From Chloroflexota bacterium (GTDB lineage Bacteria; Chloroflexota; UBA11872; VXOZ01), in contig CAXXVD010000004.1 in assembly GCA_963662335.2 (NCBI GenBank), positions 160,001 through 224,000 of the forward strand: a DNA stretch of 64,000 nucleotides. Direction: 5' to 3'. A program made the position numbers and the translations under genes. Position 1 is the stretch's first letter. Every line of letters begins with the position of its first letter. Below the pieces are notes generated by a model. That model worked only from the letters and a program-made list of their open reading frames with translations. It was not told the origin of the DNA and ran no database searches. Below, piece by piece: positions 1 to 64,000 of the stretch.

Positions 1-152
1 AGGGCCAGTGCTGGCGCGTCCCTGACGTGGACGGTAAACAATCCAGCCCCGGAACTCTGGGACACGGCGACCGGTCGGTCCCGTCTGCCCGCTGGTGCGA
101 ATTCGCCGAGGAATACGCCTTCATCCTGGCGAGCCTGGGCATGGCGGAATGA
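1..152 (+). CDS. 3' end of a hypothetical protein (partial, runs off window)
   Basis: Frame 3 open from the window edge, ...WCEFAEEYAFILASLGMAE, to TGA at 150-152. Confidence 0.45.
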   Translation, partial: GQCWRVPDVDGKQSSPGTLGHGDRSVPSARWCEFAEEYAFILASLGMAE

Positions 153-215
153 GCGCGCCACTGCGGTGATGGCTTTGCGGCCGGGCTGCGAGGCCCGGTC
201 TGGCCGGAGGGCAAC

Positions 216-1226
216 GTGCCGAAATACAAGGTGGTAGCGCAGGGGCGTCCCGACGGGACCGGCGACTTCACGTACGAGTTGGAGGAATTGCGGGGCCTTG
301 ACGTTGAGCTTGTGGAAGTCCCCGCCGGTTCCGATGCCGCGTTTCTGGAGGGAGCGCGGGACGCTGACGCCATCCTGGGACGGGGCATGAGACTCTCCGG
401 CGCGGTGATAGACGGCCTCACCCGCTGCAAGCTCATCGCCCTGGACAGCGTCGGCTTCGATCTGGTCGACGTCGCGGCGGCCACGGCCAAGGGCATTCCC
501 GTAACCAACTGCCCGGACATCAATATCCAGGAAGTCGCGGAGCACACGGTCACGCTCATTCTTGCCGCCCACCGCCGCCTGCTGCAGGTGAACGCTATCG
601 TCCGGCAAGGCCACTGGTGGGGCGGACACCCGCTGCTGCGCAAGCTGCCCCGGCTCTACGGACAAACTCTGGGCCTCATCTCATTCGGCAACATCCCCCG
701 GGCCGTTGCGCCGTTGGTGCAGCCGTTTGGCCTGCGCCTCCTTGCGCACGATCCGTTCGTCAAAGAGACCACGATGATTCGCTACGGCGTGGAGCCGGTC
801 GGATTGGATGAGTTGCTGCAACGGTCGGACATCGTCTCGAACCATCTGCCGGCGACGAACGGCACGGCTAAGTTGATTGGGGAAAGGCAATTCAAACTGA
901 TGAAGCCCCAGGCAATCTTCGTGAACTGCGGCCGGGGCGCGACCGTGGACGAGGCCGCCATGATTCGCGCGCTGCAAAAGGGGTGGATTGCCCACGCCGC
1001 GCTGGACGTGCTGGCACAGGAACCGCCGGAGCCCGACAATCCGCTGCTCGGCATGGAGAACGTCACCCTGACCGGCCACGTGGCTTCCGCATCCTCACGG
1101 GTTGTGGGAGTGAGCCGGCGCCGCGTGGGCCTGGAGGTCGCGCTGGTTTTGCAAGGCCGCCGGCCGCTCTCGTGCGTCAACCCGTCGGTGCTGGCCGGCT
1201 CCGGCCTGCTGGAGTGGCAGACCTAG
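216..1226 (+). CDS. D-isomer-specific 2-hydroxyacid dehydrogenase (CtBP/SerA-like)
   Basis: GIPVTNCP, VAEH, LGLISFGNI Rossmann-like motif, VNCGRG, AALDV..EPP, GHVA; GGAGG RBS before GTG. Confidence 0.9.
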   Translation: MPKYKVVAQGRPDGTGDFTYELEELRGLDVELVEVPAGSDAAFLEGARDADAILGRGMRLSGAVIDGLTRCKLIALDSVGFDLVDVAAATAKGIPVTNCPDINIQEVAEHTVTLILAAHRRLLQVNAIVRQGHWWGGHPLLRKLPRLYGQTLGLISFGNIPRAVAPLVQPFGLRLLAHDPFVKETTMIRYGVEPVGLDELLQRSDIVSNHLPATNGTAKLIGERQFKLMKPQAIFVNCGRGATVDEAAMIRALQKGWIAHAALDVLAQEPPEPDNPLLGMENVTLTGHVASASSRVVGVSRRRVGLEVALVLQGRRPLSCVNPSVLAGSGLLEWQT

Positions 1227-1329
1227 CCGCCGGCCGGCCGCACGCGGGCAGGGGTAAAGTGCGCGCCTCAATCTCGACCTCGCCAACGCGCCGGAGCGGC
1301 CCGGCATAGCCCCCTCAAGGAGAAACGAC

Positions 1330-2970
1330 ATGAACGTGTTACAGGCGGTTGCCAGAATCCTGAAGACGGAAGGCGTAGAGTGGGTCTCGTGCTTCCCCTC
1401 CAACGAACTGATCGAGGCGGTGGCCGAGCAAGGCATCCGCACCATCATGTTCCGGCAGGAGCGCGGCGCGCTGATGGCCGCCGACGGCTTCAGCCGGGTT
1501 AACGACCGCAGGAAGTTCGGGGTAGTCATTACCCAGGGCGGCCCCGGCGGGGAAAATTCGATGGGCGGCCTGGCGCAGGCGTTTGCCGACAACGTTCCCA
1601 TTCTCTACTTTACCGCGGGACCACCGTTGAACCGGTACGCGGTGCGCCCGGATTTCTCGCCGGTCCGCACCTATCAAAGCGTCTGCAAACGTGGCGAAGT
1701 CATTATGCATCCCAGCCAGGTAATCAGCGCGATGCGGCGGGCGTTTCATGCCCTCCGCAACGGCCCTCCCGGTCCGGTGATAGTCGAAATCCCCTCTGAC
1801 ATGGACGAACAGGAAGTCCCGGAGGCGGCGGCAGACTATCAACCGCCCCATAGCTCTCCGCAACAACCGTCACACGGCGCGGTCAAAGATGCGGTCAGGC
1901 TACTCTTAGACGCCAAGAAACCGGTCATCTGGTCCGGCATGGGAGTGCTGTTTGCGGGCGCCACCGGGGAATTGCGGGAGTTCGCCGAGCTTACCCAGAT
2001 TCCGGTGTATTGCACTATGCCCGGCAAGTCTTCATTTGATGAGCGCCATCCTCTGGCGCTCGGCGCCGGCAGCCTCGCCACCACCTTGCCCGCCTGGCGC
2101 TGGCTGCAAGACTCCGACGTCCTCTTTGCCGTTGGCTCAAGCATGACCAGAACAACGTACGGCCAGGCCATCCCCGACGGCAAGACCATCATCCATAACG
2201 TGGACCGCATTGAAGACATCAATAAGGACTATTCCGTTGCCGTGGGGCTGCCGGGGGATGCCAAACTCACCCTGCGGATGATGATCGAGGAGGTAAAGGG
2301 GCAAATCGGCGAGTCCGGGCGAAAGGGCAGTTGTCAGGTTGCCACGGAAATCAGCGCGCTGAGAGAGCAATGGCTCGCCGAGTGGCGGCCGCTATTGGAA
2401 TCCGACGAGGCGCCCATCAACACCTACCGGGTAATCGGCGAACTCGACAGAGTTCTCGATAAGGAAAACAGCATCGTTACCCATGACGCCGGCGCGCCCC
2501 GGGACTCGATCATGCCCTTCTACACCGCCACAGTCCCCCACAGCTACATTGGCTGGGGCAAGACCACGCACCTTGGCTTCGGCATCCCGTTGATGATTGG
2601 CGCCAAACTGGCGAAGCCCGATAAGTTCTGCCTCAACTTCATGGGAGACGGCGCCTTCGGCATGTCGGGCCTCGACATCGAGACCTCCGTGCGCGCCAAT
2701 GCCCCGATTACAACCGTCGTCCTCAACAACGGCGACATGGCCACCTATCCGGGCGGCTATCCGGTTTCGCGGCAACGGTTCGACCTCACCGCCATGGGCG
2801 GCGACTACGCCAAGATCGCCGAGGGCCTGGGCGCGGTGGGCATCACCGTGAAAGACCCCGCTGAAATAGCGCCCGCGCTCAGGAAGGCGCAGCAACTAAA
2901 CGCGGACGGCAAGACCGTGCTGTTGGATGTGCATAGCGACATGGAAGGCCGCCGGTCGAAATTCGACTAG
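1330..2970 (+). CDS. Thiamine-pyrophosphate-dependent enzyme (acetolactate synthase large subunit-like family)
   Basis: RQERGALMAADG, GPG, GPVIVEIP, TPP motif GDGAFGM...VVLNN; AAGGAG RBS. Confidence 0.9.
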   Translation: MNVLQAVARILKTEGVEWVSCFPSNELIEAVAEQGIRTIMFRQERGALMAADGFSRVNDRRKFGVVITQGGPGGENSMGGLAQAFADNVPILYFTAGPPLNRYAVRPDFSPVRTYQSVCKRGEVIMHPSQVISAMRRAFHALRNGPPGPVIVEIPSDMDEQEVPEAAADYQPPHSSPQQPSHGAVKDAVRLLLDAKKPVIWSGMGVLFAGATGELREFAELTQIPVYCTMPGKSSFDERHPLALGAGSLATTLPAWRWLQDSDVLFAVGSSMTRTTYGQAIPDGKTIIHNVDRIEDINKDYSVAVGLPGDAKLTLRMMIEEVKGQIGESGRKGSCQVATEISALREQWLAEWRPLLESDEAPINTYRVIGELDRVLDKENSIVTHDAGAPRDSIMPFYTATVPHSYIGWGKTTHLGFGIPLMIGAKLAKPDKFCLNFMGDGAFGMSGLDIETSVRANAPITTVVLNNGDMATYPGGYPVSRQRFDLTAMGGDYAKIAEGLGAVGITVKDPAEIAPALRKAQQLNADGKTVLLDVHSDMEGRRSKFD

Positions 2971-3105
2971 CCAGACCAGACTGATAGCGTTTTACGTCAT
3001 GCCGTCGAGTGTAAGGCGGAAGTTGCGGCGCAATGCAGTATTGGTGGACGACCGACATCTTAGATAGGGTAACGCGGCGACACGGCGCCGCAGGAGACGT
3101 GGGCC

Positions 3106-3612
3106 ATGCGAGCGAGGCTTCGACTGCCACATGAAGGCGAAGAGATCGACCGTCTCATACGCCAAATAAAGGATGCCGCGCAAGAGATGCGAACGACCGT
3201 AGTCGCCGGGGTCGAGGTGACCTACAATATCTGCGACCCATGGCCCGATGGCATGGATCCGGCTATGTATGATCACGACGGCAATATATTCCTCCCGGCA
3301 GAACAGGTGCGGGCAAATCTACTAGCCGCCGACTTGGCCGCGCTCCACGAACACACCGAAATCCGCCACAAGCGCGCCGGCAGAGCACATGGCTACGCGC
3401 ACCAGCGGGGACTGCTCCAAGAGTTCCTGGCAGCCAAGGAGATAGTGGACGAGGACGGACTGAGAGCGTACGTCCACTTTAGGGTGTTCGAATACCCAGA
3501 CTGGAAGCTCCCAGACAAGAGCGCAGTTGAGGAAAGCCTATGCAGACTTCTCCTAGCCGAGCGGCCCCTGAGAGGCAAGCTCTTGGAGGTCTTCAAGAGA
3601 GCGGGTATGTAG
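3106..3612 (+). CDS. Hypothetical protein with HExxE...AH...E putative metal-binding motif
   Basis: 168-aa ORF, AGGAG RBS, ALHEHTE...GYAHQRGLLQE. Confidence 0.65.
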   Translation: MRARLRLPHEGEEIDRLIRQIKDAAQEMRTTVVAGVEVTYNICDPWPDGMDPAMYDHDGNIFLPAEQVRANLLAADLAALHEHTEIRHKRAGRAHGYAHQRGLLQEFLAAKEIVDEDGLRAYVHFRVFEYPDWKLPDKSAVEESLCRLLLAERPLRGKLLEVFKRAGM

Positions 3613-3747
3613 GAGAACTCCAGAGTCCGAGTTAACGCGCTGAGAGCCGGTGACTCCGGGCAAAGTCGGCTCTGCGCAACTCTTGTCCAGTGATGGTGCC
3701 GGACTATACGTGCTTGTCAGCACGATAGGTAGCTTCAAGGAGGAACT

Positions 3748-4389
3748 ATGCGTTTCGATGCCAATGTCCACCTCAACGCGGTAGAGCGAACCGTGTCATA
3801 CCTTGAGAGGGACGGCAATCCCGCCAGCGACGTCACCCTCTCCCGCAGTTACGCGACCGCGGTTGAAAACTTGTGGGATGCCGTGACGAACGCCGAGCGC
3901 ATTCCGCGCTTCTTCACGGGGATTAGCGGCAACCTGGAGCTTGGCGGGCGCTTTCAGTTGGAAGGCAACGCGAGCGGGTCGATCATCGAGTGCGAGCCGC
4001 TGTCACACTATGCCGTCACCTGGGAGTTCGCCGGAGACGTGAGTTGGGTTGCGGTGCGCCTGGCGGGCGCCGGCGCCGGCGGCGCGCGGCTCACGCTCAC
4101 GCATACCGCGCGCCTCTCGCCGTTCTGGGACCAGTATGGCCCAGGCGCGGCCGGCGTGGGCTGGGAGATGGGATTTCTGGGACTCGCCTTCCACCTGGCG
4201 CAACCGGACGCGCCCAGGCCGGACGAAACCGCGTTCGCCACGTCCCCTGACGGCAGAGCGTTCATCATCGGCAGCAGCGAGGGCTGGGCGCAAGCGGCCA
4301 TAGAATCGGGTACGGATGCCGATTCCGCCCACGCGGCGGCGCGGCAAACGAGCGCCTTCTACACTGGAGAATCAGCGGAGTCCACGTGA
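3748..4389 (+). CDS. SRPBCC/AHSA1-like (START superfamily) protein
   Basis: LWDAVTNAERIPRFF, GDL-like/ELGGRFQLEGNASG, GPGAAGVGWE; AAGGAGG RBS. Confidence 0.85.
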   Translation: MRFDANVHLNAVERTVSYLERDGNPASDVTLSRSYATAVENLWDAVTNAERIPRFFTGISGNLELGGRFQLEGNASGSIIECEPLSHYAVTWEFAGDVSWVAVRLAGAGAGGARLTLTHTARLSPFWDQYGPGAAGVGWEMGFLGLAFHLAQPDAPRPDETAFATSPDGRAFIIGSSEGWAQAAIESGTDADSAHAAARQTSAFYTGESAEST

Positions 4390-4434
4390 GGCGCGGACGC
4401 TGCCGCCCGCCGGCTGCGTTAGGCCGTGCGACAA

Positions 4435-4591
4435 TACCATGAGAATAGCGCGACTAAATCCGTCATTCCCGCGCACGCGGGAATCCATCTTCGCCGCCGC
4501 CACAGTGGATTCCCGCGTGCGCGGGAATGACGGTCAGACGGCCAGCCTCCCACTTTCATTTCCTTGGGTGGCCATCGCTAGGCTATGGTGA
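4435..4591. repeat. ~156-bp MITE-like element with palindromic ATTCCC-N8-GGGAAT doublet core (family A, copy 1)
   Basis: CGTCATTCCCGCGCACGCGGGAATCC...GGATTCCCGCGTGCGCGGGAATGACG at 4461-4532; flanks shared with 41173-41328. Confidence 0.8.
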
Positions 4592-4613
4592 TCCCCGGAA
4601 TTCGCGGGAAACG

Positions 4614-5060
4614 CTACGCGCTCCGCCGGCGCAGGGCGACGAAGGTGACGGCGGTAGACGTAATCAGGCTCAGCAGCCCGCCAATCAGAATGTCAATCGG
4701 CACCAGCGCCGTGGGCCACGTGGCAAACGTCACGTAGAGGGGGGCGATGTAGGTAGCGTACGCCGCGCAGCCCAGCACGAAGCTACTTAGGGCCGCCCGG
4801 CGCAGGCTTCCCTCTCGCAGCGCCGGTTCGATCGCCAGATAGCTGTTGGCCAGCGCAATGAGCAGGAAGAACGCCAGCAGGGAGAGTAGCTCGGTCCCGC
4901 CCCACGTGTCCATCTGCTTGCCGAACGTGTCCAGGATGGCCTTGCTGCCGCTCTCCTCGTGGAGGTTCGCGTACATGCCGGTCGCAATGGGCGAGATATT
5001 CCACACTATATCGACTACGGCATAGACGACGAACGCGGCGACGAATCTAATGTACGGCAT
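4614..5060 (-). CDS. Small multi-pass membrane protein (DUF2177-like)
   Basis: About four hydrophobic segments; YAVVDIVW, GCAAYATY, VPIDILIGG pattern; AAGGAG RBS. Confidence 0.65.
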   Translation of the reverse strand: MPYIRFVAAFVVYAVVDIVWNISPIATGMYANLHEESGSKAILDTFGKQMDTWGGTELLSLLAFFLLIALANSYLAIEPALREGSLRRAALSSFVLGCAAYATYIAPLYVTFATWPTALVPIDILIGGLLSLITSTAVTFVALRRRSA

Positions 5061-5218
5061 TCTCTCTTTCTCCTTGGTGTGATTGAGCTTTCCACTCCCC
5101 GCCCCTTTATACCATCAATCATGCAAACCCAACAAGCGGAAGAAGGGGTAGAATAGAGATGCGTCTAACCAGCGCTTCGATTGGCGCTGAAATCGATGAT
5201 TGCGGGAGGCGGCAAGCA

Positions 5219-5599
5219 ATGGGCGCTACGCACGTAACGGTCAGGATTACGAACCCCGCGGATCCGGAGAGATTCTGGGAGGGTTTGTTCTTAGTAGATA
5301 CCGGGGCCACCGATTCACTGGTGCCCAGAGAGCACCTGGAAGCAATTGGTCTCGAGCCGAAGGGGCGGAGAATTCGCAGGCTGACGGACGGCCGTGAACT
5401 CATACTGGACGCAACCATCGCTGAAATCGAGTTCATGGGTGAAATCGTCGGCGGCACGATAGTCTTTGGCGAACCTGACGCGGAACCGCTGCTCGGCCTA
5501 ACGGCGCTGGCATCGGTCGGTATAGAGGTTGACCCCGTAAGCCAGCGTTTGAAGCGGCTACCGGCCGTGCGCCTGAAAGGACTGGCGGGGCGGCACTGA
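5219..5599 (+). CDS. Clan AA (retropepsin-like) aspartic protease
   Basis: FLVDTGATDSLVP and LLGLTAL motifs; start placed at MGATHV after GGAGG. Confidence 0.85.
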   Translation: MGATHVTVRITNPADPERFWEGLFLVDTGATDSLVPREHLEAIGLEPKGRRIRRLTDGRELILDATIAEIEFMGEIVGGTIVFGEPDAEPLLGLTALASVGIEVDPVSQRLKRLPAVRLKGLAGRH

Positions 5600-5710
5600 G
5601 TGGGCAGTTTGCGAGCGCGCCGCCGCTTGAAGCCAGCCAGCGACGGGACGCGACTCAGCCACGGCAGGTTACACGCAGTTTCTGCCTGAGGAGTCGAGAG
5701 GAGCCAGACC

Positions 5711-6814
5711 ATGAGAATTCGTTCGAATGACCCGGATTGGGAAGGGCCGCGCGCCGATCTTGTCGCGGCAGCAAGCGCCCCCAAAGGCCACTACCGCGCC
5801 GCCGTGGTCGGCTGCGGCCGCATGGGCAGCACCATCGACGACGAGCACGTGGGCAAGCCCCATTACCCGTGGCCGTGGGCGCACGCGCCGGCGATCATGG
5901 AAGCGCGCAACGTGGAACTCGTCGCCGGCGTAGACTTCGACACCCGGCGGCTGGCCTACTTTCGCGAACGCTGGGGCGTAAAGGCGCTCTACACCGACCT
6001 GCGCGAGATGGTGGCTAAAGAAAAGCCCGACATCGTGTGCGTCACCACGGGCCCGGTAGATCGCGCGGAGGCGGTCACGGCTTTGGCGGAGGCCGGCGTC
6101 AAGGCCATCTACGCCACCAAACCCATGTGCCGCACCCTCGCCGAGGCCGACGCCATGATCGACACGTGCCGCCGCACGGGCACAATCCTCGCCATTGCCG
6201 CCCACCTCAACTGGTACGCGCCCTATACCAACGCCAAAGCCCTCATCGACAGCGGCGAACTTGGACCCCTGCGCTCGATGGTCTGCCAGAGTCCCATGCC
6301 GCTCTCCAACATCTATAGCCATGTGCTGTGCCTCTTTGCGTTGTTCGTCGGCTCGCCCGCGCGCTGGGTGCAGGGTCACATGGACGACCCGGAGTTGGCG
6401 CAAACCGATGAAGACCAAAGAGGCTCCGGCATGATCGGCTACGAGAACGGCGTGTTGGGGTTCCTCAACTCCCACGCGCCCTGGCGGAGCTGGACCATGG
6501 AGTTCAACTGCGAGCGCGGCCGGGTCTACACCCGCAACCACCATGCCTGGTTTGAATTGTGGGGCCTTGGCGAAGAGGAATTGGATGGCGAACATCAACG
6601 GCAATTCCCCTTTCCGTGGCGCCCCCGCAGTTCCATGACCGACGCCATTGAGGGTGTTGCTCAATCCATTGAGGCCGGTGTCGAAGAGTCGTGCCCCGGT
6701 GAATTTGGACGCGAGGCCCTGGAGATTGGCATCGCCATCCGCGAGTCCTACCGCAGCGGCCGCCGCCTGGAGTTGCCGTTGACAGACCGCAGCCTCCGCC
6801 TCGGCGGCGAGTAG
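5711..6814 (+). CDS. Gfo/Idh/MocA family oxidoreductase
   Basis: AAVVGCGRMG, PDIVCVTT, TKPM (EKP variant), EADAMI. Confidence 0.88.
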   Translation: MRIRSNDPDWEGPRADLVAAASAPKGHYRAAVVGCGRMGSTIDDEHVGKPHYPWPWAHAPAIMEARNVELVAGVDFDTRRLAYFRERWGVKALYTDLREMVAKEKPDIVCVTTGPVDRAEAVTALAEAGVKAIYATKPMCRTLAEADAMIDTCRRTGTILAIAAHLNWYAPYTNAKALIDSGELGPLRSMVCQSPMPLSNIYSHVLCLFALFVGSPARWVQGHMDDPELAQTDEDQRGSGMIGYENGVLGFLNSHAPWRSWTMEFNCERGRVYTRNHHAWFELWGLGEEELDGEHQRQFPFPWRPRSSMTDAIEGVAQSIEAGVEESCPGEFGREALEIGIAIRESYRSGRRLELPLTDRSLRLGGE

Positions 6815-6930
6815 CCTAGGTACGCTGCCAGTCGCAACTGGCTGCCAGTCGCAACTGGTAGAACTGGGATCGGGATGACCGGCCATAGGCAAGACACGTG
6901 CCCGTCTCCAAGTCTGAGCCAACTCCCATA

Positions 6931-7042
6931 TGTCATTCTGAGGAGCGCAGCGACGAAGAATCTAGAGCGGGAGTCACGTAGATTCCTCGCTGCGCTCGGA
7001 ATGACAACTGCGCCCGGAATGACAACTGCGCCCGGAATGACA
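6931..7042. repeat. REP-like inverted repeat (family B) followed by 18-bp tandem repeats
   Basis: TGTCATTCTGAGGAGCGCAGCGACGAAGAATCT...AGATTCCTCGCTGCGCTCGGAATGACA, then ACTGCGCCCGGAATGACA x2; related copies at 53506 and 54860. Confidence 0.8.
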
Positions 7043-7138
7043 AGAACCGCTGCCTGCAAAGACTTCAAGCCGAAATCTATCTATTGCCTGCACGGCTTCG
7101 ATGCCAGAATCGTCGCACTATGCTACGATAGTATGCAA

Positions 7139-7324
7139 GTGTAATTCAGTTGAGCGGGTGCACATTCCGGCTACGCTGGGCTGCCCAAGGCGCAACGGTA
7201 TTGAGACGTATGCGGTTTCGCGGCGATTGCGCAGGCCAATTCTGTCCGTTCAACGAACCTACGCTCGCTCCCTGGAATCCCTCGTACCAAGAGTGAAGTC
7301 TTGGCAGCGGACGCTGAATTGCAC
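7139..7324 (+). ncRNA. Candidate ~186-nt structured RNA (6S-sized; family unassigned)
   Basis: 12-bp closing helix 7139-7150/7313-7324 with G-U pairs only on the + strand, nested helices, upstream TGcTACGAT extended -10. Confidence 0.35.
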
Positions 7325-7425
7325 GTCGTTAGACCCTCTAGTCTGCTCGCAATGTGAATCATCTCTCCAAATGATTGGCGTGAACCACGTGGGGCGCAAG
7401 CAGCAGCGCGGCTAAGGAGCTACCA

Positions 7426-10386
7426 ATGCCCAAGCAATTGAAGTCAACTTTCATTGGCGTCTTGCTCGCATTGCTCTCCGCCGTCCTCGTAGCGTGTAGC
7501 GTTCAGCCTGTGCCTGCGCCGGTTTCAGAGCCAGCGGCCGCGCCGGTCGCAACCGAAGTCCCCGCGCCCACACCGCCTCCCGAGCCGGTTGCCCCGACTC
7601 CTGTGCCGGCTGCGGAACTCACGTCCGATTCCGTCTTGCCGCTTGACCCCGTGGTGACGTACGGCACGCTGAGCAACGGCATGGCCTACTACATCCGGCA
7701 CAACGAAGAGCCCCGCAACCGCGTGCAATTGATGATGGTCGTGCGGGCGGGTTCCGTGTTGGAAGAAGAATCTGAGCGCGGCCTGGCGCACTTCGTCGAG
7801 CACATGGCCTTCAACGGCACCGAACGCTTCGAAAAGGACCAGATCGTCGCGTATCTCGAATCACTCGGCGTGGACTTTGGCCCGGACCTGAACGCCTCCA
7901 CCGGCTTCGACACTACGAATTACTATCTTGAGGTGCCGACAGACGACGCCGAGGTCTTGGAAACCGCGTTCCAAATCCTTAGCGACTGGGCCTACGCGAT
8001 TTCGTTCGACGAGGAGGAAGTCGAGAAGGAACGCGGCGTGGTCATCGAGGAGTGGCGCTCCCGGCTAGGCTACGGCGACCGCTTCCTCAACCATTGGATT
8101 CCCCTGGTGTTTGGCGCCGCGCGCTATACCGAACGGCTGCCAATCGGCTTGCTGGAAGTCCTGGAGACCGCGACGGCTGACGACCTGCGGGGCTTCTACG
8201 AACGCTGGTACCGGCCGAACCTGATGGCCGTGGTGGTCGTGGGCGACATCGACGTTGCCGAAATGGAGGCCGCGGTGAAGCGTCATTTCGCGCCGCCGCC
8301 GGAAGGCGAGGCGACACAGGCGCGCGCCGCCGTGCAGCCGCCGACGGTACGCCCCCGTTACGACGTGCCGAGCCACGCCGAACCGCGCGTGACCGTGTTT
8401 ACCGACCCCGAAGCAACCGGGACGAGCACGTTCATCGTGCGCACGATTTCGTCCGGCTACGGCTTCACGCTGGCGGCCTATCGCGACATTCTCATCGAGC
8501 GGCTCTCCTTCATGATGTTCAATGGGCGGCTCTTCGAACTAAGCCGCACGCCGAACCCCCCGTTCCTGGGCGCAAACTCCTATCGCAGCGGCCTGGCCGA
8601 TACGGCGGACATCCTCGTCTTTGGGGTCGGTGTTGAAAAAGACGGCGTTGAAGCCGGCCTCGATGCCATGCTCCAGGAGATGCAGCGCGTGCGCCAGCAC
8701 GGCTTCACGGCTCCTGAGTTGGAGCGGGAAAAGGCCAATCTGCTCAGCCAGATGGAAAGCTACTATGAGCGGCGCGGCCAACTGGAGTCCCGCGCGCTTG
8801 CCCAGGAGTACGTCGAGCATTTCTTGAGCGCCACGGTGGCGCCGGGCATCGAGATGGAGTGGGAGTTGACGCAACTGCTGCTGCCCCAGATTACATTGGA
8901 CGAGGTGGACGCCCTGGCGAGGTTCTGGACCGAACCCGGCAATACCGTGCTGCTGGTCACCGGTCCCGAAGACATCGGGCCCGGCACCAAAGACGAACTG
9001 AAAGAGGCCGTAACGCAGCAGCTTGTGAACGCGCCCGCGCTGGCAGTGGCGGGCTATGAGGATGAAGCCGCGGGCCAGGTCCTATTGGCGGACATTCCCG
9101 CCGCCGGCTCGATCATAGACGAGCAGCAGATCGAATCCATCGACGCCGTGCACTGGACGCTCTCCAACGGCATCACCGTGGTCGCCAAGCAGACCGACTT
9201 CAATAACGACCAGGTGCTCTTCCGGTCCTTCAGTCCGGGCGGCACGTCCCTCGTAGCTGACGCGGACTACGTTTCGGCCACCCACGCCGCCACGCTCGTT
9301 GCCGGCAGCGGCGCCGGCCCCCACGATCAGGTGGCATTGGATAAGCTACTGGCCGGCAAGCGCGTTGGGGTCTCGCCGTTCATCGCCGCGCAGTTCGAGG
9401 GCTTCAGCGGCAGCGCCTCGCCGCAAGACCTGGAGACGCTGTTCCAACTGCTCACCCTGTATGCCACCGACCCGCGCATTGACCCCGTGTACTTTGACAC
9501 CTACGTCGACAGGCTGCGCGACACGGCTGAGAACCGCCTGCTTGACCCGGATACGTTGTTCTTCGATGAGGTGCGGCGCATTCTCTTCCAGGACCATTTC
9601 CGGCGCCGGCCGCTCACCGTCGAACTGCTCGAAGAACTGGACATGGAACGTGCATTGACGGTCTATGGCGACCGTTTCGCAGACCTGGGCGACTCGACGT
9701 TCGTCTTCGTCGGCGCTTTCGATTGGGATGCGCTGCGCGCATTCACCGAGACATACCTGGCCAGTCTGCCCGTCACCGGGCGCGCCGAGCAGTGGCATAA
9801 CCCCAACATCGACCCGCCCGCCACCCTGGAAGACCACGAGGTCTACTTCGGCATCGAGCCGCGGAGCACGACCATTCTGATCTTTGCCGGCGACCTCGAT
9901 TGGAGCCTGGAGGAGGCGCTTACGGTAGCGCTCATGGGCAGAATCCTCGACATCCGGCTGCGTGAAGAGATACGCGAGGAACTTGGCGGCACGTACGGCG
10001 TGAGCGTCAGCGCCTCGACTTCGTCAATCCCAGACTCAGAGTATCAAGTGTATGCCTACTTTGGCAGCGATCCCGAGCGCGTTGAAGAACTCTTTGCCGC
10101 CATCCAGCGGGAGTTGAACTGGCTCATCGACGGCGGTGAGCAGAAGTATCTCGACACCGCCAAAGAGCTTTTCCGATCCTCTCGGGAAGAGCAAGTGGAG
10201 GAGAACTCCTTCTGGCTGAACCAGATGCGGGCTGTACTGCAGCGCGGCCATGACTTCGACGTGATCAACCAGTACTACGACCGCCTGGACGCGGTGACCC
10301 TGGAGCAGGTCGCCGGCGCGGCCGAGCGCTACCTCACGCTCGACCGTTACATTCGCGTGGTGCTCTTCCCTCAGGAAGATGAATAG
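7426..10386 (+). CDS. M16 family zinc protease (PqqL-like) lipoprotein
   Basis: Lipobox LVAC, Pro-rich linker, GTLSNG, GLAHFVEHMAFNGT (HxxEH), NASTGFD, second-half LSNG and EIREELGGTYG. Confidence 0.93.
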   Translation: MPKQLKSTFIGVLLALLSAVLVACSVQPVPAPVSEPAAAPVATEVPAPTPPPEPVAPTPVPAAELTSDSVLPLDPVVTYGTLSNGMAYYIRHNEEPRNRVQLMMVVRAGSVLEEESERGLAHFVEHMAFNGTERFEKDQIVAYLESLGVDFGPDLNASTGFDTTNYYLEVPTDDAEVLETAFQILSDWAYAISFDEEEVEKERGVVIEEWRSRLGYGDRFLNHWIPLVFGAARYTERLPIGLLEVLETATADDLRGFYERWYRPNLMAVVVVGDIDVAEMEAAVKRHFAPPPEGEATQARAAVQPPTVRPRYDVPSHAEPRVTVFTDPEATGTSTFIVRTISSGYGFTLAAYRDILIERLSFMMFNGRLFELSRTPNPPFLGANSYRSGLADTADILVFGVGVEKDGVEAGLDAMLQEMQRVRQHGFTAPELEREKANLLSQMESYYERRGQLESRALAQEYVEHFLSATVAPGIEMEWELTQLLLPQITLDEVDALARFWTEPGNTVLLVTGPEDIGPGTKDELKEAVTQQLVNAPALAVAGYEDEAAGQVLLADIPAAGSIIDEQQIESIDAVHWTLSNGITVVAKQTDFNNDQVLFRSFSPGGTSLVADADYVSATHAATLVAGSGAGPHDQVALDKLLAGKRVGVSPFIAAQFEGFSGSASPQDLETLFQLLTLYATDPRIDPVYFDTYVDRLRDTAENRLLDPDTLFFDEVRRILFQDHFRRRPLTVELLEELDMERALTVYGDRFADLGDSTFVFVGAFDWDALRAFTETYLASLPVTGRAEQWHNPNIDPPATLEDHEVYFGIEPRSTTILIFAGDLDWSLEEALTVALMGRILDIRLREEIREELGGTYGVSVSASTSSIPDSEYQVYAYFGSDPERVEELFAAIQRELNWLIDGGEQKYLDTAKELFRSSREEQVEENSFWLNQMRAVLQRGHDFDVINQYYDRLDAVTLEQVAGAAERYLTLDRYIRVVLFPQEDE

Positions 10387-10551
10387 CCGGGCGCACAGCG
10401 CCCGGTTTACCAATGCGCCGGGCGGCACGCTGGGACTAGGCGGAGGATAGGTGTAGGATGCGCTGTCTCTATCCGGGCCGCAGAGTTTCCGCGCGTAAAG
10501 GCGGCCCCACTATGGCTATTGCTGATGGCACAGTCCGCCAGGGAGTCTTCC

Positions 10552-11685
10552 GTGAGTCAAGCTGAAATCGACGAACGCATTCACCAGGTGCTTTCTGAGT
10601 TCAAGCAACACAGCCCGTACTTTGCGGGCTATCCGGTGAATCAGGATTTCGACTATTCGTCGCTTTACCCCCTGCTGAGTTTCTCGGCGAACAACGTCGG
10701 CGATCCGTTCGGCTTCTCGCGCTATCTGACGAACACCCACGAGACCGAGCGCGAGGTCGTGCGCGAGGTGGCGGAGTTGATGCGCCTGCCGGCGGACGAG
10801 GCCTGGGGCTACGTGACCACCGGCGGCACCGAAGGCAACATGTACGGCATCTATCTGGGCCGGGAGTTGCTGGGCAACCCGATTGCCTACTTCTCGCAGG
10901 ACACCCACTATTCGGTGCTCAAGATCCTGCACGTGCTGAACATTCGCAACATCATGATCCGCAGCCAGGAAAACGGCGAATTGGACTACGACGACCTGCG
11001 CGAGACGATGCGCATCAACCGCGATTCGCCGGCGCTGATCGTGGCCAACATCGGCACGACCATGAAGGGCGCGGTGGACGACCTGGAGCGCATCCACGCC
11101 ATTGCCAAAGAACTCTTGCTGCCGCGCTACTACGTCCATGCCGACGCGGCGTTGAGCGGGATGATCCTGCCGTTCGTCGACGACCCGCAGCCGTTCGGCT
11201 TCGACAGCGGCATCGACAGCATCGCCATCTCGGGACACAAGATGATCGGCTCGCCGGTGCCGTGCGGCGTGGTCGTGACGAAGAAGGAGTACTCGGCGCA
11301 GGTTGGCCGCGCCATCGAATACGTGGGCGTGCTGGACACCACCATTCTCGGCTCGCGCAGCGCCATTTCGCCTATGATAATCTGGTTGGCGCTGACTAAG
11401 CACGGGCGGGAGGGCTACCGCCGGGTGGTGGCGCAGACCCTAGACACCGCCGCGTACGCCGTGCGGCAGTTCAACGCCAACGGCATTCCCGCCTGGCGCG
11501 CCAAGAATAGCGTCACGGTCGTCATCCCGCGCCCTTCGCCCGCCGTCGTCTTTGGGTGGCAGTTGGCGCCGCTGGAAGACATCGCGCACATCATTACCAT
11601 GCCGCACGTAACACGAGAGATAGTCGACAAGGTTATCGCCGATATCCTGGAGTGGCAGGCAAGAGATGAACCAAAGTCAAACTGA
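10552..11685 (+). CDS. hdc: PLP-dependent histidine decarboxylase-like (group II; HdcA/serine decarboxylase clade)
   Basis: GYPVNQDFDY, NNVGDPF, WGYVTTGGTEGN, THYSV, HADAALSG, SGHKMIGSP (PLP lysine). Start may be 10525 or 10552. Confidence 0.85.
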   Translation: MSQAEIDERIHQVLSEFKQHSPYFAGYPVNQDFDYSSLYPLLSFSANNVGDPFGFSRYLTNTHETEREVVREVAELMRLPADEAWGYVTTGGTEGNMYGIYLGRELLGNPIAYFSQDTHYSVLKILHVLNIRNIMIRSQENGELDYDDLRETMRINRDSPALIVANIGTTMKGAVDDLERIHAIAKELLLPRYYVHADAALSGMILPFVDDPQPFGFDSGIDSIAISGHKMIGSPVPCGVVVTKKEYSAQVGRAIEYVGVLDTTILGSRSAISPMIIWLALTKHGREGYRRVVAQTLDTAAYAVRQFNANGIPAWRAKNSVTVVIPRPSPAVVFGWQLAPLEDIAHIITMPHVTREIVDKVIADILEWQARDEPKSN

Positions 11686-12091
11686 CAATTCGGCGCCTGA
11701 GCGCCGCATCATCGTGATGGTACCCGATGAGCCGGGTTCGCTGGCGCGCGTAACCGAGGCGCTGGCGAAAGGGCAAATCAACATCGAGTCGATTGAAGGG
11801 CGGCAGATCGGCGACTTCGGCGTCATCACGCTCCGCACCAGCGACGACGACGCGGCGCTGCACGCGCTGCTGCGGATCGGCCTGCGCGCGGTAACGTCCG
11901 ATGCCGTGGTCTTCTCCCTGCCCGATGAGCCCGGCGCGCTCGCCCGCGTGGCGCAGCGCTTCGGCCAGCATCAGGTGAACGTGCGCACCATCCACATTCT
12001 GCACCGCCTTGCCGCACACGCCCTCGTCGCCGTCACCACCGACGACAACGACCTGGCGCGCTCGCTGCTGGACGAGGAATCCCTGGTCTAA
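11666..12091 (+). CDS. Tandem ACT-domain protein
   Basis: Two PDEPGxLARV...xNI/NV repeats; overlaps the end of hdc by 20 bp. Confidence 0.85.
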   Translation: MNQSQTDNSAPERRIIVMVPDEPGSLARVTEALAKGQINIESIEGRQIGDFGVITLRTSDDDAALHALLRIGLRAVTSDAVVFSLPDEPGALARVAQRFGQHQVNVRTIHILHRLAAHALVAVTTDDNDLARSLLDEESLV

Positions 12092-12149
12092 GCGCCGGAA
12101 GTCCGATGTCCAGTTGCCCCAAACCGCAATGGTCGCGCCAATGCTCGCA

Positions 12150-12490
12150 TCCGCGTAGCGCGGGGGCTTGTCCCCCGCCGGTGTGCATGGCGCGTAGGGG
12201 GATCGCCGATGGTTTCGCATTTGGAAGAACGACAGCAGAACTCGCCTCTGGATGCTCCGGTAGCGCAGGTTTGTAACCTGCGAAGCGGATTGCTCAATCT
12301 GGTGCGTGCCAGTCTCAATGGCGCCGGCGAGGGACAAACCCCAGTGGTTTCGCGTTTGCGTAGCGCGGGGGCTTGTCCCCCGCCGGTGCGCAAGGCGCGG
12401 AGGGCGCTTGCCGATGGTTGCTCTCCGGTAGACGACGCCCACATCTTGTCCATAGCAAGACGCAGGTTGCAAACCTGCGCTACCGGAGAA
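12150..12490. repeat. BIME-like cluster of GTAG-type REP palindromes (family C)
   Basis: GTAGCGCGGGGGCTTGTCCCCCGC at ~12155 and ~12360; GCGCAGGTTTGTAACCTGCG-type at ~12262 and ~12461; spacers also duplicated. Confidence 0.8.
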
Positions 12491-12647
12491 ATCAGGCACG
12501 GTGTAGTTCCTCATTATGTCTTAGGCGACGGCATGGGGGCTGACCCCCGCTGCTTGCCAAATGACGCCCTCCCTCTCAGACAGGTCGCTTGCGCGGCCAA
12601 ACCCCTGCGTAATCTGCTATCGATATCCCGCTATTCCAGGAGCCTCC

Positions 12648-13616
12648 ATGAAAACCCTAACTCCATCGCAGACTGCTAACCCGCATCCCCTCAGCCAGGA
12701 TTGCCGCCAGTTCCTGGACTACTGCGGCTACCTCAACCGCTCGCCGCAGACGGTGCGGACGTACGCGCAGATGCTGGACGAACTGGTGGGCTACTGCGAG
12801 AAGACGAACCGCCCGGTCGCGCGCGTGGAAGACCTGACGCTGCCCGTAGTCACGGCGTTCCTGGCGTGGAAGCGCACCCACACCAGCGCGTCCACGTTGG
12901 CAAAGTACGCCTCGTGCGTGCGCAGCATGTTGCGCTACTTCAGCCTGCACGAGGACCGCGCCGTGCTGGCATACGACAAGGTACAGTTGCCCAAATTGCA
13001 ACGCCACGCGCCGCGCAACGTGCCAACCGCCGAGGACGTGGTGCGCCTCTTCCGCGCCATCCCGCAGGATTCACCGCAAGGACTGCGCGACCGGGCGCTG
13101 GTGATGCTCTTCTTCTCGACGGGTCTGCGCTTGGCGGAACTCTGCGCCCTCGACCGCGCCGACCTACCTCAGGAGCGCCTGGGCGCGGAGGAACTCATGC
13201 AAATCATCATCCGGGGCAAGGGCGACAAAGACCGGCCGGTCTTCCTGCAGCAAGGCGCGCAGCTTGCGGTGCGGGAATACCTGGCGGCCCGCGAGGACGA
13301 GTTTTCCCCGCTCTTCATCCGCTACCGCCCCGGCATGGCGGCAGAGGATGACGCCCAGGACACGGAGAAGCGGCTTTCACCCCGCATGGTGCGTAAGATC
13401 ATCACGCAACACGCCCGGCGTTCCGGCGTGGGGCACCTGGCGCCCCACGCGCTGCGGCACGGCTTTGCCGTAGACCTCCTGCGCAACGACGTGAACTTGC
13501 GCGTAATTCAAGAGCTTCTCGGCCATTCCAGCCTCTCCACCACGCAAATCTACACCCACCTGGTGAACCGCGCCCTGGCTGACGCCGTGCGCCATCGGGT
13601 CGATCCGGTGAGCTAG
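12648..13616 (+). CDS. Tyrosine recombinase, XerC/XerD family
   Basis: TGLRLAEL (R), GKGDKDR (K), PHALRH, QELLGH, TTQIYTH (Y); N-terminal SAM-like domain; AGGAG RBS. Confidence 0.92.
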   Translation: MKTLTPSQTANPHPLSQDCRQFLDYCGYLNRSPQTVRTYAQMLDELVGYCEKTNRPVARVEDLTLPVVTAFLAWKRTHTSASTLAKYASCVRSMLRYFSLHEDRAVLAYDKVQLPKLQRHAPRNVPTAEDVVRLFRAIPQDSPQGLRDRALVMLFFSTGLRLAELCALDRADLPQERLGAEELMQIIIRGKGDKDRPVFLQQGAQLAVREYLAAREDEFSPLFIRYRPGMAAEDDAQDTEKRLSPRMVRKIITQHARRSGVGHLAPHALRHGFAVDLLRNDVNLRVIQELLGHSSLSTTQIYTHLVNRALADAVRHRVDPVS

Positions 13617-13689
13617 CGCGCGCACCGGGCGTACGTGGGGCTCCCGTCCGCTTAATGCTGGTAAAATCCAAAAGGAAACCGCCACTCCC

Positions 13690-13862
13690 CGTAGCGCGGG
13701 GGCTTGTCCCCCGCCTCTTGCGCCGCCGCAGCCTCCCCGCCGCTGCCCGCATACCACGTAGCGCGGGGTCTTGTGCCCCGCCTCTTGCTTAGCAGCCGCG
13801 TTCTTGCCGCCACTTGCGCAAAAGAGAGGAACCGGTTCCCGAGGGAACCGGCTCCTCTCTTC
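13690..13862. repeat. GTAG-type REP pair plus hairpin between convergent genes
   Basis: GTAGCGCGGGGGCTTGTCCCCCGC at 13691, variant at 13758; AGAGAGGAACCGGTTCCC..GGGAACCGGCTCCTCTCT hairpin. Confidence 0.75.
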
Positions 13863-13907
13863 TTCACCCTGTGCTACGTCATGCAGCAAGCGTAAGGGAA
13901 TACTTCC

Positions 13908-15335
13908 TTACTTCGCCGCCTCTTCCGCCAGGATGTTCTCCAGAATCGGCTTGACGTTCTTCAAGCCGTCGGCCGGCGCCACCGTGCCGGAAATCATCTC
14001 ACCCCACAGCGGCCTGACCGCTTCTTCCATCATGCGCGGCCACGCCGAGGTAACCAGCACCGGGTCGCCGCCGTTGCCGCCCAGCGGGAGCGAGTTGATG
14101 AAAGCGTCCACGCGCACGCCCGGTCGTTCCTCATACAGTTCGCGCAGGAACTTCTCCGCGCCCGCGAGCCGCGCCGGGATATTGCTGGTAAGCAACGCCC
14201 AGCGGTCTTCGGGAATGTGGAACTTGACAAACTCCCAGGCCAGATCCGTTGCCTGCGACTGGGTGCCGACGCCGTAGCCCCAAATCTTGAACTCGGGCAG
14301 CGAGACCGCCGCCTTCGGGAACGGGGTGAACGCCCAGTCGATGTCGGTCGTGTCGCGGTAGCCGCCAAGCTGCCAGGAACCCATCTTGATCACGCCGGTC
14401 TTGCCCAGCGTGAAGTGGGTGAAGCCACGCTGCGGCTCGCCCAGATTCTCGTTGGCCTGGTCGCGCGAGGGCCAGGAGCGGTCCTGGAGTTGCAGCGCAA
14501 TGTACGACTCGTACGCCTCGATCACTTCCGGCGAATCGCACGTGATCGACTGGAAGTCATCCGAAATCCACGCGCCCTCCCAGAGCATGGGCGTGTTGGG
14601 ATAATAGTTGATGCCCACGCGGTCCAGGCCGTACTGTGTGAATTTGCCGCCGGACTCCTGGGTGAGTTGCAGCATGGTGTCGCGGAATTCGTCCCACGTC
14701 CACGAGTCGGCCCAGTCCTCGGACGGCTCATCGACACCGGCGTCGGTAAAGAGTTGCCGGTTGTAGAGCAGCGCGATCGCCTCGCCGTGATGGTACGTGG
14801 TCAGGCCGTACACTTTGCCCTCGAACGAGGAGAACGTCGTGCGGCCGTCCCTGGCGAACTGCGACATATCGTAGTTGTCGCGCTTGATGAGGTCATCCAG
14901 CGGCTGGACGAGGCCGTTGCGCACGTACAACGGCGGCGCGAGGCACATGAAGCAATCCACCAGCACGCCGCCGGCCAACATCGTGGTAAGCTCGATGCCC
15001 TGTCCCACCAGGCTGCCCGGCGCGACCACAAGTTCTACGGTCGCGCCCGGGTTGGCCTCGGCAAACGGGTTCAGCATGACGCTTTCCACGTTGCCCAGGT
15101 CGCGCTCCGAGAACCAGGAGTAGTAACGAATGGTTACTTCCTCCGGCGCCGGCGCTTCTTCCGCCTTAGCTTCCGGCTCCGCTTCCTCCTTGGCTTCCGG
15201 CTCAGCCGCCGGGGCCGTGGCCGCCGTGCCGCACGCCGCCAACAGACCGACGCCCAAACCGCCAATGCCGATGCCGGCCAGCAGACGCCGCCGCGTCAGG
15301 CCGGTCAGTTTGGTTTCTTCCTGCTCTGCGCGCAT
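13908..15335 (-). CDS. ABC transporter extracellular solute-binding lipoprotein (carbohydrate family 1, Tat signal)
   Basis: TRRRLL twin-Arg, LLAAC lipobox, LLYNRQLF, WTWDEF, AWEFVKF; no permease genes adjacent. Confidence 0.88.
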   Translation of the reverse strand: MRAEQEETKLTGLTRRRLLAGIGIGGLGVGLLAACGTAATAPAAEPEAKEEAEPEAKAEEAPAPEEVTIRYYSWFSERDLGNVESVMLNPFAEANPGATVELVVAPGSLVGQGIELTTMLAGGVLVDCFMCLAPPLYVRNGLVQPLDDLIKRDNYDMSQFARDGRTTFSSFEGKVYGLTTYHHGEAIALLYNRQLFTDAGVDEPSEDWADSWTWDEFRDTMLQLTQESGGKFTQYGLDRVGINYYPNTPMLWEGAWISDDFQSITCDSPEVIEAYESYIALQLQDRSWPSRDQANENLGEPQRGFTHFTLGKTGVIKMGSWQLGGYRDTTDIDWAFTPFPKAAVSLPEFKIWGYGVGTQSQATDLAWEFVKFHIPEDRWALLTSNIPARLAGAEKFLRELYEERPGVRVDAFINSLPLGGNGGDPVLVTSAWPRMMEEAVRPLWGEMISGTVAPADGLKNVKPILENILAEEAAK

Positions 15336-15409
15336 GATCTCTGCCTCCTTTGAAGCACACGCTTACTTTGCAATCGACGATGAACTAGCGGTTAGCTCAT
15401 CCTGAACGT

Positions 15410-15438
15410 AGTGTAGTCCTGAGCGCCAATTCTGTCAA
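15410..15438 (-). promoter_or_regulatory. Sigma70-type promoter of the solute-binding protein gene
   Basis: TTGACA-17 bp-TACACT on the minus strand. Confidence 0.7.
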
Positions 15439-15550
15439 AAGCGGTCAGGCAATCCGCGGGGCGCGCAGGCGCGACCTACGCGGTAATGACGAGCCGCCAT
15501 TCATGCGAATTCAAAACCCGGCTACGGCACGGAGGCGGGCGGGCGCGGCG

Positions 15551-16342
15551 TCAAGCCTGCGCCGCTTCGTCGTGCATCGCAATCATGAGCGCGGCCAGAG
15601 AGATTATGTCGAGAACGTTGTGGTGGAAAACGCCCTCAAGGGAATCGAGGTCGCCGGTCTCCAGGAAGTCGAAGTAGAGGCCCGGCACGTCGCCGGAAGG
15701 CACGTCGCCCTGCCGCTTGAAGCCGAGCACGCCCTCTTCCAGGGTCTGCAAGCGGCAGTTGGGCAACCGCCGCTGCCAGAGCCGCCGCGCGCCGTAGAGC
15801 AGGTCGCAGTGCAGAATGTCGCGAAAGCTGAACTTCACGCCAAGCGCCCGCATACGGGTGCGCAACAATGGCACATCGAAACTGACGCCGTTGAAGGTGG
15901 TGATGGTGGGACACTCGCCAAGCGTCTCCGCGACCGCGTGCAGCATGGCGGCCTCTTCGTCGGGACTGCGGATGAAGTGCTGCCGCACCACGAAGGCGTC
16001 GTCCTCCACGAATCCCAACCCCACCAGAAAGGCATACGTGCCCGGCCCGCCCAGGCCGGTGGTCTCGGTATCCAGGAAGAGCATCCGCCGCACGTCGGGC
16101 GGAGCGCTGTCTCCGCTCCCGCCGGTCGATTCCCGGCCCTGCGCCGCGCCATCCCCGGCAGGCGCGGCTTCGCCACGACGCCGGTAGTCACGCGGCCGCC
16201 GCGCGCCGCACGTGCGCAGAACCTGGGCCGTATCTACTTCCAAGACCCGCCCCAGCGCGTACTTCCCGTGCGTGGAATCTGGTGGATGCGCTACTGAACG
16301 CCCCAAGTGCACACCGTGCGCTGACGTGCTCGATTGCCACAT
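15551..16342 (-). CDS. YprB-like RNase H-fold (DEDD) exonuclease domain protein
   Basis: FLDTETTGL, TFNGVSFDVPLL, HCDLL, LEEGVLGF, HNVLDI; start uncertain. Confidence 0.85.
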   Translation of the reverse strand: MWQSSTSAHGVHLGRSVAHPPDSTHGKYALGRVLEVDTAQVLRTCGARRPRDYRRRGEAAPAGDGAAQGRESTGGSGDSAPPDVRRMLFLDTETTGLGGPGTYAFLVGLGFVEDDAFVVRQHFIRSPDEEAAMLHAVAETLGECPTITTFNGVSFDVPLLRTRMRALGVKFSFRDILHCDLLYGARRLWQRRLPNCRLQTLEEGVLGFKRQGDVPSGDVPGLYFDFLETGDLDSLEGVFHHNVLDIISLAALMIAMHDEAAQA

Positions 16343-16427
16343 GCGTAATTGCGTCCTTGGTCTGGAACGGAGTAAAGCGGGTACTGCTTTGCGCTGGCAA
16401 GTAAGATGAACCAGATAGCACGCCAGT

Positions 16428-16688
16428 TCATGCCAGACAGAATTCGCGCTTGACTTCCTCGTGGCTGACTACGCGCCCGGCTTGTATGTCCGACAACCCC
16501 TCGCGGACTGCGTCCGCCTCGGCCGGTGATTCGGGTTCGTCGTCTATCGGCGCCGCCATCAGCCGCTGATATAGCGAAGTCCTGCCGTTGTGCTGCAAAT
16601 ACTCCAGAAAGCCTTCAGCCGCACGAAGTTCACTGGTGGGCAAGGCATCTACCAAGCGGTGGAGCCGTTCTTTCGCGCTCGAGCTCAT
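16428..16688 (-). CDS. Putative antitoxin / addiction-module component (orphan)
   Basis: KERLHRLVDALP...LEYL...DDEP...GRVVSHEEVKRE pattern; own TGTATAAT -10 upstream. Confidence 0.65.
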   Translation of the reverse strand: MSSSAKERLHRLVDALPTSELRAAEGFLEYLQHNGRTSLYQRLMAAPIDDEPESPAEADAVREGLSDIQAGRVVSHEEVKREFCLA

Positions 16689-16836
16689 GTGAGCCTCACT
16701 GCCTTTTCTTTGTCGCTTACTCTCTACCAGTCTGAGGGCAACAGCCAATATCGGAAAGTCTAATCCCGGAAAGGCTTGCACATTATACATTAGGGCCAAA
16801 GGCCGGCGCATTAGGCCGCAATAGGGCGCATGCACA

Positions 16837-17805
16837 TCAATTGGAAGCGCCAAAGAGAATCCCGCTATCGGCGCCATCTTCAGGCAGTGATTCATCCACC
16901 AGTTCGTCAAGCGTGGGGGAGCCGCTCTTGGGCAGCGTGACGTCGTCCATGTCCAACACGGCGTCGATGAGGTTCATGAGCAGCCAGGCGTGGGTCGCCT
17001 CCAGCATGAAGACTTCCGGTTTGGCGCGGGCGGTATCGCGCATGATGCCGAGGCCGTCGCTGTACGGCTCGAACGAGACAATTCGTTCCAGACGGACGCG
17101 AAAGCTCTTGGCGCCGCCGGTGAAGTAGATGTGCTTCGTGGTGATGCCCAGCAGGCCGGTGTCCACGTGTTCCATGGCGCTCGTCTCCACGGACTTGCCG
17201 CGAAACTGCCCCGGCCGCACGTACACGCCGGGCATGACGCGAATGCTCAGGCCCAGGGAGCGGCCGCGAAATTCCCGGCGGGTGATCTCTTGCCAGTATC
17301 CCACGTCCGTGAAGACCCAGAGCAGGGCTTCGCTCTTCATCAGGTTGAACGGCAGGGGGCCAAAGCGGGCGCGCGCCGCCCGGCGGTCGTAACGGGGTAT
17401 CACGCCGTCGTCGCGCACCGCCTTCAGCAGCACCATCATGCGGTAGACGGAAAAGTGGCCCTCCGCATCAAGTTCTTGCGCGCTGAGGTTGAAGTGCGCG
17501 CGAAAGCGGTCGAGGCCGTGCTTCTCCGCGCCGGAGAGCGAACGGTCTTCGATGGCGGACTCCACAGCGTTGCCCCACGCCGCAGCCAGCCTGCGCGCAA
17601 GCTGACCCTCGGTCAGCGCGACATTGCCGGCCGCCGCCAGTTCCCGCACCCGGCCCGGCAACGCGTCAAGGCCCTCGCCCCGCAATGCGGCCGCCGCGCA
17701 GACCTCGTCGATCGCGGCGGCGGCCTGCTCGTGCCGCCGCGCGCAGTCATCGTGCTGCTTGCGGAAGAACCCGGCGGGCTTGCCGCAGTACCGGCAGTCA
17801 CCCAT
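16837..17805 (-). CDS. Conserved hypothetical protein with N-terminal CxxC motif
   Basis: MGDCRYCGKPAGFF..H..C; C-terminal DTGLLGITTKHIYFTG (PH-like strand pattern); GGGAG RBS. Confidence 0.75.
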   Translation of the reverse strand: MGDCRYCGKPAGFFRKQHDDCARRHEQAAAAIDEVCAAAALRGEGLDALPGRVRELAAAGNVALTEGQLARRLAAAWGNAVESAIEDRSLSGAEKHGLDRFRAHFNLSAQELDAEGHFSVYRMMVLLKAVRDDGVIPRYDRRAARARFGPLPFNLMKSEALLWVFTDVGYWQEITRREFRGRSLGLSIRVMPGVYVRPGQFRGKSVETSAMEHVDTGLLGITTKHIYFTGGAKSFRVRLERIVSFEPYSDGLGIMRDTARAKPEVFMLEATHAWLLMNLIDAVLDMDDVTLPKSGSPTLDELVDESLPEDGADSGILFGASN

Positions 17806-17901
17806 ATTTGCTCCCTTCCTGCCGGCTGGCAAGAGACTTGGCCGGCCACGTAACCGAGTTGCGGGCTTGTGCGGTTGAGCCTCTTGCCAGCGGCCCAGCA
17901 G

Positions 17902-18108
17902 CTAGACTTCTACCAGTTCCGTTGACGCTTGTGGTTTTGAAATGGGTTCCCCCTGCTCCCTCATACCCTCAAGGTGGAACTCAATTGCCTCTTGAATGTG
18001 CCGTATGACTTCCTCTCGCGTCTGACCGTTGGCCACACACCCCGGTAGGTCCGGCACGAACGCCGAGAAGTTACGCGGCGTCTTTTCAATTACCACGGCA
18101 TACGTCAT
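17902..18108 (-). CDS. hicB: HicB-family antitoxin
   Basis: YAVVIEK...SAFVPDLPGCVANGQTREEV...IEFHLEG. Confidence 0.9.
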   Translation of the reverse strand: MTYAVVIEKTPRNFSAFVPDLPGCVANGQTREEVIRHIQEAIEFHLEGMREQGEPISKPQASTELVEV

Positions 18109-18111
18109 CGC

Positions 18112-18198
18112 TCACCTCGCTTGCTTTAGGATACTGTGCCACGATCCGCCCGCCAAGTCATCACCCGGACGTCCGGGGACTGTTACCAGCCCCTTCCT
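18112..18198 (-). pseudogene. hicA: HicA toxin C-terminal remnant
   Basis: Manual translation RKGLVTVPGRPGDDLAGGSWHSILKQAR*, ending just before hicB; TAG immediately upstream, no start codon. Confidence 0.7.
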
Positions 18199-18706
18199 CT
18201 ACTGTGGAAGAATCCTGGATTGCCGCATACGCTTTGCGGGTGCCTCTGGCGACCGGGCGCAAGCGGCGTTGTCTGACAAGGGTGTCGACGGCGGTTTTCA
18301 CGGCGGGTTCACCGTGGCGGCGGAACTTGCCGCTGATCTTGCTGAGGGTGCGAGGGCGGGCGCAGTAGGCCAAGACCTCTTCCGCAAGCATCTCGTGCGC
18401 GGCCGGGAGCGGTTGGATGGGCGTAACGAGCGTGTGGCCGGGGTTGGCGCCGATATTCTCGCCCGGGGTGAAGTCCAGCCGGCCCTGGGCCGCGTGTTCC
18501 GCCAGGAAGTGGCGCAGCCGTGTGCGCAACACGCCGCCATTGCCGGTAGAGCCGTAGCCGTGGATTATGTCTAGTGTTTCCGGGGCGAAGCCACCGGCGC
18601 GCGCTAGCGCCTGGTTGTAGAACGCGATGAAGTCCGGCAGGGCCTCGTGCCAGGTCTGGCCGTGAAGGTCAAGCGTGTGATCGGACTCGGCTTGCGAAGA
18701 AGACAT
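18161..18706 (-). CDS. Smr domain protein
   Basis: LDLHG, IIHGYGSTG, VLRTRLR, NPGHTLV; C-terminal wHTH-like extension. Confidence 0.85.
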   Translation of the reverse strand: MSSSQAESDHTLDLHGQTWHEALPDFIAFYNQALARAGGFAPETLDIIHGYGSTGNGGVLRTRLRHFLAEHAAQGRLDFTPGENIGANPGHTLVTPIQPLPAAHEMLAEEVLAYCARPRTLSKISGKFRRHGEPAVKTAVDTLVRQRRLRPVARGTRKAYAAIQDSSTVEEGAGNSPRTSG

Positions 18707-18719
18707 CGATGGGCACGCA

Positions 18720-19016
18720 TAGTAGCGCGGGGGCTTGTCCCCCGCCAGGGTTGGGAGTACGTGTCGGGTTATTTGGCGAGCCGTCGCGTGGCAGGACGCG
18801 CCGCTCTAATCGACATTAATGCGGCGCAGGTTTGCAACCTGCGCCGCTGTGCGGTCAATTATCCAAGGCCGGCTCTTATCGTGTCAGGCCGCCGGAGCAT
18901 ACGCCAAGCGCTTCACGTCCGGGCGGGGGACAAGCCCCCGCGCTACGCTATTGCGAGAACACTAATGCGACAAGACTAGCCCCTCACCCTAACACTCTCC
19001 CCAAAGGAGAGGGGAC
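18720..19016. repeat. Cluster of REP-like palindromes downstream of 5S
   Basis: Family C copies at ~18722 (+), ~18824 and ~18923 (inverted); CCCTCACCC...CTCTCCCCAAAGGAGAGGGG at ~18981. Confidence 0.7.
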
Positions 19017-19071
19017 AAGGGAGATCCGGCTGGGCGTGCCTGAAACTGGTCGTTCCAAAAAAAACAAAAAT

Positions 19072-19190
19072 CCTTGGGCAACGGCCTATTTTCCCACACA
19101 GTCGCCCGTGCAGTATCGTCGGTGCTGAGGGACTTAACTACCGTGTTCGGGATGGGAACGGGTGTACCCCCCTCGCCTTGTCACCCAAGG
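19072..19190 (-). rRNA. rrf: 5S rRNA
   Basis: Minus strand CCTTGGGTGACAAGGCGAGGGGGGTACACCCGTTCCCATCCCGAACACGG...TTGCCCAAGG. Confidence 0.95.
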
Positions 19191-19485
19191 AGATTTGACT
19201 CAGGTATGAAGTGCTGCCGCGTTGGTGTTGACCGCAGCCCGCAAGCGGGCCCGGCAAACCGCACGGCGCACATTGTGAACGTGCACCGGTGAACAATGCG
19301 CAAGTCGTGGAAATGCAGAACTCCAATTTTGCCGATTCGACGCGCGGCTAAGTCCTCGACCATTAGTACCGCTCGGCTGAACGCGTTACCGCGCTTACAC
19401 CTGCGGCCTATCAACCAGATCATCTCTCTGGGGTCTTACCTCTCGCCGCAAAGCGGTCGAGAGTGGGGAACCTAATCTTGAGGCT

Positions 19486-19518
<33 letters not shown>

Positions 19519-19576
19519 ATTCCGCACGTAGCTACCCAGCTATGCCTCTGGCGAGACAACTGGTACACCAGCGGTG

Positions 19577-19608
<32 letters not shown>

Positions 19609-19636
19609 CTCCTCGCAAGTTCCCTGCGCCTGCGGA

Positions 19637-19683
<47 letters not shown>

Positions 19684-19686
19684 GCG

Positions 19687-19721
<35 letters not shown>

Positions 19722-19797
19722 GCTCCAGCCCCAGGATGCGCTGAGCCGACATCGAGGTGCCAAGCCTCCCCGTCGCTATGAACGCTTGGGGGAGATA

Positions 19798-19828
<31 letters not shown>

Positions 19829-19990
19829 ATAATCCACGGCCCTTCCACTCGGAACCGTAGGGTCACTAAGCCCGACTTTCGTCCCTGCTCGACGTGTATG
19901 TCTCGCAGTCAAGCTCCCTTGTGCCTTTACACGCTAAGGCTGATTTCCATCCAGCCTGAGGGAACCTTTGGGCGCCTCCGTTATCTTTTG

Positions 19991-20026
<36 letters not shown>

Positions 20027-20284
20027 CTGTCCCCCTCCCGGATCACGGCAAGGGGTTAGAATAAGGATCGTAGAAGGGTGGTATTTCACCATTGCCTCCC
20101 CAATCCCCAAGAGGAAAGGTTCACAGGCTCCCACCTATCCTACGCATCGACGGCCCCGATCCAATGCCAAGGTGCAGTAAAGCTCCACGGGGTCTTTTTG
20201 TCCTTCCGCAGGTAACCAGCATCTTCACTGGTACTTCAATTTCGCCGGGTCCCCTGCTGAGACAGTGCCCAACTCGTTACGCCA

Positions 20285-20323
<39 letters not shown>

Positions 20324-20999
20324 CGGTACATCGCGGCGTCTCCGCCGCAACTTATCCCACTCTGTTTCCAGAGGGGCCGGACTTTCTCTTCACTCGTCCT
20401 CTGTTCATCTGGCCGGCGATCGCGCGGATCTCGGCTATGCCTTCGGTCGTCACGTGCGTCCCACGCTCCATGAGCAGCAGGATGCGCCGGAATTTGATGA
20501 AGTCCACACGCTTCTTGGAGCGCAGTTCGTGCTTCTCAAAGAACGGAATAATCCGTTCCCGGAGGTGTTGCACGCTGCGCACCCGATAGCACATGCGGTC
20601 ACCGTGGTTTCTACGCACTACTCCACACCCAAAGAAAGCCTTGAGTTGGTAGAGCAGTTGCGCGTCGCGTTCATGCTGCACCACGGTAAATTCAGGCAGC
20701 ACCTGAAAACCGGAGGTCATTTCGTCGTGGCGATTGATGCCCACAAAGAAGCACCCTTCTCCATCGACGAAACCGCAGATCCATTGCGCCGTCAACCGTG
20801 AAGACGAGGCCGGACGTAAAGTCTCTGAGGGTTCTCTCGTTTCGGTCATGCGAGAGCCTTCCCTGCGGATTGTCCCCATGTCCGCCAGGCTTCTTACTGC
20901 TTGCGCGCCGCGCGGAAGCGCGGCCTGCAAACGAGTACCTGATGGCTGTGCGAGGAGTTTCCCGCATATGGTCCGGTTTTACTAAGGCTCGCGAAGTGA
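20324..20999 (-). mobile_element. Group I intron (IB-like) at 23S position 1931 (E. coli numbering)
   Basis: Interrupts CCTAAGGT^AGCGAAATT; P1 CUAAGGU/GCCUUAG with U-G at the splice site; terminal G; P/Q/R/S elements AUAUGCGGGAAA, AAUCCGCAGG, UCAGAGACUUUAC, AAGAGAAAGUCC; P3 CCGGAC/GUCCGG. Confidence 0.93.
20352..20849 (-). CDS. Single-motif LAGLIDADG homing endonuclease
   Basis: WICGFVDGEGCF, FTVVQH, LKAFFGCGVV, IIPFFEKHELRSKKRVDF; start uncertain (GGAAGG before ATG 20849). Confidence 0.9.
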   Translation of the reverse strand: MTETREPSETLRPASSSRLTAQWICGFVDGEGCFFVGINRHDEMTSGFQVLPEFTVVQHERDAQLLYQLKAFFGCGVVRRNHGDRMCYRVRSVQHLRERIIPFFEKHELRSKKRVDFIKFRRILLLMERGTHVTTEGIAEIRAIAGQMNRGRVKRKSGPSGNRVG

Positions 21000-21216
21000 A
21001 CCTTAGGACGGTTATAGTTACCGCCGCCGTTCACCGGGGCTTCCCGTCAGGGCGTGAACCCCTCTAGTTAACCTTCCGGCACCGGGCAGGCGTCAGCCCC
21101 CATACATCAGCTTTCGCTTTCGCGGAGACCTGTGTTTTTGTTAAACAGTCGGTTGGGCCTCTTCAGTGCCACCGCGGCTCGCTAGCCGGCGCAAGGCCGG
21201 AGCACGCGCCGCGGTA

Positions 21217-21249
<33 letters not shown>

Positions 21250-22546
21250 GAGTTCCTTAGCAGAGGGTCTCCCGCTCACCTTGGGACATTTACCCCCGCC
21301 CACCAGTGTCGGTTTGCGGTACGGGCGCCCATATTCTGGCTAGAGGCTTTTCTTGCAGGCTGGGCTCAAAGGAATCGCCCTTGACGATTGTCGCGGACTC
21401 TCCATCGCTTCTCGGCGTTTGGGGTAGAGCGGCGGATTTACCTGCCGCTCCCGCCTACCAGCTTGGACGTGTATAGCCAAGAACACGCTCCTCCTACCCT
21501 GCCCGGTCCCCCCTTCGCTCATAACGAACACGGGCGGTTCCGGAATATCAACCGGATGTCCATCGCCTACGCCATATTGGCCTCGGCTTAGGCCCGACTA
21601 ACCCTCAGTGGACGAACCTTCCTGAGGAAACCTTGGGCTTACGGTGAGCCGGATTCTCACCGGCTAACGCTACTCATGCCGACATTCGCACTTCCCTGCG
21701 CTCCACCCGTCCTTTCGGTCGGGCTTCGCCGCCCAGGGAACGCTCCCCTACCCGGCGGCTGCTCCCGTAGGATTGCCGCCGCCCTAGCTTCGGTACCAGA
21801 CTTAAGCCCCGTTGAATTTTCGGCGCCAGACGGCTTGACCAGTGAGCTGTTACGCACTCTTTAAAGGATGGCTGCTTCCAAGCCAACCTCCTGGCTGTCC
21901 GGGCTATCCGACATCCTTTCCCACTTAGTCCGGATTTAGGGACCTTAGCTGAGGGTCTGGGTTGTTTCCCTTTTGACGATGAAGATTATCCCCCACCGTC
22001 CCACTCCCAGGCAACGTGTACACGGCATTCGGAGTTTGGTTGGGTTTGGTAACCGTTTTGGCCCCTAGCCCATCCAGTGCTCTACCTCCGCGACACTTAA
22101 ACCTGAGGCTGCACCGCAATGCATTTCGGGGAGAACCAGCTATATCTGAGTTCGATTGGCATTTCACCTCTAGCCACAGCTCATCCCCCAGTTTTGTAAC
22201 ACTGGTGGGTGCGGGCTTCCACGAGATATTACTCTCTCTTCACCCTGGCCATGGCTAGCTCACTCAGTTTCGGGTCTACTCCACGCGACTGGATCGCCCT
22301 GTTCGGACTCGCTTTCGCTACGGCTCCGGCCCTCCGACCTTAGCCTTGCCACGCATAGTAACTCGTCGGCTCATTCTCCAAAAGGCACGCCATCAGGCAT
22401 TCCGCCTCATAATGCGGGCTCAACGCCCCCGCGCGCCGCGCCTCCCGAAAGAAGCGCAGTTTGCGGGCACGCCGTCCCAGCAAGGCGGCATAGCCCTCTG
22501 ACTGCTTGTAGGCGTACGATTTCAGGTTCTGTTTCACTCCCCTCCC

Positions 22547-22577
<31 letters not shown>

Positions 22578-23196
22578 CGTTCGCTATCGGTCGCCAAAGG
22601 TGTTTAGCCTTGGGAAGTGGGCTCCCCAGCTTCCCACAGGGTTACACGTGTCCCGTGGTACTCAGGCACAGCAACGAGAGAGCCGTGGCTTTCGTGTACG
22701 GGGCTCTCACCCTCTCTGGCGGGCCGTTCCAGGCCCTTCTACTAACCACAGCTTTTCTCCAACTCTCCGGGCCCCTTGCAGAGGGCCCTGTTGCGGCCTC
22801 CAACCCTCACGCTGCAACGGCTGCAACCTATCGCACAGCGTGAGTTTAGGCTCATCCCCTTTCGCTCGCCACTACTCAGGGAATACTCTCTCTTCCTCGC
22901 CCTACTAAGATGATTCAGTTCGGGCGGTTCCCCCCGCAGGTCTATTAATTCAACCTGCGGTGACGAGGCATCACCCTCGCCGGGTTTCCCCATTCGGGCA
23001 CCTGCGGATCAAAATCTGCTGACGACTCCCCGCAGCTTTTCGCAGTCAACCGCGCCCTTCATCGGCCTTTGGCGCCAAGGCATCCGTCGCACGCCCTTAG
23101 TAACTTAGCCTGCTTCGAACCGGCAAAATTGAAGTTCTGCTTGCGCATATTCACCTGTTAACGTGCCGCCCCCACTCGCGCAAGGGCGCATCCCCT

Positions 23197-23226
23197 AATG
23201 TACCAAACATCGTCCCACGCTGTCAA
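23197..23226 (-). promoter_or_regulatory. Promoter of the 23S-5S unit
   Basis: TTGACA-18 bp-TACATT with extended -10 TG, ~90 nt upstream of the 23S 5' end. Confidence 0.75.
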
Positions 23227-23333
23227 GGAAAAGGGGGGCAAAAATAGTAGACGTAGACTTGCACCATTGCGGTTTCTGAGTAAGAAGGAAATTCTTAAGG
23301 AGACATGGGAGTGGAAACAAGCGGTGAGGCATC

Positions 23334-24776
23334 GTGAAGATTGCCTGTATACTCATTACCCACCCGCGCGCCAAGTGCGAACTGAGGCGGCAGCCGGAAC
23401 TGGCAGCAGTCCCGGCTGTTATCGTAGATCGTTCTTCAGGCAGCCCGCAGGTTATCGATGTCTTCCCGGCCGCTACCGGGGTGGCAGCGGGTATGTCGCT
23501 GGAGGAGGCACTCTCCCACAATGCCGATACCGTCGTCATCGAAGCCAATGAACCGGCGTACCGGCGGGTTTTCCGGCAGGTGCTTACCTCCCTCCAGCAA
23601 GTCAGTGATCGGGTGGAACATGCGGCGCTGGGCGTTGCGTACGTGCGCCTTGACGGACTTGAAACCCTCTATGGCGGTGAAGAGCGGGTCGTCGCTGCGC
23701 TGTTGAATGCCATCCCCGCGGATCTCACGCCGCGCGTGGGCGTGGCAGACGCTAAATTTCCCGCTCTAGTCGCGGCCCAAGCCAGCCGCGCGGGTGAGGT
23801 AACGCGAGTACCCGAGTATGCGGCCGCGTTCTTAGCGCCACATCCCGTTACGCTGCTGCCGCTCGCTCCCGCAGTGCACGAGCGTCTGCAACGCTTCGGC
23901 TTACGCACCTTGGGCGATGTGGCGGCCATGCGCGTGGACCAATTGAGCAACCAGTTTGGCGCTGACGGTACCAAGGCCTGGCAACTCTGCCACGGCATTG
24001 ACGAGGAACTGTTTATCCCGCTGAAGCATGAGGAGTCCGTCACCGCCCACGTTACTTTGCCATTTGTCTCCACCTCTCTGGAACTCTTCTTGGTGACGCT
24101 GGAAGGTCTGCTGAAGAGTGCCTACGCGCAGCCGCAGATGCGGGGACGCTATGCAGAGCAAGCCATCATACAGTGCAGCCTCTTTCGGTCGCAGCCGTGG
24201 GAGAAAGTGGTCAACTTCAAGCACGGCGTCGGCTGTGAGGGGGCCGCGCGCATTATCAGAAGCCGTCTGGAAGCCGACTATCCGCCCGCGCCGATTGAAG
24301 AAATCACGCTTACCGTAGCGAATCTCACGGGCGAGTCCGCCACGCAAATGGGACTGCTCCGCGATGTCCGCAAAGATAGAAATGACCGTCTGGTAGAGGC
24401 GGACAGGCAATTCCAAGCCCGTATGCAGGGCAGGCGGGCGCTGTTCCGCGTGGTGAACATCGCGCCCTGGCATCCGGCGCCGGAGTTGCGCGCGCTACAG
24501 ATACCTATCGATCCGGCAGCGAAGGACAGCTTGAGACCGCTTGCCAATCCTACGGCTGTAGAGGTGCAAGTAAGCGAGGATAACCAACCCCTAGCAGTAC
24601 GCTTGAAGAACCGCTGGCATCAGGTAGCCAGCATCGACGATAAGTGGTGCTTCGACCTCTGGTGGCTGGCCGCGCCGCTTACGCGCGCCTACTATCGGGT
24701 GCGGCGGGCGGATGGGGTCCCGCTCACCCTGTTCCGTGACTGGAGAGATGGCTGCTGGTATCGGCAAGTCTCATAG
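23334..24776 (+). CDS. imuB: ImuB-like inactive Y-family DNA polymerase with C-terminal DUF6504-like domain
   Basis: GVAAGMSLEEAL, RVGVADAKF, LQRFGLRTLGDV; no DMD catalytic motif; QMGLL clamp-binding-like motif; W..DLWW...RAYYRV...LFRD...WY tail. Confidence 0.85.
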   Translation: MKIACILITHPRAKCELRRQPELAAVPAVIVDRSSGSPQVIDVFPAATGVAAGMSLEEALSHNADTVVIEANEPAYRRVFRQVLTSLQQVSDRVEHAALGVAYVRLDGLETLYGGEERVVAALLNAIPADLTPRVGVADAKFPALVAAQASRAGEVTRVPEYAAAFLAPHPVTLLPLAPAVHERLQRFGLRTLGDVAAMRVDQLSNQFGADGTKAWQLCHGIDEELFIPLKHEESVTAHVTLPFVSTSLELFLVTLEGLLKSAYAQPQMRGRYAEQAIIQCSLFRSQPWEKVVNFKHGVGCEGAARIIRSRLEADYPPAPIEEITLTVANLTGESATQMGLLRDVRKDRNDRLVEADRQFQARMQGRRALFRVVNIAPWHPAPELRALQIPIDPAAKDSLRPLANPTAVEVQVSEDNQPLAVRLKNRWHQVASIDDKWCFDLWWLAAPLTRAYYRVRRADGVPLTLFRDWRDGCWYRQVS

Positions 24777-24785
24777 AGCAGCCCG

Positions 24786-27700
24786 ATGTCTTCCACAACA
24801 CCGCAGTCCGCCGGATACGTTGAGTTGCATGCCAAGAGCTTCTACTCCTTCGGGATAGGAGCCTCTCACACTCACGAGTTGCTCGCCCAAGCCAAAGCGT
24901 TCGGTTATGGTGCGCTCGCCCTGTCCGACACTAACCTCTGCGGGGCTCTGGAGTTCGCGCGCCTTGCTAACAGCTTGGAAATTCGGCCCATCACCGGCGG
25001 CGAGTTTGCCCTGCTGGATGGTTCGCGAATCGTCTTGCTGGCCAGGACGCGCGAAGGCTATGCCAACCTTGCGCGGTTGTTCACGCTGGCGAACGCCGTC
25101 GACCGCCGAGAGCCACGTTTGGATCCCGCGCATCTTCCTACGCATGCTACAGGCCTGATTCTGCTCACCGGTGGTCGCGATGGACCGCTGGCGCGCTTGG
25201 GGGAGGCTGGCTGTCACGAAACGGCGCTGACACGGCTGAATGAATACGCAACATGGTACAGCCAAGACGCCGTATACGTGGAGTTGCAGCAGAACTTCCT
25301 GCGCGGCGACACCAAGCGCAATTGCGAGCTAGCGCGACTTGCCAGCGACGCAGGCGTGCCTGTGGTGGCTACCAATGATGTGCATTATCACGCAGCGGAG
25401 CGTTATCGGCTGCAGCACGCCCTTGAAGCCGCCAAGCGCAATATCACCATCGACCAGGCCCTCCCGCATCTCAAACCGAATCATCACCTCCACTTGAAGC
25501 CCTTTGAACAGATGGAGCACATCTTCAAAGACGTTCCTGAAGCTGTTGCTAACACCGTGAAGATCGCGCAACAATGCGATTTCGATCTCAGCACCGATCT
25601 TGGTTACACCCTCCCCGATCCCGCTGTGCCGGAGGGCTTCACACCCTCACAGCACTTGCGCTCGCTCTGCGAAGCGGCGGCAGTGCGGCGCTATGGAGCG
25701 CTAACCGCATTGGTGCAGGCGCGGCTCGACGAGGAGTTTGACCTGATCGAGAAGCACAATCTGGCAGGCTTCCTGTTGCTGTACCGGGAGATTGTGAGCG
25801 TTGCACAGCAGATCATGGTGGAGCGTGGACTAGTAGACCCCGAGACACCGCTAGAGGAGCGCCCTCCAGGGAGAGGGCGCGGCTCATCGGTGGCGCTCCT
25901 CGTCGGCTACCTCATCGGTATTAGTCACGTAGACCCGCTCAAGTGGAATCTCACCCTGGAGCGCTTCATATCTGCCGACATGACCATGCTGCCGGACATC
26001 GACCTGGACTTTCCACGTGAAATCAGGGACGCGCTGCTGGAGCGGGTGCACCGCCACTTTGGGTCGGAGTACGCCGTGCTTGCCAGCGCCATCGCTACCT
26101 ATTCGGTGAAGGGCATCATTCAAGACCTGGGAAAAGCGCTGGGGCTGCTCAAGGAAGACCTGTCGCTCCTTTCCAAACAACTCCACTCGCACCATGCCGA
26201 CAATCTCAAAGAAGAAATGCTGGCGCTGCCCGCCTTTCGGGATAAGGTGACAGCCGCGGGGTGGCGTGATCTCATCCAGCTTGGGCCTGCGCTCATGGAT
26301 GCGCCCAAAGGAATCGGCCAGCACGTCGGCGGCATGATCCTGAGCGATAGACCTATTTCTGCGCTCGTGCCCATCCGTGCCGGCGCCATGGAAGGCCGCT
26401 ACATCATGGACTGGAACAAGGACTCCGTGGCGGATGCCAACTTTGCCAAGATCGACCTACTCTCGCTGCCCGTCCTCGACCAGATCGAGGAGGCGCTGGA
26501 TCTGATTGAAGCCAGAGAAGGAAAACGGCCGGACCTAAGCCGCATTGATCCTGAGGACCCGCAGGTGTACGACATGATCAACGCGGGGCGGTCTATCGGC
26601 ATCTTCCTGCTCCAATCGCCTGCGCAACTCAAGATGGGCCAGCGCCTACGTTCGCGGACTCTGCTCGACTTGGCCTATCAAGTGGCGCTCATCCGTCCCG
26701 GTGTGGGCGTACAGGGAAGCGCTGTTTCGCAGTTCGTAGAGCGGTATCGGCACGGCGTCTCGTGGGACTACGACCATCCCTTGGAGCAACGCGCACTGGA
26801 ACGGGGCTACGGCATCATCGTATGGCAGGAGCAGGTGGTGCAACTCATTATGGACGTGGCCGGCATGACGGCGGCGCAAGCCGACGAAGTGCGGCGGGCG
26901 TTCACTAAGCCCAACAACGCACACCTGATCGCCATGCACTGGCAGCAATTCTTGGAAGGCGCGCAGCGTAGAGGAGTGCCGGAACCGATTGCGGAGAAGA
27001 TCTTCGGCAAGATCAACGGCCACTACATGTTTCCGGAGAGCCATAGCCATGCCTTTGCCATCACCGCTTATCAGGCTGCCTGGCTGAAGCGCTATTACCC
27101 ACTGGAATTCTTCATTGGCTTGATGAACAACCAGCCCATGGGCTTCTATCCACTGGAAACGCTCAAGCAGGACGCGCAGAGCTTTGGAGTGTCCTTTCTA
27201 AATCCGTGCGTGAACCACAGTCAGGTACGCTGCACCCCCGCTGAGGACGCCGTGCTGCTGGGTTTGCAGTTCGTCAATAACGTCGGCGCGGAGATGGCGC
27301 AGCGCATCGTGGCCGAGCGGGAGAGCGGCGGCCCATACACGGGAGCGAGTGACTTTGTGAGGCGGACGGGTGTGAAATCCCAGACGGTACAGTCATTAGT
27401 CCAAGCAGGCGCATTCGACGCGATTTCGCCGAATCGTCGAGAGGCGTTATGGGACTCAGGTCTCGCCATTCGCCCCGGCAGGCACGGGCAACACGCTTTT
27501 GCTGTGGCTACGGCAGAGAGTGTGCCACGGTTGGCAGACTTCAACGACTTTGAGCGCATGGTGGGCGAGTATGCCGTCATGGGCATCCATCCTAAGGGGC
27601 ACCTGATGGAACACTTCCGGCCCTCACTGGGGCCTAATGTGCTGCCCACTGTCGCGATAGAGGACGTGGCAGAAGGCGAGCGGATCCAGGTAGCCGGATG

Positions 27701-27950
27701 GCCGGTGGCGCGGCAGCATCCGCGCGGCCGGGACGGCACGGTGTTTGTGACCATCGAGGACGAGGTGGGCAGTGTCCAACTCATTCTCTGGCCGCGGGTC
27801 TTTGCCCGCCATCGGAGAGCGCTAGGAAGCCAGGTGATTTTGGCAACCGGCAAGGTGTCGCGCTGGGACGGCACCACAAACGTCATCGTCTCAGCGGTGC
27901 AGGCGCTAGACGCCTCGGTGCCTATGCCCGCCTCCCACGACTGGCATTAG
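24786..27950 (+). CDS. dnaE2: Error-prone DNA polymerase III alpha, DnaE2 (ImuC)
   Basis: YVELHAKSFYSF PHP domain, GRGRGSS, PDIDLD, QHVGG, FPESHS, NQPMGFY, C-terminal SHDWH (SRDFH-like). Confidence 0.93.
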   Translation: MSSTTPQSAGYVELHAKSFYSFGIGASHTHELLAQAKAFGYGALALSDTNLCGALEFARLANSLEIRPITGGEFALLDGSRIVLLARTREGYANLARLFTLANAVDRREPRLDPAHLPTHATGLILLTGGRDGPLARLGEAGCHETALTRLNEYATWYSQDAVYVELQQNFLRGDTKRNCELARLASDAGVPVVATNDVHYHAAERYRLQHALEAAKRNITIDQALPHLKPNHHLHLKPFEQMEHIFKDVPEAVANTVKIAQQCDFDLSTDLGYTLPDPAVPEGFTPSQHLRSLCEAAAVRRYGALTALVQARLDEEFDLIEKHNLAGFLLLYREIVSVAQQIMVERGLVDPETPLEERPPGRGRGSSVALLVGYLIGISHVDPLKWNLTLERFISADMTMLPDIDLDFPREIRDALLERVHRHFGSEYAVLASAIATYSVKGIIQDLGKALGLLKEDLSLLSKQLHSHHADNLKEEMLALPAFRDKVTAAGWRDLIQLGPALMDAPKGIGQHVGGMILSDRPISALVPIRAGAMEGRYIMDWNKDSVADANFAKIDLLSLPVLDQIEEALDLIEAREGKRPDLSRIDPEDPQVYDMINAGRSIGIFLLQSPAQLKMGQRLRSRTLLDLAYQVALIRPGVGVQGSAVSQFVERYRHGVSWDYDHPLEQRALERGYGIIVWQEQVVQLIMDVAGMTAAQADEVRRAFTKPNNAHLIAMHWQQFLEGAQRRGVPEPIAEKIFGKINGHYMFPESHSHAFAITAYQAAWLKRYYPLEFFIGLMNNQPMGFYPLETLKQDAQSFGVSFLNPCVNHSQVRCTPAEDAVLLGLQFVNNVGAEMAQRIVAERESGGPYTGASDFVRRTGVKSQTVQSLVQAGAFDAISPNRREALWDSGLAIRPGRHGQHAFAVATAESVPRLADFNDFERMVGEYAVMGIHPKGHLMEHFRPSLGPNVLPTVAIEDVAEGERIQVAGWPVARQHPRGRDGTVFVTIEDEVGSVQLILWPRVFARHRRALGSQVILATGKVSRWDGTTNVIVSAVQALDASVPMPASHDWH

Positions 27951-28038
27951 GCATAGATCACCCCCCCAACACGCTACGCAAATGTGGGATAATGCGACTG
28001 CATACAGCCGCTCAATGCCATACAAAACGGAGGGGAGC

Positions 28039-28713
28039 ATGTGTGGCAGATATAGCCTAAAAGCGGACATCGCGCAACTCGCCTTGCGATTTGAATTCGC
28101 CGCCGACGAAGTTACATACGAACCGGCCTACAACATCGCGCCCACACAACAGGTGCTCACAGTCACAAACGACGGTGAGCGCAGGGCCGAGCACATGCGC
28201 TGGGGACTCATCCCATCTTGGGCCAAGGACTTGAAAATCGGCTACCGCATGATTAACGCGCGAGGCGAGACCGTAGCGGAGAAGCCCAGCTTTCGCACCG
28301 CGCTGCGCAAACGCCGCTGCTTGATTCTTGCCGACGGTTTCTACGAATGGCAGAAGCTAGGCGGCAAACAGAAGCGACCAATGCGAATTACGCTCAAGTC
28401 GGACGAACCCTTCGCCTTTGCCGGCCTATGGGAGACCTGGAGCGACCCAGAGGGCGGTACAATAAAGTCTTGCGCTATCATCACCACGTCGGCGAATGAG
28501 ACCCTCAGACCCATTCACAATCGAATGCCCGTGATATTGCCCCCGGACATGGAGTCGTTCTGGCTGAATGAGAAGATTGATGACCCCATAGCGTTAAGCA
28601 GCGCACTGGCCCCATACCCCGATGATGACATAGAGGCATTCGAAGTCTCCCGACTGGTGAATAATGTCAGAAACAGAGGGCCTGAAGTGATGTCTCCTGT
28701 CTCAGTAGAGTAA
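28039..28713 (+). CDS. SOS response-associated peptidase (SRAP; YedK/HMCES abasic-site protein)
   Basis: MCGRY start, YNIAPTQ, WGLIP, INARGET, GFYEW, HNRMP. Confidence 0.95.
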   Translation: MCGRYSLKADIAQLALRFEFAADEVTYEPAYNIAPTQQVLTVTNDGERRAEHMRWGLIPSWAKDLKIGYRMINARGETVAEKPSFRTALRKRRCLILADGFYEWQKLGGKQKRPMRITLKSDEPFAFAGLWETWSDPEGGTIKSCAIITTSANETLRPIHNRMPVILPPDMESFWLNEKIDDPIALSSALAPYPDDDIEAFEVSRLVNNVRNRGPEVMSPVSVE

Positions 28714-28758
28714 GCATCTGTGCCATTGGTGTTTGCCCGAGTGTTCGAAAAACCCACC

Positions 28759-30483
28759 CTAACGGCTATAACCGGAGTCCGGCCGCTCCTGCTGGGCCGT
28801 CTGCGTCAGGAACTCCAGCACGAAGCTGAAGTCCTGGTAGGCCGTCAATTCGCCCAACTGGCGTTCCAGGGACCAGAGTTCCTCCAGTAGGATCTGCAGG
28901 TCGCGGTCTACCGGCGATTCGGCGTAGTCCAGATTGCTGTAGCGGTCGGCGGCCAGCGCGACGATTGCGCCAAAGCGCAGGTAGGCTTCGTCCAGCCCGC
29001 TTTCCATGGCCGCGCTCGTGCTCAGCAGCGTTGCGTGTTGACGGTTGGAGTCGCCGGTGGCGGGCGTGACCCAGCGGATTTCCACCTCGCCCAGGCGGGC
29101 GGTGTCGCGCCTACCCGCGTCGGTGAGTTGCAGTTCGAAGAAGACCGTGGTGGCGGCCCCCGCCGGTATCTCCGCAAACTCCTTCCGCGCCTCGGTGAAC
29201 GACTCATCGGAGGTAACGCGGTTCTCGTAGCCCACGATGCGCCACACTGAGACCATCGCCGGGTCCCACGTCACCTGGGCGCGGGTCTGGTCAGCAAAGG
29301 GTATCGAGAGCGCCAGCCAGTTTTCGCGGCTGAACGTTGCCCGCGCTTGCTCCACCGTGCTCAGGTAGCGGTACCAGCCGTTGCCGTGCTGCGCCAATTG
29401 CTCCAGCAGGTAGTCGTTGTAGTTCTCGATGCCCACGCCGATGGTGATGAGGCGCAGCGGATTGGTGTCGTCCCGGTCGTCCGCCGTCTCCAGAATCGAG
29501 AACGGGTCGGTGGCGTCCACGTTGGCCACGCCGTCCGACATGAGGATGATGTAGTTGTACGCGTCCGGCCGCTCCCAGCGGATGCGGTCGGCAAGCTGTA
29601 CGGCCAGGTCCAGACCGGCCTGCACGTTGGTGGAGCCGTGCGGCGAAAGCAGGTCGATGGAGCGCCGCACCGCCCGGTCGTCCGGCTCGCGGTGTGTGAC
29701 CGTGTAACTCTCGATGACGTGGGTGGTGAAGTGCACCACGCCTATGCGGTCCTGGGGACGCAGGCTGCGCCGGATGGCCTCGGCCGCCTCCCGCGCGATG
29801 GCCACCCGATTGCCCTCGCGCATCGAACCCGAGGCGTCCAGCACCAGGGTCACGTTGAGCGGCGTGTCGTCGTAGGCCAAATCGGCGGCCTGGAAAGCAA
29901 TGCGCGCCAGGTGCAGGCCGCTATCCAGCGGATGCCGGAAGATGTCCGTGGCGATGGCAAAGCTATCGTCCCGCAGCGGCAGCGCGTAGTCGTAGTTGAA
30001 GGCGTTGATCCACTCTTCCGCGCGCACGGAATCCGGTTCCACCCGGTAGTTGGAGCGCGCCCAGTTCAGCGCCAGATGGAAGGACGTGCGGTCGGTATCC
30101 AGGCTGAAGGTCGCCACCGCGTCGCGCGCCGTGTTGACGAACGTGGCGCGGGGATAGTCCTGGAACGTGGTGGCGCCCGCGGTCTGCGGCGGCGCTACCG
30201 CCGGTTGGCGGGAGGTCTGGGACGACTGCGCGCGGGATGCCGGCGCGGCTTCAGACTTGGCCGCGGGCGCGGGCGCGCGTTCGGCGGCGGGCGCTTCTTT
30301 GGCCTCAGCTTGCGGCGCTTGCTGCGACTCCGCCCTGGGGGCCGCCTCCTGTTTGGCTTCAGACCTCTGCGCCGGGGCGCGGCTCTGTTCCGCCGCCGGC
30401 GCCGGCGCCGCTGCCCCGCAAGCCGCAAGCAGTAGCGCCCCCACCAGCATCAGCAATATCGTCGCAAAGCGTCTCTTCATCAC
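28759..30483 (-). CDS. VWA-domain lipoprotein (YfbK-like)
   Basis: LLAAC lipobox, TFSLDTD..S, VRAEEWINAF, DASGSM MIDAS, STNVQAGL, SDG, GYENR. Confidence 0.88.
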   Translation of the reverse strand: MMKRRFATILLMLVGALLLAACGAAAPAPAAEQSRAPAQRSEAKQEAAPRAESQQAPQAEAKEAPAAERAPAPAAKSEAAPASRAQSSQTSRQPAVAPPQTAGATTFQDYPRATFVNTARDAVATFSLDTDRTSFHLALNWARSNYRVEPDSVRAEEWINAFNYDYALPLRDDSFAIATDIFRHPLDSGLHLARIAFQAADLAYDDTPLNVTLVLDASGSMREGNRVAIAREAAEAIRRSLRPQDRIGVVHFTTHVIESYTVTHREPDDRAVRRSIDLLSPHGSTNVQAGLDLAVQLADRIRWERPDAYNYIILMSDGVANVDATDPFSILETADDRDDTNPLRLITIGVGIENYNDYLLEQLAQHGNGWYRYLSTVEQARATFSRENWLALSIPFADQTRAQVTWDPAMVSVWRIVGYENRVTSDESFTEARKEFAEIPAGAATTVFFELQLTDAGRRDTARLGEVEIRWVTPATGDSNRQHATLLSTSAAMESGLDEAYLRFGAIVALAADRYSNLDYAESPVDRDLQILLEELWSLERQLGELTAYQDFSFVLEFLTQTAQQERPDSGYSR

Positions 30484-30672
30484 CGTTCCTCCTCGTTACG
30501 CGCTTTCCACGGCGGCAGGCCGCCGATCCGCTTATCGCAAGCCTCCCAAACCGCCGGCGGATACCCCCTATCCGCAGCCGGCGTGCGCGACTGTAGTACA
30601 CCGGCATTGCCGCCGCCAGATTGGATGTTGTTAAGACAATGGTAAATGATTGACGGGGATTTATCTAGCGGT

Positions 30673-31758
30673 TTAAGGAGCGTTGCGGTGGCTAGCCTCC
30701 GTTGCTCGTGATGCGTCGAAAGTTGCGCGGTCGCCGCCCAGCCAGCGGTAGGGACGCGGGTAGAGCGTGAGCGAGCGGTCTGCCAGCGGCAGCGAGAGGG
30801 GCACGGAGCCCCACAGGGCCGAGTATTTCGCGGCAATCGCGGCCTCCAGGCACTGGCGCAGGTCGTGGGCCGAAATGGCCATCTCGGTCCCGTTCTGCAC
30901 GGCTGAAATGAACGACAGAATAGAACTTGCCAGGTAGCCGTACTGCGGCCAGGCGAACGGGGTGAATGTCCGGTCGGACTTCACACGCGCGCCACTCTTA
31001 TCGAAGCCCTGGTAGATGTCCATCACCTCGCTCCAGTCCCAGCGCAGGAGCGCGTCCGCCGTCCAGACGTCCACGCCGCGAGCGGGAGTTGGCTCCCCAA
31101 ATACCGGAACCGTTATGCCGGTGCTCAGGGTGAAGCGGCCGTTGATGATCAGCCCGGTGTCCTCATCGGATTCCAGCGCCTCTCGCGACTTGCCCCACGC
31201 TACGACCTCAGTGATCTCGGCCTGCGTGAGCAGCCTGAGCACGGCGATGTGCTGGCAGCCGCCGCCGGAAATCTCGCCGCCCCAGGCGTGCACCGCCGCG
31301 CCCCACACCGCGCCAAAGTCGCCGCGCCGCAGCCAGCCCGCGGCCTCCTGCACGTCCGCGCGCGCGCACTGCAAGTTGCCGCCGTGGAAGACGACGCCCC
31401 GCTCCGCGCACACGTCGATCATCGCGTCCGCGTCGCTGAGCCGCGCGCCGATGGGCTTCTCGGTGGAAACGCCGCGCACACCGGCCTCCGCCGAGGCAAT
31501 CACCGCGTCCTTGATGAACGCGCCGGGCAGCACGGTAACGGCAAGATCAGGAACCTCCCCCATCCGCTGGTACAGCGCCTCGGCGTCCTTGTACAACCTC
31601 TTGACGCCGAACCGCTCGCCAACGGCCTTACGCCGGTCGTCGTTGTACTCGGCAATGGCGACGATCTCAGTATCGTCGAGCAAACTATAGAACTTCGCGT
31701 ACTCCTGGCCCATCCGGCCGCAGCCAATGAGCGCCACCCTAAGTTTTGCTTCGGCCAT
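30673..31758 (-). CDS. Gfo/Idh/MocA family oxidoreductase
   Basis: VALIGCGRMG, TEKPI, DADAMI; start at MAEAKL. Confidence 0.88.
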   Translation of the reverse strand: MAEAKLRVALIGCGRMGQEYAKFYSLLDDTEIVAIAEYNDDRRKAVGERFGVKRLYKDAEALYQRMGEVPDLAVTVLPGAFIKDAVIASAEAGVRGVSTEKPIGARLSDADAMIDVCAERGVVFHGGNLQCARADVQEAAGWLRRGDFGAVWGAAVHAWGGEISGGGCQHIAVLRLLTQAEITEVVAWGKSREALESDEDTGLIINGRFTLSTGITVPVFGEPTPARGVDVWTADALLRWDWSEVMDIYQGFDKSGARVKSDRTFTPFAWPQYGYLASSILSFISAVQNGTEMAISAHDLRQCLEAAIAAKYSALWGSVPLSLPLADRSLTLYPRPYRWLGGDRATFDASRATEASHRNAP

Positions 31759-32215
31759 TTCGCCTCTCTTTCGCGTGCGACGGTCTCCGCTAGGCAAAGA
31801 GCGGCCCGCATTTGCGCTCCGCCGGCTTGCGCCAGTCCTAGCTATGCGGCAGCGGGAAATTGACGTGCGGCTGCCCACGCCGCCCTTGGCTCCTAGTGTC
31901 CATGCATTGCGCCCATGTGTCGAATCTCGTTGCGGCCGCCACTCAGATCGCCTTCAACCACGGGCGCGGGGGCCGGTAAACGCGCCTGCGGCGCGCAATG
32001 CTTGGCAGGCGATTGTGCCGGACGCCGGCAGTGACGGCACAAACTCGCCAATGATGATCGCAACGCAGTCGTGATACAATCCGGTAGGCAAAGGCAATGC
32101 CCGCGACCTTGGCCGGCAGCGCCGTACGCGAATTTGAACCATGGGATTAGAACGACGGTAAGGTGTGCGGAAAGCCGCGAGCCGAGGCAGGGCGGCGCGG
32201 AAGGAAGAAGGCTAC

Positions 32216-33253
32216 ATGCTGCTTCGCAAGCTATCCAGCGGTTTGAAGGCCGCGTACCGGGGCACGGACGTCAACAGCCGCGTGAGTCGCTTCGATAGCT
32301 GGATGGACCGGGCGCGGGACGCGGACGGCGGCGCGGCGGGCTACGATCACGCCGCCACCGTCAAGGAATACTACGACCTGTGCGGCGAGTTCATGGTGCT
32401 CGGCTGGGGTGAATCCCTCCATTTCGCGCCGCTATCGCCCCAGGAGACTTTGGAAGAGTCCAAACTCCGGCACCAGCGGCTGATGATTTCCAAGCTGGAA
32501 TTGCGCGAGGGCATGAGTGTGATCGACGTCGGCTGCGGCATCGGCGGCCCGCTGCGCCGTGTTGTGCGGGAGGCGGGTGTCAAGGTCCTCGGCGTCAACA
32601 CCAATGAAATCCAGTTGGCAAAGTCGAAGTCGCTGGACGCCGAGGCGGGACTCGACCACATGATCGACTACCTGGCGTGCAGCTTCATGGACATGGACGG
32701 CATCGCCGACGAGACGTTCGACCGCGCATACGCGATCGAATCGACGTGCCACGCGCCGGACAAGGCGGGCGCGTTTGCCGAAATCTACCGCGTGCTAAAA
32801 CCCGGGGCGCTCTTCTGGGGCCAGGAAATGTGCATGACGGACACGTTCGATCCTGCCGACGAGCGGCACCGGGCCATCAAGAGAGAACTGCTGCACGGCA
32901 TCGCGCTCAAAGAGGCCGCGACGTTCGGCGAGGTAGTCCGCGCCCTGGAAACGGCGGGGTTTGAGGTCATCGAGGGGATCGACCGAGGCATTGCGGAGAA
33001 CGGCGCGGCCACGCCGTGGTATCAGCCCATGGTAACCCGGCACGGCACGCTGGGCAGCGCCCTCATCAGAATCCCGCTGGGCCGCCAGGCCATCTTCGGC
33101 GCATCCCGGCTAGCCGAGACGCTGGGCGTCTTCCCCAAAGGCTCCGCCCGCGTCGTCAGGCTGCTGGACCGCACCGCCAACGCCTACGTCGCCGGCGGCC
33201 AGACCGGCATCTTTACGCCGCTGTACTGCTTCCTGGCGCGCAAACCGCTCTAA
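32216..33253 (+). CDS. Sterol 24-C-methyltransferase-like SAM-dependent methyltransferase (ERG6/SMT family)
   Basis: YYDL...GWGESLHFAP, IDVGCGIGGPLR, YAIESTCHAP, EIYRVLKPG, PWYQP, GGQTGIFTPLY. Confidence 0.88.
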   Translation: MLLRKLSSGLKAAYRGTDVNSRVSRFDSWMDRARDADGGAAGYDHAATVKEYYDLCGEFMVLGWGESLHFAPLSPQETLEESKLRHQRLMISKLELREGMSVIDVGCGIGGPLRRVVREAGVKVLGVNTNEIQLAKSKSLDAEAGLDHMIDYLACSFMDMDGIADETFDRAYAIESTCHAPDKAGAFAEIYRVLKPGALFWGQEMCMTDTFDPADERHRAIKRELLHGIALKEAATFGEVVRALETAGFEVIEGIDRGIAENGAATPWYQPMVTRHGTLGSALIRIPLGRQAIFGASRLAETLGVFPKGSARVVRLLDRTANAYVAGGQTGIFTPLYCFLARKPL

Positions 33254-33390
33254 GGACTCTCATTCCGAGCTTCTTGGGCCGGTACGATGGCCCATCAGAT
33301 GCTCAAGCTGGGTCTTTGCCCAGCAAGGTTGCAATACCCATCGCGGGTCCGACTGTGGAACTTAGCAATCTCTTGTCTCACTCGGCCGCG

Positions 33391-33640
33391 TCAGGTTCTT
33401 AATTCTCTCGGCATCTCGTTTGCCACTCTGTCTCCAAGCAATCTCAAGTTCAGTGCGCACGGGCAATCGGGCACATTCCACTCCCGAACGAACGGCGGGC
33501 GCACTACTGCCCGCTGCCGATCCGCCAGATCACTGATGTATCTCCGCTCCCTGTGCAAAAATGGTATCCTTCTGCCAGGGAGGTGGGTTTGGCAGGTACC
33601 TCTCATCCTACCACGCAGGTTCTCTCAATAGGCTCTGCAG
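33391..33640 (-). pseudogene. Possible degenerate IS5-family transposase N-terminal fragment
   Basis: ERRYISDLADRQRAVVRP resembles the RYPSDLTDxxWxxxxP start of IS5 transposases; no intact ORF. Confidence 0.35.
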
Positions 33641-33673
33641 CAGAATCTCACATTGGCTCATTGCGGAGGGACT

Positions 33674-35053
33674 ATGTCAACGGACAACGGGAAACCAGAC
33701 GGGCAGGGGCAATTGCAGGAAAACGCAATTATCGCCCTTCACAACGTATTCCCTGATTTGGAACATCTGGAGAACGTGCTTGCGGCGGATAAGGCGGCAC
33801 TACTGAAAAGCCTCGACGACTTCGAGGCACATGAGACTCTGGAAAGACTTGAGAAACTTGCCGCAGAGCAACGCACAGAGTTTGATGCGCTTGATTTTGT
33901 TGGTCAATTGAGGTTTGGAAGAGGCCGCGACCTCTGGGGCTCGGAGGAGTTCCACTCTGACGTGCTCGCCTGGCTGCTGGACCCAAAGCAAAACCACGGC
34001 CACGGCGACCAGTTCCTAAAGAAATTCCTAAACCGCGCCGGCGTGCGGCTGGCCGGACACTCTCTCGATTGGTCGCAGACAGAAGTGATCCGGGAATGGG
34101 AAAACGTAGTCGCGGGGCAAAAGGGATACTTGGACATTCTGATCGTCAATGAGGCTCATCAGGTTCTGTGTGCCATTGAGAACAAAGTGTTCTCCGCTGA
34201 ACACAGCGAGCAACTGACCCGTTATCGGTTAGCGTTGGACACCGCCTACTCGACGTTCGCCCGATATCACGTGTTCTTGACACCGCGGGGCGACCTGGCT
34301 TACAAAGATGAAGAGAAGGCGTACTGGACACCTCTCACGTACTCCACGGTTTTCGACATCGTCCAAGAGATACTCGAGAGTACCGAAAATTCAACGAACG
34401 AGGACATCCGTGCATTCTTGCGCCAATACGCAACAGCACTGAGGAGAAATATCATGCCCGACACCAGCATTCCACAACTGGCCCGGAGAATCTATCTGGA
34501 GCACCGGGAGGCGATAGACCAAATTGTCGCCCATAAGCCTAAGTACGTGGATGAGACCAAGCAGTGGCTCAAGGAAGCCATCGCACAACAACGCGAGTGG
34601 AAATTAGACAAAGAGGATCCAAATTACGTTCGTTTCCAGTCAACCGAGTGGGACCAGTTCGAAGCAACTCAGACAGGAACCGGGTTTGCCCCGTCAAATG
34701 CCTTGTTTCTTTTCCAGTTTTCGATCTACTCCGACCGCCCTTGGTTTGGTCTTGCGCTCTCTCCTGAGAACGAGGATAACAATCGCCTGAGACAAAGGCT
34801 GTTCGAAGCAGTGCGACAACATCCCCGCCTTTTCAAGCCCAAACCCGCCACGCTGCCTCAGGGTTGGGCGCATTTGCATCAGGAAGCCGAATCTATCCTG
34901 GATGAGGCCGATTGCGGGGTTGGTTGGGATGACGGCAGCACACGCGCCAAGCTTGAAGCGTGGATAGCGTGCTTCGCCGCAAATGAATTCCCCGCAATGA
35001 ACGAGGTCATAGTCAACTGTCTACGCGAATACGAAGCTGAAGAGCAAAGCTAG
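33674..35053 (+). CDS. PD-(D/E)XK nuclease family protein
   Basis: EEFHSDVLAWLLDP...HG.GD.FL, YLDILI, IENKV, EQLTRY, VFLTP; GGAGG RBS. Confidence 0.88.
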   Translation: MSTDNGKPDGQGQLQENAIIALHNVFPDLEHLENVLAADKAALLKSLDDFEAHETLERLEKLAAEQRTEFDALDFVGQLRFGRGRDLWGSEEFHSDVLAWLLDPKQNHGHGDQFLKKFLNRAGVRLAGHSLDWSQTEVIREWENVVAGQKGYLDILIVNEAHQVLCAIENKVFSAEHSEQLTRYRLALDTAYSTFARYHVFLTPRGDLAYKDEEKAYWTPLTYSTVFDIVQEILESTENSTNEDIRAFLRQYATALRRNIMPDTSIPQLARRIYLEHREAIDQIVAHKPKYVDETKQWLKEAIAQQREWKLDKEDPNYVRFQSTEWDQFEATQTGTGFAPSNALFLFQFSIYSDRPWFGLALSPENEDNNRLRQRLFEAVRQHPRLFKPKPATLPQGWAHLHQEAESILDEADCGVGWDDGSTRAKLEAWIACFAANEFPAMNEVIVNCLREYEAEEQS

Positions 35054-35210
35054 TGGATGGTGACTCCACAATACAACGGACCAATCCAACCCAGCGACGC
35101 AGCCCTGGATTTCACCTCAATTGGCCCCCACTCCGTTCCAGCTTCATCGAATCCAACTAAATCCGGGCGACTTCGATCAATACGTCACCATGCGGCTATT
35201 GTCCCGCTAA

Positions 35211-35894
35211 CTAGAACTCAATAACAATCTCTTCTTGCACCAGGTTTCCGTCTGAATCGACGACGCGCGGTTGGGGCTCTACTCTAGGCTTCGGTATGTA
35301 CCCCGCCTCGATTGCTACGGAAAACTCGCCCTGCCCCGCTAGCGCATACGCCAGCATTCGCGTTTCTAATTCGCGTTTAGCACGCTCCTCGTCACTCTCA
35401 TCTTCCGGCTCAGGATGTAAGCCAATCGCGATCAAGAGCCTGTCATCGCGGCAAAAGTCATCTCCGCTAACGCTAAAGTAATGGTTAGTGGCGATGGCGC
35501 GCGCTTGATGTACACGGCGTATCTCCGGCTTATACACAACATAGCCTTCCCCAACTATCAGATTGCCGTTGGCATCGTACCTTTCCCCAATGAACGGGCC
35601 TGGATCAGAGAAACGAAGATATACAGCAAATATCTCCTCATCTGACCGGGTGTCATCCTTCCGCCGACGCCGGAAATCGGCCACTACCTCTTCTTTGAAC
35701 TGGGGGTCATCCATGCGCTCGAGCCAACGCTGGTATCCGGCCTCAACCTCCATGTCTGATAGTTTGGGGTCATAGATGGATTCGTCCTGGCGGTCTTCGG
35801 CCATCACCTTCCTCCTTGTTTTTGCGATGTCTGCCAGTGCGACCATCTCCTCATCATCAATTTCCTCAGTAGTGAGGCACATGTTGGCTTCCAA
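35211..35894 (-). CDS. Hypothetical acidic protein
   Basis: 227-aa ORF, atypical codon usage; start may be ATG 35882. Confidence 0.55.
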   Translation of the reverse strand: MEANMCLTTEEIDDEEMVALADIAKTRRKVMAEDRQDESIYDPKLSDMEVEAGYQRWLERMDDPQFKEEVVADFRRRRKDDTRSDEEIFAVYLRFSDPGPFIGERYDANGNLIVGEGYVVYKPEIRRVHQARAIATNHYFSVSGDDFCRDDRLLIAIGLHPEPEDESDEERAKRELETRMLAYALAGQGEFSVAIEAGYIPKPRVEPQPRVVDSDGNLVQEEIVIEF

Positions 35895-35902
35895 ACGCGA
35901 TA

Positions 35903-36280
35903 CTAGAGAGACGGGCTTCGGCGGGCCGGATTCACCGGATAGTCCTCCGGCTTGCCCGTGTCGCCGGGTTGGATGACGAAGTCGCGGCGGTCGCGGTAGA
36001 GGCGCGCGCGGTTTATGACGTAGTTCACGCCGGGTTGCAGTTCATCGTAGTGGGTCATCAGCCAGTACTTGTGGTCGCCGATGAAGAGGTAGGTGTTGTT
36101 CATGCGAAAGAAGCGGCCGGCCACGCCCTCGCCGGCGCGGAAGCGCTCGCGCACCGCAGCCAGCAATTCCTGCTGGCCGTCGCTCTCGGACATCACGTAC
36201 TCGTGGGGCCACGTATCGCGGTACATAACCGCCTCCCGCCAGGGCGCGCGGGCGATCAATTCCGTCAGTTTCAATAGCAT
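35903..36280 (-). CDS. Hypothetical protein
   Basis: 125-aa ORF with AGAGG RBS; W...WPHEYV...YL...YW.M...INRA pattern. Confidence 0.7.
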   Translation of the reverse strand: MLLKLTELIARAPWREAVMYRDTWPHEYVMSESDGQQELLAAVRERFRAGEGVAGRFFRMNNTYLFIGDHKYWLMTHYDELQPGVNYVINRARLYRDRRDFVIQPGDTGKPEDYPVNPARRSPSL

Positions 36281-36603
36281 TCCTCTCTATCTCCCATACT
36301 TTGGCTGGCAACGCCGCGCACGTGCAACGCAGTCCGTTCGCTGGGAATCACCGGCGCAAGCGCAAAGCCTTAGAACGCTGCGCGCTGGACCCCGTTCGCC
36401 CAGGCAGGGCGGCGCTACGCTGAGGCAGACCGTGAGCGGCCGCCAGTGCGCCGGCGCGTGCAACGATAAAACCGATGCGCTTCGCACCGAAGCGCATCAG
36501 CGAAAAATGACCGCAGGGCATTCCCCCAACGGCCACAACGCAAAACACCCAAGAACGCCGCAAACCGGAACCACGGCGTGCAGGTCTTGGGCTTCTCTTA
36601 GTT

Positions 36604-36679
36604 TGGTGGACCCGATCGGGGTCGAACCGACGACCTCGTGAATGCCATTCACGCGCTCTCCCAACTGAGCTACGGGCCC
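36604..36679 (-). tRNA. tRNA-Ala(GGC)
   Basis: GGGCCCGTAGCTCAGTTGGGAGAGCGCGTGAATGGCATTCACGAGGTCGTCGGTTCGACCCCGATCGGGTCCACCA; G3-U70 pair, encoded CCA. Confidence 0.96.
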
Positions 36680-36768
36680 GCATTCGATTATAATTGTAGC
36701 ATTGAAGCGGGTGTCACGTAAATGCGCCGCGCGCACATTGGCGGGCGCGTTGCATAAGGAGCTCTAAA

Positions 36769-37821
36769 ATGGCTACCTACCGTGTTGGTATCGTTGGCTG
36801 CACCGGCATCGCCAGCGCCCCGGCGCGCGCGTTGTCTCATCCCGTCTTTGGCGCGGCCGCGCCGCACTCGCACGCGGCGGGCTATGCGTGCGTGCCCGCC
36901 ACCGAAGTGGTGGCGGTGTGCGACCTCATCCCGGAGCGCACGCAAGATGCCGCCGCAACCTGGCAAGACCGCTGGCCGGGCATCAGCCAGTACCAGGACT
37001 ACCGCGAGATGCTGGCCAACGAGCGCCTGGACATCGTGAGCGTGGTGACCTCAGACCACCGCCACGCCGACATCACGGTGGACGCGGCGGAGGCCAGCGC
37101 GCGCGCGATCTTCTGCGAAAAGCCGCTCGCCACCACGCTCGCCGACGCCGACCGCATGATCGCCGCCATCGAGAAGCACAAGGTCTTCCTCTCCGTCGAT
37201 CACAGCCGCCGCTGGCAACCCCAGTGGCACGAGGCGCGCGCGGCGATTCGCAACGGCGCGATCGGCCCGGTGCGCACGGTCATCGGCAAACTCGGCGGCG
37301 CGCGCGCCATGCTCTTCCGCAACGGCACGCACCTGATGGACGCGGTCTGCTTCTTTGCCGACGGCGAGCCTGAGTGGCTCTCGGCGCGCTACGACGACAA
37401 TTTTGCCGACTACGGCCCGCGCTACGCCGGCGACGGCGGGCACGATCCCGCAACCGACCCCGGCGTCTGCACGTTCATGTTGTTCGACAACGGTGTGCGC
37501 GGCTTCTACATCGGCTCGCAGAACGCCGCCACCGGTTTCGAGGTAGAGGTTACGGGAGAAACCGGCCGCATTCGCCTGGGCAATTCCATTGGCGCCGAGA
37601 TCGAGACCGCCGAGGGCGTACAGGCGCTGGCGCCGGAGACGGGAACGGTCTCCGGCAGCGCCGCCGCCATCGAGGAACTCATCGCGCTGGTAGAAGGACG
37701 GGGTACCACACCGCAGATTTCCGGGCCGTACGACGGCCGCCGGGTGGTGGAAGCGCTCATCGCCACCGCGCAGTCCGCCGCCCACGGGGGCGCGCCGGTC
37801 ACGTTCCCCGTAAGCGAGTAG
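36769..37821 (+). CDS. Gfo/Idh/MocA family oxidoreductase
   Basis: VGIVGCTG, LDIVSVVT, CEKPLA, NGTHLMD. Confidence 0.9.
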   Translation: MATYRVGIVGCTGIASAPARALSHPVFGAAAPHSHAAGYACVPATEVVAVCDLIPERTQDAAATWQDRWPGISQYQDYREMLANERLDIVSVVTSDHRHADITVDAAEASARAIFCEKPLATTLADADRMIAAIEKHKVFLSVDHSRRWQPQWHEARAAIRNGAIGPVRTVIGKLGGARAMLFRNGTHLMDAVCFFADGEPEWLSARYDDNFADYGPRYAGDGGHDPATDPGVCTFMLFDNGVRGFYIGSQNAATGFEVEVTGETGRIRLGNSIGAEIETAEGVQALAPETGTVSGSAAAIEELIALVEGRGTTPQISGPYDGRRVVEALIATAQSAAHGGAPVTFPVSE

Positions 37822-37968
37822 CGGCGCCAATCCCTTGAGCGAACCCAACGAGCGCCGGCGGCAGGGCGTGGCTTTTGACCTCGCCGATGCGCCGCCGTAC
37901 AATGCAGAACGAGTATCCACCCTTTGGCAATTGCAGCCGCGTCTCCAGCGGCATCAGAAAGGAACGCC

Positions 37969-38439
37969 ATGTCACCGGAAGAAAAGCTCAAGGAGTTGGG
38001 ATTCGAACTGAAACCGCCGAACGCGCCCGTTGCCAATTACGTCCCCTGGGTGCGCACCGGCAATCTCGTCTACTTGTCCGGCCAGGGGCCGAACCGCGCC
38101 GGCGACGCGGGCGCCCACGTCTACGACGGCAAGGTGGGGGAACGCTACGGCATCGAGGAAGGCTACCAGGCCGCCCAGCAGACGGCTTTCAATCTGCTCT
38201 GCGCCCTGAAGGACGCGACCGGCGACCTGAGCAAGGTCACGCGCATCGTGAAAGTGCTGGGCATGGTAAACAGCACGCCGGACTTCGCCGACCAGCCCAA
38301 GGTGATAAACGGCTGCTCAGACCTGCTGGTGGAGGTCTTTGGCGACAAGGGCAAGCACGCCCGCTCCGCCGTGGGCATGGGCGCGCTGCCGAACAACATC
38401 CCGGTGGAAATCGAGATTATCGTAGAGGTGGCGGACTAG
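37969..38439 (+). CDS. RidA/YjgF family protein
   Basis: PVANYVP, YLSGQGP, VINGCSDLL, HARSAVG, VEIE. Confidence 0.92.
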   Translation: MSPEEKLKELGFELKPPNAPVANYVPWVRTGNLVYLSGQGPNRAGDAGAHVYDGKVGERYGIEEGYQAAQQTAFNLLCALKDATGDLSKVTRIVKVLGMVNSTPDFADQPKVINGCSDLLVEVFGDKGKHARSAVGMGALPNNIPVEIEIIVEVAD

Positions 38440-38482
38440 CGGCTCCGGTGGCCTATCCTGGAGAAGAGGGTTCAGGCAATCG

Positions 38483-38950
38483 CTACGAGGGGACTTCCTC
38501 GGCGCGCTCTGGCGTGCCGCTCTCGTAGATCGTGCCGAGCACGCCGTTGATGAAGCGGGGCGAACTATCCGAGGCGTAGAGCTTGGCAAGCTCCACCGCC
38601 TCGTTGATGACGACTTTGGGGGGTATCTCGGGCGCGAAGAGCAGTTCGTAGACCGCGAGCCGCATGATGGCTTTGTCCACCAGCGCCATCTGGCCCATGG
38701 GCCACATTGGCGCGGCCTGCTCTATCCGCTCGTCGATCACCGCCAGGTGGGTCTGGACGCCCTGAACAAGCTGGTGGAGGAACTCGCGGGCTTCAGGCTT
38801 GACCGTTGCCATACGCGCCACCTGCTCCAGCACGGAGGCCGGCGCCGCGCCGGTCGCGTCGAGCGCAAAGAGCGCCTGCATGGCGGCCACGCGCGCGTGC
38901 CGCCGGGGATGGATGCGCCTGCCGGAGAGTTGGGCCGAACCGGCCGTCAT
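38483..38950 (-). CDS. nusB: Transcription antitermination factor NusB
   Basis: [39 protein letters not shown]. Confidence 0.93.
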
Positions 38951-39009
38951 CCGCCGCTCCTCTTTCGACTGCGAAGAATTCAATGCCCTGCGCCCAGAGC
39001 CCGGGCCGT

Positions 39010-40347
39010 CTAGACGATGTTCAGCAAATTCACGTCGAAACTGGCCTCGCGGAAGCCTTGGGCGTTAAGGATTCTGCGATGAAAGTCGAGGTTCGTCTTC
39101 ACGCCCTCGATCACGCACTCATCCAGCGCCCGCAGCGCGCGCTCGATCGCCTCGGCGCGGCCGGGCCCCCAGGCGATGAGCTTGGCAATGAGCGAGTCGT
39201 AGTGCGGGGGAATCGCGTACCCGCTGTAGAGATGGGAATCGACGCGGATGCCAGGGCCGCCCGGCGCGAGAAAGTTCGTCACCTCGCCGCTCTCCGGGCG
39301 GAAGTCATGCTCCGGGTCTTCAGAGGTGATGCGGCACTCGATCGCGTGGCCGCGAAACTCCACGTCGGCTTGACGAAAAGCCAGCGACTTGCCCGCCGCA
39401 ACGCGAATCTGCTCTTGCACGAGGTCGATGCCGGTCGTGCTCTCCGATACGGTGTGCTCCACCTGCAAACGGCAGTTGATCTCCATGAAGTAGAAACTCT
39501 GCTGCGCATCGACTAAGAACTCGACGGTACCCGCCGACGTAAAGTCGATCGCGTCGACGCCGTGCAAGGCCGCCGCGCCGATGGCCTTCCGCGCCAGAGG
39601 ATCGAGCACCGGCGACGGCGATTCCTCGATGAGCTTCTGGTAACGGCGCTGAATCGTGCAGTCACGCTCGCCCAGTTGCACCGCGTTGCCGGCGTGATCC
39701 CGGAGAATCTGCACCTCGACGTGGCGCGCCGGCGAGATGTACTTCTCCACGTAAAGCCGCGCGTTGCCAAACGACGCCTGCGCCTCCGCCTGGGCCACCG
39801 GAAACGCGCCCGCCATCTCCTCTTCATCGGCCACGAAGCGGATCCCGCGTCCGCCGCCGCCGCCCGCGGCTTTCAAGACCACCGGATAGCCAATCGACGC
39901 CGCGGCCTCCAGCGCGTCCGCCACGCTGCGCAACGGTGTATCCGGGCCGGGGATGACGGGCAGCCCCGCCTTGCGCATCTCCGCCTTGGCGTTGGTCTTG
40001 TCGCCCATGGCGTGGATGACGTCCGGGCCGGGGCCGATGAAGGTGATGCCGTACTTGTCGCAGATCTCCGCGAAGTACGTGTCTTCCGCCAGAAAGCCGA
40101 TGCCGGGATGAATGGCCTCCGCGCCGGTAATGAACGCGGCGCTGATGATGTTCGGCACGTTCAGGTAGGACTTGCTGGCCGGCGCGGGGCCGATGCAGAC
40201 CGCTTCATCGGCGGCGTGCACCGGCAGGGAATCCCGGTCCGCCTCGGAGTAGGCAACAACCGTCGCGATGCCCATCTCACGGCAGGCGCGAATGACCCGC
40301 AAGGCCGTCTCGCCGCGGTTGGCAATGAGGATCTTCTGGAACACCAC
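39010..40347 (-). CDS. accC: Acetyl-CoA carboxylase biotin carboxylase
   Basis: [50 protein letters not shown]. Confidence 0.95.
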
Positions 40348-40420
40348 ACACTACCTCGGCTGTGTTGACCGTTGCCGTCATTCCCGCACGCGCGGCAGAG
40401 CGACGCAACCGGCCCTTCAC

Positions 40421-41161
40421 CTAGTACATCATGATGCCGCCGTCGACGATCAGTATTTGACCGGTAATGTACGAGGCGTCCTCGGAAGCCAGAAAGGCCA
40501 CGGCCGCCGCGAGTTCATGCGGTTCGCCGTAACGACCGAGCGGCACGATCTTCAGGATCGTCTCCACCATGTCCGCCGGGATCGAATCCGTCATGGGGCC
40601 GCCAAAGTAGCCCGGGGCCACGCAATTGGCGGTCACGTTGCGCGACGCCACCTCGCGCGCGAGCGAGCGGGTGAAGCCCCACAGCCCGGCCTTGGAGGCG
40701 GAGTAGTTCGCCTGGCCCGGCGCGCCCATGTAGCCGCCAATTGAGGAAACGTTGATGATGCGCCCGTAGCGCGCCCGCAGCATATTGCGCGCCACGGCCT
40801 TGGTGCACAGGAACGCCGACTTGAGGTTCGTATCCACCACCGCGTCCCAATCCGCTTCGGTCATGCGCACGAAGAGCGTGTCCCGCGTGATGCCGGCGTT
40901 GTTTACCAGGATGTCGATTTTCTCGTGCTCGGCGTGGACGCTCCGCACCATTGCTTCGATCTGGGAAGCGTCGGTCACGTCGGCCTGGATTGCGCTGGCG
41001 CTGCCGCCCTGCGCGGCGATCTCCGCCACCACGCGCTCAGCCGCTTCCGCGCCGCTGTGGTAGTGCACCACCACGTGCGCGCCTTCACGGCCCAGCCGCG
41101 CGCAAATGGCCGCCCCCAAGTGCCCGGAACCGCCGGTAACCAGCGCTACCCGCCCTTTCAT
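40421..41161 (-). CDS. fabG: 3-oxoacyl-ACP reductase
   Basis: TGGSGHLG, NNAGITRD, GQANYSASK, YITGQ. Confidence 0.92.
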   Translation of the reverse strand: MKGRVALVTGGSGHLGAAICARLGREGAHVVVHYHSGAEAAERVVAEIAAQGGSASAIQADVTDASQIEAMVRSVHAEHEKIDILVNNAGITRDTLFVRMTEADWDAVVDTNLKSAFLCTKAVARNMLRARYGRIINVSSIGGYMGAPGQANYSASKAGLWGFTRSLAREVASRNVTANCVAPGYFGGPMTDSIPADMVETILKIVPLGRYGEPHELAAAVAFLASEDASYITGQILIVDGGIMMY

Positions 41162-41172
41162 GTATCATCCTT

Positions 41173-41328
41173 TACCATGAAAACAGCAATATCAACTCCG
41201 TCATTCCCGCGTACGCGGGAACCCACTGCGTGCGCGGCGAAGATGGATTCCCATGTTCGCGGGAATGACGGTCAAGAAGCCAGCCCCCAGTTGTCGTTCC
41301 CTTGGTGGCCTAAGCAAGGCCATGGTGA
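41173..41328. repeat. MITE-like family A element, copy 2 (inner loop inverted relative to copy 1)
   Basis: Same TACCATGA... left flank and ...GCCAGC..TTCC.TGGTGGCC..CATGGTGA right flank as 4435-4591. Confidence 0.8.
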
Positions 41329-41487
41329 CTGTCTTAGTTGCGCACGGCGTTACCGCTTGGTCTGGCGGCCGTGGCCGCGGCATTGAGATCTAAGCCAACG
41401 CCTACCGCATAATGGAATCTGAGAGCGCCGCGCGCGCGGCCGCTGCGGGAATAGTATCACAAGGAGCGCCGCCGTGCCCAAACGGGT

Positions 41488-42477
41488 CTAGTCCGCCGGG
41501 CGAGTGGCCGCGGCCGCTTGCCGCGCGGCTCGATGGGAGTCGACGGCAAGAGCCGTCGCGCGGCTGGAAACGCTGCCAATCATCTTCGTCAGCACCGCGC
41601 CGGGGCCAAACTCGAAGATGGGAGCGAGGTTGCGGCGCAGCAGGATGTCCAGCGTCGCGGACCAGCGCACCGGCGCGGTAATTTGCACGATAAGTTCGTG
41701 CCGGATGGCGTCTACGGTGGTGATGATGTTGGCCGTCGTGTTCGCCACCACCGGAATGCGCGGCGGCTCGATGTGCGCCGCCTCCACCGCGGCCCGCCAC
41801 TCGTCTTGCGCCGGCGCCATTGCTTGGGTGTGAAACGCGCCGCTGACACGCAACGGGACTACCCGCCGCGCGCCCCGCGCCTTGAGCAGGCTGATGGCGC
41901 GCTCCAGTCCCGCGCGGTCGCCGGCGATGACAACCTGCTGCGGCGTATTGAAGGTGGCAATGCCAACCGTACTGCGTCCGGACTCATCCGCGCTGCGCGC
42001 CTGGCCGCAGACCTGCATGATCACCTGGGGCGAGACGCCAATCACCGCCGCCATGCCCCCCGGCGCGTCCGCGACGGCGCGCTGCATCAGTTCGCCGCGC
42101 GCCTGCACCAGGCGCAGCCCGTCTGCCAGCGAGAGCGCGCCGGCCGCGTACAAGGCCGTAAGTTCGCCAATGCTGTGACCGGCCACGAGCGCCGGCCGCA
42201 GCGCCTCGGGCAAGTCCACCGCAGAATCCGCGCCGCAGGCTTCCAGATACGCCGCCAGACACGCGGCGCTGGCGGTGAAGATCGCCGGCTGCGCGTGGCG
42301 CGTCTCGGTGAGGGTCTTGAGCGGGCCGCCAAAACTGAGCGCCGCCAAGTCCATGCCAAGCACGTCATTTGCCGTGGCGTACACCCGCTTGGCGGCAGCG
42401 GAATGCTCCGCCGCGTCCGCGCCCATCCCGATGCGCTGCACCCCTTGCCCCGGAAAGACGAAGGCTCTGTTTCCCAT
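41488..42477 (-). CDS. fabD: Malonyl-CoA-ACP transacylase
   Basis: FPGQG, AQPAI, GHSIGE, VSGAFHT, PVRW, EFGPG. Confidence 0.93.
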   Translation of the reverse strand: MGNRAFVFPGQGVQRIGMGADAAEHSAAAKRVYATANDVLGMDLAALSFGGPLKTLTETRHAQPAIFTASAACLAAYLEACGADSAVDLPEALRPALVAGHSIGELTALYAAGALSLADGLRLVQARGELMQRAVADAPGGMAAVIGVSPQVIMQVCGQARSADESGRSTVGIATFNTPQQVVIAGDRAGLERAISLLKARGARRVVPLRVSGAFHTQAMAPAQDEWRAAVEAAHIEPPRIPVVANTTANIITTVDAIRHELIVQITAPVRWSATLDILLRRNLAPIFEFGPGAVLTKMIGSVSSRATALAVDSHRAARQAAAATRPAD

Positions 42478-42701
42478 GTGCTCCGTTACCTCACCGCGCT
42501 CGAAGCCAAAACCGCAGCGGAGTCCGCGCGCCGGCACGCCCACAAATGCCGGATCAAGCAGGACGTCTACGCGGGACCCGCAGAAGTGAACGCCGCTCGC
42601 CGGTGGGTGCGAACGCCGGACAGCGCAAGACACGGACCGCCGGGGGACCGCAATAGCGGAACCGGAAGAGCCCTCACGCCGCTCGTTGGCAGCGCGAGCG
42701 C

Positions 42702-42893
42702 CTACGCGCTGGGCGTATCAATCTCCAGCACTTCCTGGCCGCGGTAGTACCCGCAGAACGAGCAGACCGTGTGGGACGGCACCGGTTGGCGGCAGCGGGG
42801 GCACGCTACCAGGTGCACGTTGAGATTGTGCAAGTGCGAACGTCTCTTGCCTTGCCGCGAGCGTGAAATCTTCTTCTTCGGTTGAGCGCCCAT
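42702..42893 (-). CDS. rpmF: 50S ribosomal protein L32
   Basis: PKKKISRSRQGKRRSH, CPRC...HTVCSFCGYY. Confidence 0.95.
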   Translation of the reverse strand: MGAQPKKKISRSRQGKRRSHLHNLNVHLVACPRCRQPVPSHTVCSFCGYYRGQEVLEIDTPSA

Positions 42894-42944
42894 CGTATCC
42901 TCTCAGTTCTGCGTAATCATGTGTGACTAATTATGTCTATTCGA

Positions 42945-43502
42945 CTATGCCGGACGGTCGTGACGGGTCTGACGCAGCATCTCCTGGATGGGAGCGAAAC
43001 GCGGATCCAGGGCTTCCGTCGCGGCGCAGTTGCAGACGGTTTCGTTACGGTTCACGCCGCACGCCGGACAAATGCCGCGGCAGTCGCGCCGGCAGCGCGG
43101 CATGAGCGGCTGGCTGATTTCCACGTGTTGCCGCACCGCCTCGCTCAGATCGAAACGGGCGACGTTCTCGATAAGCAACTCTTCGTCGATGTCATCGTAT
43201 TCCAGCCGCAAGGGGCTGCCGGTCGCCAAGTCGAAGCGCGGATAGAACATCTCATCGAAGCGTACGCGCAGGTCTTGCGCATACGCGCCCAAGCAGCGGC
43301 AGCACGTAAGTTCAAGCGTTATCGCTAGCTCGCTTCGCACCACGATGCCCTTGCCGGCGCGCACCAGTTCGATTGCCCCCGTCAGCGGAGCGACCGGCGT
43401 CACGTCCTCCCAAGCCGGATAGAAACCGTCAACGACGACGCGGCGCGAAGAACCCGTTGCTTCCTGCAGCAGGCCGGCCACGTTAATCGTCAAACCTTCC
43501 AT
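42945..43502 (-). CDS. DUF177/YceD family protein
   Basis: CCRCL, CRRDCRGICPACG, DPRFA; upstream of rpmF. Confidence 0.9.
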   Translation of the reverse strand: MEGLTINVAGLLQEATGSSRRVVVDGFYPAWEDVTPVAPLTGAIELVRAGKGIVVRSELAITLELTCCRCLGAYAQDLRVRFDEMFYPRFDLATGSPLRLEYDDIDEELLIENVARFDLSEAVRQHVEISQPLMPRCRRDCRGICPACGVNRNETVCNCAATEALDPRFAPIQEMLRQTRHDRPA

Positions 43503-43510
43503 AGTCTATT

Positions 43511-44017
43511 CTACTCTACCGTTTCCTGCGAAGCACGTTCGCCCCGGCCCCGGGCCGAAGGCAGTTCTTCCGGCTCCGAGTCCGCCATTGCCTCGATGAA
43601 AATCTGCACGCGCTCGTGCAGTTGCTCGAGCCGCGTGCGCAAGTCCGTCAGCGAGCGCACCGCATACTCGTCGGACTCGCGCTGCACCTCACTCGCCTGG
43701 TCTTGGGCTTCCTCCACGATGCGGCGCGCATTATCTTCCGCGGCCCGCACCAAACCGTGCTCGGAGAGAATTTCCTCCGCTTGTTCGTGGGCGATCTCCA
43801 CGATGCGCTCGGCCTCCAAGCGCGCTTGCTCCGGGATGCGGCTGCGCTCTTGAAGCATGCGCCGCGCTTGCCGCACTTCATCGGGTATCGACATGCGCAT
43901 CTGCGCGATGACGTCCAAGCACTCTTGCTCGTCCAGCATGATCTTATTGACGAATGGAACTCTCTGGCCTGTGTTGACGAGCGCCTCCAGACGTTCGATT
44001 AGTGCGAATATGTCCAT
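43511..44017 (-). CDS. Coiled-coil hypothetical protein conserved between coaD and yceD
   Basis: LIERLE...RVPF...IPDEVRQAR..., DEYA. Confidence 0.8.
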   Translation of the reverse strand: MDIFALIERLEALVNTGQRVPFVNKIMLDEQECLDVIAQMRMSIPDEVRQARRMLQERSRIPEQARLEAERIVEIAHEQAEEILSEHGLVRAAEDNARRIVEEAQDQASEVQRESDEYAVRSLTDLRTRLEQLHERVQIFIEAMADSEPEELPSARGRGERASQETVE

Positions 44018-44104
44018 TGCGGCTACCCCCTATTGCCTTCCAGGCCACCTTAGGCTATTCATCACAGACCAAACCGCGCCGTTGCGATTCGCACGGACAG
44101 AGAC

Positions 44105-44584
44105 TCATGCAGCGTGTATCTCGCGCAGACGGGCCGCCACCACTGCCGGCACGAAAGCGTCAACGTTGCCGCCGAGCTTCGCCACCTCTTTGACGAGGCT
44201 GGCGCTCAAGAACGAGTACTTGACCGACGTCATCAGGCAGACGACTTCGAGTTCGGGCCGCAGTTGCTGGTACATGGCCGACAACTGAAACTCGTACTCG
44301 AAGTCCGTGACTGCCCGCAAGCCGCGCACGAGTACCTGCGCCCCAAGGTCGCGCGCGCACTCCACCGTGAGATTGGCAAAACTCCTCACCTGAACGTTCG
44401 GCCACCGCTGGACGGCCGTCGTAAGCATCTTCACACGGTCGTCTAAAGAGAAGAGCACGTCCTTCTCAGGATTAGCATAGACTCCGACGAAGAGAGAATC
44501 AAAGAGCCGGGACGCCCTGGCGATAATATCTATGTGGCCGTTCGTTACCGGGTCGAAACTCCCGGGATAGAGCGCTGCGCGCAC
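44105..44584 (-). CDS. coaD: Phosphopantetheine adenylyltransferase
   Basis: YPGSFDPVTNGHIDII, RGLRAVTDFEYE, SLVKEVA. Confidence 0.95.
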   Translation of the reverse strand: MRAALYPGSFDPVTNGHIDIIARASRLFDSLFVGVYANPEKDVLFSLDDRVKMLTTAVQRWPNVQVRSFANLTVECARDLGAQVLVRGLRAVTDFEYEFQLSAMYQQLRPELEVVCLMTSVKYSFLSASLVKEVAKLGGNVDAFVPAVVAARLREIHAA

Positions 44585-44640
44585 GATATTTCCAGCCTTC
44601 CGCGTACTACTCTCATTCTCTCAAGCTATTCACAGGCTAA

Positions 44641-45609
<969 letters not shown>

Positions 45610-46557
45610 ATGCCACTGGCGCGCAAAGACCTCCTGGACCTGGACGATTTCTCGTCCGACGAACTCATGCTGCTCCTGGAGACCACCTCCGCCATGACGG
45701 AGATCCTCTCCCGTCCCATCCGGCGCGTGCCCACGCTGCGCGGCAAGACGATCGTCAACATGTTCTACGAGGCGAGCACGCGCACGCGCTCGTCATTCGA
45801 ACTGGCCGCCAAGAATCTCTCCGCCGACCTCGTAAACGTCTCCGCCAGCCAGAGCAGCGTCGAAAAGGGTGAGTCGCTTATCGACACCATGCGCACGCTG
45901 CAAGCGCTCGGCGCCGACATGCTGGTGATGCGCCATTGGGAAGCGGGCGCGCCCTACCTGGCCGCCTCCTGGCTGAACGCTTCCGTCATCAACGCCGGCG
46001 ACGGCTGGCACGCCCATCCCAGCCAGGCGCTGCTCGACCTCTATACCGTGCGCCGGCATTTGGGCACGATCGAGGGTATCAAGCTCGTCATCGTTGGCGA
46101 CATCCTGCACAGCCGCGTGGCGCGCTCCAATCTCTGGGGCTTTGGCGCACTGGGCGCGCAGATCGTCCTCTGTGGGCCGCCAACCCTCCTGCCGGCCACG
46201 CTCTTGGGCGCGTTCGGCGACCCGCCGTGGCTCTCGCTCTCCTACGACTTGGATGAAGCGCTGGCGGACGCCGACGTGGTTATGATGCTGCGCCTCCAGC
46301 GCGAGCGCATGGCCGGCGGGCTGCTGCCCTCCGCGCGGGAATACAGCGCCCGCTTCGGACTGACCGGCCAACGCATGAGGCGCGCGCGTCCCAACGCGCT
46401 CATCATGCACCCCGGCCCCATGAACCAGGGCGTGGAGATCACACCCGAACTGGCCTACGGCGCGCAGGCCGTGATCGAGGAACAGGTTACCAACGGCGTG
46501 GCCGTGCGCATGGCCATCTTCTACTTGCTCGCGGGCACGGCGGAGCGATTGGCATGA
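45610..46557 (+). CDS. pyrB: Aspartate carbamoyltransferase catalytic subunit
   Basis: EASTRTRSSFE, NAGDG..HPSQ, MHPGP. Confidence 0.96.
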   Translation: MPLARKDLLDLDDFSSDELMLLLETTSAMTEILSRPIRRVPTLRGKTIVNMFYEASTRTRSSFELAAKNLSADLVNVSASQSSVEKGESLIDTMRTLQALGADMLVMRHWEAGAPYLAASWLNASVINAGDGWHAHPSQALLDLYTVRRHLGTIEGIKLVIVGDILHSRVARSNLWGFGALGAQIVLCGPPTLLPATLLGAFGDPPWLSLSYDLDEALADADVVMMLRLQRERMAGGLLPSAREYSARFGLTGQRMRRARPNALIMHPGPMNQGVEITPELAYGAQAVIEEQVTNGVAVRMAIFYLLAGTAERLA

Positions 46558-47945
46558 ACGACAACTGGCTCATACAGGGCGCGCGGGTAATCGACCCGGC
46601 AAACAACCTCGACGCCGCGCGGGACGTGCACGTGCGGGACGGCAGAATCGCGGCCATTGGCGAATCACTCTCGCCGGCAGATGTCCCGGTCATAGACGCC
46701 GGCGGCCTGGTGGTCGCGCCCGGCTTTGTGGACCTGCACTGCCATCTCCGCGAACCGGGATTCGAGTACAAGGAGACCATCGCCAGCGGCACGCGCGCCG
46801 CGGTGCGCGGCGGCTTCACCACGGTGTGCAGCATGGCGAACACCGAGCCGGTGGTGGATACGCCCGCGACCGTAGCCTACATTCTCGAGCGCGCCCGGGC
46901 AGCCGCTGCCGCGCGGGTCTATCCCCTGGCCGCCGTGACCCAGGGACTTGACGGCGCGCAACTGGTGGAAATGGCGGCCCTGGCCGCGGCCGGCGCGGTG
47001 GCGTTCTCCGACGACGGCATGCCGGTAGCCGACGCCCGCATGATGCGCCACGCGCTGGAATACAGCCTGCTCGTGGGCAAGCCAATCGTGAATCACTGTG
47101 AAGATCCCGCGCTCGCGCACGGCGGCGTGATGCACGAGGGACTGACCTCGCTGCGCTTGGGCCTGCGCGGGACGCCGGCGGAAGCCGAGGAGACGATGGT
47201 CGCGCGCGACGCGTTGCTGGCCCGCCGCACCGGGGCGCACGTGCACATCGCGCACGTTTCGACGCAGGGCAGCGTGGAGATCATTCGCGCCGCCAAGCGG
47301 CAGGGCATTCGCATCACGGCGGAGGTGACGCCCCATCACCTCACGCTGACCGACGCGCTCGTCGCCAAGAGTCCGCAGACGGAAGTGGGAGCGGCGCTTG
47401 GCTACGACACCCGTACCAAGGTCAATCCGCCGCTCCGTACAAAAGCTGACGTAGAAGCCCTGATCGAGGGCCTTAACGACGGCACGCTCAACGCCATTGC
47501 GACCGACCACGCGCCCCACAGCACGACCGACAAGCTCTGCGAGTATAGTGAAGCCGCATCCGGCATTTCGTGCCTGGAAACGGCGTTCTCGCAGGTCTAT
47601 CAACTGGCGCGAGACGGCCGCGTGCCCCTGGCTACGCTGCTGAGCAAACTCACGTGCGAGCCGTCGCGGGCGTTCGGCCTGCCAACGGGCACGTTGCGCG
47701 TGGGCGCGCCGGCCGACGTGGCCATCCTCGATCTCGCGGCGGCGTGGACCGTAGACCCGCGGACGTTCGCTTCCAAAGGGAAGAATACGCCAATTGCCGG
47801 CGCAACCCTGCCCGGCAAGGTGGCGATGACGTTCGTAGACGGCCGGTTGTTGCATGCGGCAGACGGCTACGGCGTCTTCGACGAAAGCGGCGTCTCCGAC
47901 GAGAGCGCCGTCCGCGGCGAAGCCGGCCAAGGAGGGACGCGATAG
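46554..47945 (+). CDS. pyrC: Dihydroorotase
   Basis: DLHCHLREPG, KVNPPLR, ATDHAPH. Confidence 0.95.
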   Translation: MNDNWLIQGARVIDPANNLDAARDVHVRDGRIAAIGESLSPADVPVIDAGGLVVAPGFVDLHCHLREPGFEYKETIASGTRAAVRGGFTTVCSMANTEPVVDTPATVAYILERARAAAAARVYPLAAVTQGLDGAQLVEMAALAAAGAVAFSDDGMPVADARMMRHALEYSLLVGKPIVNHCEDPALAHGGVMHEGLTSLRLGLRGTPAEAEETMVARDALLARRTGAHVHIAHVSTQGSVEIIRAAKRQGIRITAEVTPHHLTLTDALVAKSPQTEVGAALGYDTRTKVNPPLRTKADVEALIEGLNDGTLNAIATDHAPHSTTDKLCEYSEAASGISCLETAFSQVYQLARDGRVPLATLLSKLTCEPSRAFGLPTGTLRVGAPADVAILDLAAAWTVDPRTFASKGKNTPIAGATLPGKVAMTFVDGRLLHAADGYGVFDESGVSDESAVRGEAGQGGTR

Positions 47946-47947
47946 GC

Positions 47948-49149
47948 GTGCCAAACGCGAACACCTATCCCCACGCGCTGCTGGCGCTCGAAGACGGCAC
48001 GGTCTTCTTTGGCTACGCCTTTGGCTCGCGCCAAGACGCCGCCGGGGAACTCTGCTTCAACACCAGCATGACCGGCTACCAGGAAATCAGCACCGACCCC
48101 TCCTATCGGGGGCAAATCGTCACCCTGACCTATCCGCTCATCGATAACTACGGCGTCACGCCGGCCGACATGGAGTCGGTGCGGCCATGGCTTTCGGGCT
48201 TAGTGGTGCGCGAACTCTGTCCGCATCCCAGCAATTGGCGCGCGACCCACGACTTGGACCACTTCCTGGCCGCGCAGGCAATTCCCGGAATCTTCGGTCT
48301 CGATACCCGCGCCGTCACGCGCCGCCTCCGCACCCACGGCTTCCAAAGAGCGGCGCTGGCGGTGGCGCCGCCTGGCGTCCTGCCGGAAGAAGCGCGGGAT
48401 TCCTTTCTCTGGCTGAGCGGCCGCGCCCCCGGCATCGAGGATTATGTCAATGCTTGCATCGCCCGCGCCCAGAGCGCCACGCCGCTCTCCGATCACGACG
48501 TGGTCGGGGAAGTGTCGGTGAATGCGGGAACGTACGCCGCGCCCGCGCCCTGGCAGCCGTGGGCGCCGCCGCCGCGGGACGCGGTGGGCAAGCGCCTCGT
48601 CCTCATCGACACCGGCGCGAAGCACAACATCGCCCATTCGCTCACCAGCCGCGGCGCGGAGGTGGTGTGGGCTCCCTACGGCGCCAGCTACGAGGAAGTG
48701 CGCGCGCTCGCGCCGGACGGCATAGTAATCTGCAACGGGCCGGGCGACCCGGACGGGGGTACGGTTGCCGCCACGGTGACGACCACGGCCAAGCTCATGC
48801 AGCGCTACCCCATGCTGGGCATCTGCCTGGGACATCAAATCATCGCCCTGGCGGCGGGCGCGCGCACCAGCCGCCTCAAGTTCGGCCATCGCGGCGCGAA
48901 CCATCCGGTGCAAGACCTCGCCACCGGCAAGGCGCACATCACCACGCAGAACCACGGCTTCCAGGTGGACGCCGCCAGCATTCCGGCGCAGAGCGGTTTC
49001 CAGGTAAGCCACGTCAGCCTCAACGACGGCTCGGTGGAAGGCCTCCGCCACCGGGAATTGCCGGTATTCAGCGTGCAGTACCATCCGGAGGCGTGTCCGG
49101 GGCCGCAGGACAACCAGTACCTCTTCGACGAATTCGCAAGATTGCTCTG

Positions 49150-49150
<1 letters not shown>
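47948..49150 (+). CDS. carA: Carbamoyl-phosphate synthase small subunit
   Basis: LEDGTVF, TGYQE..TDPSY, NGPGDP, GICLGHQ, QYHPE; GTG start. Confidence 0.95.
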
Positions 49151-52350
<3,200 letters not shown>

Positions 52351-52374
52351 GTGCGGAGCGTGGGGTTCTTTTTC

Positions 52375-52531
52375 CGGTAGCGCAGGTTTGCAACCTGCGC
52401 CCCTTGGGTCAATTGGCGGTAGCGCAGGTTTGCATCCTGCGCCGCGCAACTGGTAGCGCGGGGGCTTGCCCCCCGCTCCCTTGCTACAACCATAGTGGAA
52501 AGAAGCCGTAGCGCGGGGGCTTGTCCCCCGC
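52375..52531. repeat. Four tandem GTAG-type REP palindromes inside the pyr operon
   Basis: GTAGCGCAGGTTTGCAACCTGCGC-type x2 and GTAGCGCGGGGGCTTGYCCCCCGC x2. Confidence 0.85.
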
Positions 52532-52603
52532 TTCCTCGCCCGAAGATGTGCGCCGCTGGCGGCAGAGCGTAACAACGAACGAGCACCGGAGAGTTCGCTG
52601 CAC

Positions 52604-53422
52604 ATGCCCATCGTCCAAGAGCGCGCCACGGTCGTCTCGAATGAAGCGGTGGCCGACGGGCTCTACATCATCCGCCTGCACTCACCGCAGATCGCGGCGC
52701 AGTGCCAGCCGGCGCAGTTCGTGCACGTGCGCTGTGGCGACGGCATCGAGCCGCTGCTGCTGCGCCCGTTCAGCATGTTGACCGTCGACCGTGAGGCGGG
52801 CACGCTGGACATTCTCTATCAGGTGGTCGGCAGCGGCACGGAGATCCTCGCCAAGCGGCGCGCCGGCGACGAGATCCTCCAGCTTGGCCCTCTGGGCAAG
52901 ACGTTTACCGTTCCGCCCAATCAAGGCAACCTGCTGATGGTTGCGGGCGGCATTGGCATCGCGCCGCTGCTCTTTCTGGCGGAGATGATGATTCCGAAAG
53001 GCTACGCCGTGACGCTGCTGGCCGGCGCCCGCACGGCCGCGCGCCACTTGCCGGCCGAATTCGCGCCGCCGGCGGTCGAGTACGTGCTGGCAACCGACGA
53101 CGGCTCGGCCGGCTACCACGGGCCGGTCACCGACCTCATCGCCGACTACTTCCTCTGGAGCGACGCCGTCTACGTGTGCGGCCCCTGGCCCATGCTCGCC
53201 GCCGTCGACGCCGCCTACCAGGCGCGGGCGTGGGGCTGGCAGAGCAAGAAGCCCATCCAGGTCTCGCTGGAAAACCAGATGGGCTGCGCCATGGGCGTCT
53301 GTCTAGGGTGCGTCGTTACCACGCCGCGAGGCTATCAACGCGTCTGCCGCGACGGCCCGGTGTTTGCCTTGCGCGACCTGCACCAGGAAATCGTCTCAAG
53401 ACCGGCGCACGGCGGCCCGTAA
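52604..53422 (+). CDS. pyrK: Dihydroorotate dehydrogenase electron-transfer subunit
   Basis: LRPFS, GPLG, AGGIGIAP, CGP, MGCAMGVCLGC...VCRDGPVF. Confidence 0.92.
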   Translation: MPIVQERATVVSNEAVADGLYIIRLHSPQIAAQCQPAQFVHVRCGDGIEPLLLRPFSMLTVDREAGTLDILYQVVGSGTEILAKRRAGDEILQLGPLGKTFTVPPNQGNLLMVAGGIGIAPLLFLAEMMIPKGYAVTLLAGARTAARHLPAEFAPPAVEYVLATDDGSAGYHGPVTDLIADYFLWSDAVYVCGPWPMLAAVDAAYQARAWGWQSKKPIQVSLENQMGCAMGVCLGCVVTTPRGYQRVCRDGPVFALRDLHQEIVSRPAHGGP

Positions 53423-53505
53423 TCCCAGGTCCCGGCGCAGCGTTGCGCAACACGCACGAATTGCCGGGTGCGAGGATTCACTTGCAAGTCTTGGGAGATA
53501 GTCCT

Positions 53506-53609
53506 TGTCATTCCGAACGCAGCGCAGCGGAGTGAGGAATCTAGAGTGTTGCGTCGAATGGGCCGGTTCCGGCTTGCGTCTTAGATTCCTCGCTGCGCTC
53601 GGAATGACA
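53506..53609. repeat. REP-like inverted repeat (family B)
   Basis: TGTCATTCCGAACGCAGCGCAGCGGAGTGAGGAATCT...AGATTCCTCGCTGCGCTCGGAATGACA. Confidence 0.8.
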
Positions 53610-53652
53610 GTTTGCCAACGAACTAATCAACGTATTGGGTGAATAGTCAGCT

Positions 53653-54759
53653 TCACCACGCCGAGAACTTCAAGCAAACCGGCGTCGGCACGTTGGCCAC
53701 GTGTCCGGTAGGCTCCAGCGTCCCGGCCTCGCCGTCGATGCGGAACGTGACAATCGAGTCGGTATCTTGATTTGCCGCCAGCAGGAACGCGCCGCTGGGA
53801 TCGATCACGAAGTTGCGCGGCACTTCGCCCTGGGTTGACTCGTGCCCCACCAGAGTCAGCGTGCCGTCCGCCTCGTTCACCGCGTAGATGACGATGCTGT
53901 CGTGCCCACGGTTGGAGCCGTACACGAACCGGCCCGATGGGTGCACATGCACGTCGGCGGTATGGCTGGTCTCGGAATAATCCGGCGGCAGCGTGGGAAT
54001 CGTCTGCAACTCTGACAGCGCGCCGCGCTCCTGGTCGTAGGCGAAGACCGTCACCGTATTGCCAATCTCGTTGATTACGTAGACCACCTGGCCGTTGGGA
54101 TGGAAGTCCAAGTGGCGCGGCCCCGCGCCGGGGTGGACGGCCGCAAAGGGCGGGTCGTTGGGCGGCAGCTTGCCGTTTTCCAGATCCAGCCGGTAGACGA
54201 GCACCTTGTCCAGCCCCAGATCGCACGCCAGCGCAAAGCGGTTTGCCGGGTCCGGCGTGAACGAGTGCCCGTGGGGTCCTTGCTGCCGGTCCGGGTTGAC
54301 GCTGGAGCCGACGTGCTGCACCCAGTCGGTCGCCGGGCCCACGCTGCCGTCCGCCTCAAGCGGCAATATCGCCACGCTGCCGGTGCCGTAGTTCGCGGCA
54401 ATGGCGTACCGGCCCGTCTGTTCCACGCTCACGTGGCAGGGGCCGCCGCCGTGTGACGACTGGCGGTTGATGAACGTCAGGCCGCCGGTGGCCGCATCCA
54501 CCGCGAATGCGCTCACCGCGCCGCCGTCGTGGCCGTCGATCTCCGGCACGGCGTTGACGGCGTAGAGAAATGGCCGTTGCGGGTGCAACGTCAGAAAGGA
54601 CGGATTCGGCACGTCCGCTACCGTGTGCACTAGCTCTACGGAGCCGGTGGCCGTATCCATCCGGCACACGTAGATGCCTTCCGCGCCGCCGCCAAGTTCG
54701 GTCTCACCCGTAAACGTGCCGACATAGATGAATCTCGAATCCGGGGATTGGATGCTCAT
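53653..54759 (-). CDS. 6-phosphogluconolactonase-like beta-propeller lactonase
   Basis: YVGTFT, NPSFL, ANYGTG, PHGH, DLGLD, GPRH, SNRGHDS, PRNF, ANQD. Confidence 0.92.
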   Translation of the reverse strand: MSIQSPDSRFIYVGTFTGETELGGGAEGIYVCRMDTATGSVELVHTVADVPNPSFLTLHPQRPFLYAVNAVPEIDGHDGGAVSAFAVDAATGGLTFINRQSSHGGGPCHVSVEQTGRYAIAANYGTGSVAILPLEADGSVGPATDWVQHVGSSVNPDRQQGPHGHSFTPDPANRFALACDLGLDKVLVYRLDLENGKLPPNDPPFAAVHPGAGPRHLDFHPNGQVVYVINEIGNTVTVFAYDQERGALSELQTIPTLPPDYSETSHTADVHVHPSGRFVYGSNRGHDSIVIYAVNEADGTLTLVGHESTQGEVPRNFVIDPSGAFLLAANQDTDSIVTFRIDGEAGTLEPTGHVANVPTPVCLKFSAW

Positions 54760-54945
54760 TGTCTACGCTCTACTCCTCTATGAATTTCACTGGCAGAACT
54801 TCCGCCTCTTCACGCGAACACATGTCCTCTCGCAAGGAATACGTCCCGCTGCGCGCCCTAGATTCCTCGCTGCGCTCGGAATGACGGACTGCGCTCGGAG
54901 TGTCGGTTACACACACAGCGCTGACGCTCGCTAATTGCTGAGCGG

Positions 54946-55857
54946 CTAGCCGCGCAGCAGCGCATGCAGCGCATCCTCCACCGTAGCATAGCGAAACGCG
55001 AAGCCCGCAGCCAGCAGTTGGCGCGGCAGGGCGCGTTGGCCGTGCAAGACGATGTCCGCCATTTCACCCATTGCCAGACGGAGCGCCCACGGCGGCACGC
55101 GCATGAACGCCGGCCGCCCCAGCGCGCGTCCAATCGCCTGACCGAACGCGGCAAACTGCACCGGATTGGGCGCGCAGACATTAACCGGCCCGGCAACTTC
55201 ATCATGCGTCAAGAGAAACTCGATCGCCCGCACGGTATCCTCCACGTGTATCCAGGGCACCCACTGCCGCCCGCTGCCCAGCGCGCCACCCAGGAAGAAG
55301 CGAAACGGCAGGGCCACGCGCGGCAGCACGCCGCCCGCGGCGCTCAGCACAAGGCCCAAACGCAGCAGCGCCCGCCGCGTCCCATCCGCCTCGACCGCCG
55401 CCGAGGCGTGTTCCCACTCCTGGGATACGTCGGCGAGAAAGTCGGTCCCCGGCGGCGACTGCTCGTCCGCTTCCCGGTCGCCGGTATCCCCGTAGTAGCC
55501 TACCGCCGAAGCCTGAATCAGCACCGCGGGCTTGCGCGCGGCGGCGCGAATGGCGGCTGTCACCGCGTTGGTGGATTGAATCCGGCTGTCGCGCAGCCGC
55601 CGTTTCTGCGCGTACGACCAGCGACGACCCGCGATGCTCTCGCCGGCGAGATTCACGATAGCGTCAGCGCTTTCCGCCTGTTCCTCCCACCCTTGGCTGC
55701 TGCTGCCGTCCCAGCCGGCAACCTCCACGCCGTCCGGCAAGCCGGAGACCCGGTAGGGCCGCCGGCTGAGGACGACGACCGCATGTCCCTGAGCGCAGAG
55801 ATACTGGGTGAGCGCGCGGCCGATCAACCCGCTGCCGCCGCCGATTATCACGCGCAT
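54946..55857 (-). CDS. TIGR01777 family NAD-dependent epimerase/oxidoreductase
   Basis: GGSGLIG, NLAGESIA..RW, SAVGYYG, GSGRQWVPWIH. Confidence 0.92.
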   Translation of the reverse strand: MRVIIGGGSGLIGRALTQYLCAQGHAVVVLSRRPYRVSGLPDGVEVAGWDGSSSQGWEEQAESADAIVNLAGESIAGRRWSYAQKRRLRDSRIQSTNAVTAAIRAAARKPAVLIQASAVGYYGDTGDREADEQSPPGTDFLADVSQEWEHASAAVEADGTRRALLRLGLVLSAAGGVLPRVALPFRFFLGGALGSGRQWVPWIHVEDTVRAIEFLLTHDEVAGPVNVCAPNPVQFAAFGQAIGRALGRPAFMRVPPWALRLAMGEMADIVLHGQRALPRQLLAAGFAFRYATVEDALHALLRG

Positions 55858-55988
55858 CGTAGCCTCCCTCCGTTGTGCCGCCGCCAGGCAGCCGTCATCG
55901 CGTCGATACCCGTTTCTTCCCGTCAATACTGGCATGGGAGCATCCGGCAAATTGAGCCGGACGGCCTGAATCTGGTATACTGGAAGTT

Positions 55989-56891
55989 GTGAATGAATCG
56001 CAACCACTGAGGCCGATCCAAGCCTTCATCAAAGCGGGCAATCTGCTCCACCGACGACTCTGGCTGCTTCTTCTGCCAATCGGGTTGGACATCGTCATTT
56101 GGTTTTCGCCCCGGGTGGCCCCGGGGACGGGACTCCTCGTCTTTACCGATGGCCTCTCGGCTGAAGAACAGGGCTTGCTCTCGTTCGTCCAGCAGTGGAA
56201 CATCCTCTCCGCCGTGCTCGGCCTCTGGGTGCCCTCTCTGGGCGTTGCGGTCACCGGCGACGGCTCGGGCACGATTGTCGAGGTGGAGTCGCTGGGCCAA
56301 CTCTCGCTCATCCTGGCCGTGCTCCTCGCGGTGAGCCTCGTGTATGGCAGCGCCTTTCTCGCGCTGAATGCCGCGGCCGTGCAGGAGACCGCGTTGACGT
56401 GGGACCTGTTCGCGCTGCGGGTGATGCGGCTGGCGCGCCGCCTGGCCGGGCTTGCCGCCATCATTGTAGCGTTGATCTTCGTTCCTCTCATCATAACCAG
56501 CGTCGCGTCGGCCCTCATTCCCCCGCTGGGGCTGCTCCTGTCATTCGTGTTGTTGGCCCTGTTGTTCTGGATTGGCTTTCACGCATTCTTCATTGTAAGC
56601 AGCGTCGCGTTGGCGCGTCAGGGCCTGCTGCGGGTAATCCGCCTCTCGCTCCGGCTCGTGCATGGCAATCTATGGTCGTTCGCCGCGTTCTTCCTCATCT
56701 ACTGGGTCATGATACTCCTGACGGGTCTACTTTGGAATGGCCTACTGGAACTGCAAATCCTCGGCATTGGTAGAATGCTCGCCATCGTCGGCAACGCCTA
56801 TATCGGGACGCGCATGACGCTAACGGCCTTCTTCTACATCTGGAGCCGCATTCTCATTTTCCGTGGGGAGTCTTCTCCCGCCCAAACGTGA
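55989..56891 (+). CDS. Hypothetical multi-pass membrane protein
   Basis: Six to seven hydrophobic segments; directly upstream of gyrB. Confidence 0.75.
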   Translation: MNESQPLRPIQAFIKAGNLLHRRLWLLLLPIGLDIVIWFSPRVAPGTGLLVFTDGLSAEEQGLLSFVQQWNILSAVLGLWVPSLGVAVTGDGSGTIVEVESLGQLSLILAVLLAVSLVYGSAFLALNAAAVQETALTWDLFALRVMRLARRLAGLAAIIVALIFVPLIITSVASALIPPLGLLLSFVLLALLFWIGFHAFFIVSSVALARQGLLRVIRLSLRLVHGNLWSFAAFFLIYWVMILLTGLLWNGLLELQILGIGRMLAIVGNAYIGTRMTLTAFFYIWSRILIFRGESSPAQT

Positions 56892-56918
56892 CGGACAGCT
56901 CTTCGCGAAGGGAGACCT

Positions 56919-58922
56919 ATGGCAAAAGACACTATCGCAGACCGCGGCAGCGCAGCGACACTGGCCACCGACGGCCCGCCTTTGCCTGAGGGCGCATCGG
57001 CCGCCATCCCCACAAACGACTATACCGCCGCCGACATCCAGGTGCTCGAGGGCTTGGAGCCGGTGCGCACCCGCCCGGGCATGTTCATCGGCAGCACCGA
57101 CGCGCGCGGGCTGCATCACCTTGTCTACGAGGTAGTGGACAACAGCGTTGACGAGGCGCTGGCCGGCCTCTGCGACCGCATTCGCGTCACAATCCACGCC
57201 GACAGCAGCGTCACGGTGGAGGACAACGGCCGCGGCATTCCGGTGGACGTGCACGAGAAGACCGGCGTCTCGGCTCTGGAGACAGTGCTCACCCGGCTGC
57301 ACGCCGGCGGCAAGTTCGGCGGCAAGAGCTACAAGGTCTCCGGCGGCCTCCACGGCGTCGGCGTCTCTATCGTCAACGCCCTTTCCCAGTGGCTGACGGC
57401 GACGGTCTACCAGGCCCCCAGCGAGTACCAACAGGAGTACCGCAACGGCGCGCCCGTGGGCCAGGTCGAGCGCGTCGGCAATACCGAGCGCAACGGCACC
57501 ACCATCCGGTTTCTGCCCGATAGCGCGATCATGGAAACTCTGGACTACGACTTCAACACCCTGGCGCAGCGTTTCCGTGAAGTGGCGTATCTTTGCCCGG
57601 CGCTGCGCATCGAGTTCCGCGACGAGCGCGCGGGGCGCGAGTTGACGTTCTACTTCGAGAGCGGCATCCGCGCCTTCGTCCACCAGATGAACCGCCGCAA
57701 GACCGTCATCAATAGCGAGGAGATCTTCTTTTCCGGCGCCGGAGAAGCTGCCAACGGCGCGGAATCACTGCAACTTGAAGCGGCGCTGCAATATACCCAG
57801 AGCTTCGACGAACGGATCTACGCTTTCGCCAATACCATCAACAACGTTGACGGCGGCACGCACCTCACCGGTTTTCGCTCAGCCCTGACGCGCACGCTCA
57901 ACGACTACGCGCGCAAGCAGAACCTCATCAAGGAGAAAGACCTCTCACTCACGGGCGACGACGTGCGCACCGGCTTGACTGCGGTGATCAGCGTACGGCT
58001 CATGAATCCCCAGTTCGAAGGCCAGACCAAGGCCAAATTGGGCAATTCCGAAGTGCGGGGCTTCGTCGAATCGACGGTCAACGAAAAGCTGGGCCAGTAC
58101 CTGGAAGAGCATCCGAGTGAAGCCAAGTCGATAATCGAGAAATGCCTGAATACCGCCCGCGCCCGCGTGGCCGCCCAAAAGGCGCGCGACATGGTGACGC
58201 GCAAGGGCTACCTGGACGTCTCAACGCTGCCCGGCAAACTGGCCGACTGCTCCGAGCGGAGCATGGAGAACGCCGAGATTTTCATCGTGGAGGGCGATTC
58301 TGCCGGCGGCAACGCCAAGCAGGGACGCGAGCGGCGCTTCCAGGCGATTCTGCCGCTGCGGGGCAAGATCCTCAATGCCGAGCGCACCAACCTGGACCGC
58401 ATGCTCTCCAATGCGGAGATCCGCGCCTTGGTGACGGCGCTGGGCACGAGCATCGGCGAGACCTTCGACATCGCCAAGTTGCGTTACGGCAAGATCATCA
58501 TCATGACCGACGCCGACGTGGACGGCGCGCACATCCGCACGCTGCTGCTCACCTTCTTCTTCCGCTACATGCGCGACATCATCACCAACCGGCGCCTCTA
58601 CATCGCCCAAGCGCCGCTCTACCGCGTGGCCCGCAACCGGGACGTCCACTACGCCTGGGACGACGCGGAGCGCGACCGCATTCTCAAGCAGTTCAACCGG
58701 ACGAACGTCGCCATCCAGCGCTACAAGGGTCTCGGTGAAATGAACGCCGATCAGCTTTGGGAGACGACCATGGATCCGGCGCGCCGCAAGCTCCTCCACG
58801 TCATGCTGGAAGACGAGGCGGCCGTGAGTGGGGTGTTCGACCGCCTCATGGGGGATGACCCGCAGGCGCGCAAACGCTTCATCCAAGCCCATGCCAAGGA
58901 AGTACAACATCTCGACGTATGA
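56919..58922 (+). CDS. gyrB: Type IIA topoisomerase subunit B (GyrB; ParE not excluded)
   Basis: EVVDNSVDE, DNGRGIP, GGLHGVG, EGDSAGG, PLRGK, MTDADVDG, RYKGLGEM. Confidence 0.9.
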   Translation: MAKDTIADRGSAATLATDGPPLPEGASAAIPTNDYTAADIQVLEGLEPVRTRPGMFIGSTDARGLHHLVYEVVDNSVDEALAGLCDRIRVTIHADSSVTVEDNGRGIPVDVHEKTGVSALETVLTRLHAGGKFGGKSYKVSGGLHGVGVSIVNALSQWLTATVYQAPSEYQQEYRNGAPVGQVERVGNTERNGTTIRFLPDSAIMETLDYDFNTLAQRFREVAYLCPALRIEFRDERAGRELTFYFESGIRAFVHQMNRRKTVINSEEIFFSGAGEAANGAESLQLEAALQYTQSFDERIYAFANTINNVDGGTHLTGFRSALTRTLNDYARKQNLIKEKDLSLTGDDVRTGLTAVISVRLMNPQFEGQTKAKLGNSEVRGFVESTVNEKLGQYLEEHPSEAKSIIEKCLNTARARVAAQKARDMVTRKGYLDVSTLPGKLADCSERSMENAEIFIVEGDSAGGNAKQGRERRFQAILPLRGKILNAERTNLDRMLSNAEIRALVTALGTSIGETFDIAKLRYGKIIIMTDADVDGAHIRTLLLTFFFRYMRDIITNRRLYIAQAPLYRVARNRDVHYAWDDAERDRILKQFNRTNVAIQRYKGLGEMNADQLWETTMDPARRKLLHVMLEDEAAVSGVFDRLMGDDPQARKRFIQAHAKEVQHLDV

Positions 58923-59066
58923 GCGTTCATGCCGTATACTGAGTCACATGGGGCGACTTAGCGGCGCCCGGTGGTGACCGAAAAGGTCACGGCGCGCTGC
59001 TGAGAGCTTGACACACGACCGCAAGGATTCAAAGATGCATCCTTAAGGCAATGGAGCCGCGTCGCC

Positions 59067-60380
59067 ATGAACATTTGCCCTGACAACACGCAGTTCGTCG
59101 TGCTCAGTTTCGAAGGGCCCGACCGCTACGCGCAAGCCGGCGGCCTGGGAACGCGCGTTACGGAACTCTCGCGCGCCCTCGCGCAGGCCGGCTTTGCCAC
59201 CCACCTGATCTTCGTCGGCGATCCCAATCTGCCCGGCGTGGAGTCGCGGGAAGACGGCAACCTCCGCCTCTACCGCTGGTGCCAATGGATTAGCCAAGCG
59301 CATCCCAGCGGCGCGTACGAGGCCGAATGGGAAAAGCTGGCGGACTATGGCAACAGCGTTCCCTGGTTCGTTACGGACCGCATCGTGCGCCCGGCCGCCG
59401 ACCAAGGCAAGCTCACCGTCATCATGGCGGAAGAGTGGCACACGGCCGACACCCTGGCGCGGCTGAGCGACTCCCTCCACTTCAACGGCCTGCGCCAACA
59501 AGCCGTGCTGCTGTGGAACGCGAATAACGAGTTTGGCTTCGGCCACGTCGACCTGCCGCGCCTCGGCTTCGTTGCCACCACTACCACCGTGAGCCGGTTC
59601 ATGAAGCACCGCCTCTGGGACTGGGGCCTCAACCCGCTGGTGCTGCCCAACGGCATTCCCCGCCGTTTGCTGGATAAGGTGCCGCAGCGGCCGGTCACAA
59701 AGCTGCGCAAGGGCCTGGACGCCGACTTTCTGCTGCTCAAGATGGGCCGGTTCGATCCGGACAAGCGCTGGTTCCAAGCCATAGAGGCGGCGGCGCACCT
59801 GAAGCACGCCGGCCACCGGGTGCGCCTCATCGCCCGCGGCGGACTTGAAGACCACGGCGGTGAGGTGCTGCACCGGGCGGCAGAGGTGGGCCTGGTGGTG
59901 CGCGACGTGCACAGCGACAACTCGCAACTTGATGAAGCCCTCGACGCCATGCTCGCCGCCAGCGACGCGGACGTGCTGAACCTCCGCGATTTCGTGCCGG
60001 AGGCTTTGCAGCGGGTCTTCTACTCGGCCACCGACGCGGTATTGGCCAACAGCGGCTACGAACCGTTCGGCCTGGTGGGGCTCGAGGCCATGGCCTGCGG
60101 CGCGGTGGTGGTGACGGGCACTACCGGCGAAGACTACGCGGTGCAACTGCACAACGCCCTCTCCGTCGAGACCGACGACCCCGCGGAACTTGCCAGCTAT
60201 CTGCGCCTCGTGCACGCTCAGCCCGACGTGATGCGGCAGATGCAGCGCCACGCGCGGCAGACGGCGGCGCTCTTTACCTGGGAATCAGCCATTCGCGATC
60301 TGGTGGGCAAGGTCGAATACTTGGCCGCCAAGCAGGGCCTCAGCTTCCCCAGCGCAAATGGGCTTCCCGTCCTGAACTAA
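59067..60380 (+). CDS. Glycosyltransferase family 4
   Basis: AGGLG, PNGIP, GRFDPDK, YEPFGLVGLEAMACG. Confidence 0.88.
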   Translation: MNICPDNTQFVVLSFEGPDRYAQAGGLGTRVTELSRALAQAGFATHLIFVGDPNLPGVESREDGNLRLYRWCQWISQAHPSGAYEAEWEKLADYGNSVPWFVTDRIVRPAADQGKLTVIMAEEWHTADTLARLSDSLHFNGLRQQAVLLWNANNEFGFGHVDLPRLGFVATTTTVSRFMKHRLWDWGLNPLVLPNGIPRRLLDKVPQRPVTKLRKGLDADFLLLKMGRFDPDKRWFQAIEAAAHLKHAGHRVRLIARGGLEDHGGEVLHRAAEVGLVVRDVHSDNSQLDEALDAMLAASDADVLNLRDFVPEALQRVFYSATDAVLANSGYEPFGLVGLEAMACGAVVVTGTTGEDYAVQLHNALSVETDDPAELASYLRLVHAQPDVMRQMQRHARQTAALFTWESAIRDLVGKVEYLAAKQGLSFPSANGLPVLN

Positions 60381-60390
60381 GGCGGCGCAG

Positions 60391-61596
60391 ATGGCCGACA
60401 ATCTTGTGATCTACGTCATTGCGCACCAACCCCGGCGGGTGCGCCTGCCGGCCAAGGTTATCCCGGCCGGCGCGGCGCCGGCAGAGATGGCGCCGCTGCT
60501 CTTCGACGAGCAGATGAACGAGCGGTACTTCCGCAAGGTGGCGCGCTACTGCTACACGCCGGCCACGGCGCTGTGGCTGCGGCTGCTGGACGCCGGCGTC
60601 AAGCTCTGCTTTGGCATCTCGCTCTCCTTGGTGGAGCAGGCGCGGCGGTGGGATCCAACCGTGCTCGAGGGCTTCCAACGCATCGTCGCCCATCCCAACA
60701 CGGAACTGATCGGCGTCGAGCCGTATCACTCCTTCCTCATGCTCATCGATCTGCCCGCTTTCACGGCGCGGATGCGCTCCATGTCCGACACCATGACCCA
60801 GCTATTCGGCAAACGGCCCCAGGTGACCGACACCACCGAGATGCTCATCTCTGAGACCATCGCCGGCGCATTGGAGACCGCCGGCTTTCGCGGCGCGCTG
60901 ATGGACGGCCGGGAATGGATACTGGACTGGCGGCAGCCGACGCATCTCTACTATCACCACCCCGGCGTCAAGCTGCTGGCGCGGCACTACGAACTCAGCG
61001 ATGACGTGGGCTACCGCTTTTCCCAACGTCAGTGGGCCGGCTGGCCCCTGATGGCGGACGACTACGCCCACTGGGTGCGGAGCGCCCACGGGCCATTTGT
61101 CATGGTCGGCTGGGACTTCGAGACCTTTGGCGAGCACCAGTACTACGATAGCGGCGTCTTCGAGTTCATGGAGGCGCTGCCGCGCTACCTGAAGCGCGAA
61201 GGCGTCACGCCGGCCACGGCCACGGATGTGATCGACGCCTACGGCGGCCAAGCCTACCACCTCGCGCTGCCGCCGTTTCCCAGCACGTGGGCGGGTTCCG
61301 GCGGCTCCGAGTTCTTTCTGGGCAATGATCCGCAGCGCGCCCTCTTCCAACTCATGACCGCGTGTTACAACAAGGCAAAGCTAACCGGCAACGACGAGTT
61401 GCTAGACCTGGCCCTCTGGCTGACCCAGTCGGACAACCTGCACCTGATCAACTGGTGGGGGCGTTGGGGCTCGGAAGCGGAAGTGTCGGTCTACTTCATG
61501 CCCGACGAATGGTGGCGCCTGGGCGTGGACGGCATCATCTGGGAGCAGCAGTGCGTCTACAAGAACTTCCTGAAGGCGCTGGACTACTACTTGTAA
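60391..61596 (+). CDS. Glycoside hydrolase family 57 (alpha-amylase-like)
   Basis: HQP, YHS, TE nucleophile region, LSDDVGYRFS, DFETFGEH, STWA. Confidence 0.88.
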   Translation: MADNLVIYVIAHQPRRVRLPAKVIPAGAAPAEMAPLLFDEQMNERYFRKVARYCYTPATALWLRLLDAGVKLCFGISLSLVEQARRWDPTVLEGFQRIVAHPNTELIGVEPYHSFLMLIDLPAFTARMRSMSDTMTQLFGKRPQVTDTTEMLISETIAGALETAGFRGALMDGREWILDWRQPTHLYYHHPGVKLLARHYELSDDVGYRFSQRQWAGWPLMADDYAHWVRSAHGPFVMVGWDFETFGEHQYYDSGVFEFMEALPRYLKREGVTPATATDVIDAYGGQAYHLALPPFPSTWAGSGGSEFFLGNDPQRALFQLMTACYNKAKLTGNDELLDLALWLTQSDNLHLINWWGRWGSEAEVSVYFMPDEWWRLGVDGIIWEQQCVYKNFLKALDYYL

Positions 61597-61660
61597 AGGC
61601 CTCTTTGTAGATGCCTTTGCGGACCTTCCGTCACTGCCAAGAAAGTAGCGCGTCAGCCTC

Positions 61661-61732
61661 CGTCATTCCCGCGCACGCGGGAATCCATCTTCGCCGCGCA
61701 GCCAGTGGATTCCCGCGCACGCGGGAATGACG
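61661..61732. repeat. Family A palindromic core, copy 3 (half copy also at ~40376-40394)
   Basis: CGTCATTCCCGCGCACGCGGGAATCC...GGATTCCCGCGCACGCGGGAATGACG. Confidence 0.85.
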
Positions 61733-61782
61733 AAAACCTCACGCCACTATCAATGTGATGACGATCCGGCGGTCGCCGGCGG

Positions 61783-63243
61783 TCACAGGCTCATGCGTTC
61801 GTCCGCCCGCGCCTTCCACTTGGCGTAGTTGGGCGAGCGCAGCAATGCGCCGTCCGGTTGCGGAACCAGTTGGCCGTTCTGCCCGCGCGGATCGCCTCGC
61901 TCCTCATTCACGCGGGCCAAGAGCGCGCGCGCCTCTTCTATGCGGCCGCGCGCCGCGGCGTTGCCGGCCAGATTGCGGCACTCCTGCGGGTCTTCCACCA
62001 GGTCGAAGAACCGTTCCTTGCCGGTGTGGTGGAACCAGGTGTACTTCTCCCGCTTGGTTGCGATGAACTGCATGCCGAATTCCCGGCCGTGCAGGTTCGT
62101 CTGTTCGCCTTGCAGGTAGTCGCGCCAGCCGGCCGTTTCACCCCGCGCCAACGGCAGCAGGCTCTTGCCGTCAACGCAATCCGGTATTTCCACCCGCGCC
62201 GCGTCCAGCACCGTCGGCATGAGGTCGCGCACCTCGATGATCTCGTCGCAGACCCCGCCGCGCTCTTCATCCCACGTGTCCGGGTACTTGATGAAGAAGG
62301 GAATGCGCGCGGAGCCGTCGTTGGAGTAGCCCTTGCGCCACAGGCAGTGGTCGCCGAGCATGTCGCCGTGGTCGGAGGTAAAGATGAACAACGTATTTCG
62401 GATCGCCTCGCGCTGCCGCCAACCGTACTCATAGAGGAACCGGCCCACCTGGTGGTCGATGAACGAGATGCTGCCGTAGTAGGCTGCCCGCGTGCGGCGC
62501 ACCTGCGCCGCCGTTGCCCGCCCTCGCCAGGTCGTCGTGCTCGTGATCGGCTCATCGAACTCCGCCGCCCAATCGCCCATGGGCGGCATGGGGATGTCCG
62601 GGTTGTCCTTGTACATGTCGAAATAGACCGGCGGCGGGTCGTACGGCGCGTGCGGGCGCGTGAACGAGAGCCACAGAAAGAAAGGACACGTGGGGTCGCG
62701 CCGCTCGACGAACTTGACTGCCTCGCTCGCGGTCCAATGGGTAGCGTGCAGGTGCTCCGGCAGGTGGCTGGGACGCGCCATCCAGCTATTCCACTCCAAG
62801 CCGTGGTCCAGGTCGCCGAACTTGCCGGCGGTCTGTTCTCGCAGCCAGGACATGTAATCGGTCCAAAGACCCCGGCCGGTGCTGTCCTGCACGGCTTCGT
62901 AGTACCCGTACAACGCCCGTCGCGGGAACTGGTCGGACTTGCCGATGCTGACAGTGTGGTACCCGGCCTTCATCAACTCACCCGCCAAGGTGGCGGGAAA
63001 GTCCAGCGCGTCGTAGCCCGCGCCGCCGCCCAAGCGACCGTGGCTCCACTGGTCCATGCCCGTCATCATGGCGGCCCGCGACGGCAGGCAGGACGGCGAA
63101 GCGGTATAGCACCGCGTGAACTTGACGCCCCGCGACGCCAGGTCGTCGAGATACGGGGTCTCAAGCACCGGATTCGCGTAGCCGATGCAGTCTGAACGCT
63201 GCTGATCGGTGACGATAACGACGATGTTTGGGCGTTTTGGCAT
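61783..63243 (-). CDS. Sulfatase (arylsulfatase/choline-sulfatase-like, Cys type)
   Basis: RPNIVVIVTDQ, CLPSRA (CxPxR), PHAPYD, SDHGD..G.H...K; start at MPKRPN. Confidence 0.93.
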   Translation of the reverse strand: MPKRPNIVVIVTDQQRSDCIGYANPVLETPYLDDLASRGVKFTRCYTASPSCLPSRAAMMTGMDQWSHGRLGGGAGYDALDFPATLAGELMKAGYHTVSIGKSDQFPRRALYGYYEAVQDSTGRGLWTDYMSWLREQTAGKFGDLDHGLEWNSWMARPSHLPEHLHATHWTASEAVKFVERRDPTCPFFLWLSFTRPHAPYDPPPVYFDMYKDNPDIPMPPMGDWAAEFDEPITSTTTWRGRATAAQVRRTRAAYYGSISFIDHQVGRFLYEYGWRQREAIRNTLFIFTSDHGDMLGDHCLWRKGYSNDGSARIPFFIKYPDTWDEERGGVCDEIIEVRDLMPTVLDAARVEIPDCVDGKSLLPLARGETAGWRDYLQGEQTNLHGREFGMQFIATKREKYTWFHHTGKERFFDLVEDPQECRNLAGNAAARGRIEEARALLARVNEERGDPRGQNGQLVPQPDGALLRSPNYAKWKARADERMSL

Positions 63244-63340
63244 TAAGTTCGCTCCTAGGCTACTTCGTCTTTCCCGGTTACTACTATAACGAAGTGCGCT
63301 GCTACCAGCCCGACGTGGCGTTCGCCTACGGTATAGAGAA

Positions 63341-63444
63341 GCGGGGGACAAGCCCCCGCGCGACACTGCTCTTATCGCCAAGAGGCAAGTTACGAGCCCC
63401 GCCCCCGTCCGTTCGTCCTGAGCCTGTCGAAGGATGAACGGACG
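63341..63444. repeat. REP-like palindromes
   Basis: Inverted family C copy at 63341 and CGTCCGTTCGTCCTGAGCCTGTCGAAGGATGAACGGACG hairpin. Confidence 0.65.
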
Positions 63445-63490
63445 AGGGCGGGCGGCGTCTCTTCTCTTGACAGTGCGAAATGCCGCCGCA

Positions 63491-64000
63491 TCAAGCCAGC
63501 AGGAAGAGCGGGTCCTTCTCCAGAATTCGCACGCCGATTTCCAGAAACGGCTTGGCCTCGATGAGGCGCAAGGTGGAGTCGCCGATCGTGCCCACGCGCA
63601 TGATGCCGTGTTCGAGACAGACGGCGTCCATCTTTTCGTACGCGCGGGGATGGTTGGGCAAGTGAGCGCGGGTCGGTACGGTGACGATGCGGCCATCCAG
63701 ATCTATCACCATGGGGTAGAAGACCTCTTTGCTCAAGATCGGCGCGCCGCCGGTCTCCTCGATGGTGTGGATGGTCGTATTGCTATTCTGGCCGACGCCC
63801 AGCAAGAGCACTTTGCCGCCGCCGACGCAATTGCGGTGCCACGGCGTGCCGGGGCCGGTGGGATAGATGGCGGTTTCCGCGCCGGCCAGCAGCCAATCGC
63901 GCCGTGCGCCAATGGCGTGCAGCGTATGGCAGGCGGAAAGCGATGGCCGCGCCTCCGGCCGCTGGCGCAGCGCATTGGTGATGGCGCCCAGTTTCGACGG
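63491..64000 (-). CDS. AAC(3)/YokD family N-acetyltransferase (5' end outside window)
   Basis: Frame open to the edge: PSKLGAITNALR...GPGTPW...GGKVLLLGVG..SNTTIH.IEE. Confidence 0.82.
   Translation of the reverse strand, partial: PSKLGAITNALRQRPEARPSLSACHTLHAIGARRDWLLAGAETAIYPTGPGTPWHRNCVGGGKVLLLGVGQNSNTTIHTIEETGGAPILSKEVFYPMVIDLDGRIVTVPTRAHLPNHPRAYEKMDAVCLEHGIMRVGTIGDSTLRLIEAKPFLEIGVRILEKDPLFLLA

Follow-up and report, generated by a model that had tools for sequence, protein, structure and literature searches.

What does a sterol methyltransferase homologue do in a bacterium that appears unable to make sterols? The question is raised by one gene of the window, by which we mean the whole 64-kb stretch of DNA analysed here. 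In a preliminary description this gene was proposed to encode a stand-alone homologue of the sterol C-24 methyltransferases (SMT/ERG6) with altered specificity motifs, perhaps alkylating host or dietary sterols. The answer we favour, with a probability of about 0.55, is that an SMT-family enzyme methylates an exogenous lipid, probably a host sterol, as part of a dispersed module. This reading builds on the family membership of the protein, the intactness of the gene and the purifying selection acting on it, the absence of triterpenoid synthesis, the conserved neighbourhood and the co-occurrence of the genes, from which we infer the sterol nature and host origin of the lipid, and where and how often it is methylated. 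The features on which the argument draws are the following.

32216 to 33253, + strand: SMT/ERG6-family SAM-dependent methyltransferase gene of a variant subfamily, 345 aa, stop codon included (translation, Pfam, homologues, dN/dS)
32372 to 32425, + strand: Region I, residues 53–70, Y-D-L-C-G-E-F-M-V-L-G-W-G-E-S-L-H-F, with the GWG..HF core kept (translation, alignment)
32525 to 32551, + strand: Region II SAM-binding motif DVGCGIGGP, residues 104–112, fully canonical (alignment)
32822 to 32830, + strand: Q203-E204-M205, in place of the canonical Y-E-W (clade alignment)
33077 to 33247, + strand: Sterol_MT_C domain, residues 288–344 (Pfam, 57.9 bits against a cut-off of 21.7)

Translation of 32216–33253 gives a stop-free frame of 345 aa that contains every motif quoted for it beforehand (YYDL...GWGESLHFAP, DVGCGIGGP, YAIESTCHAP, RVLKPG, PWY, GGQTGIFTP, MVLGWG and QEM). 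An alternative GTG start at 32165 would extend the protein to 362 aa; the gene probably begins at the ATG of 32216, because its relatives are also 345 aa long and begin M-x-L-R-K-L-S. The GC3 of 0.85 is typical for genes of the same genome, more than 2285 homologues are found at identities of 75–98%, and dN/dS against eight orthologues, three of them with the same detached arrangement as in the window, is 0.155–0.216. The gene is intact, is more than a chance reading frame and is under purifying selection. A scan of the surrounding DNA for promoters and terminators found none.

Pfam matches of the protein are to Methyltransf_11, CMAS and Sterol_MT_C (PF08498), the last bearing out the earlier claim of SMT homology; in the search of the whole genome it falls in the same place with 60.4 bits and is the only such match. 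Its N-terminal half scores 60.4 bits on the CMAS model, equal to any other model there. The SAM motif of Region II is at least 85% conserved in the variant and canonical groups alike, and E195 of Region III and G217 of Region IV (yeast numbering) are retained as E175 and G197. The protein retains 23 of 25 residues conserved in functional SMTs, among them the complete SAM motif, E195, G217, W286 and the G/L/G/F/P set of the C-terminus; the two exceptions are T78, which is G57 here, and F89, which is L68. The motif anchors in yeast numbering were taken from bioRxiv 10.64898/2025.12.19.695621, and positions outside the quoted motifs were assigned by counting offsets and by alignment. In a library of representatives at 50% identity, 250 proteins match at E≤1e-30, and canonical SMT motifs occur in most of the full-length proteins (among the 108 matches of 300–480 aa listed). 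The best non-self representatives are Sterol_MT_C-type proteins (1e-75 to 1e-40), rather than tocopherol, CMAS or other methyltransferases, and the nearest named Atlas clusters are a bacterial ‘sterol methyltransferase family’ followed by sterol 24-C-methyltransferases of Ascomycota. Sequence search of the PDB matched no solved SMT, the best hit being the non-SMT methyltransferase MitM (2e-21), and no NCBIfam family scored above its cut-off for the protein. On its domains, motifs and nearest relatives, the window protein belongs to the SMT family.

It is, however, not a canonical ERG6. Where the canonical Region I has Y-E-Y/F-G-W-G, with T78, Y81, E82, Y83 and F89 in yeast numbering, the window protein has G, M, V, L and L at these five positions, and relative to the canonical enzymes the changes Y81M, E82V, F89L, Y223Q and W225M replace aromatic or acidic side chains by aliphatic or neutral ones, with Ile at position 249. 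The MVLGWG and QEM motifs, singled out in the preliminary description, are real departures from the canonical form, yet they are not private to this protein: they define a whole deep subfamily, in which M60 (99%), V61 (88%), L68 (100%), Q203 (100%) and M205 (100%) are close to or at fixation among 123 sequences. The corresponding columns of the canonical group hold Y (85%) and E (80%) at residues 60 and 61, and Y (72%) and W (85%) at 203 and 205; in P0001 numbering, the canonical consensus E, D, Y, W and E is replaced at positions 87, 156, 203, 205 and 226. The variant clade is set off from 103 other, unnamed family representatives with support of 100 and a branch length of 0.62, in an unrooted tree where a position inside these 103 is indistinguishable from one as their sister. 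Both alignment and tree thus place the window protein in a deep variant clade.

The altered positions are those at which specificity would be expected to change. Docking places Y81 and position 249 within 5 Å of the sterol side chain (bioRxiv 10.64898/2025.12.19.695621), while in published mutagenesis Region I aromatic-to-Leu mutants of soybean SMT1, and G249I in a Chlamydiae SMT, carry out one methylation only. The suggestion that the substitutions may alter substrate or number of methylations therefore holds in so far as published mutagenesis links these positions to both; more methylations are not predicted, and the mutants foreshadow fewer, probably one. Against sterol methylation as such count T78G and F89L, since similar deviations were noted in 7 of 11 SMTs inactive on desmosterol or 24-methylenecholesterol (bioRxiv 10.64898/2025.12.19.695621).

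Systematic loss of the canonical aromatic and acidic residues could also mean another substrate or another chemistry. One form of this idea is that the enzyme methylates sterols with changed regiochemistry or substrate class (for example at C-26, on another double-bond isomer, or at a 3-ketosteroid ring carbon) and not in the ERG6 manner at C-24. The nematode enzyme STRM-1 offers a precedent: it belongs to the SMT family, comes from a sterol auxotroph and methylates carbon 4 of the ring. The long, fully supported branch, the concentration of substitutions at Y81, position 249 and the Y-E-W motif, and the FAD oxidase and Rieske oxygenase that travel with the SMT (see below) would fit such a shift, as would the statement that the enzymes of C-26 methylation are undiscovered (PMC10070321). 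The same substitutions could, though, merely limit a C-24 enzyme to one methylation, as in soybean SMT1 and Chlamydiae G249I, and we regard altered regiochemistry as unlikely.

Whatever the acceptor, the organism does not appear to make it. As noted before from the sequence, no squalene, cyclase or hopanoid gene is present in the 64-kb window (Pfam, 43 ORFs), and the same holds on a wider scale: the organism's own genome, 96% complete, has no match to SQHop_cyclase_C, SQHop_cyclase_N, SQS_PSY, squalene epoxidase or FA_hydroxylase, and across the genus both cyclase and SQS_PSY are found in 0 of 17 genomes. De novo sterol or hopanoid synthesis by the window organism is thereby ruled out and, to judge from its gene content, it cannot make either class of lipid, as the preliminary description had supposed for sterols. 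In consequence the substrate of the SMT would have to come from outside. Cyclases do occur in sister families, where the module described below lies alongside hopanoid synthesis (34 of 36 genomes of family f3 carry a cyclase), and we considered whether these are oxidosqualene cyclases. This was rejected: the oxidosqualene cyclase model exceeds its cut-off in 0 of 84 genomes of the class, the sister-family cyclase loci coincide with squalene-hopene cyclase matches, and the cyclase of one such genome (G050) matches the squalene-hopene cyclase model with 735 bits and is part of a cluster of hpnC-D-E, shc and hpnH.

The description of the SMT as ‘stand-alone’ is correct within the window and fails genome-wide. 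In relatives the gene is usually flanked by an RND transporter with a sterol-sensing domain (SSD) and by a GPP34-P450 fusion, often with a KshA-like Rieske oxygenase and an FAD oxidase nearby. Among 80 loci of relatives, GPP34-P450 is found in 61, an SSD MMPL protein in 59, a Rieske/KshA_C protein in 54 and an FAD oxidase in 36, and the order MMPL-SMT-GPP34-P450 recurs in 41 of the 71 sources in which the gene caller found the SMT. The same module genes are intact in the window genome at 712475–723420 of contig C1, and the partners of the SMT as a whole sit on contigs C1 and C3. An orphan gene without partners is ruled out by the conserved loci in relatives together with these partners elsewhere in the genome.

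The partner enzymes resemble steroid enzymes at a distance. Two ERG4_ERG24 paralogues are present in the window genome (121 and 124 bits), the closest solved relative of the ERG4/24-like reductase being delta-14-sterol reductase (4QUV, 9e-34); the P450 half of GPP34-P450 is closest to CYP51s (5e-18) and the Rieske protein to KshA (9e-24). The window genome therefore holds an SMT, two ERG4_ERG24 reductases, a CYP51-closest P450 and a KshA-like Rieske protein, and lacks a cyclase. Neither the reductases nor the Rieske protein, FAD oxidase or RND transporter reached the cut-off of any NCBIfam family, and the proteins of the module are all no more than remotely related to sterol enzymes that have been characterised. 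A second P450 of the genome (contig C2, 327 bits) resembles terpene P450s, not CYP51.

In the reading we prefer, the variant SMT would be an active SAM-dependent C-methyltransferase, methylating a sterol-like lipid at a carbon-carbon double bond; the lipid would be taken from outside, most plausibly from the sterols of a sponge host. Its module would comprise two SSD RND/MMPL transporters, GPP34-P450 with its CYP51-closest half, the KshA-like Rieske oxygenase, an FAD amine-oxidase-like enzyme and two reductases, and the latter, membrane proteins resembling delta-14-sterol reductase, could reduce the methylene created by the SMT. If a delta-24 side chain is the target, the aliphatic Region I together with Ile249 would give a single methylation.

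Two observations count against a sterol: the occurrence of the module beside hopanoid synthesis in sister families, and a weak likeness of the adjacent RND transporter to HpnN (107 bits, far below cut-off). They raise the alternative that a non-sterol lipid is methylated, be it a hopanoid such as diploptene, squalene, another polyprenoid or an unsaturated acyl chain, and that the ‘sterol’ label merely records family history. SMT-family enzymes of Botryococcus methylate linear triterpenes. The clade-wide replacement of aromatic and acidic residues in Region I, to which handling of the sterol side chain is attributed, and the equally good fit of the N-terminal half to the CMAS model, would suit this alternative too. 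On the other hand, 11 of the 38 SMT-positive genomes of the class, including all 7 of the window's genus, have no cyclase over the cut-off, and with a genus that also lacks SQS_PSY, endogenous hopanoid or squalene cannot be the common substrate. The nearest solved relatives of the partner enzymes are, moreover, all steroid enzymes, and one genome (G057) carries a canonical SMT some 5 kb away from the variant cluster. We hold a non-sterol acceptor to be a minority possibility, one that retains some weight beside methylation of a host sterol.

A sponge as the source of the sterol is suggested by where the relatives live. The variant SMT was confirmed on 84 metagenome stretches under 10 record prefixes, which cover all 80 metagenome contigs listed; four of these prefixes, with 37 of the 80 contigs, belong to the sponge metagenomes of Aplysina, Petrosia and Sarcotragus (PMC10070321, Supplementary Table 4). 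Most close relatives derive from metagenomes of sponges or from sponge-type MAGs, in agreement with the sponge-associated homologues mentioned in the preliminary description, and by analogy with them the window genome may be host-associated. GPP34-P450 fusions are likewise reported from sponge symbionts only (PMC11706023).

Bacterial SMTs are already known from sponge and environmental metagenomes (PMC10070321; bioRxiv 10.64898/2025.12.19.695621), and share with the window protein the Pfam architecture, the SAM motif and 23 of the 25 residues; the variant clade is found in Aplysina, Petrosia and Sarcotragus metagenomes that were mined in that work. The window SMT nevertheless belongs to a separate deep clade, with M-V-L for Y-E-Y, L at F89, G at T78 and Ile at 249, and the usual neighbours in its clade are SSD-RND, GPP34-P450, Rieske and FAD oxidase genes instead of OSC, sdmA/B or erg genes. 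None of the tested SMTs named in the texts of these two reports lies on the 80 variant-clade contigs listed. The main text and readable supplements of Brown 2023 (PMC10070321) contain neither Chloroflexi, SAR202, Dehalococcoidia or the clade motifs, nor MMPL, GPP34, Golgi, Rieske or RND, and the literature searched held no description of the variant clade or its module. The SMT of a Chlamydiae MAG (PMC10070321) is the closest parallel in circumstance, a tail-end sterol enzyme in a cyclase-free bacterium that was read as modifying host sterols; that SMT has the canonical form and can add as many as three carbons in vitro, whereas the window SMT is divergent and comes with a multi-gene module. 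Coxiella and other intracellular bacteria are reported to have sterol reductases without a cyclase, likewise read as modifying host sterols; the bearer of the window SMT differs in that its Chloroflexota symbiont lineage is of extracellular type, and its genome measures about 3.2 Mb. With eukaryotic ERG6/SMT1 the protein shares the family, overall length, Regions II–IV and the C-terminal domain, and is about 33–38% identical to representatives with fungal-type motifs; it differs in lacking the aromatic Region I (Y-E-Y) and Y-E-W, and in a genome without a sterol pathway.

The GPP34_L fusion of sponge symbionts (PMC11706023) is the same fusion that is the commonest neighbour of the variant SMT and is also found in the window genome. 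A role in evading phagocytosis is proposed for it in that report, whose main text mentions neither sterol nor methyltransferase, MMPL or lipid. Its association here with a module of SMT, RND, Rieske and reductase genes points instead to lipid chemistry.

These findings describe a large SMT subfamily with altered substrate-pocket residues, in bacteria seemingly unable to make sterols, physically linked to a described hallmark of sponge symbiosis for which a different role was proposed. If the module modifies host sterols, the GPP34-P450 hallmark would gain a concrete biochemical function, a symbiont route would be added to sponge sterol diversity, and the clade would offer a naturally occurring test of how SMT specificity depends on Region I and position 249. 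The use of side-chain-alkylated steranes as biomarkers of eukaryotes or sponges is already made harder by bacterial SMTs. A bolder conjecture, which we rate as quite unlikely, is that the variant clade is the missing ‘unconventional’ non-C-24 sterol methylase of sponge holobionts (e.g. C-26, C-27 or ring), in a horizontally spread symbiont pathway whose module turns host sterols into sponge-typical ones, 26-methyl sterols for example. On this view some of the ‘sponge’ sterane record would be of bacterial making, and GPP34-P450 would be a lipid enzyme and not a phagocytosis effector.

Within the genus the module is dispensable, since it is patchy, with the SMT in 7 of 17 genomes and absent from 10, and is represented by pseudogenes in some. 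All 7 SMT-positive genomes have at least two uninterrupted ERG4/24 genes and a long GPP34 gene, although the GPP34 copy of one (G004) has an interrupting stop codon, and the 5 genomes without ERG4/24 and without long GPP34 also lack the SMT. ERG4/24 and GPP34-P450 pseudogenes are found in G004, G006 and G009, while G012 keeps an ERG4/24 fragment only. In the window, the SMT gene adjoins a low-GC island that is itself next to a tRNA-Ala gene. Together with its detachment from the usual cluster, this position and the decay in related genomes might mark the gene as a displaced remnant heading for loss and without present function. We consider this very improbable: the frame is unbroken and retains every SAM-binding and core residue, the low dN/dS holds also against the three relatives sharing the detached arrangement, and the partner genes are all intact in the window genome. 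Among the species genomes of GTDB, the variant subfamily is represented by at least 475 relatives.

The ORF at 32216-33253 (+) translates into 345 residues (P0001) without an internal stop and contains all the motifs listed in a preliminary description of a stand-alone bacterial sterol C-24 methyltransferase (SMT, or ERG6) homologue with altered specificity, the odd MVLGWG and QEM included. Pfam matches its residues 288-344 to Sterol_MT_C, the check proposed there, with 57.9 bits (cut-off 21.7), and also returns general class I methyltransferase models and CMAS (60.4 bits); nothing in NCBIfam exceeds the cut-offs. Sequence search with the protein found no solved SMT structure, the best match being MitM (2e-21). 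An alternative GTG start 51 bases upstream of the ATG would add 17 residues; start at the ATG equivalent and a length of 345 residues are common to relatives. With dN/dS of 0.155-0.216 against eight orthologues, the gene is under purifying selection, and it is highly improbable that it is a decaying remnant.

Homologues numbered more than 2285 in a word-indexed search; the top 120 are of equal length and 74-98% identical, and the few named among those listed are methyltransferases of Chloroflexi MAGs. Scanning one genome per GTDB species confirmed at least 475 relatives, and 75 of the best 80 are Chloroflexota records, mostly titled Dehalococcoidia and one titled SAR202. Several MAG titles among these GTDB relatives carry bin labels that we take to come from sponge microbiome studies. 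A representative library at 50% identity yields 250 matches at E≤1e-30, and the nearest Atlas clusters are, by automatic name, a bacterial 'sterol methyltransferase family' and then Ascomycota sterol 24-C-methyltransferase. A FastTree phylogeny of 116 full-length rows, built with no outgroup, assigns the window protein to a 13-member clade that a branch (length 0.62, support 100) sets apart from the remaining 103. Four records assigned to other phyla and titled Rhodospirillaceae, Gemmatimonadaceae, Dadabacteria and Acidimicrobiia (loci L068, L073, L078 and L081, GC 51% to 70%) hold the variant SMT at 72-73% identity; in two of them an MMPL and a Rieske gene adjoin it, and L068, which is among these two, has the GPP34-P450 as well. 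This suggests either horizontal transfer between co-resident symbionts or mis-binned records.

When 123 variant-clade members are compared with 102 canonical (ERG6-type) representatives, the SAM motif and core (Y53, W64, H69, F70, D104-P112, G126, Q133, D169, E175, K195-G197, G248 and W268, P0001 numbering) prove to be shared by both. As an SMT-family methyltransferase the window protein is conserved and under selection, and its SAM site is intact, but canonically conserved positions are fixed to different residues across its clade.

Residues replaced across the variant clade (P0001 position, clade residue, canonical residue and its frequency)
60: M; canonical Y, 85%
61: V; canonical E, 80%
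68: L; canonical F, 86%
87: Q; canonical E, 86%
156: S; canonical D, 89%
203: Q; canonical Y, 72%
205: M; canonical W, 85%
226: M (L in the window protein); canonical E, 79%

When numbering is mapped by offset counting from the Brown & Welander anchors 84-GWGxxFHF-91, 125-DxGxGxxGP-133, E195 and G217 (bioRxiv 10.64898/2025.12.19.695621), 23 of the 25 residues that they give for functional SMTs are kept, the exceptions being T78G and F89L; Y81, E82 and Y83 become M, V and L, and position 249 is Ile. In soybean SMT1, Region I aromatic-to-Leu changes abolish the second methylation, and G249I in a Chlamydiae SMT retains C28 products with loss of C29 and C30 products (bioRxiv 10.64898/2025.12.19.695621). 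From these published data a single methylation is predicted for the window enzyme, if a delta-24 bond is its target; that the replacements reflect changed regiochemistry seems to us quite improbable.

Clustering of ORFs called in the 8-kb flanks of 80 relatives' loci revealed a conserved module made up of a transporter, a P450, a Rieske oxygenase and an FAD oxidase, to which reductases also belong.

Neighbours of the SMT in 80 loci
GPP34 (GOLPH3)-cytochrome P450 fusion, ~677 aa, 61/80 (Pfam GPP34, p450)
MMPL/RND transporter, ~825 aa, 59/80 (Pfam Sterol-sensing and Patched SSD)
Rieske protein, ~350 aa, 54/80 (Pfam KshA_C)
FAD amine-oxidase-like protein, ~475 aa, 36/80 (Pfam Amino_oxidase)

The order MMPL, SMT, GPP34-P450 occurs in 41 of the 71 sources in which a crude ORF caller detected the SMT. 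Among the loci compared, only the window and L003, L006 and L009 have a detached SMT with a GFO/IDH/MocA oxidoreductase upstream. The label 'stand-alone' holds for the window itself, where a Pfam scan of 43 ORFs in 64 kb found no squalene, cyclase, hopanoid or sterol gene besides the SMT, but not functionally, as the partners are intact elsewhere in the genome, on contig C1 (712475-723420, locus L102), without the SMT that most relatives have there.

Partner cluster on contig C1
712475-713833 (+), FAD oxidase
713820-714875 (-), KshA-like Rieske protein
715170-717188 (+), GPP34-P450
717701-720175 (+) and 720946-723420 (-), two divergently placed SSD-MMPL genes

Contig C3 carries two ERG4_ERG24 paralogues (121 and 124 bits); such a pair is tandem in the related genomes G005 and G050, in the latter within 10 kb of the SMT cluster. 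The closest solved relatives are remote: delta-14-sterol reductase 4QUV for the reductase (9e-34), several CYP51 entries for the P450 half (5e-18) and KshA for the Rieske protein (9e-24). A non-sterol lipid as SMT substrate is, in our estimate, unlikely. We favour a scheme in which the SMT would methylate, probably a single time, a double bond in an exogenous sterol whose probable source is a sponge host; the product may be reduced by the ERG4/24-like reductases, and the SSD-RND transporters would move the lipid. A sulfatase gene lies in the window at 61783-63696 (-), and one also adjoins the SMT cluster in L004.

The suggestion that the organism does not make sterols itself is borne out by its 96%-complete genome (3.23 Mb, 5 contigs), which lacks squalene synthesis and cyclases: SQHop_cyclase_C and _N, SQS_PSY, squalene epoxidase and FA_hydroxylase are all unmatched. 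Its order consists of one genus of 17 genomes, nine of them single contigs, with cyclase and SQS_PSY each in 0/17. Across 84 genomes of the class (completeness ≥85%), Sterol_MT_C occurs in 38, often as two paralogues of ~85-94 and ~58-64 bits (the latter like the window SMT), and a cyclase exceeds the cut-off in 40. None of the 84 reaches the oxidosqualene cyclase cut-off (best 274 bits vs 851, at loci of SHC matches). Eleven of the 38 SMT-positive genomes, including all seven of the window's genus, have no cyclase over cut-off, so what a cell's own cyclase makes cannot generally be the substrate of the SMT. The one cyclase examined, from G050, is a squalene-hopene cyclase (735 bits on TIGR01507) flanked by two SQS_PSY genes, HpnE and HpnH; this sister-family locus (L094, G050:C1:1604000-1623000) is a full hopanoid cluster followed by DXS, and such a cluster is lost entirely from the window's genus. 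In G057, the variant-SMT cluster has a canonical-type SMT (Sterol_MT_C 83.8 bits) ~5 kb away (L098/L099, C1:1360000-1395000); this genome encodes a squalene-hopene-type cyclase and lacks an oxidosqualene cyclase.

Within the genus, the SMT is found in 7/17 genomes, all seven with at least two uninterrupted ERG4/24 genes and a long GPP34 gene (broken by a stop codon in G004). All three are absent from G003, G010, G011, G015 and G016. Among other SMT-less genomes, in-frame stops interrupt ERG4/24 copies in G006 and G009, G012 has an ERG4/24 fragment only, and G001 and G002 have both ERG4/24 and long GPP34 uninterrupted. Because the 17 genomes are kin, this co-occurrence may reflect few events.

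The JGI metagenome collection holds 84 stretches confirmed as relatives; the 80 listed share 10 record prefixes, and 37 carry LXNI01, LXNJ01, Ga0209021 or JGIcombinedJ30088, prefixes that Supplementary Table 4 of Brown 2023 (PMC10070321) gives for metagenomes of Sarcotragus foetidus, Petrosia ficiformis and Aplysina aerophoba. That sponge symbionts can have bacterial SMTs, and that an SMT occurs in a bacterium unable to make sterols, is already known (PMC10070321), and SMT1/ERG6 is described as enriched in Ircinia MAGs (Kelly et al. 2022, PMC9531527). PMC11706023 traces all 663 multi-domain GPP34 proteins (GPP34-P450 in 656 cases) to genomes of sponge symbionts and proposes a role in phagocytosis evasion; the words sterol, methyltransferase, MMPL and lipid are absent from its main text. 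None of the 80 variant-clade contigs is a tested SMT contig named in Brown 2023 or the preprint's main text. Neither the deep subfamily with replaced Region I and Y-E-W residues, nor the linkage of SMT to GPP34-P450, SSD-RND transporter, Rieske protein, FAD oxidase and reductases, had a published description that we could find in the literature searched and the Brown 2023 supplements.

Directly downstream of the SMT, a low-GC stretch (33287-36600, ~54% vs ~64%) ends at a tRNA-Ala gene and looks like an island inserted there, adjoining the relocated SMT. At 23334-28713 (+), genes for an ImuB-like Y-family polymerase, a DnaE2-type error-prone polymerase III alpha and an SRAP (SOS-response peptidase) protein stand in a row that looks like a damage-inducible mutagenesis cassette. 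The window has no 16S gene; its other features are as follows.

Other features of the window
12561-13616 (+), tyrosine recombinase (phage integrase family)
19073-19188, 5S rRNA, after the 23S
19344-23110 (-), 23S rRNA, interrupted by a group I intron
20358-21014, the group I intron (Rfam 61 bits)
20355-20930 (-), LAGLIDADG homing-endonuclease ORF carried by the intron (Pfam 88 bits)
33653-35053, PD-(D/E)XK (PDDEXK_4) nuclease, inside the low-GC stretch alongside ORFs without family
36604-36679 (-), tRNA-Ala(GGC)
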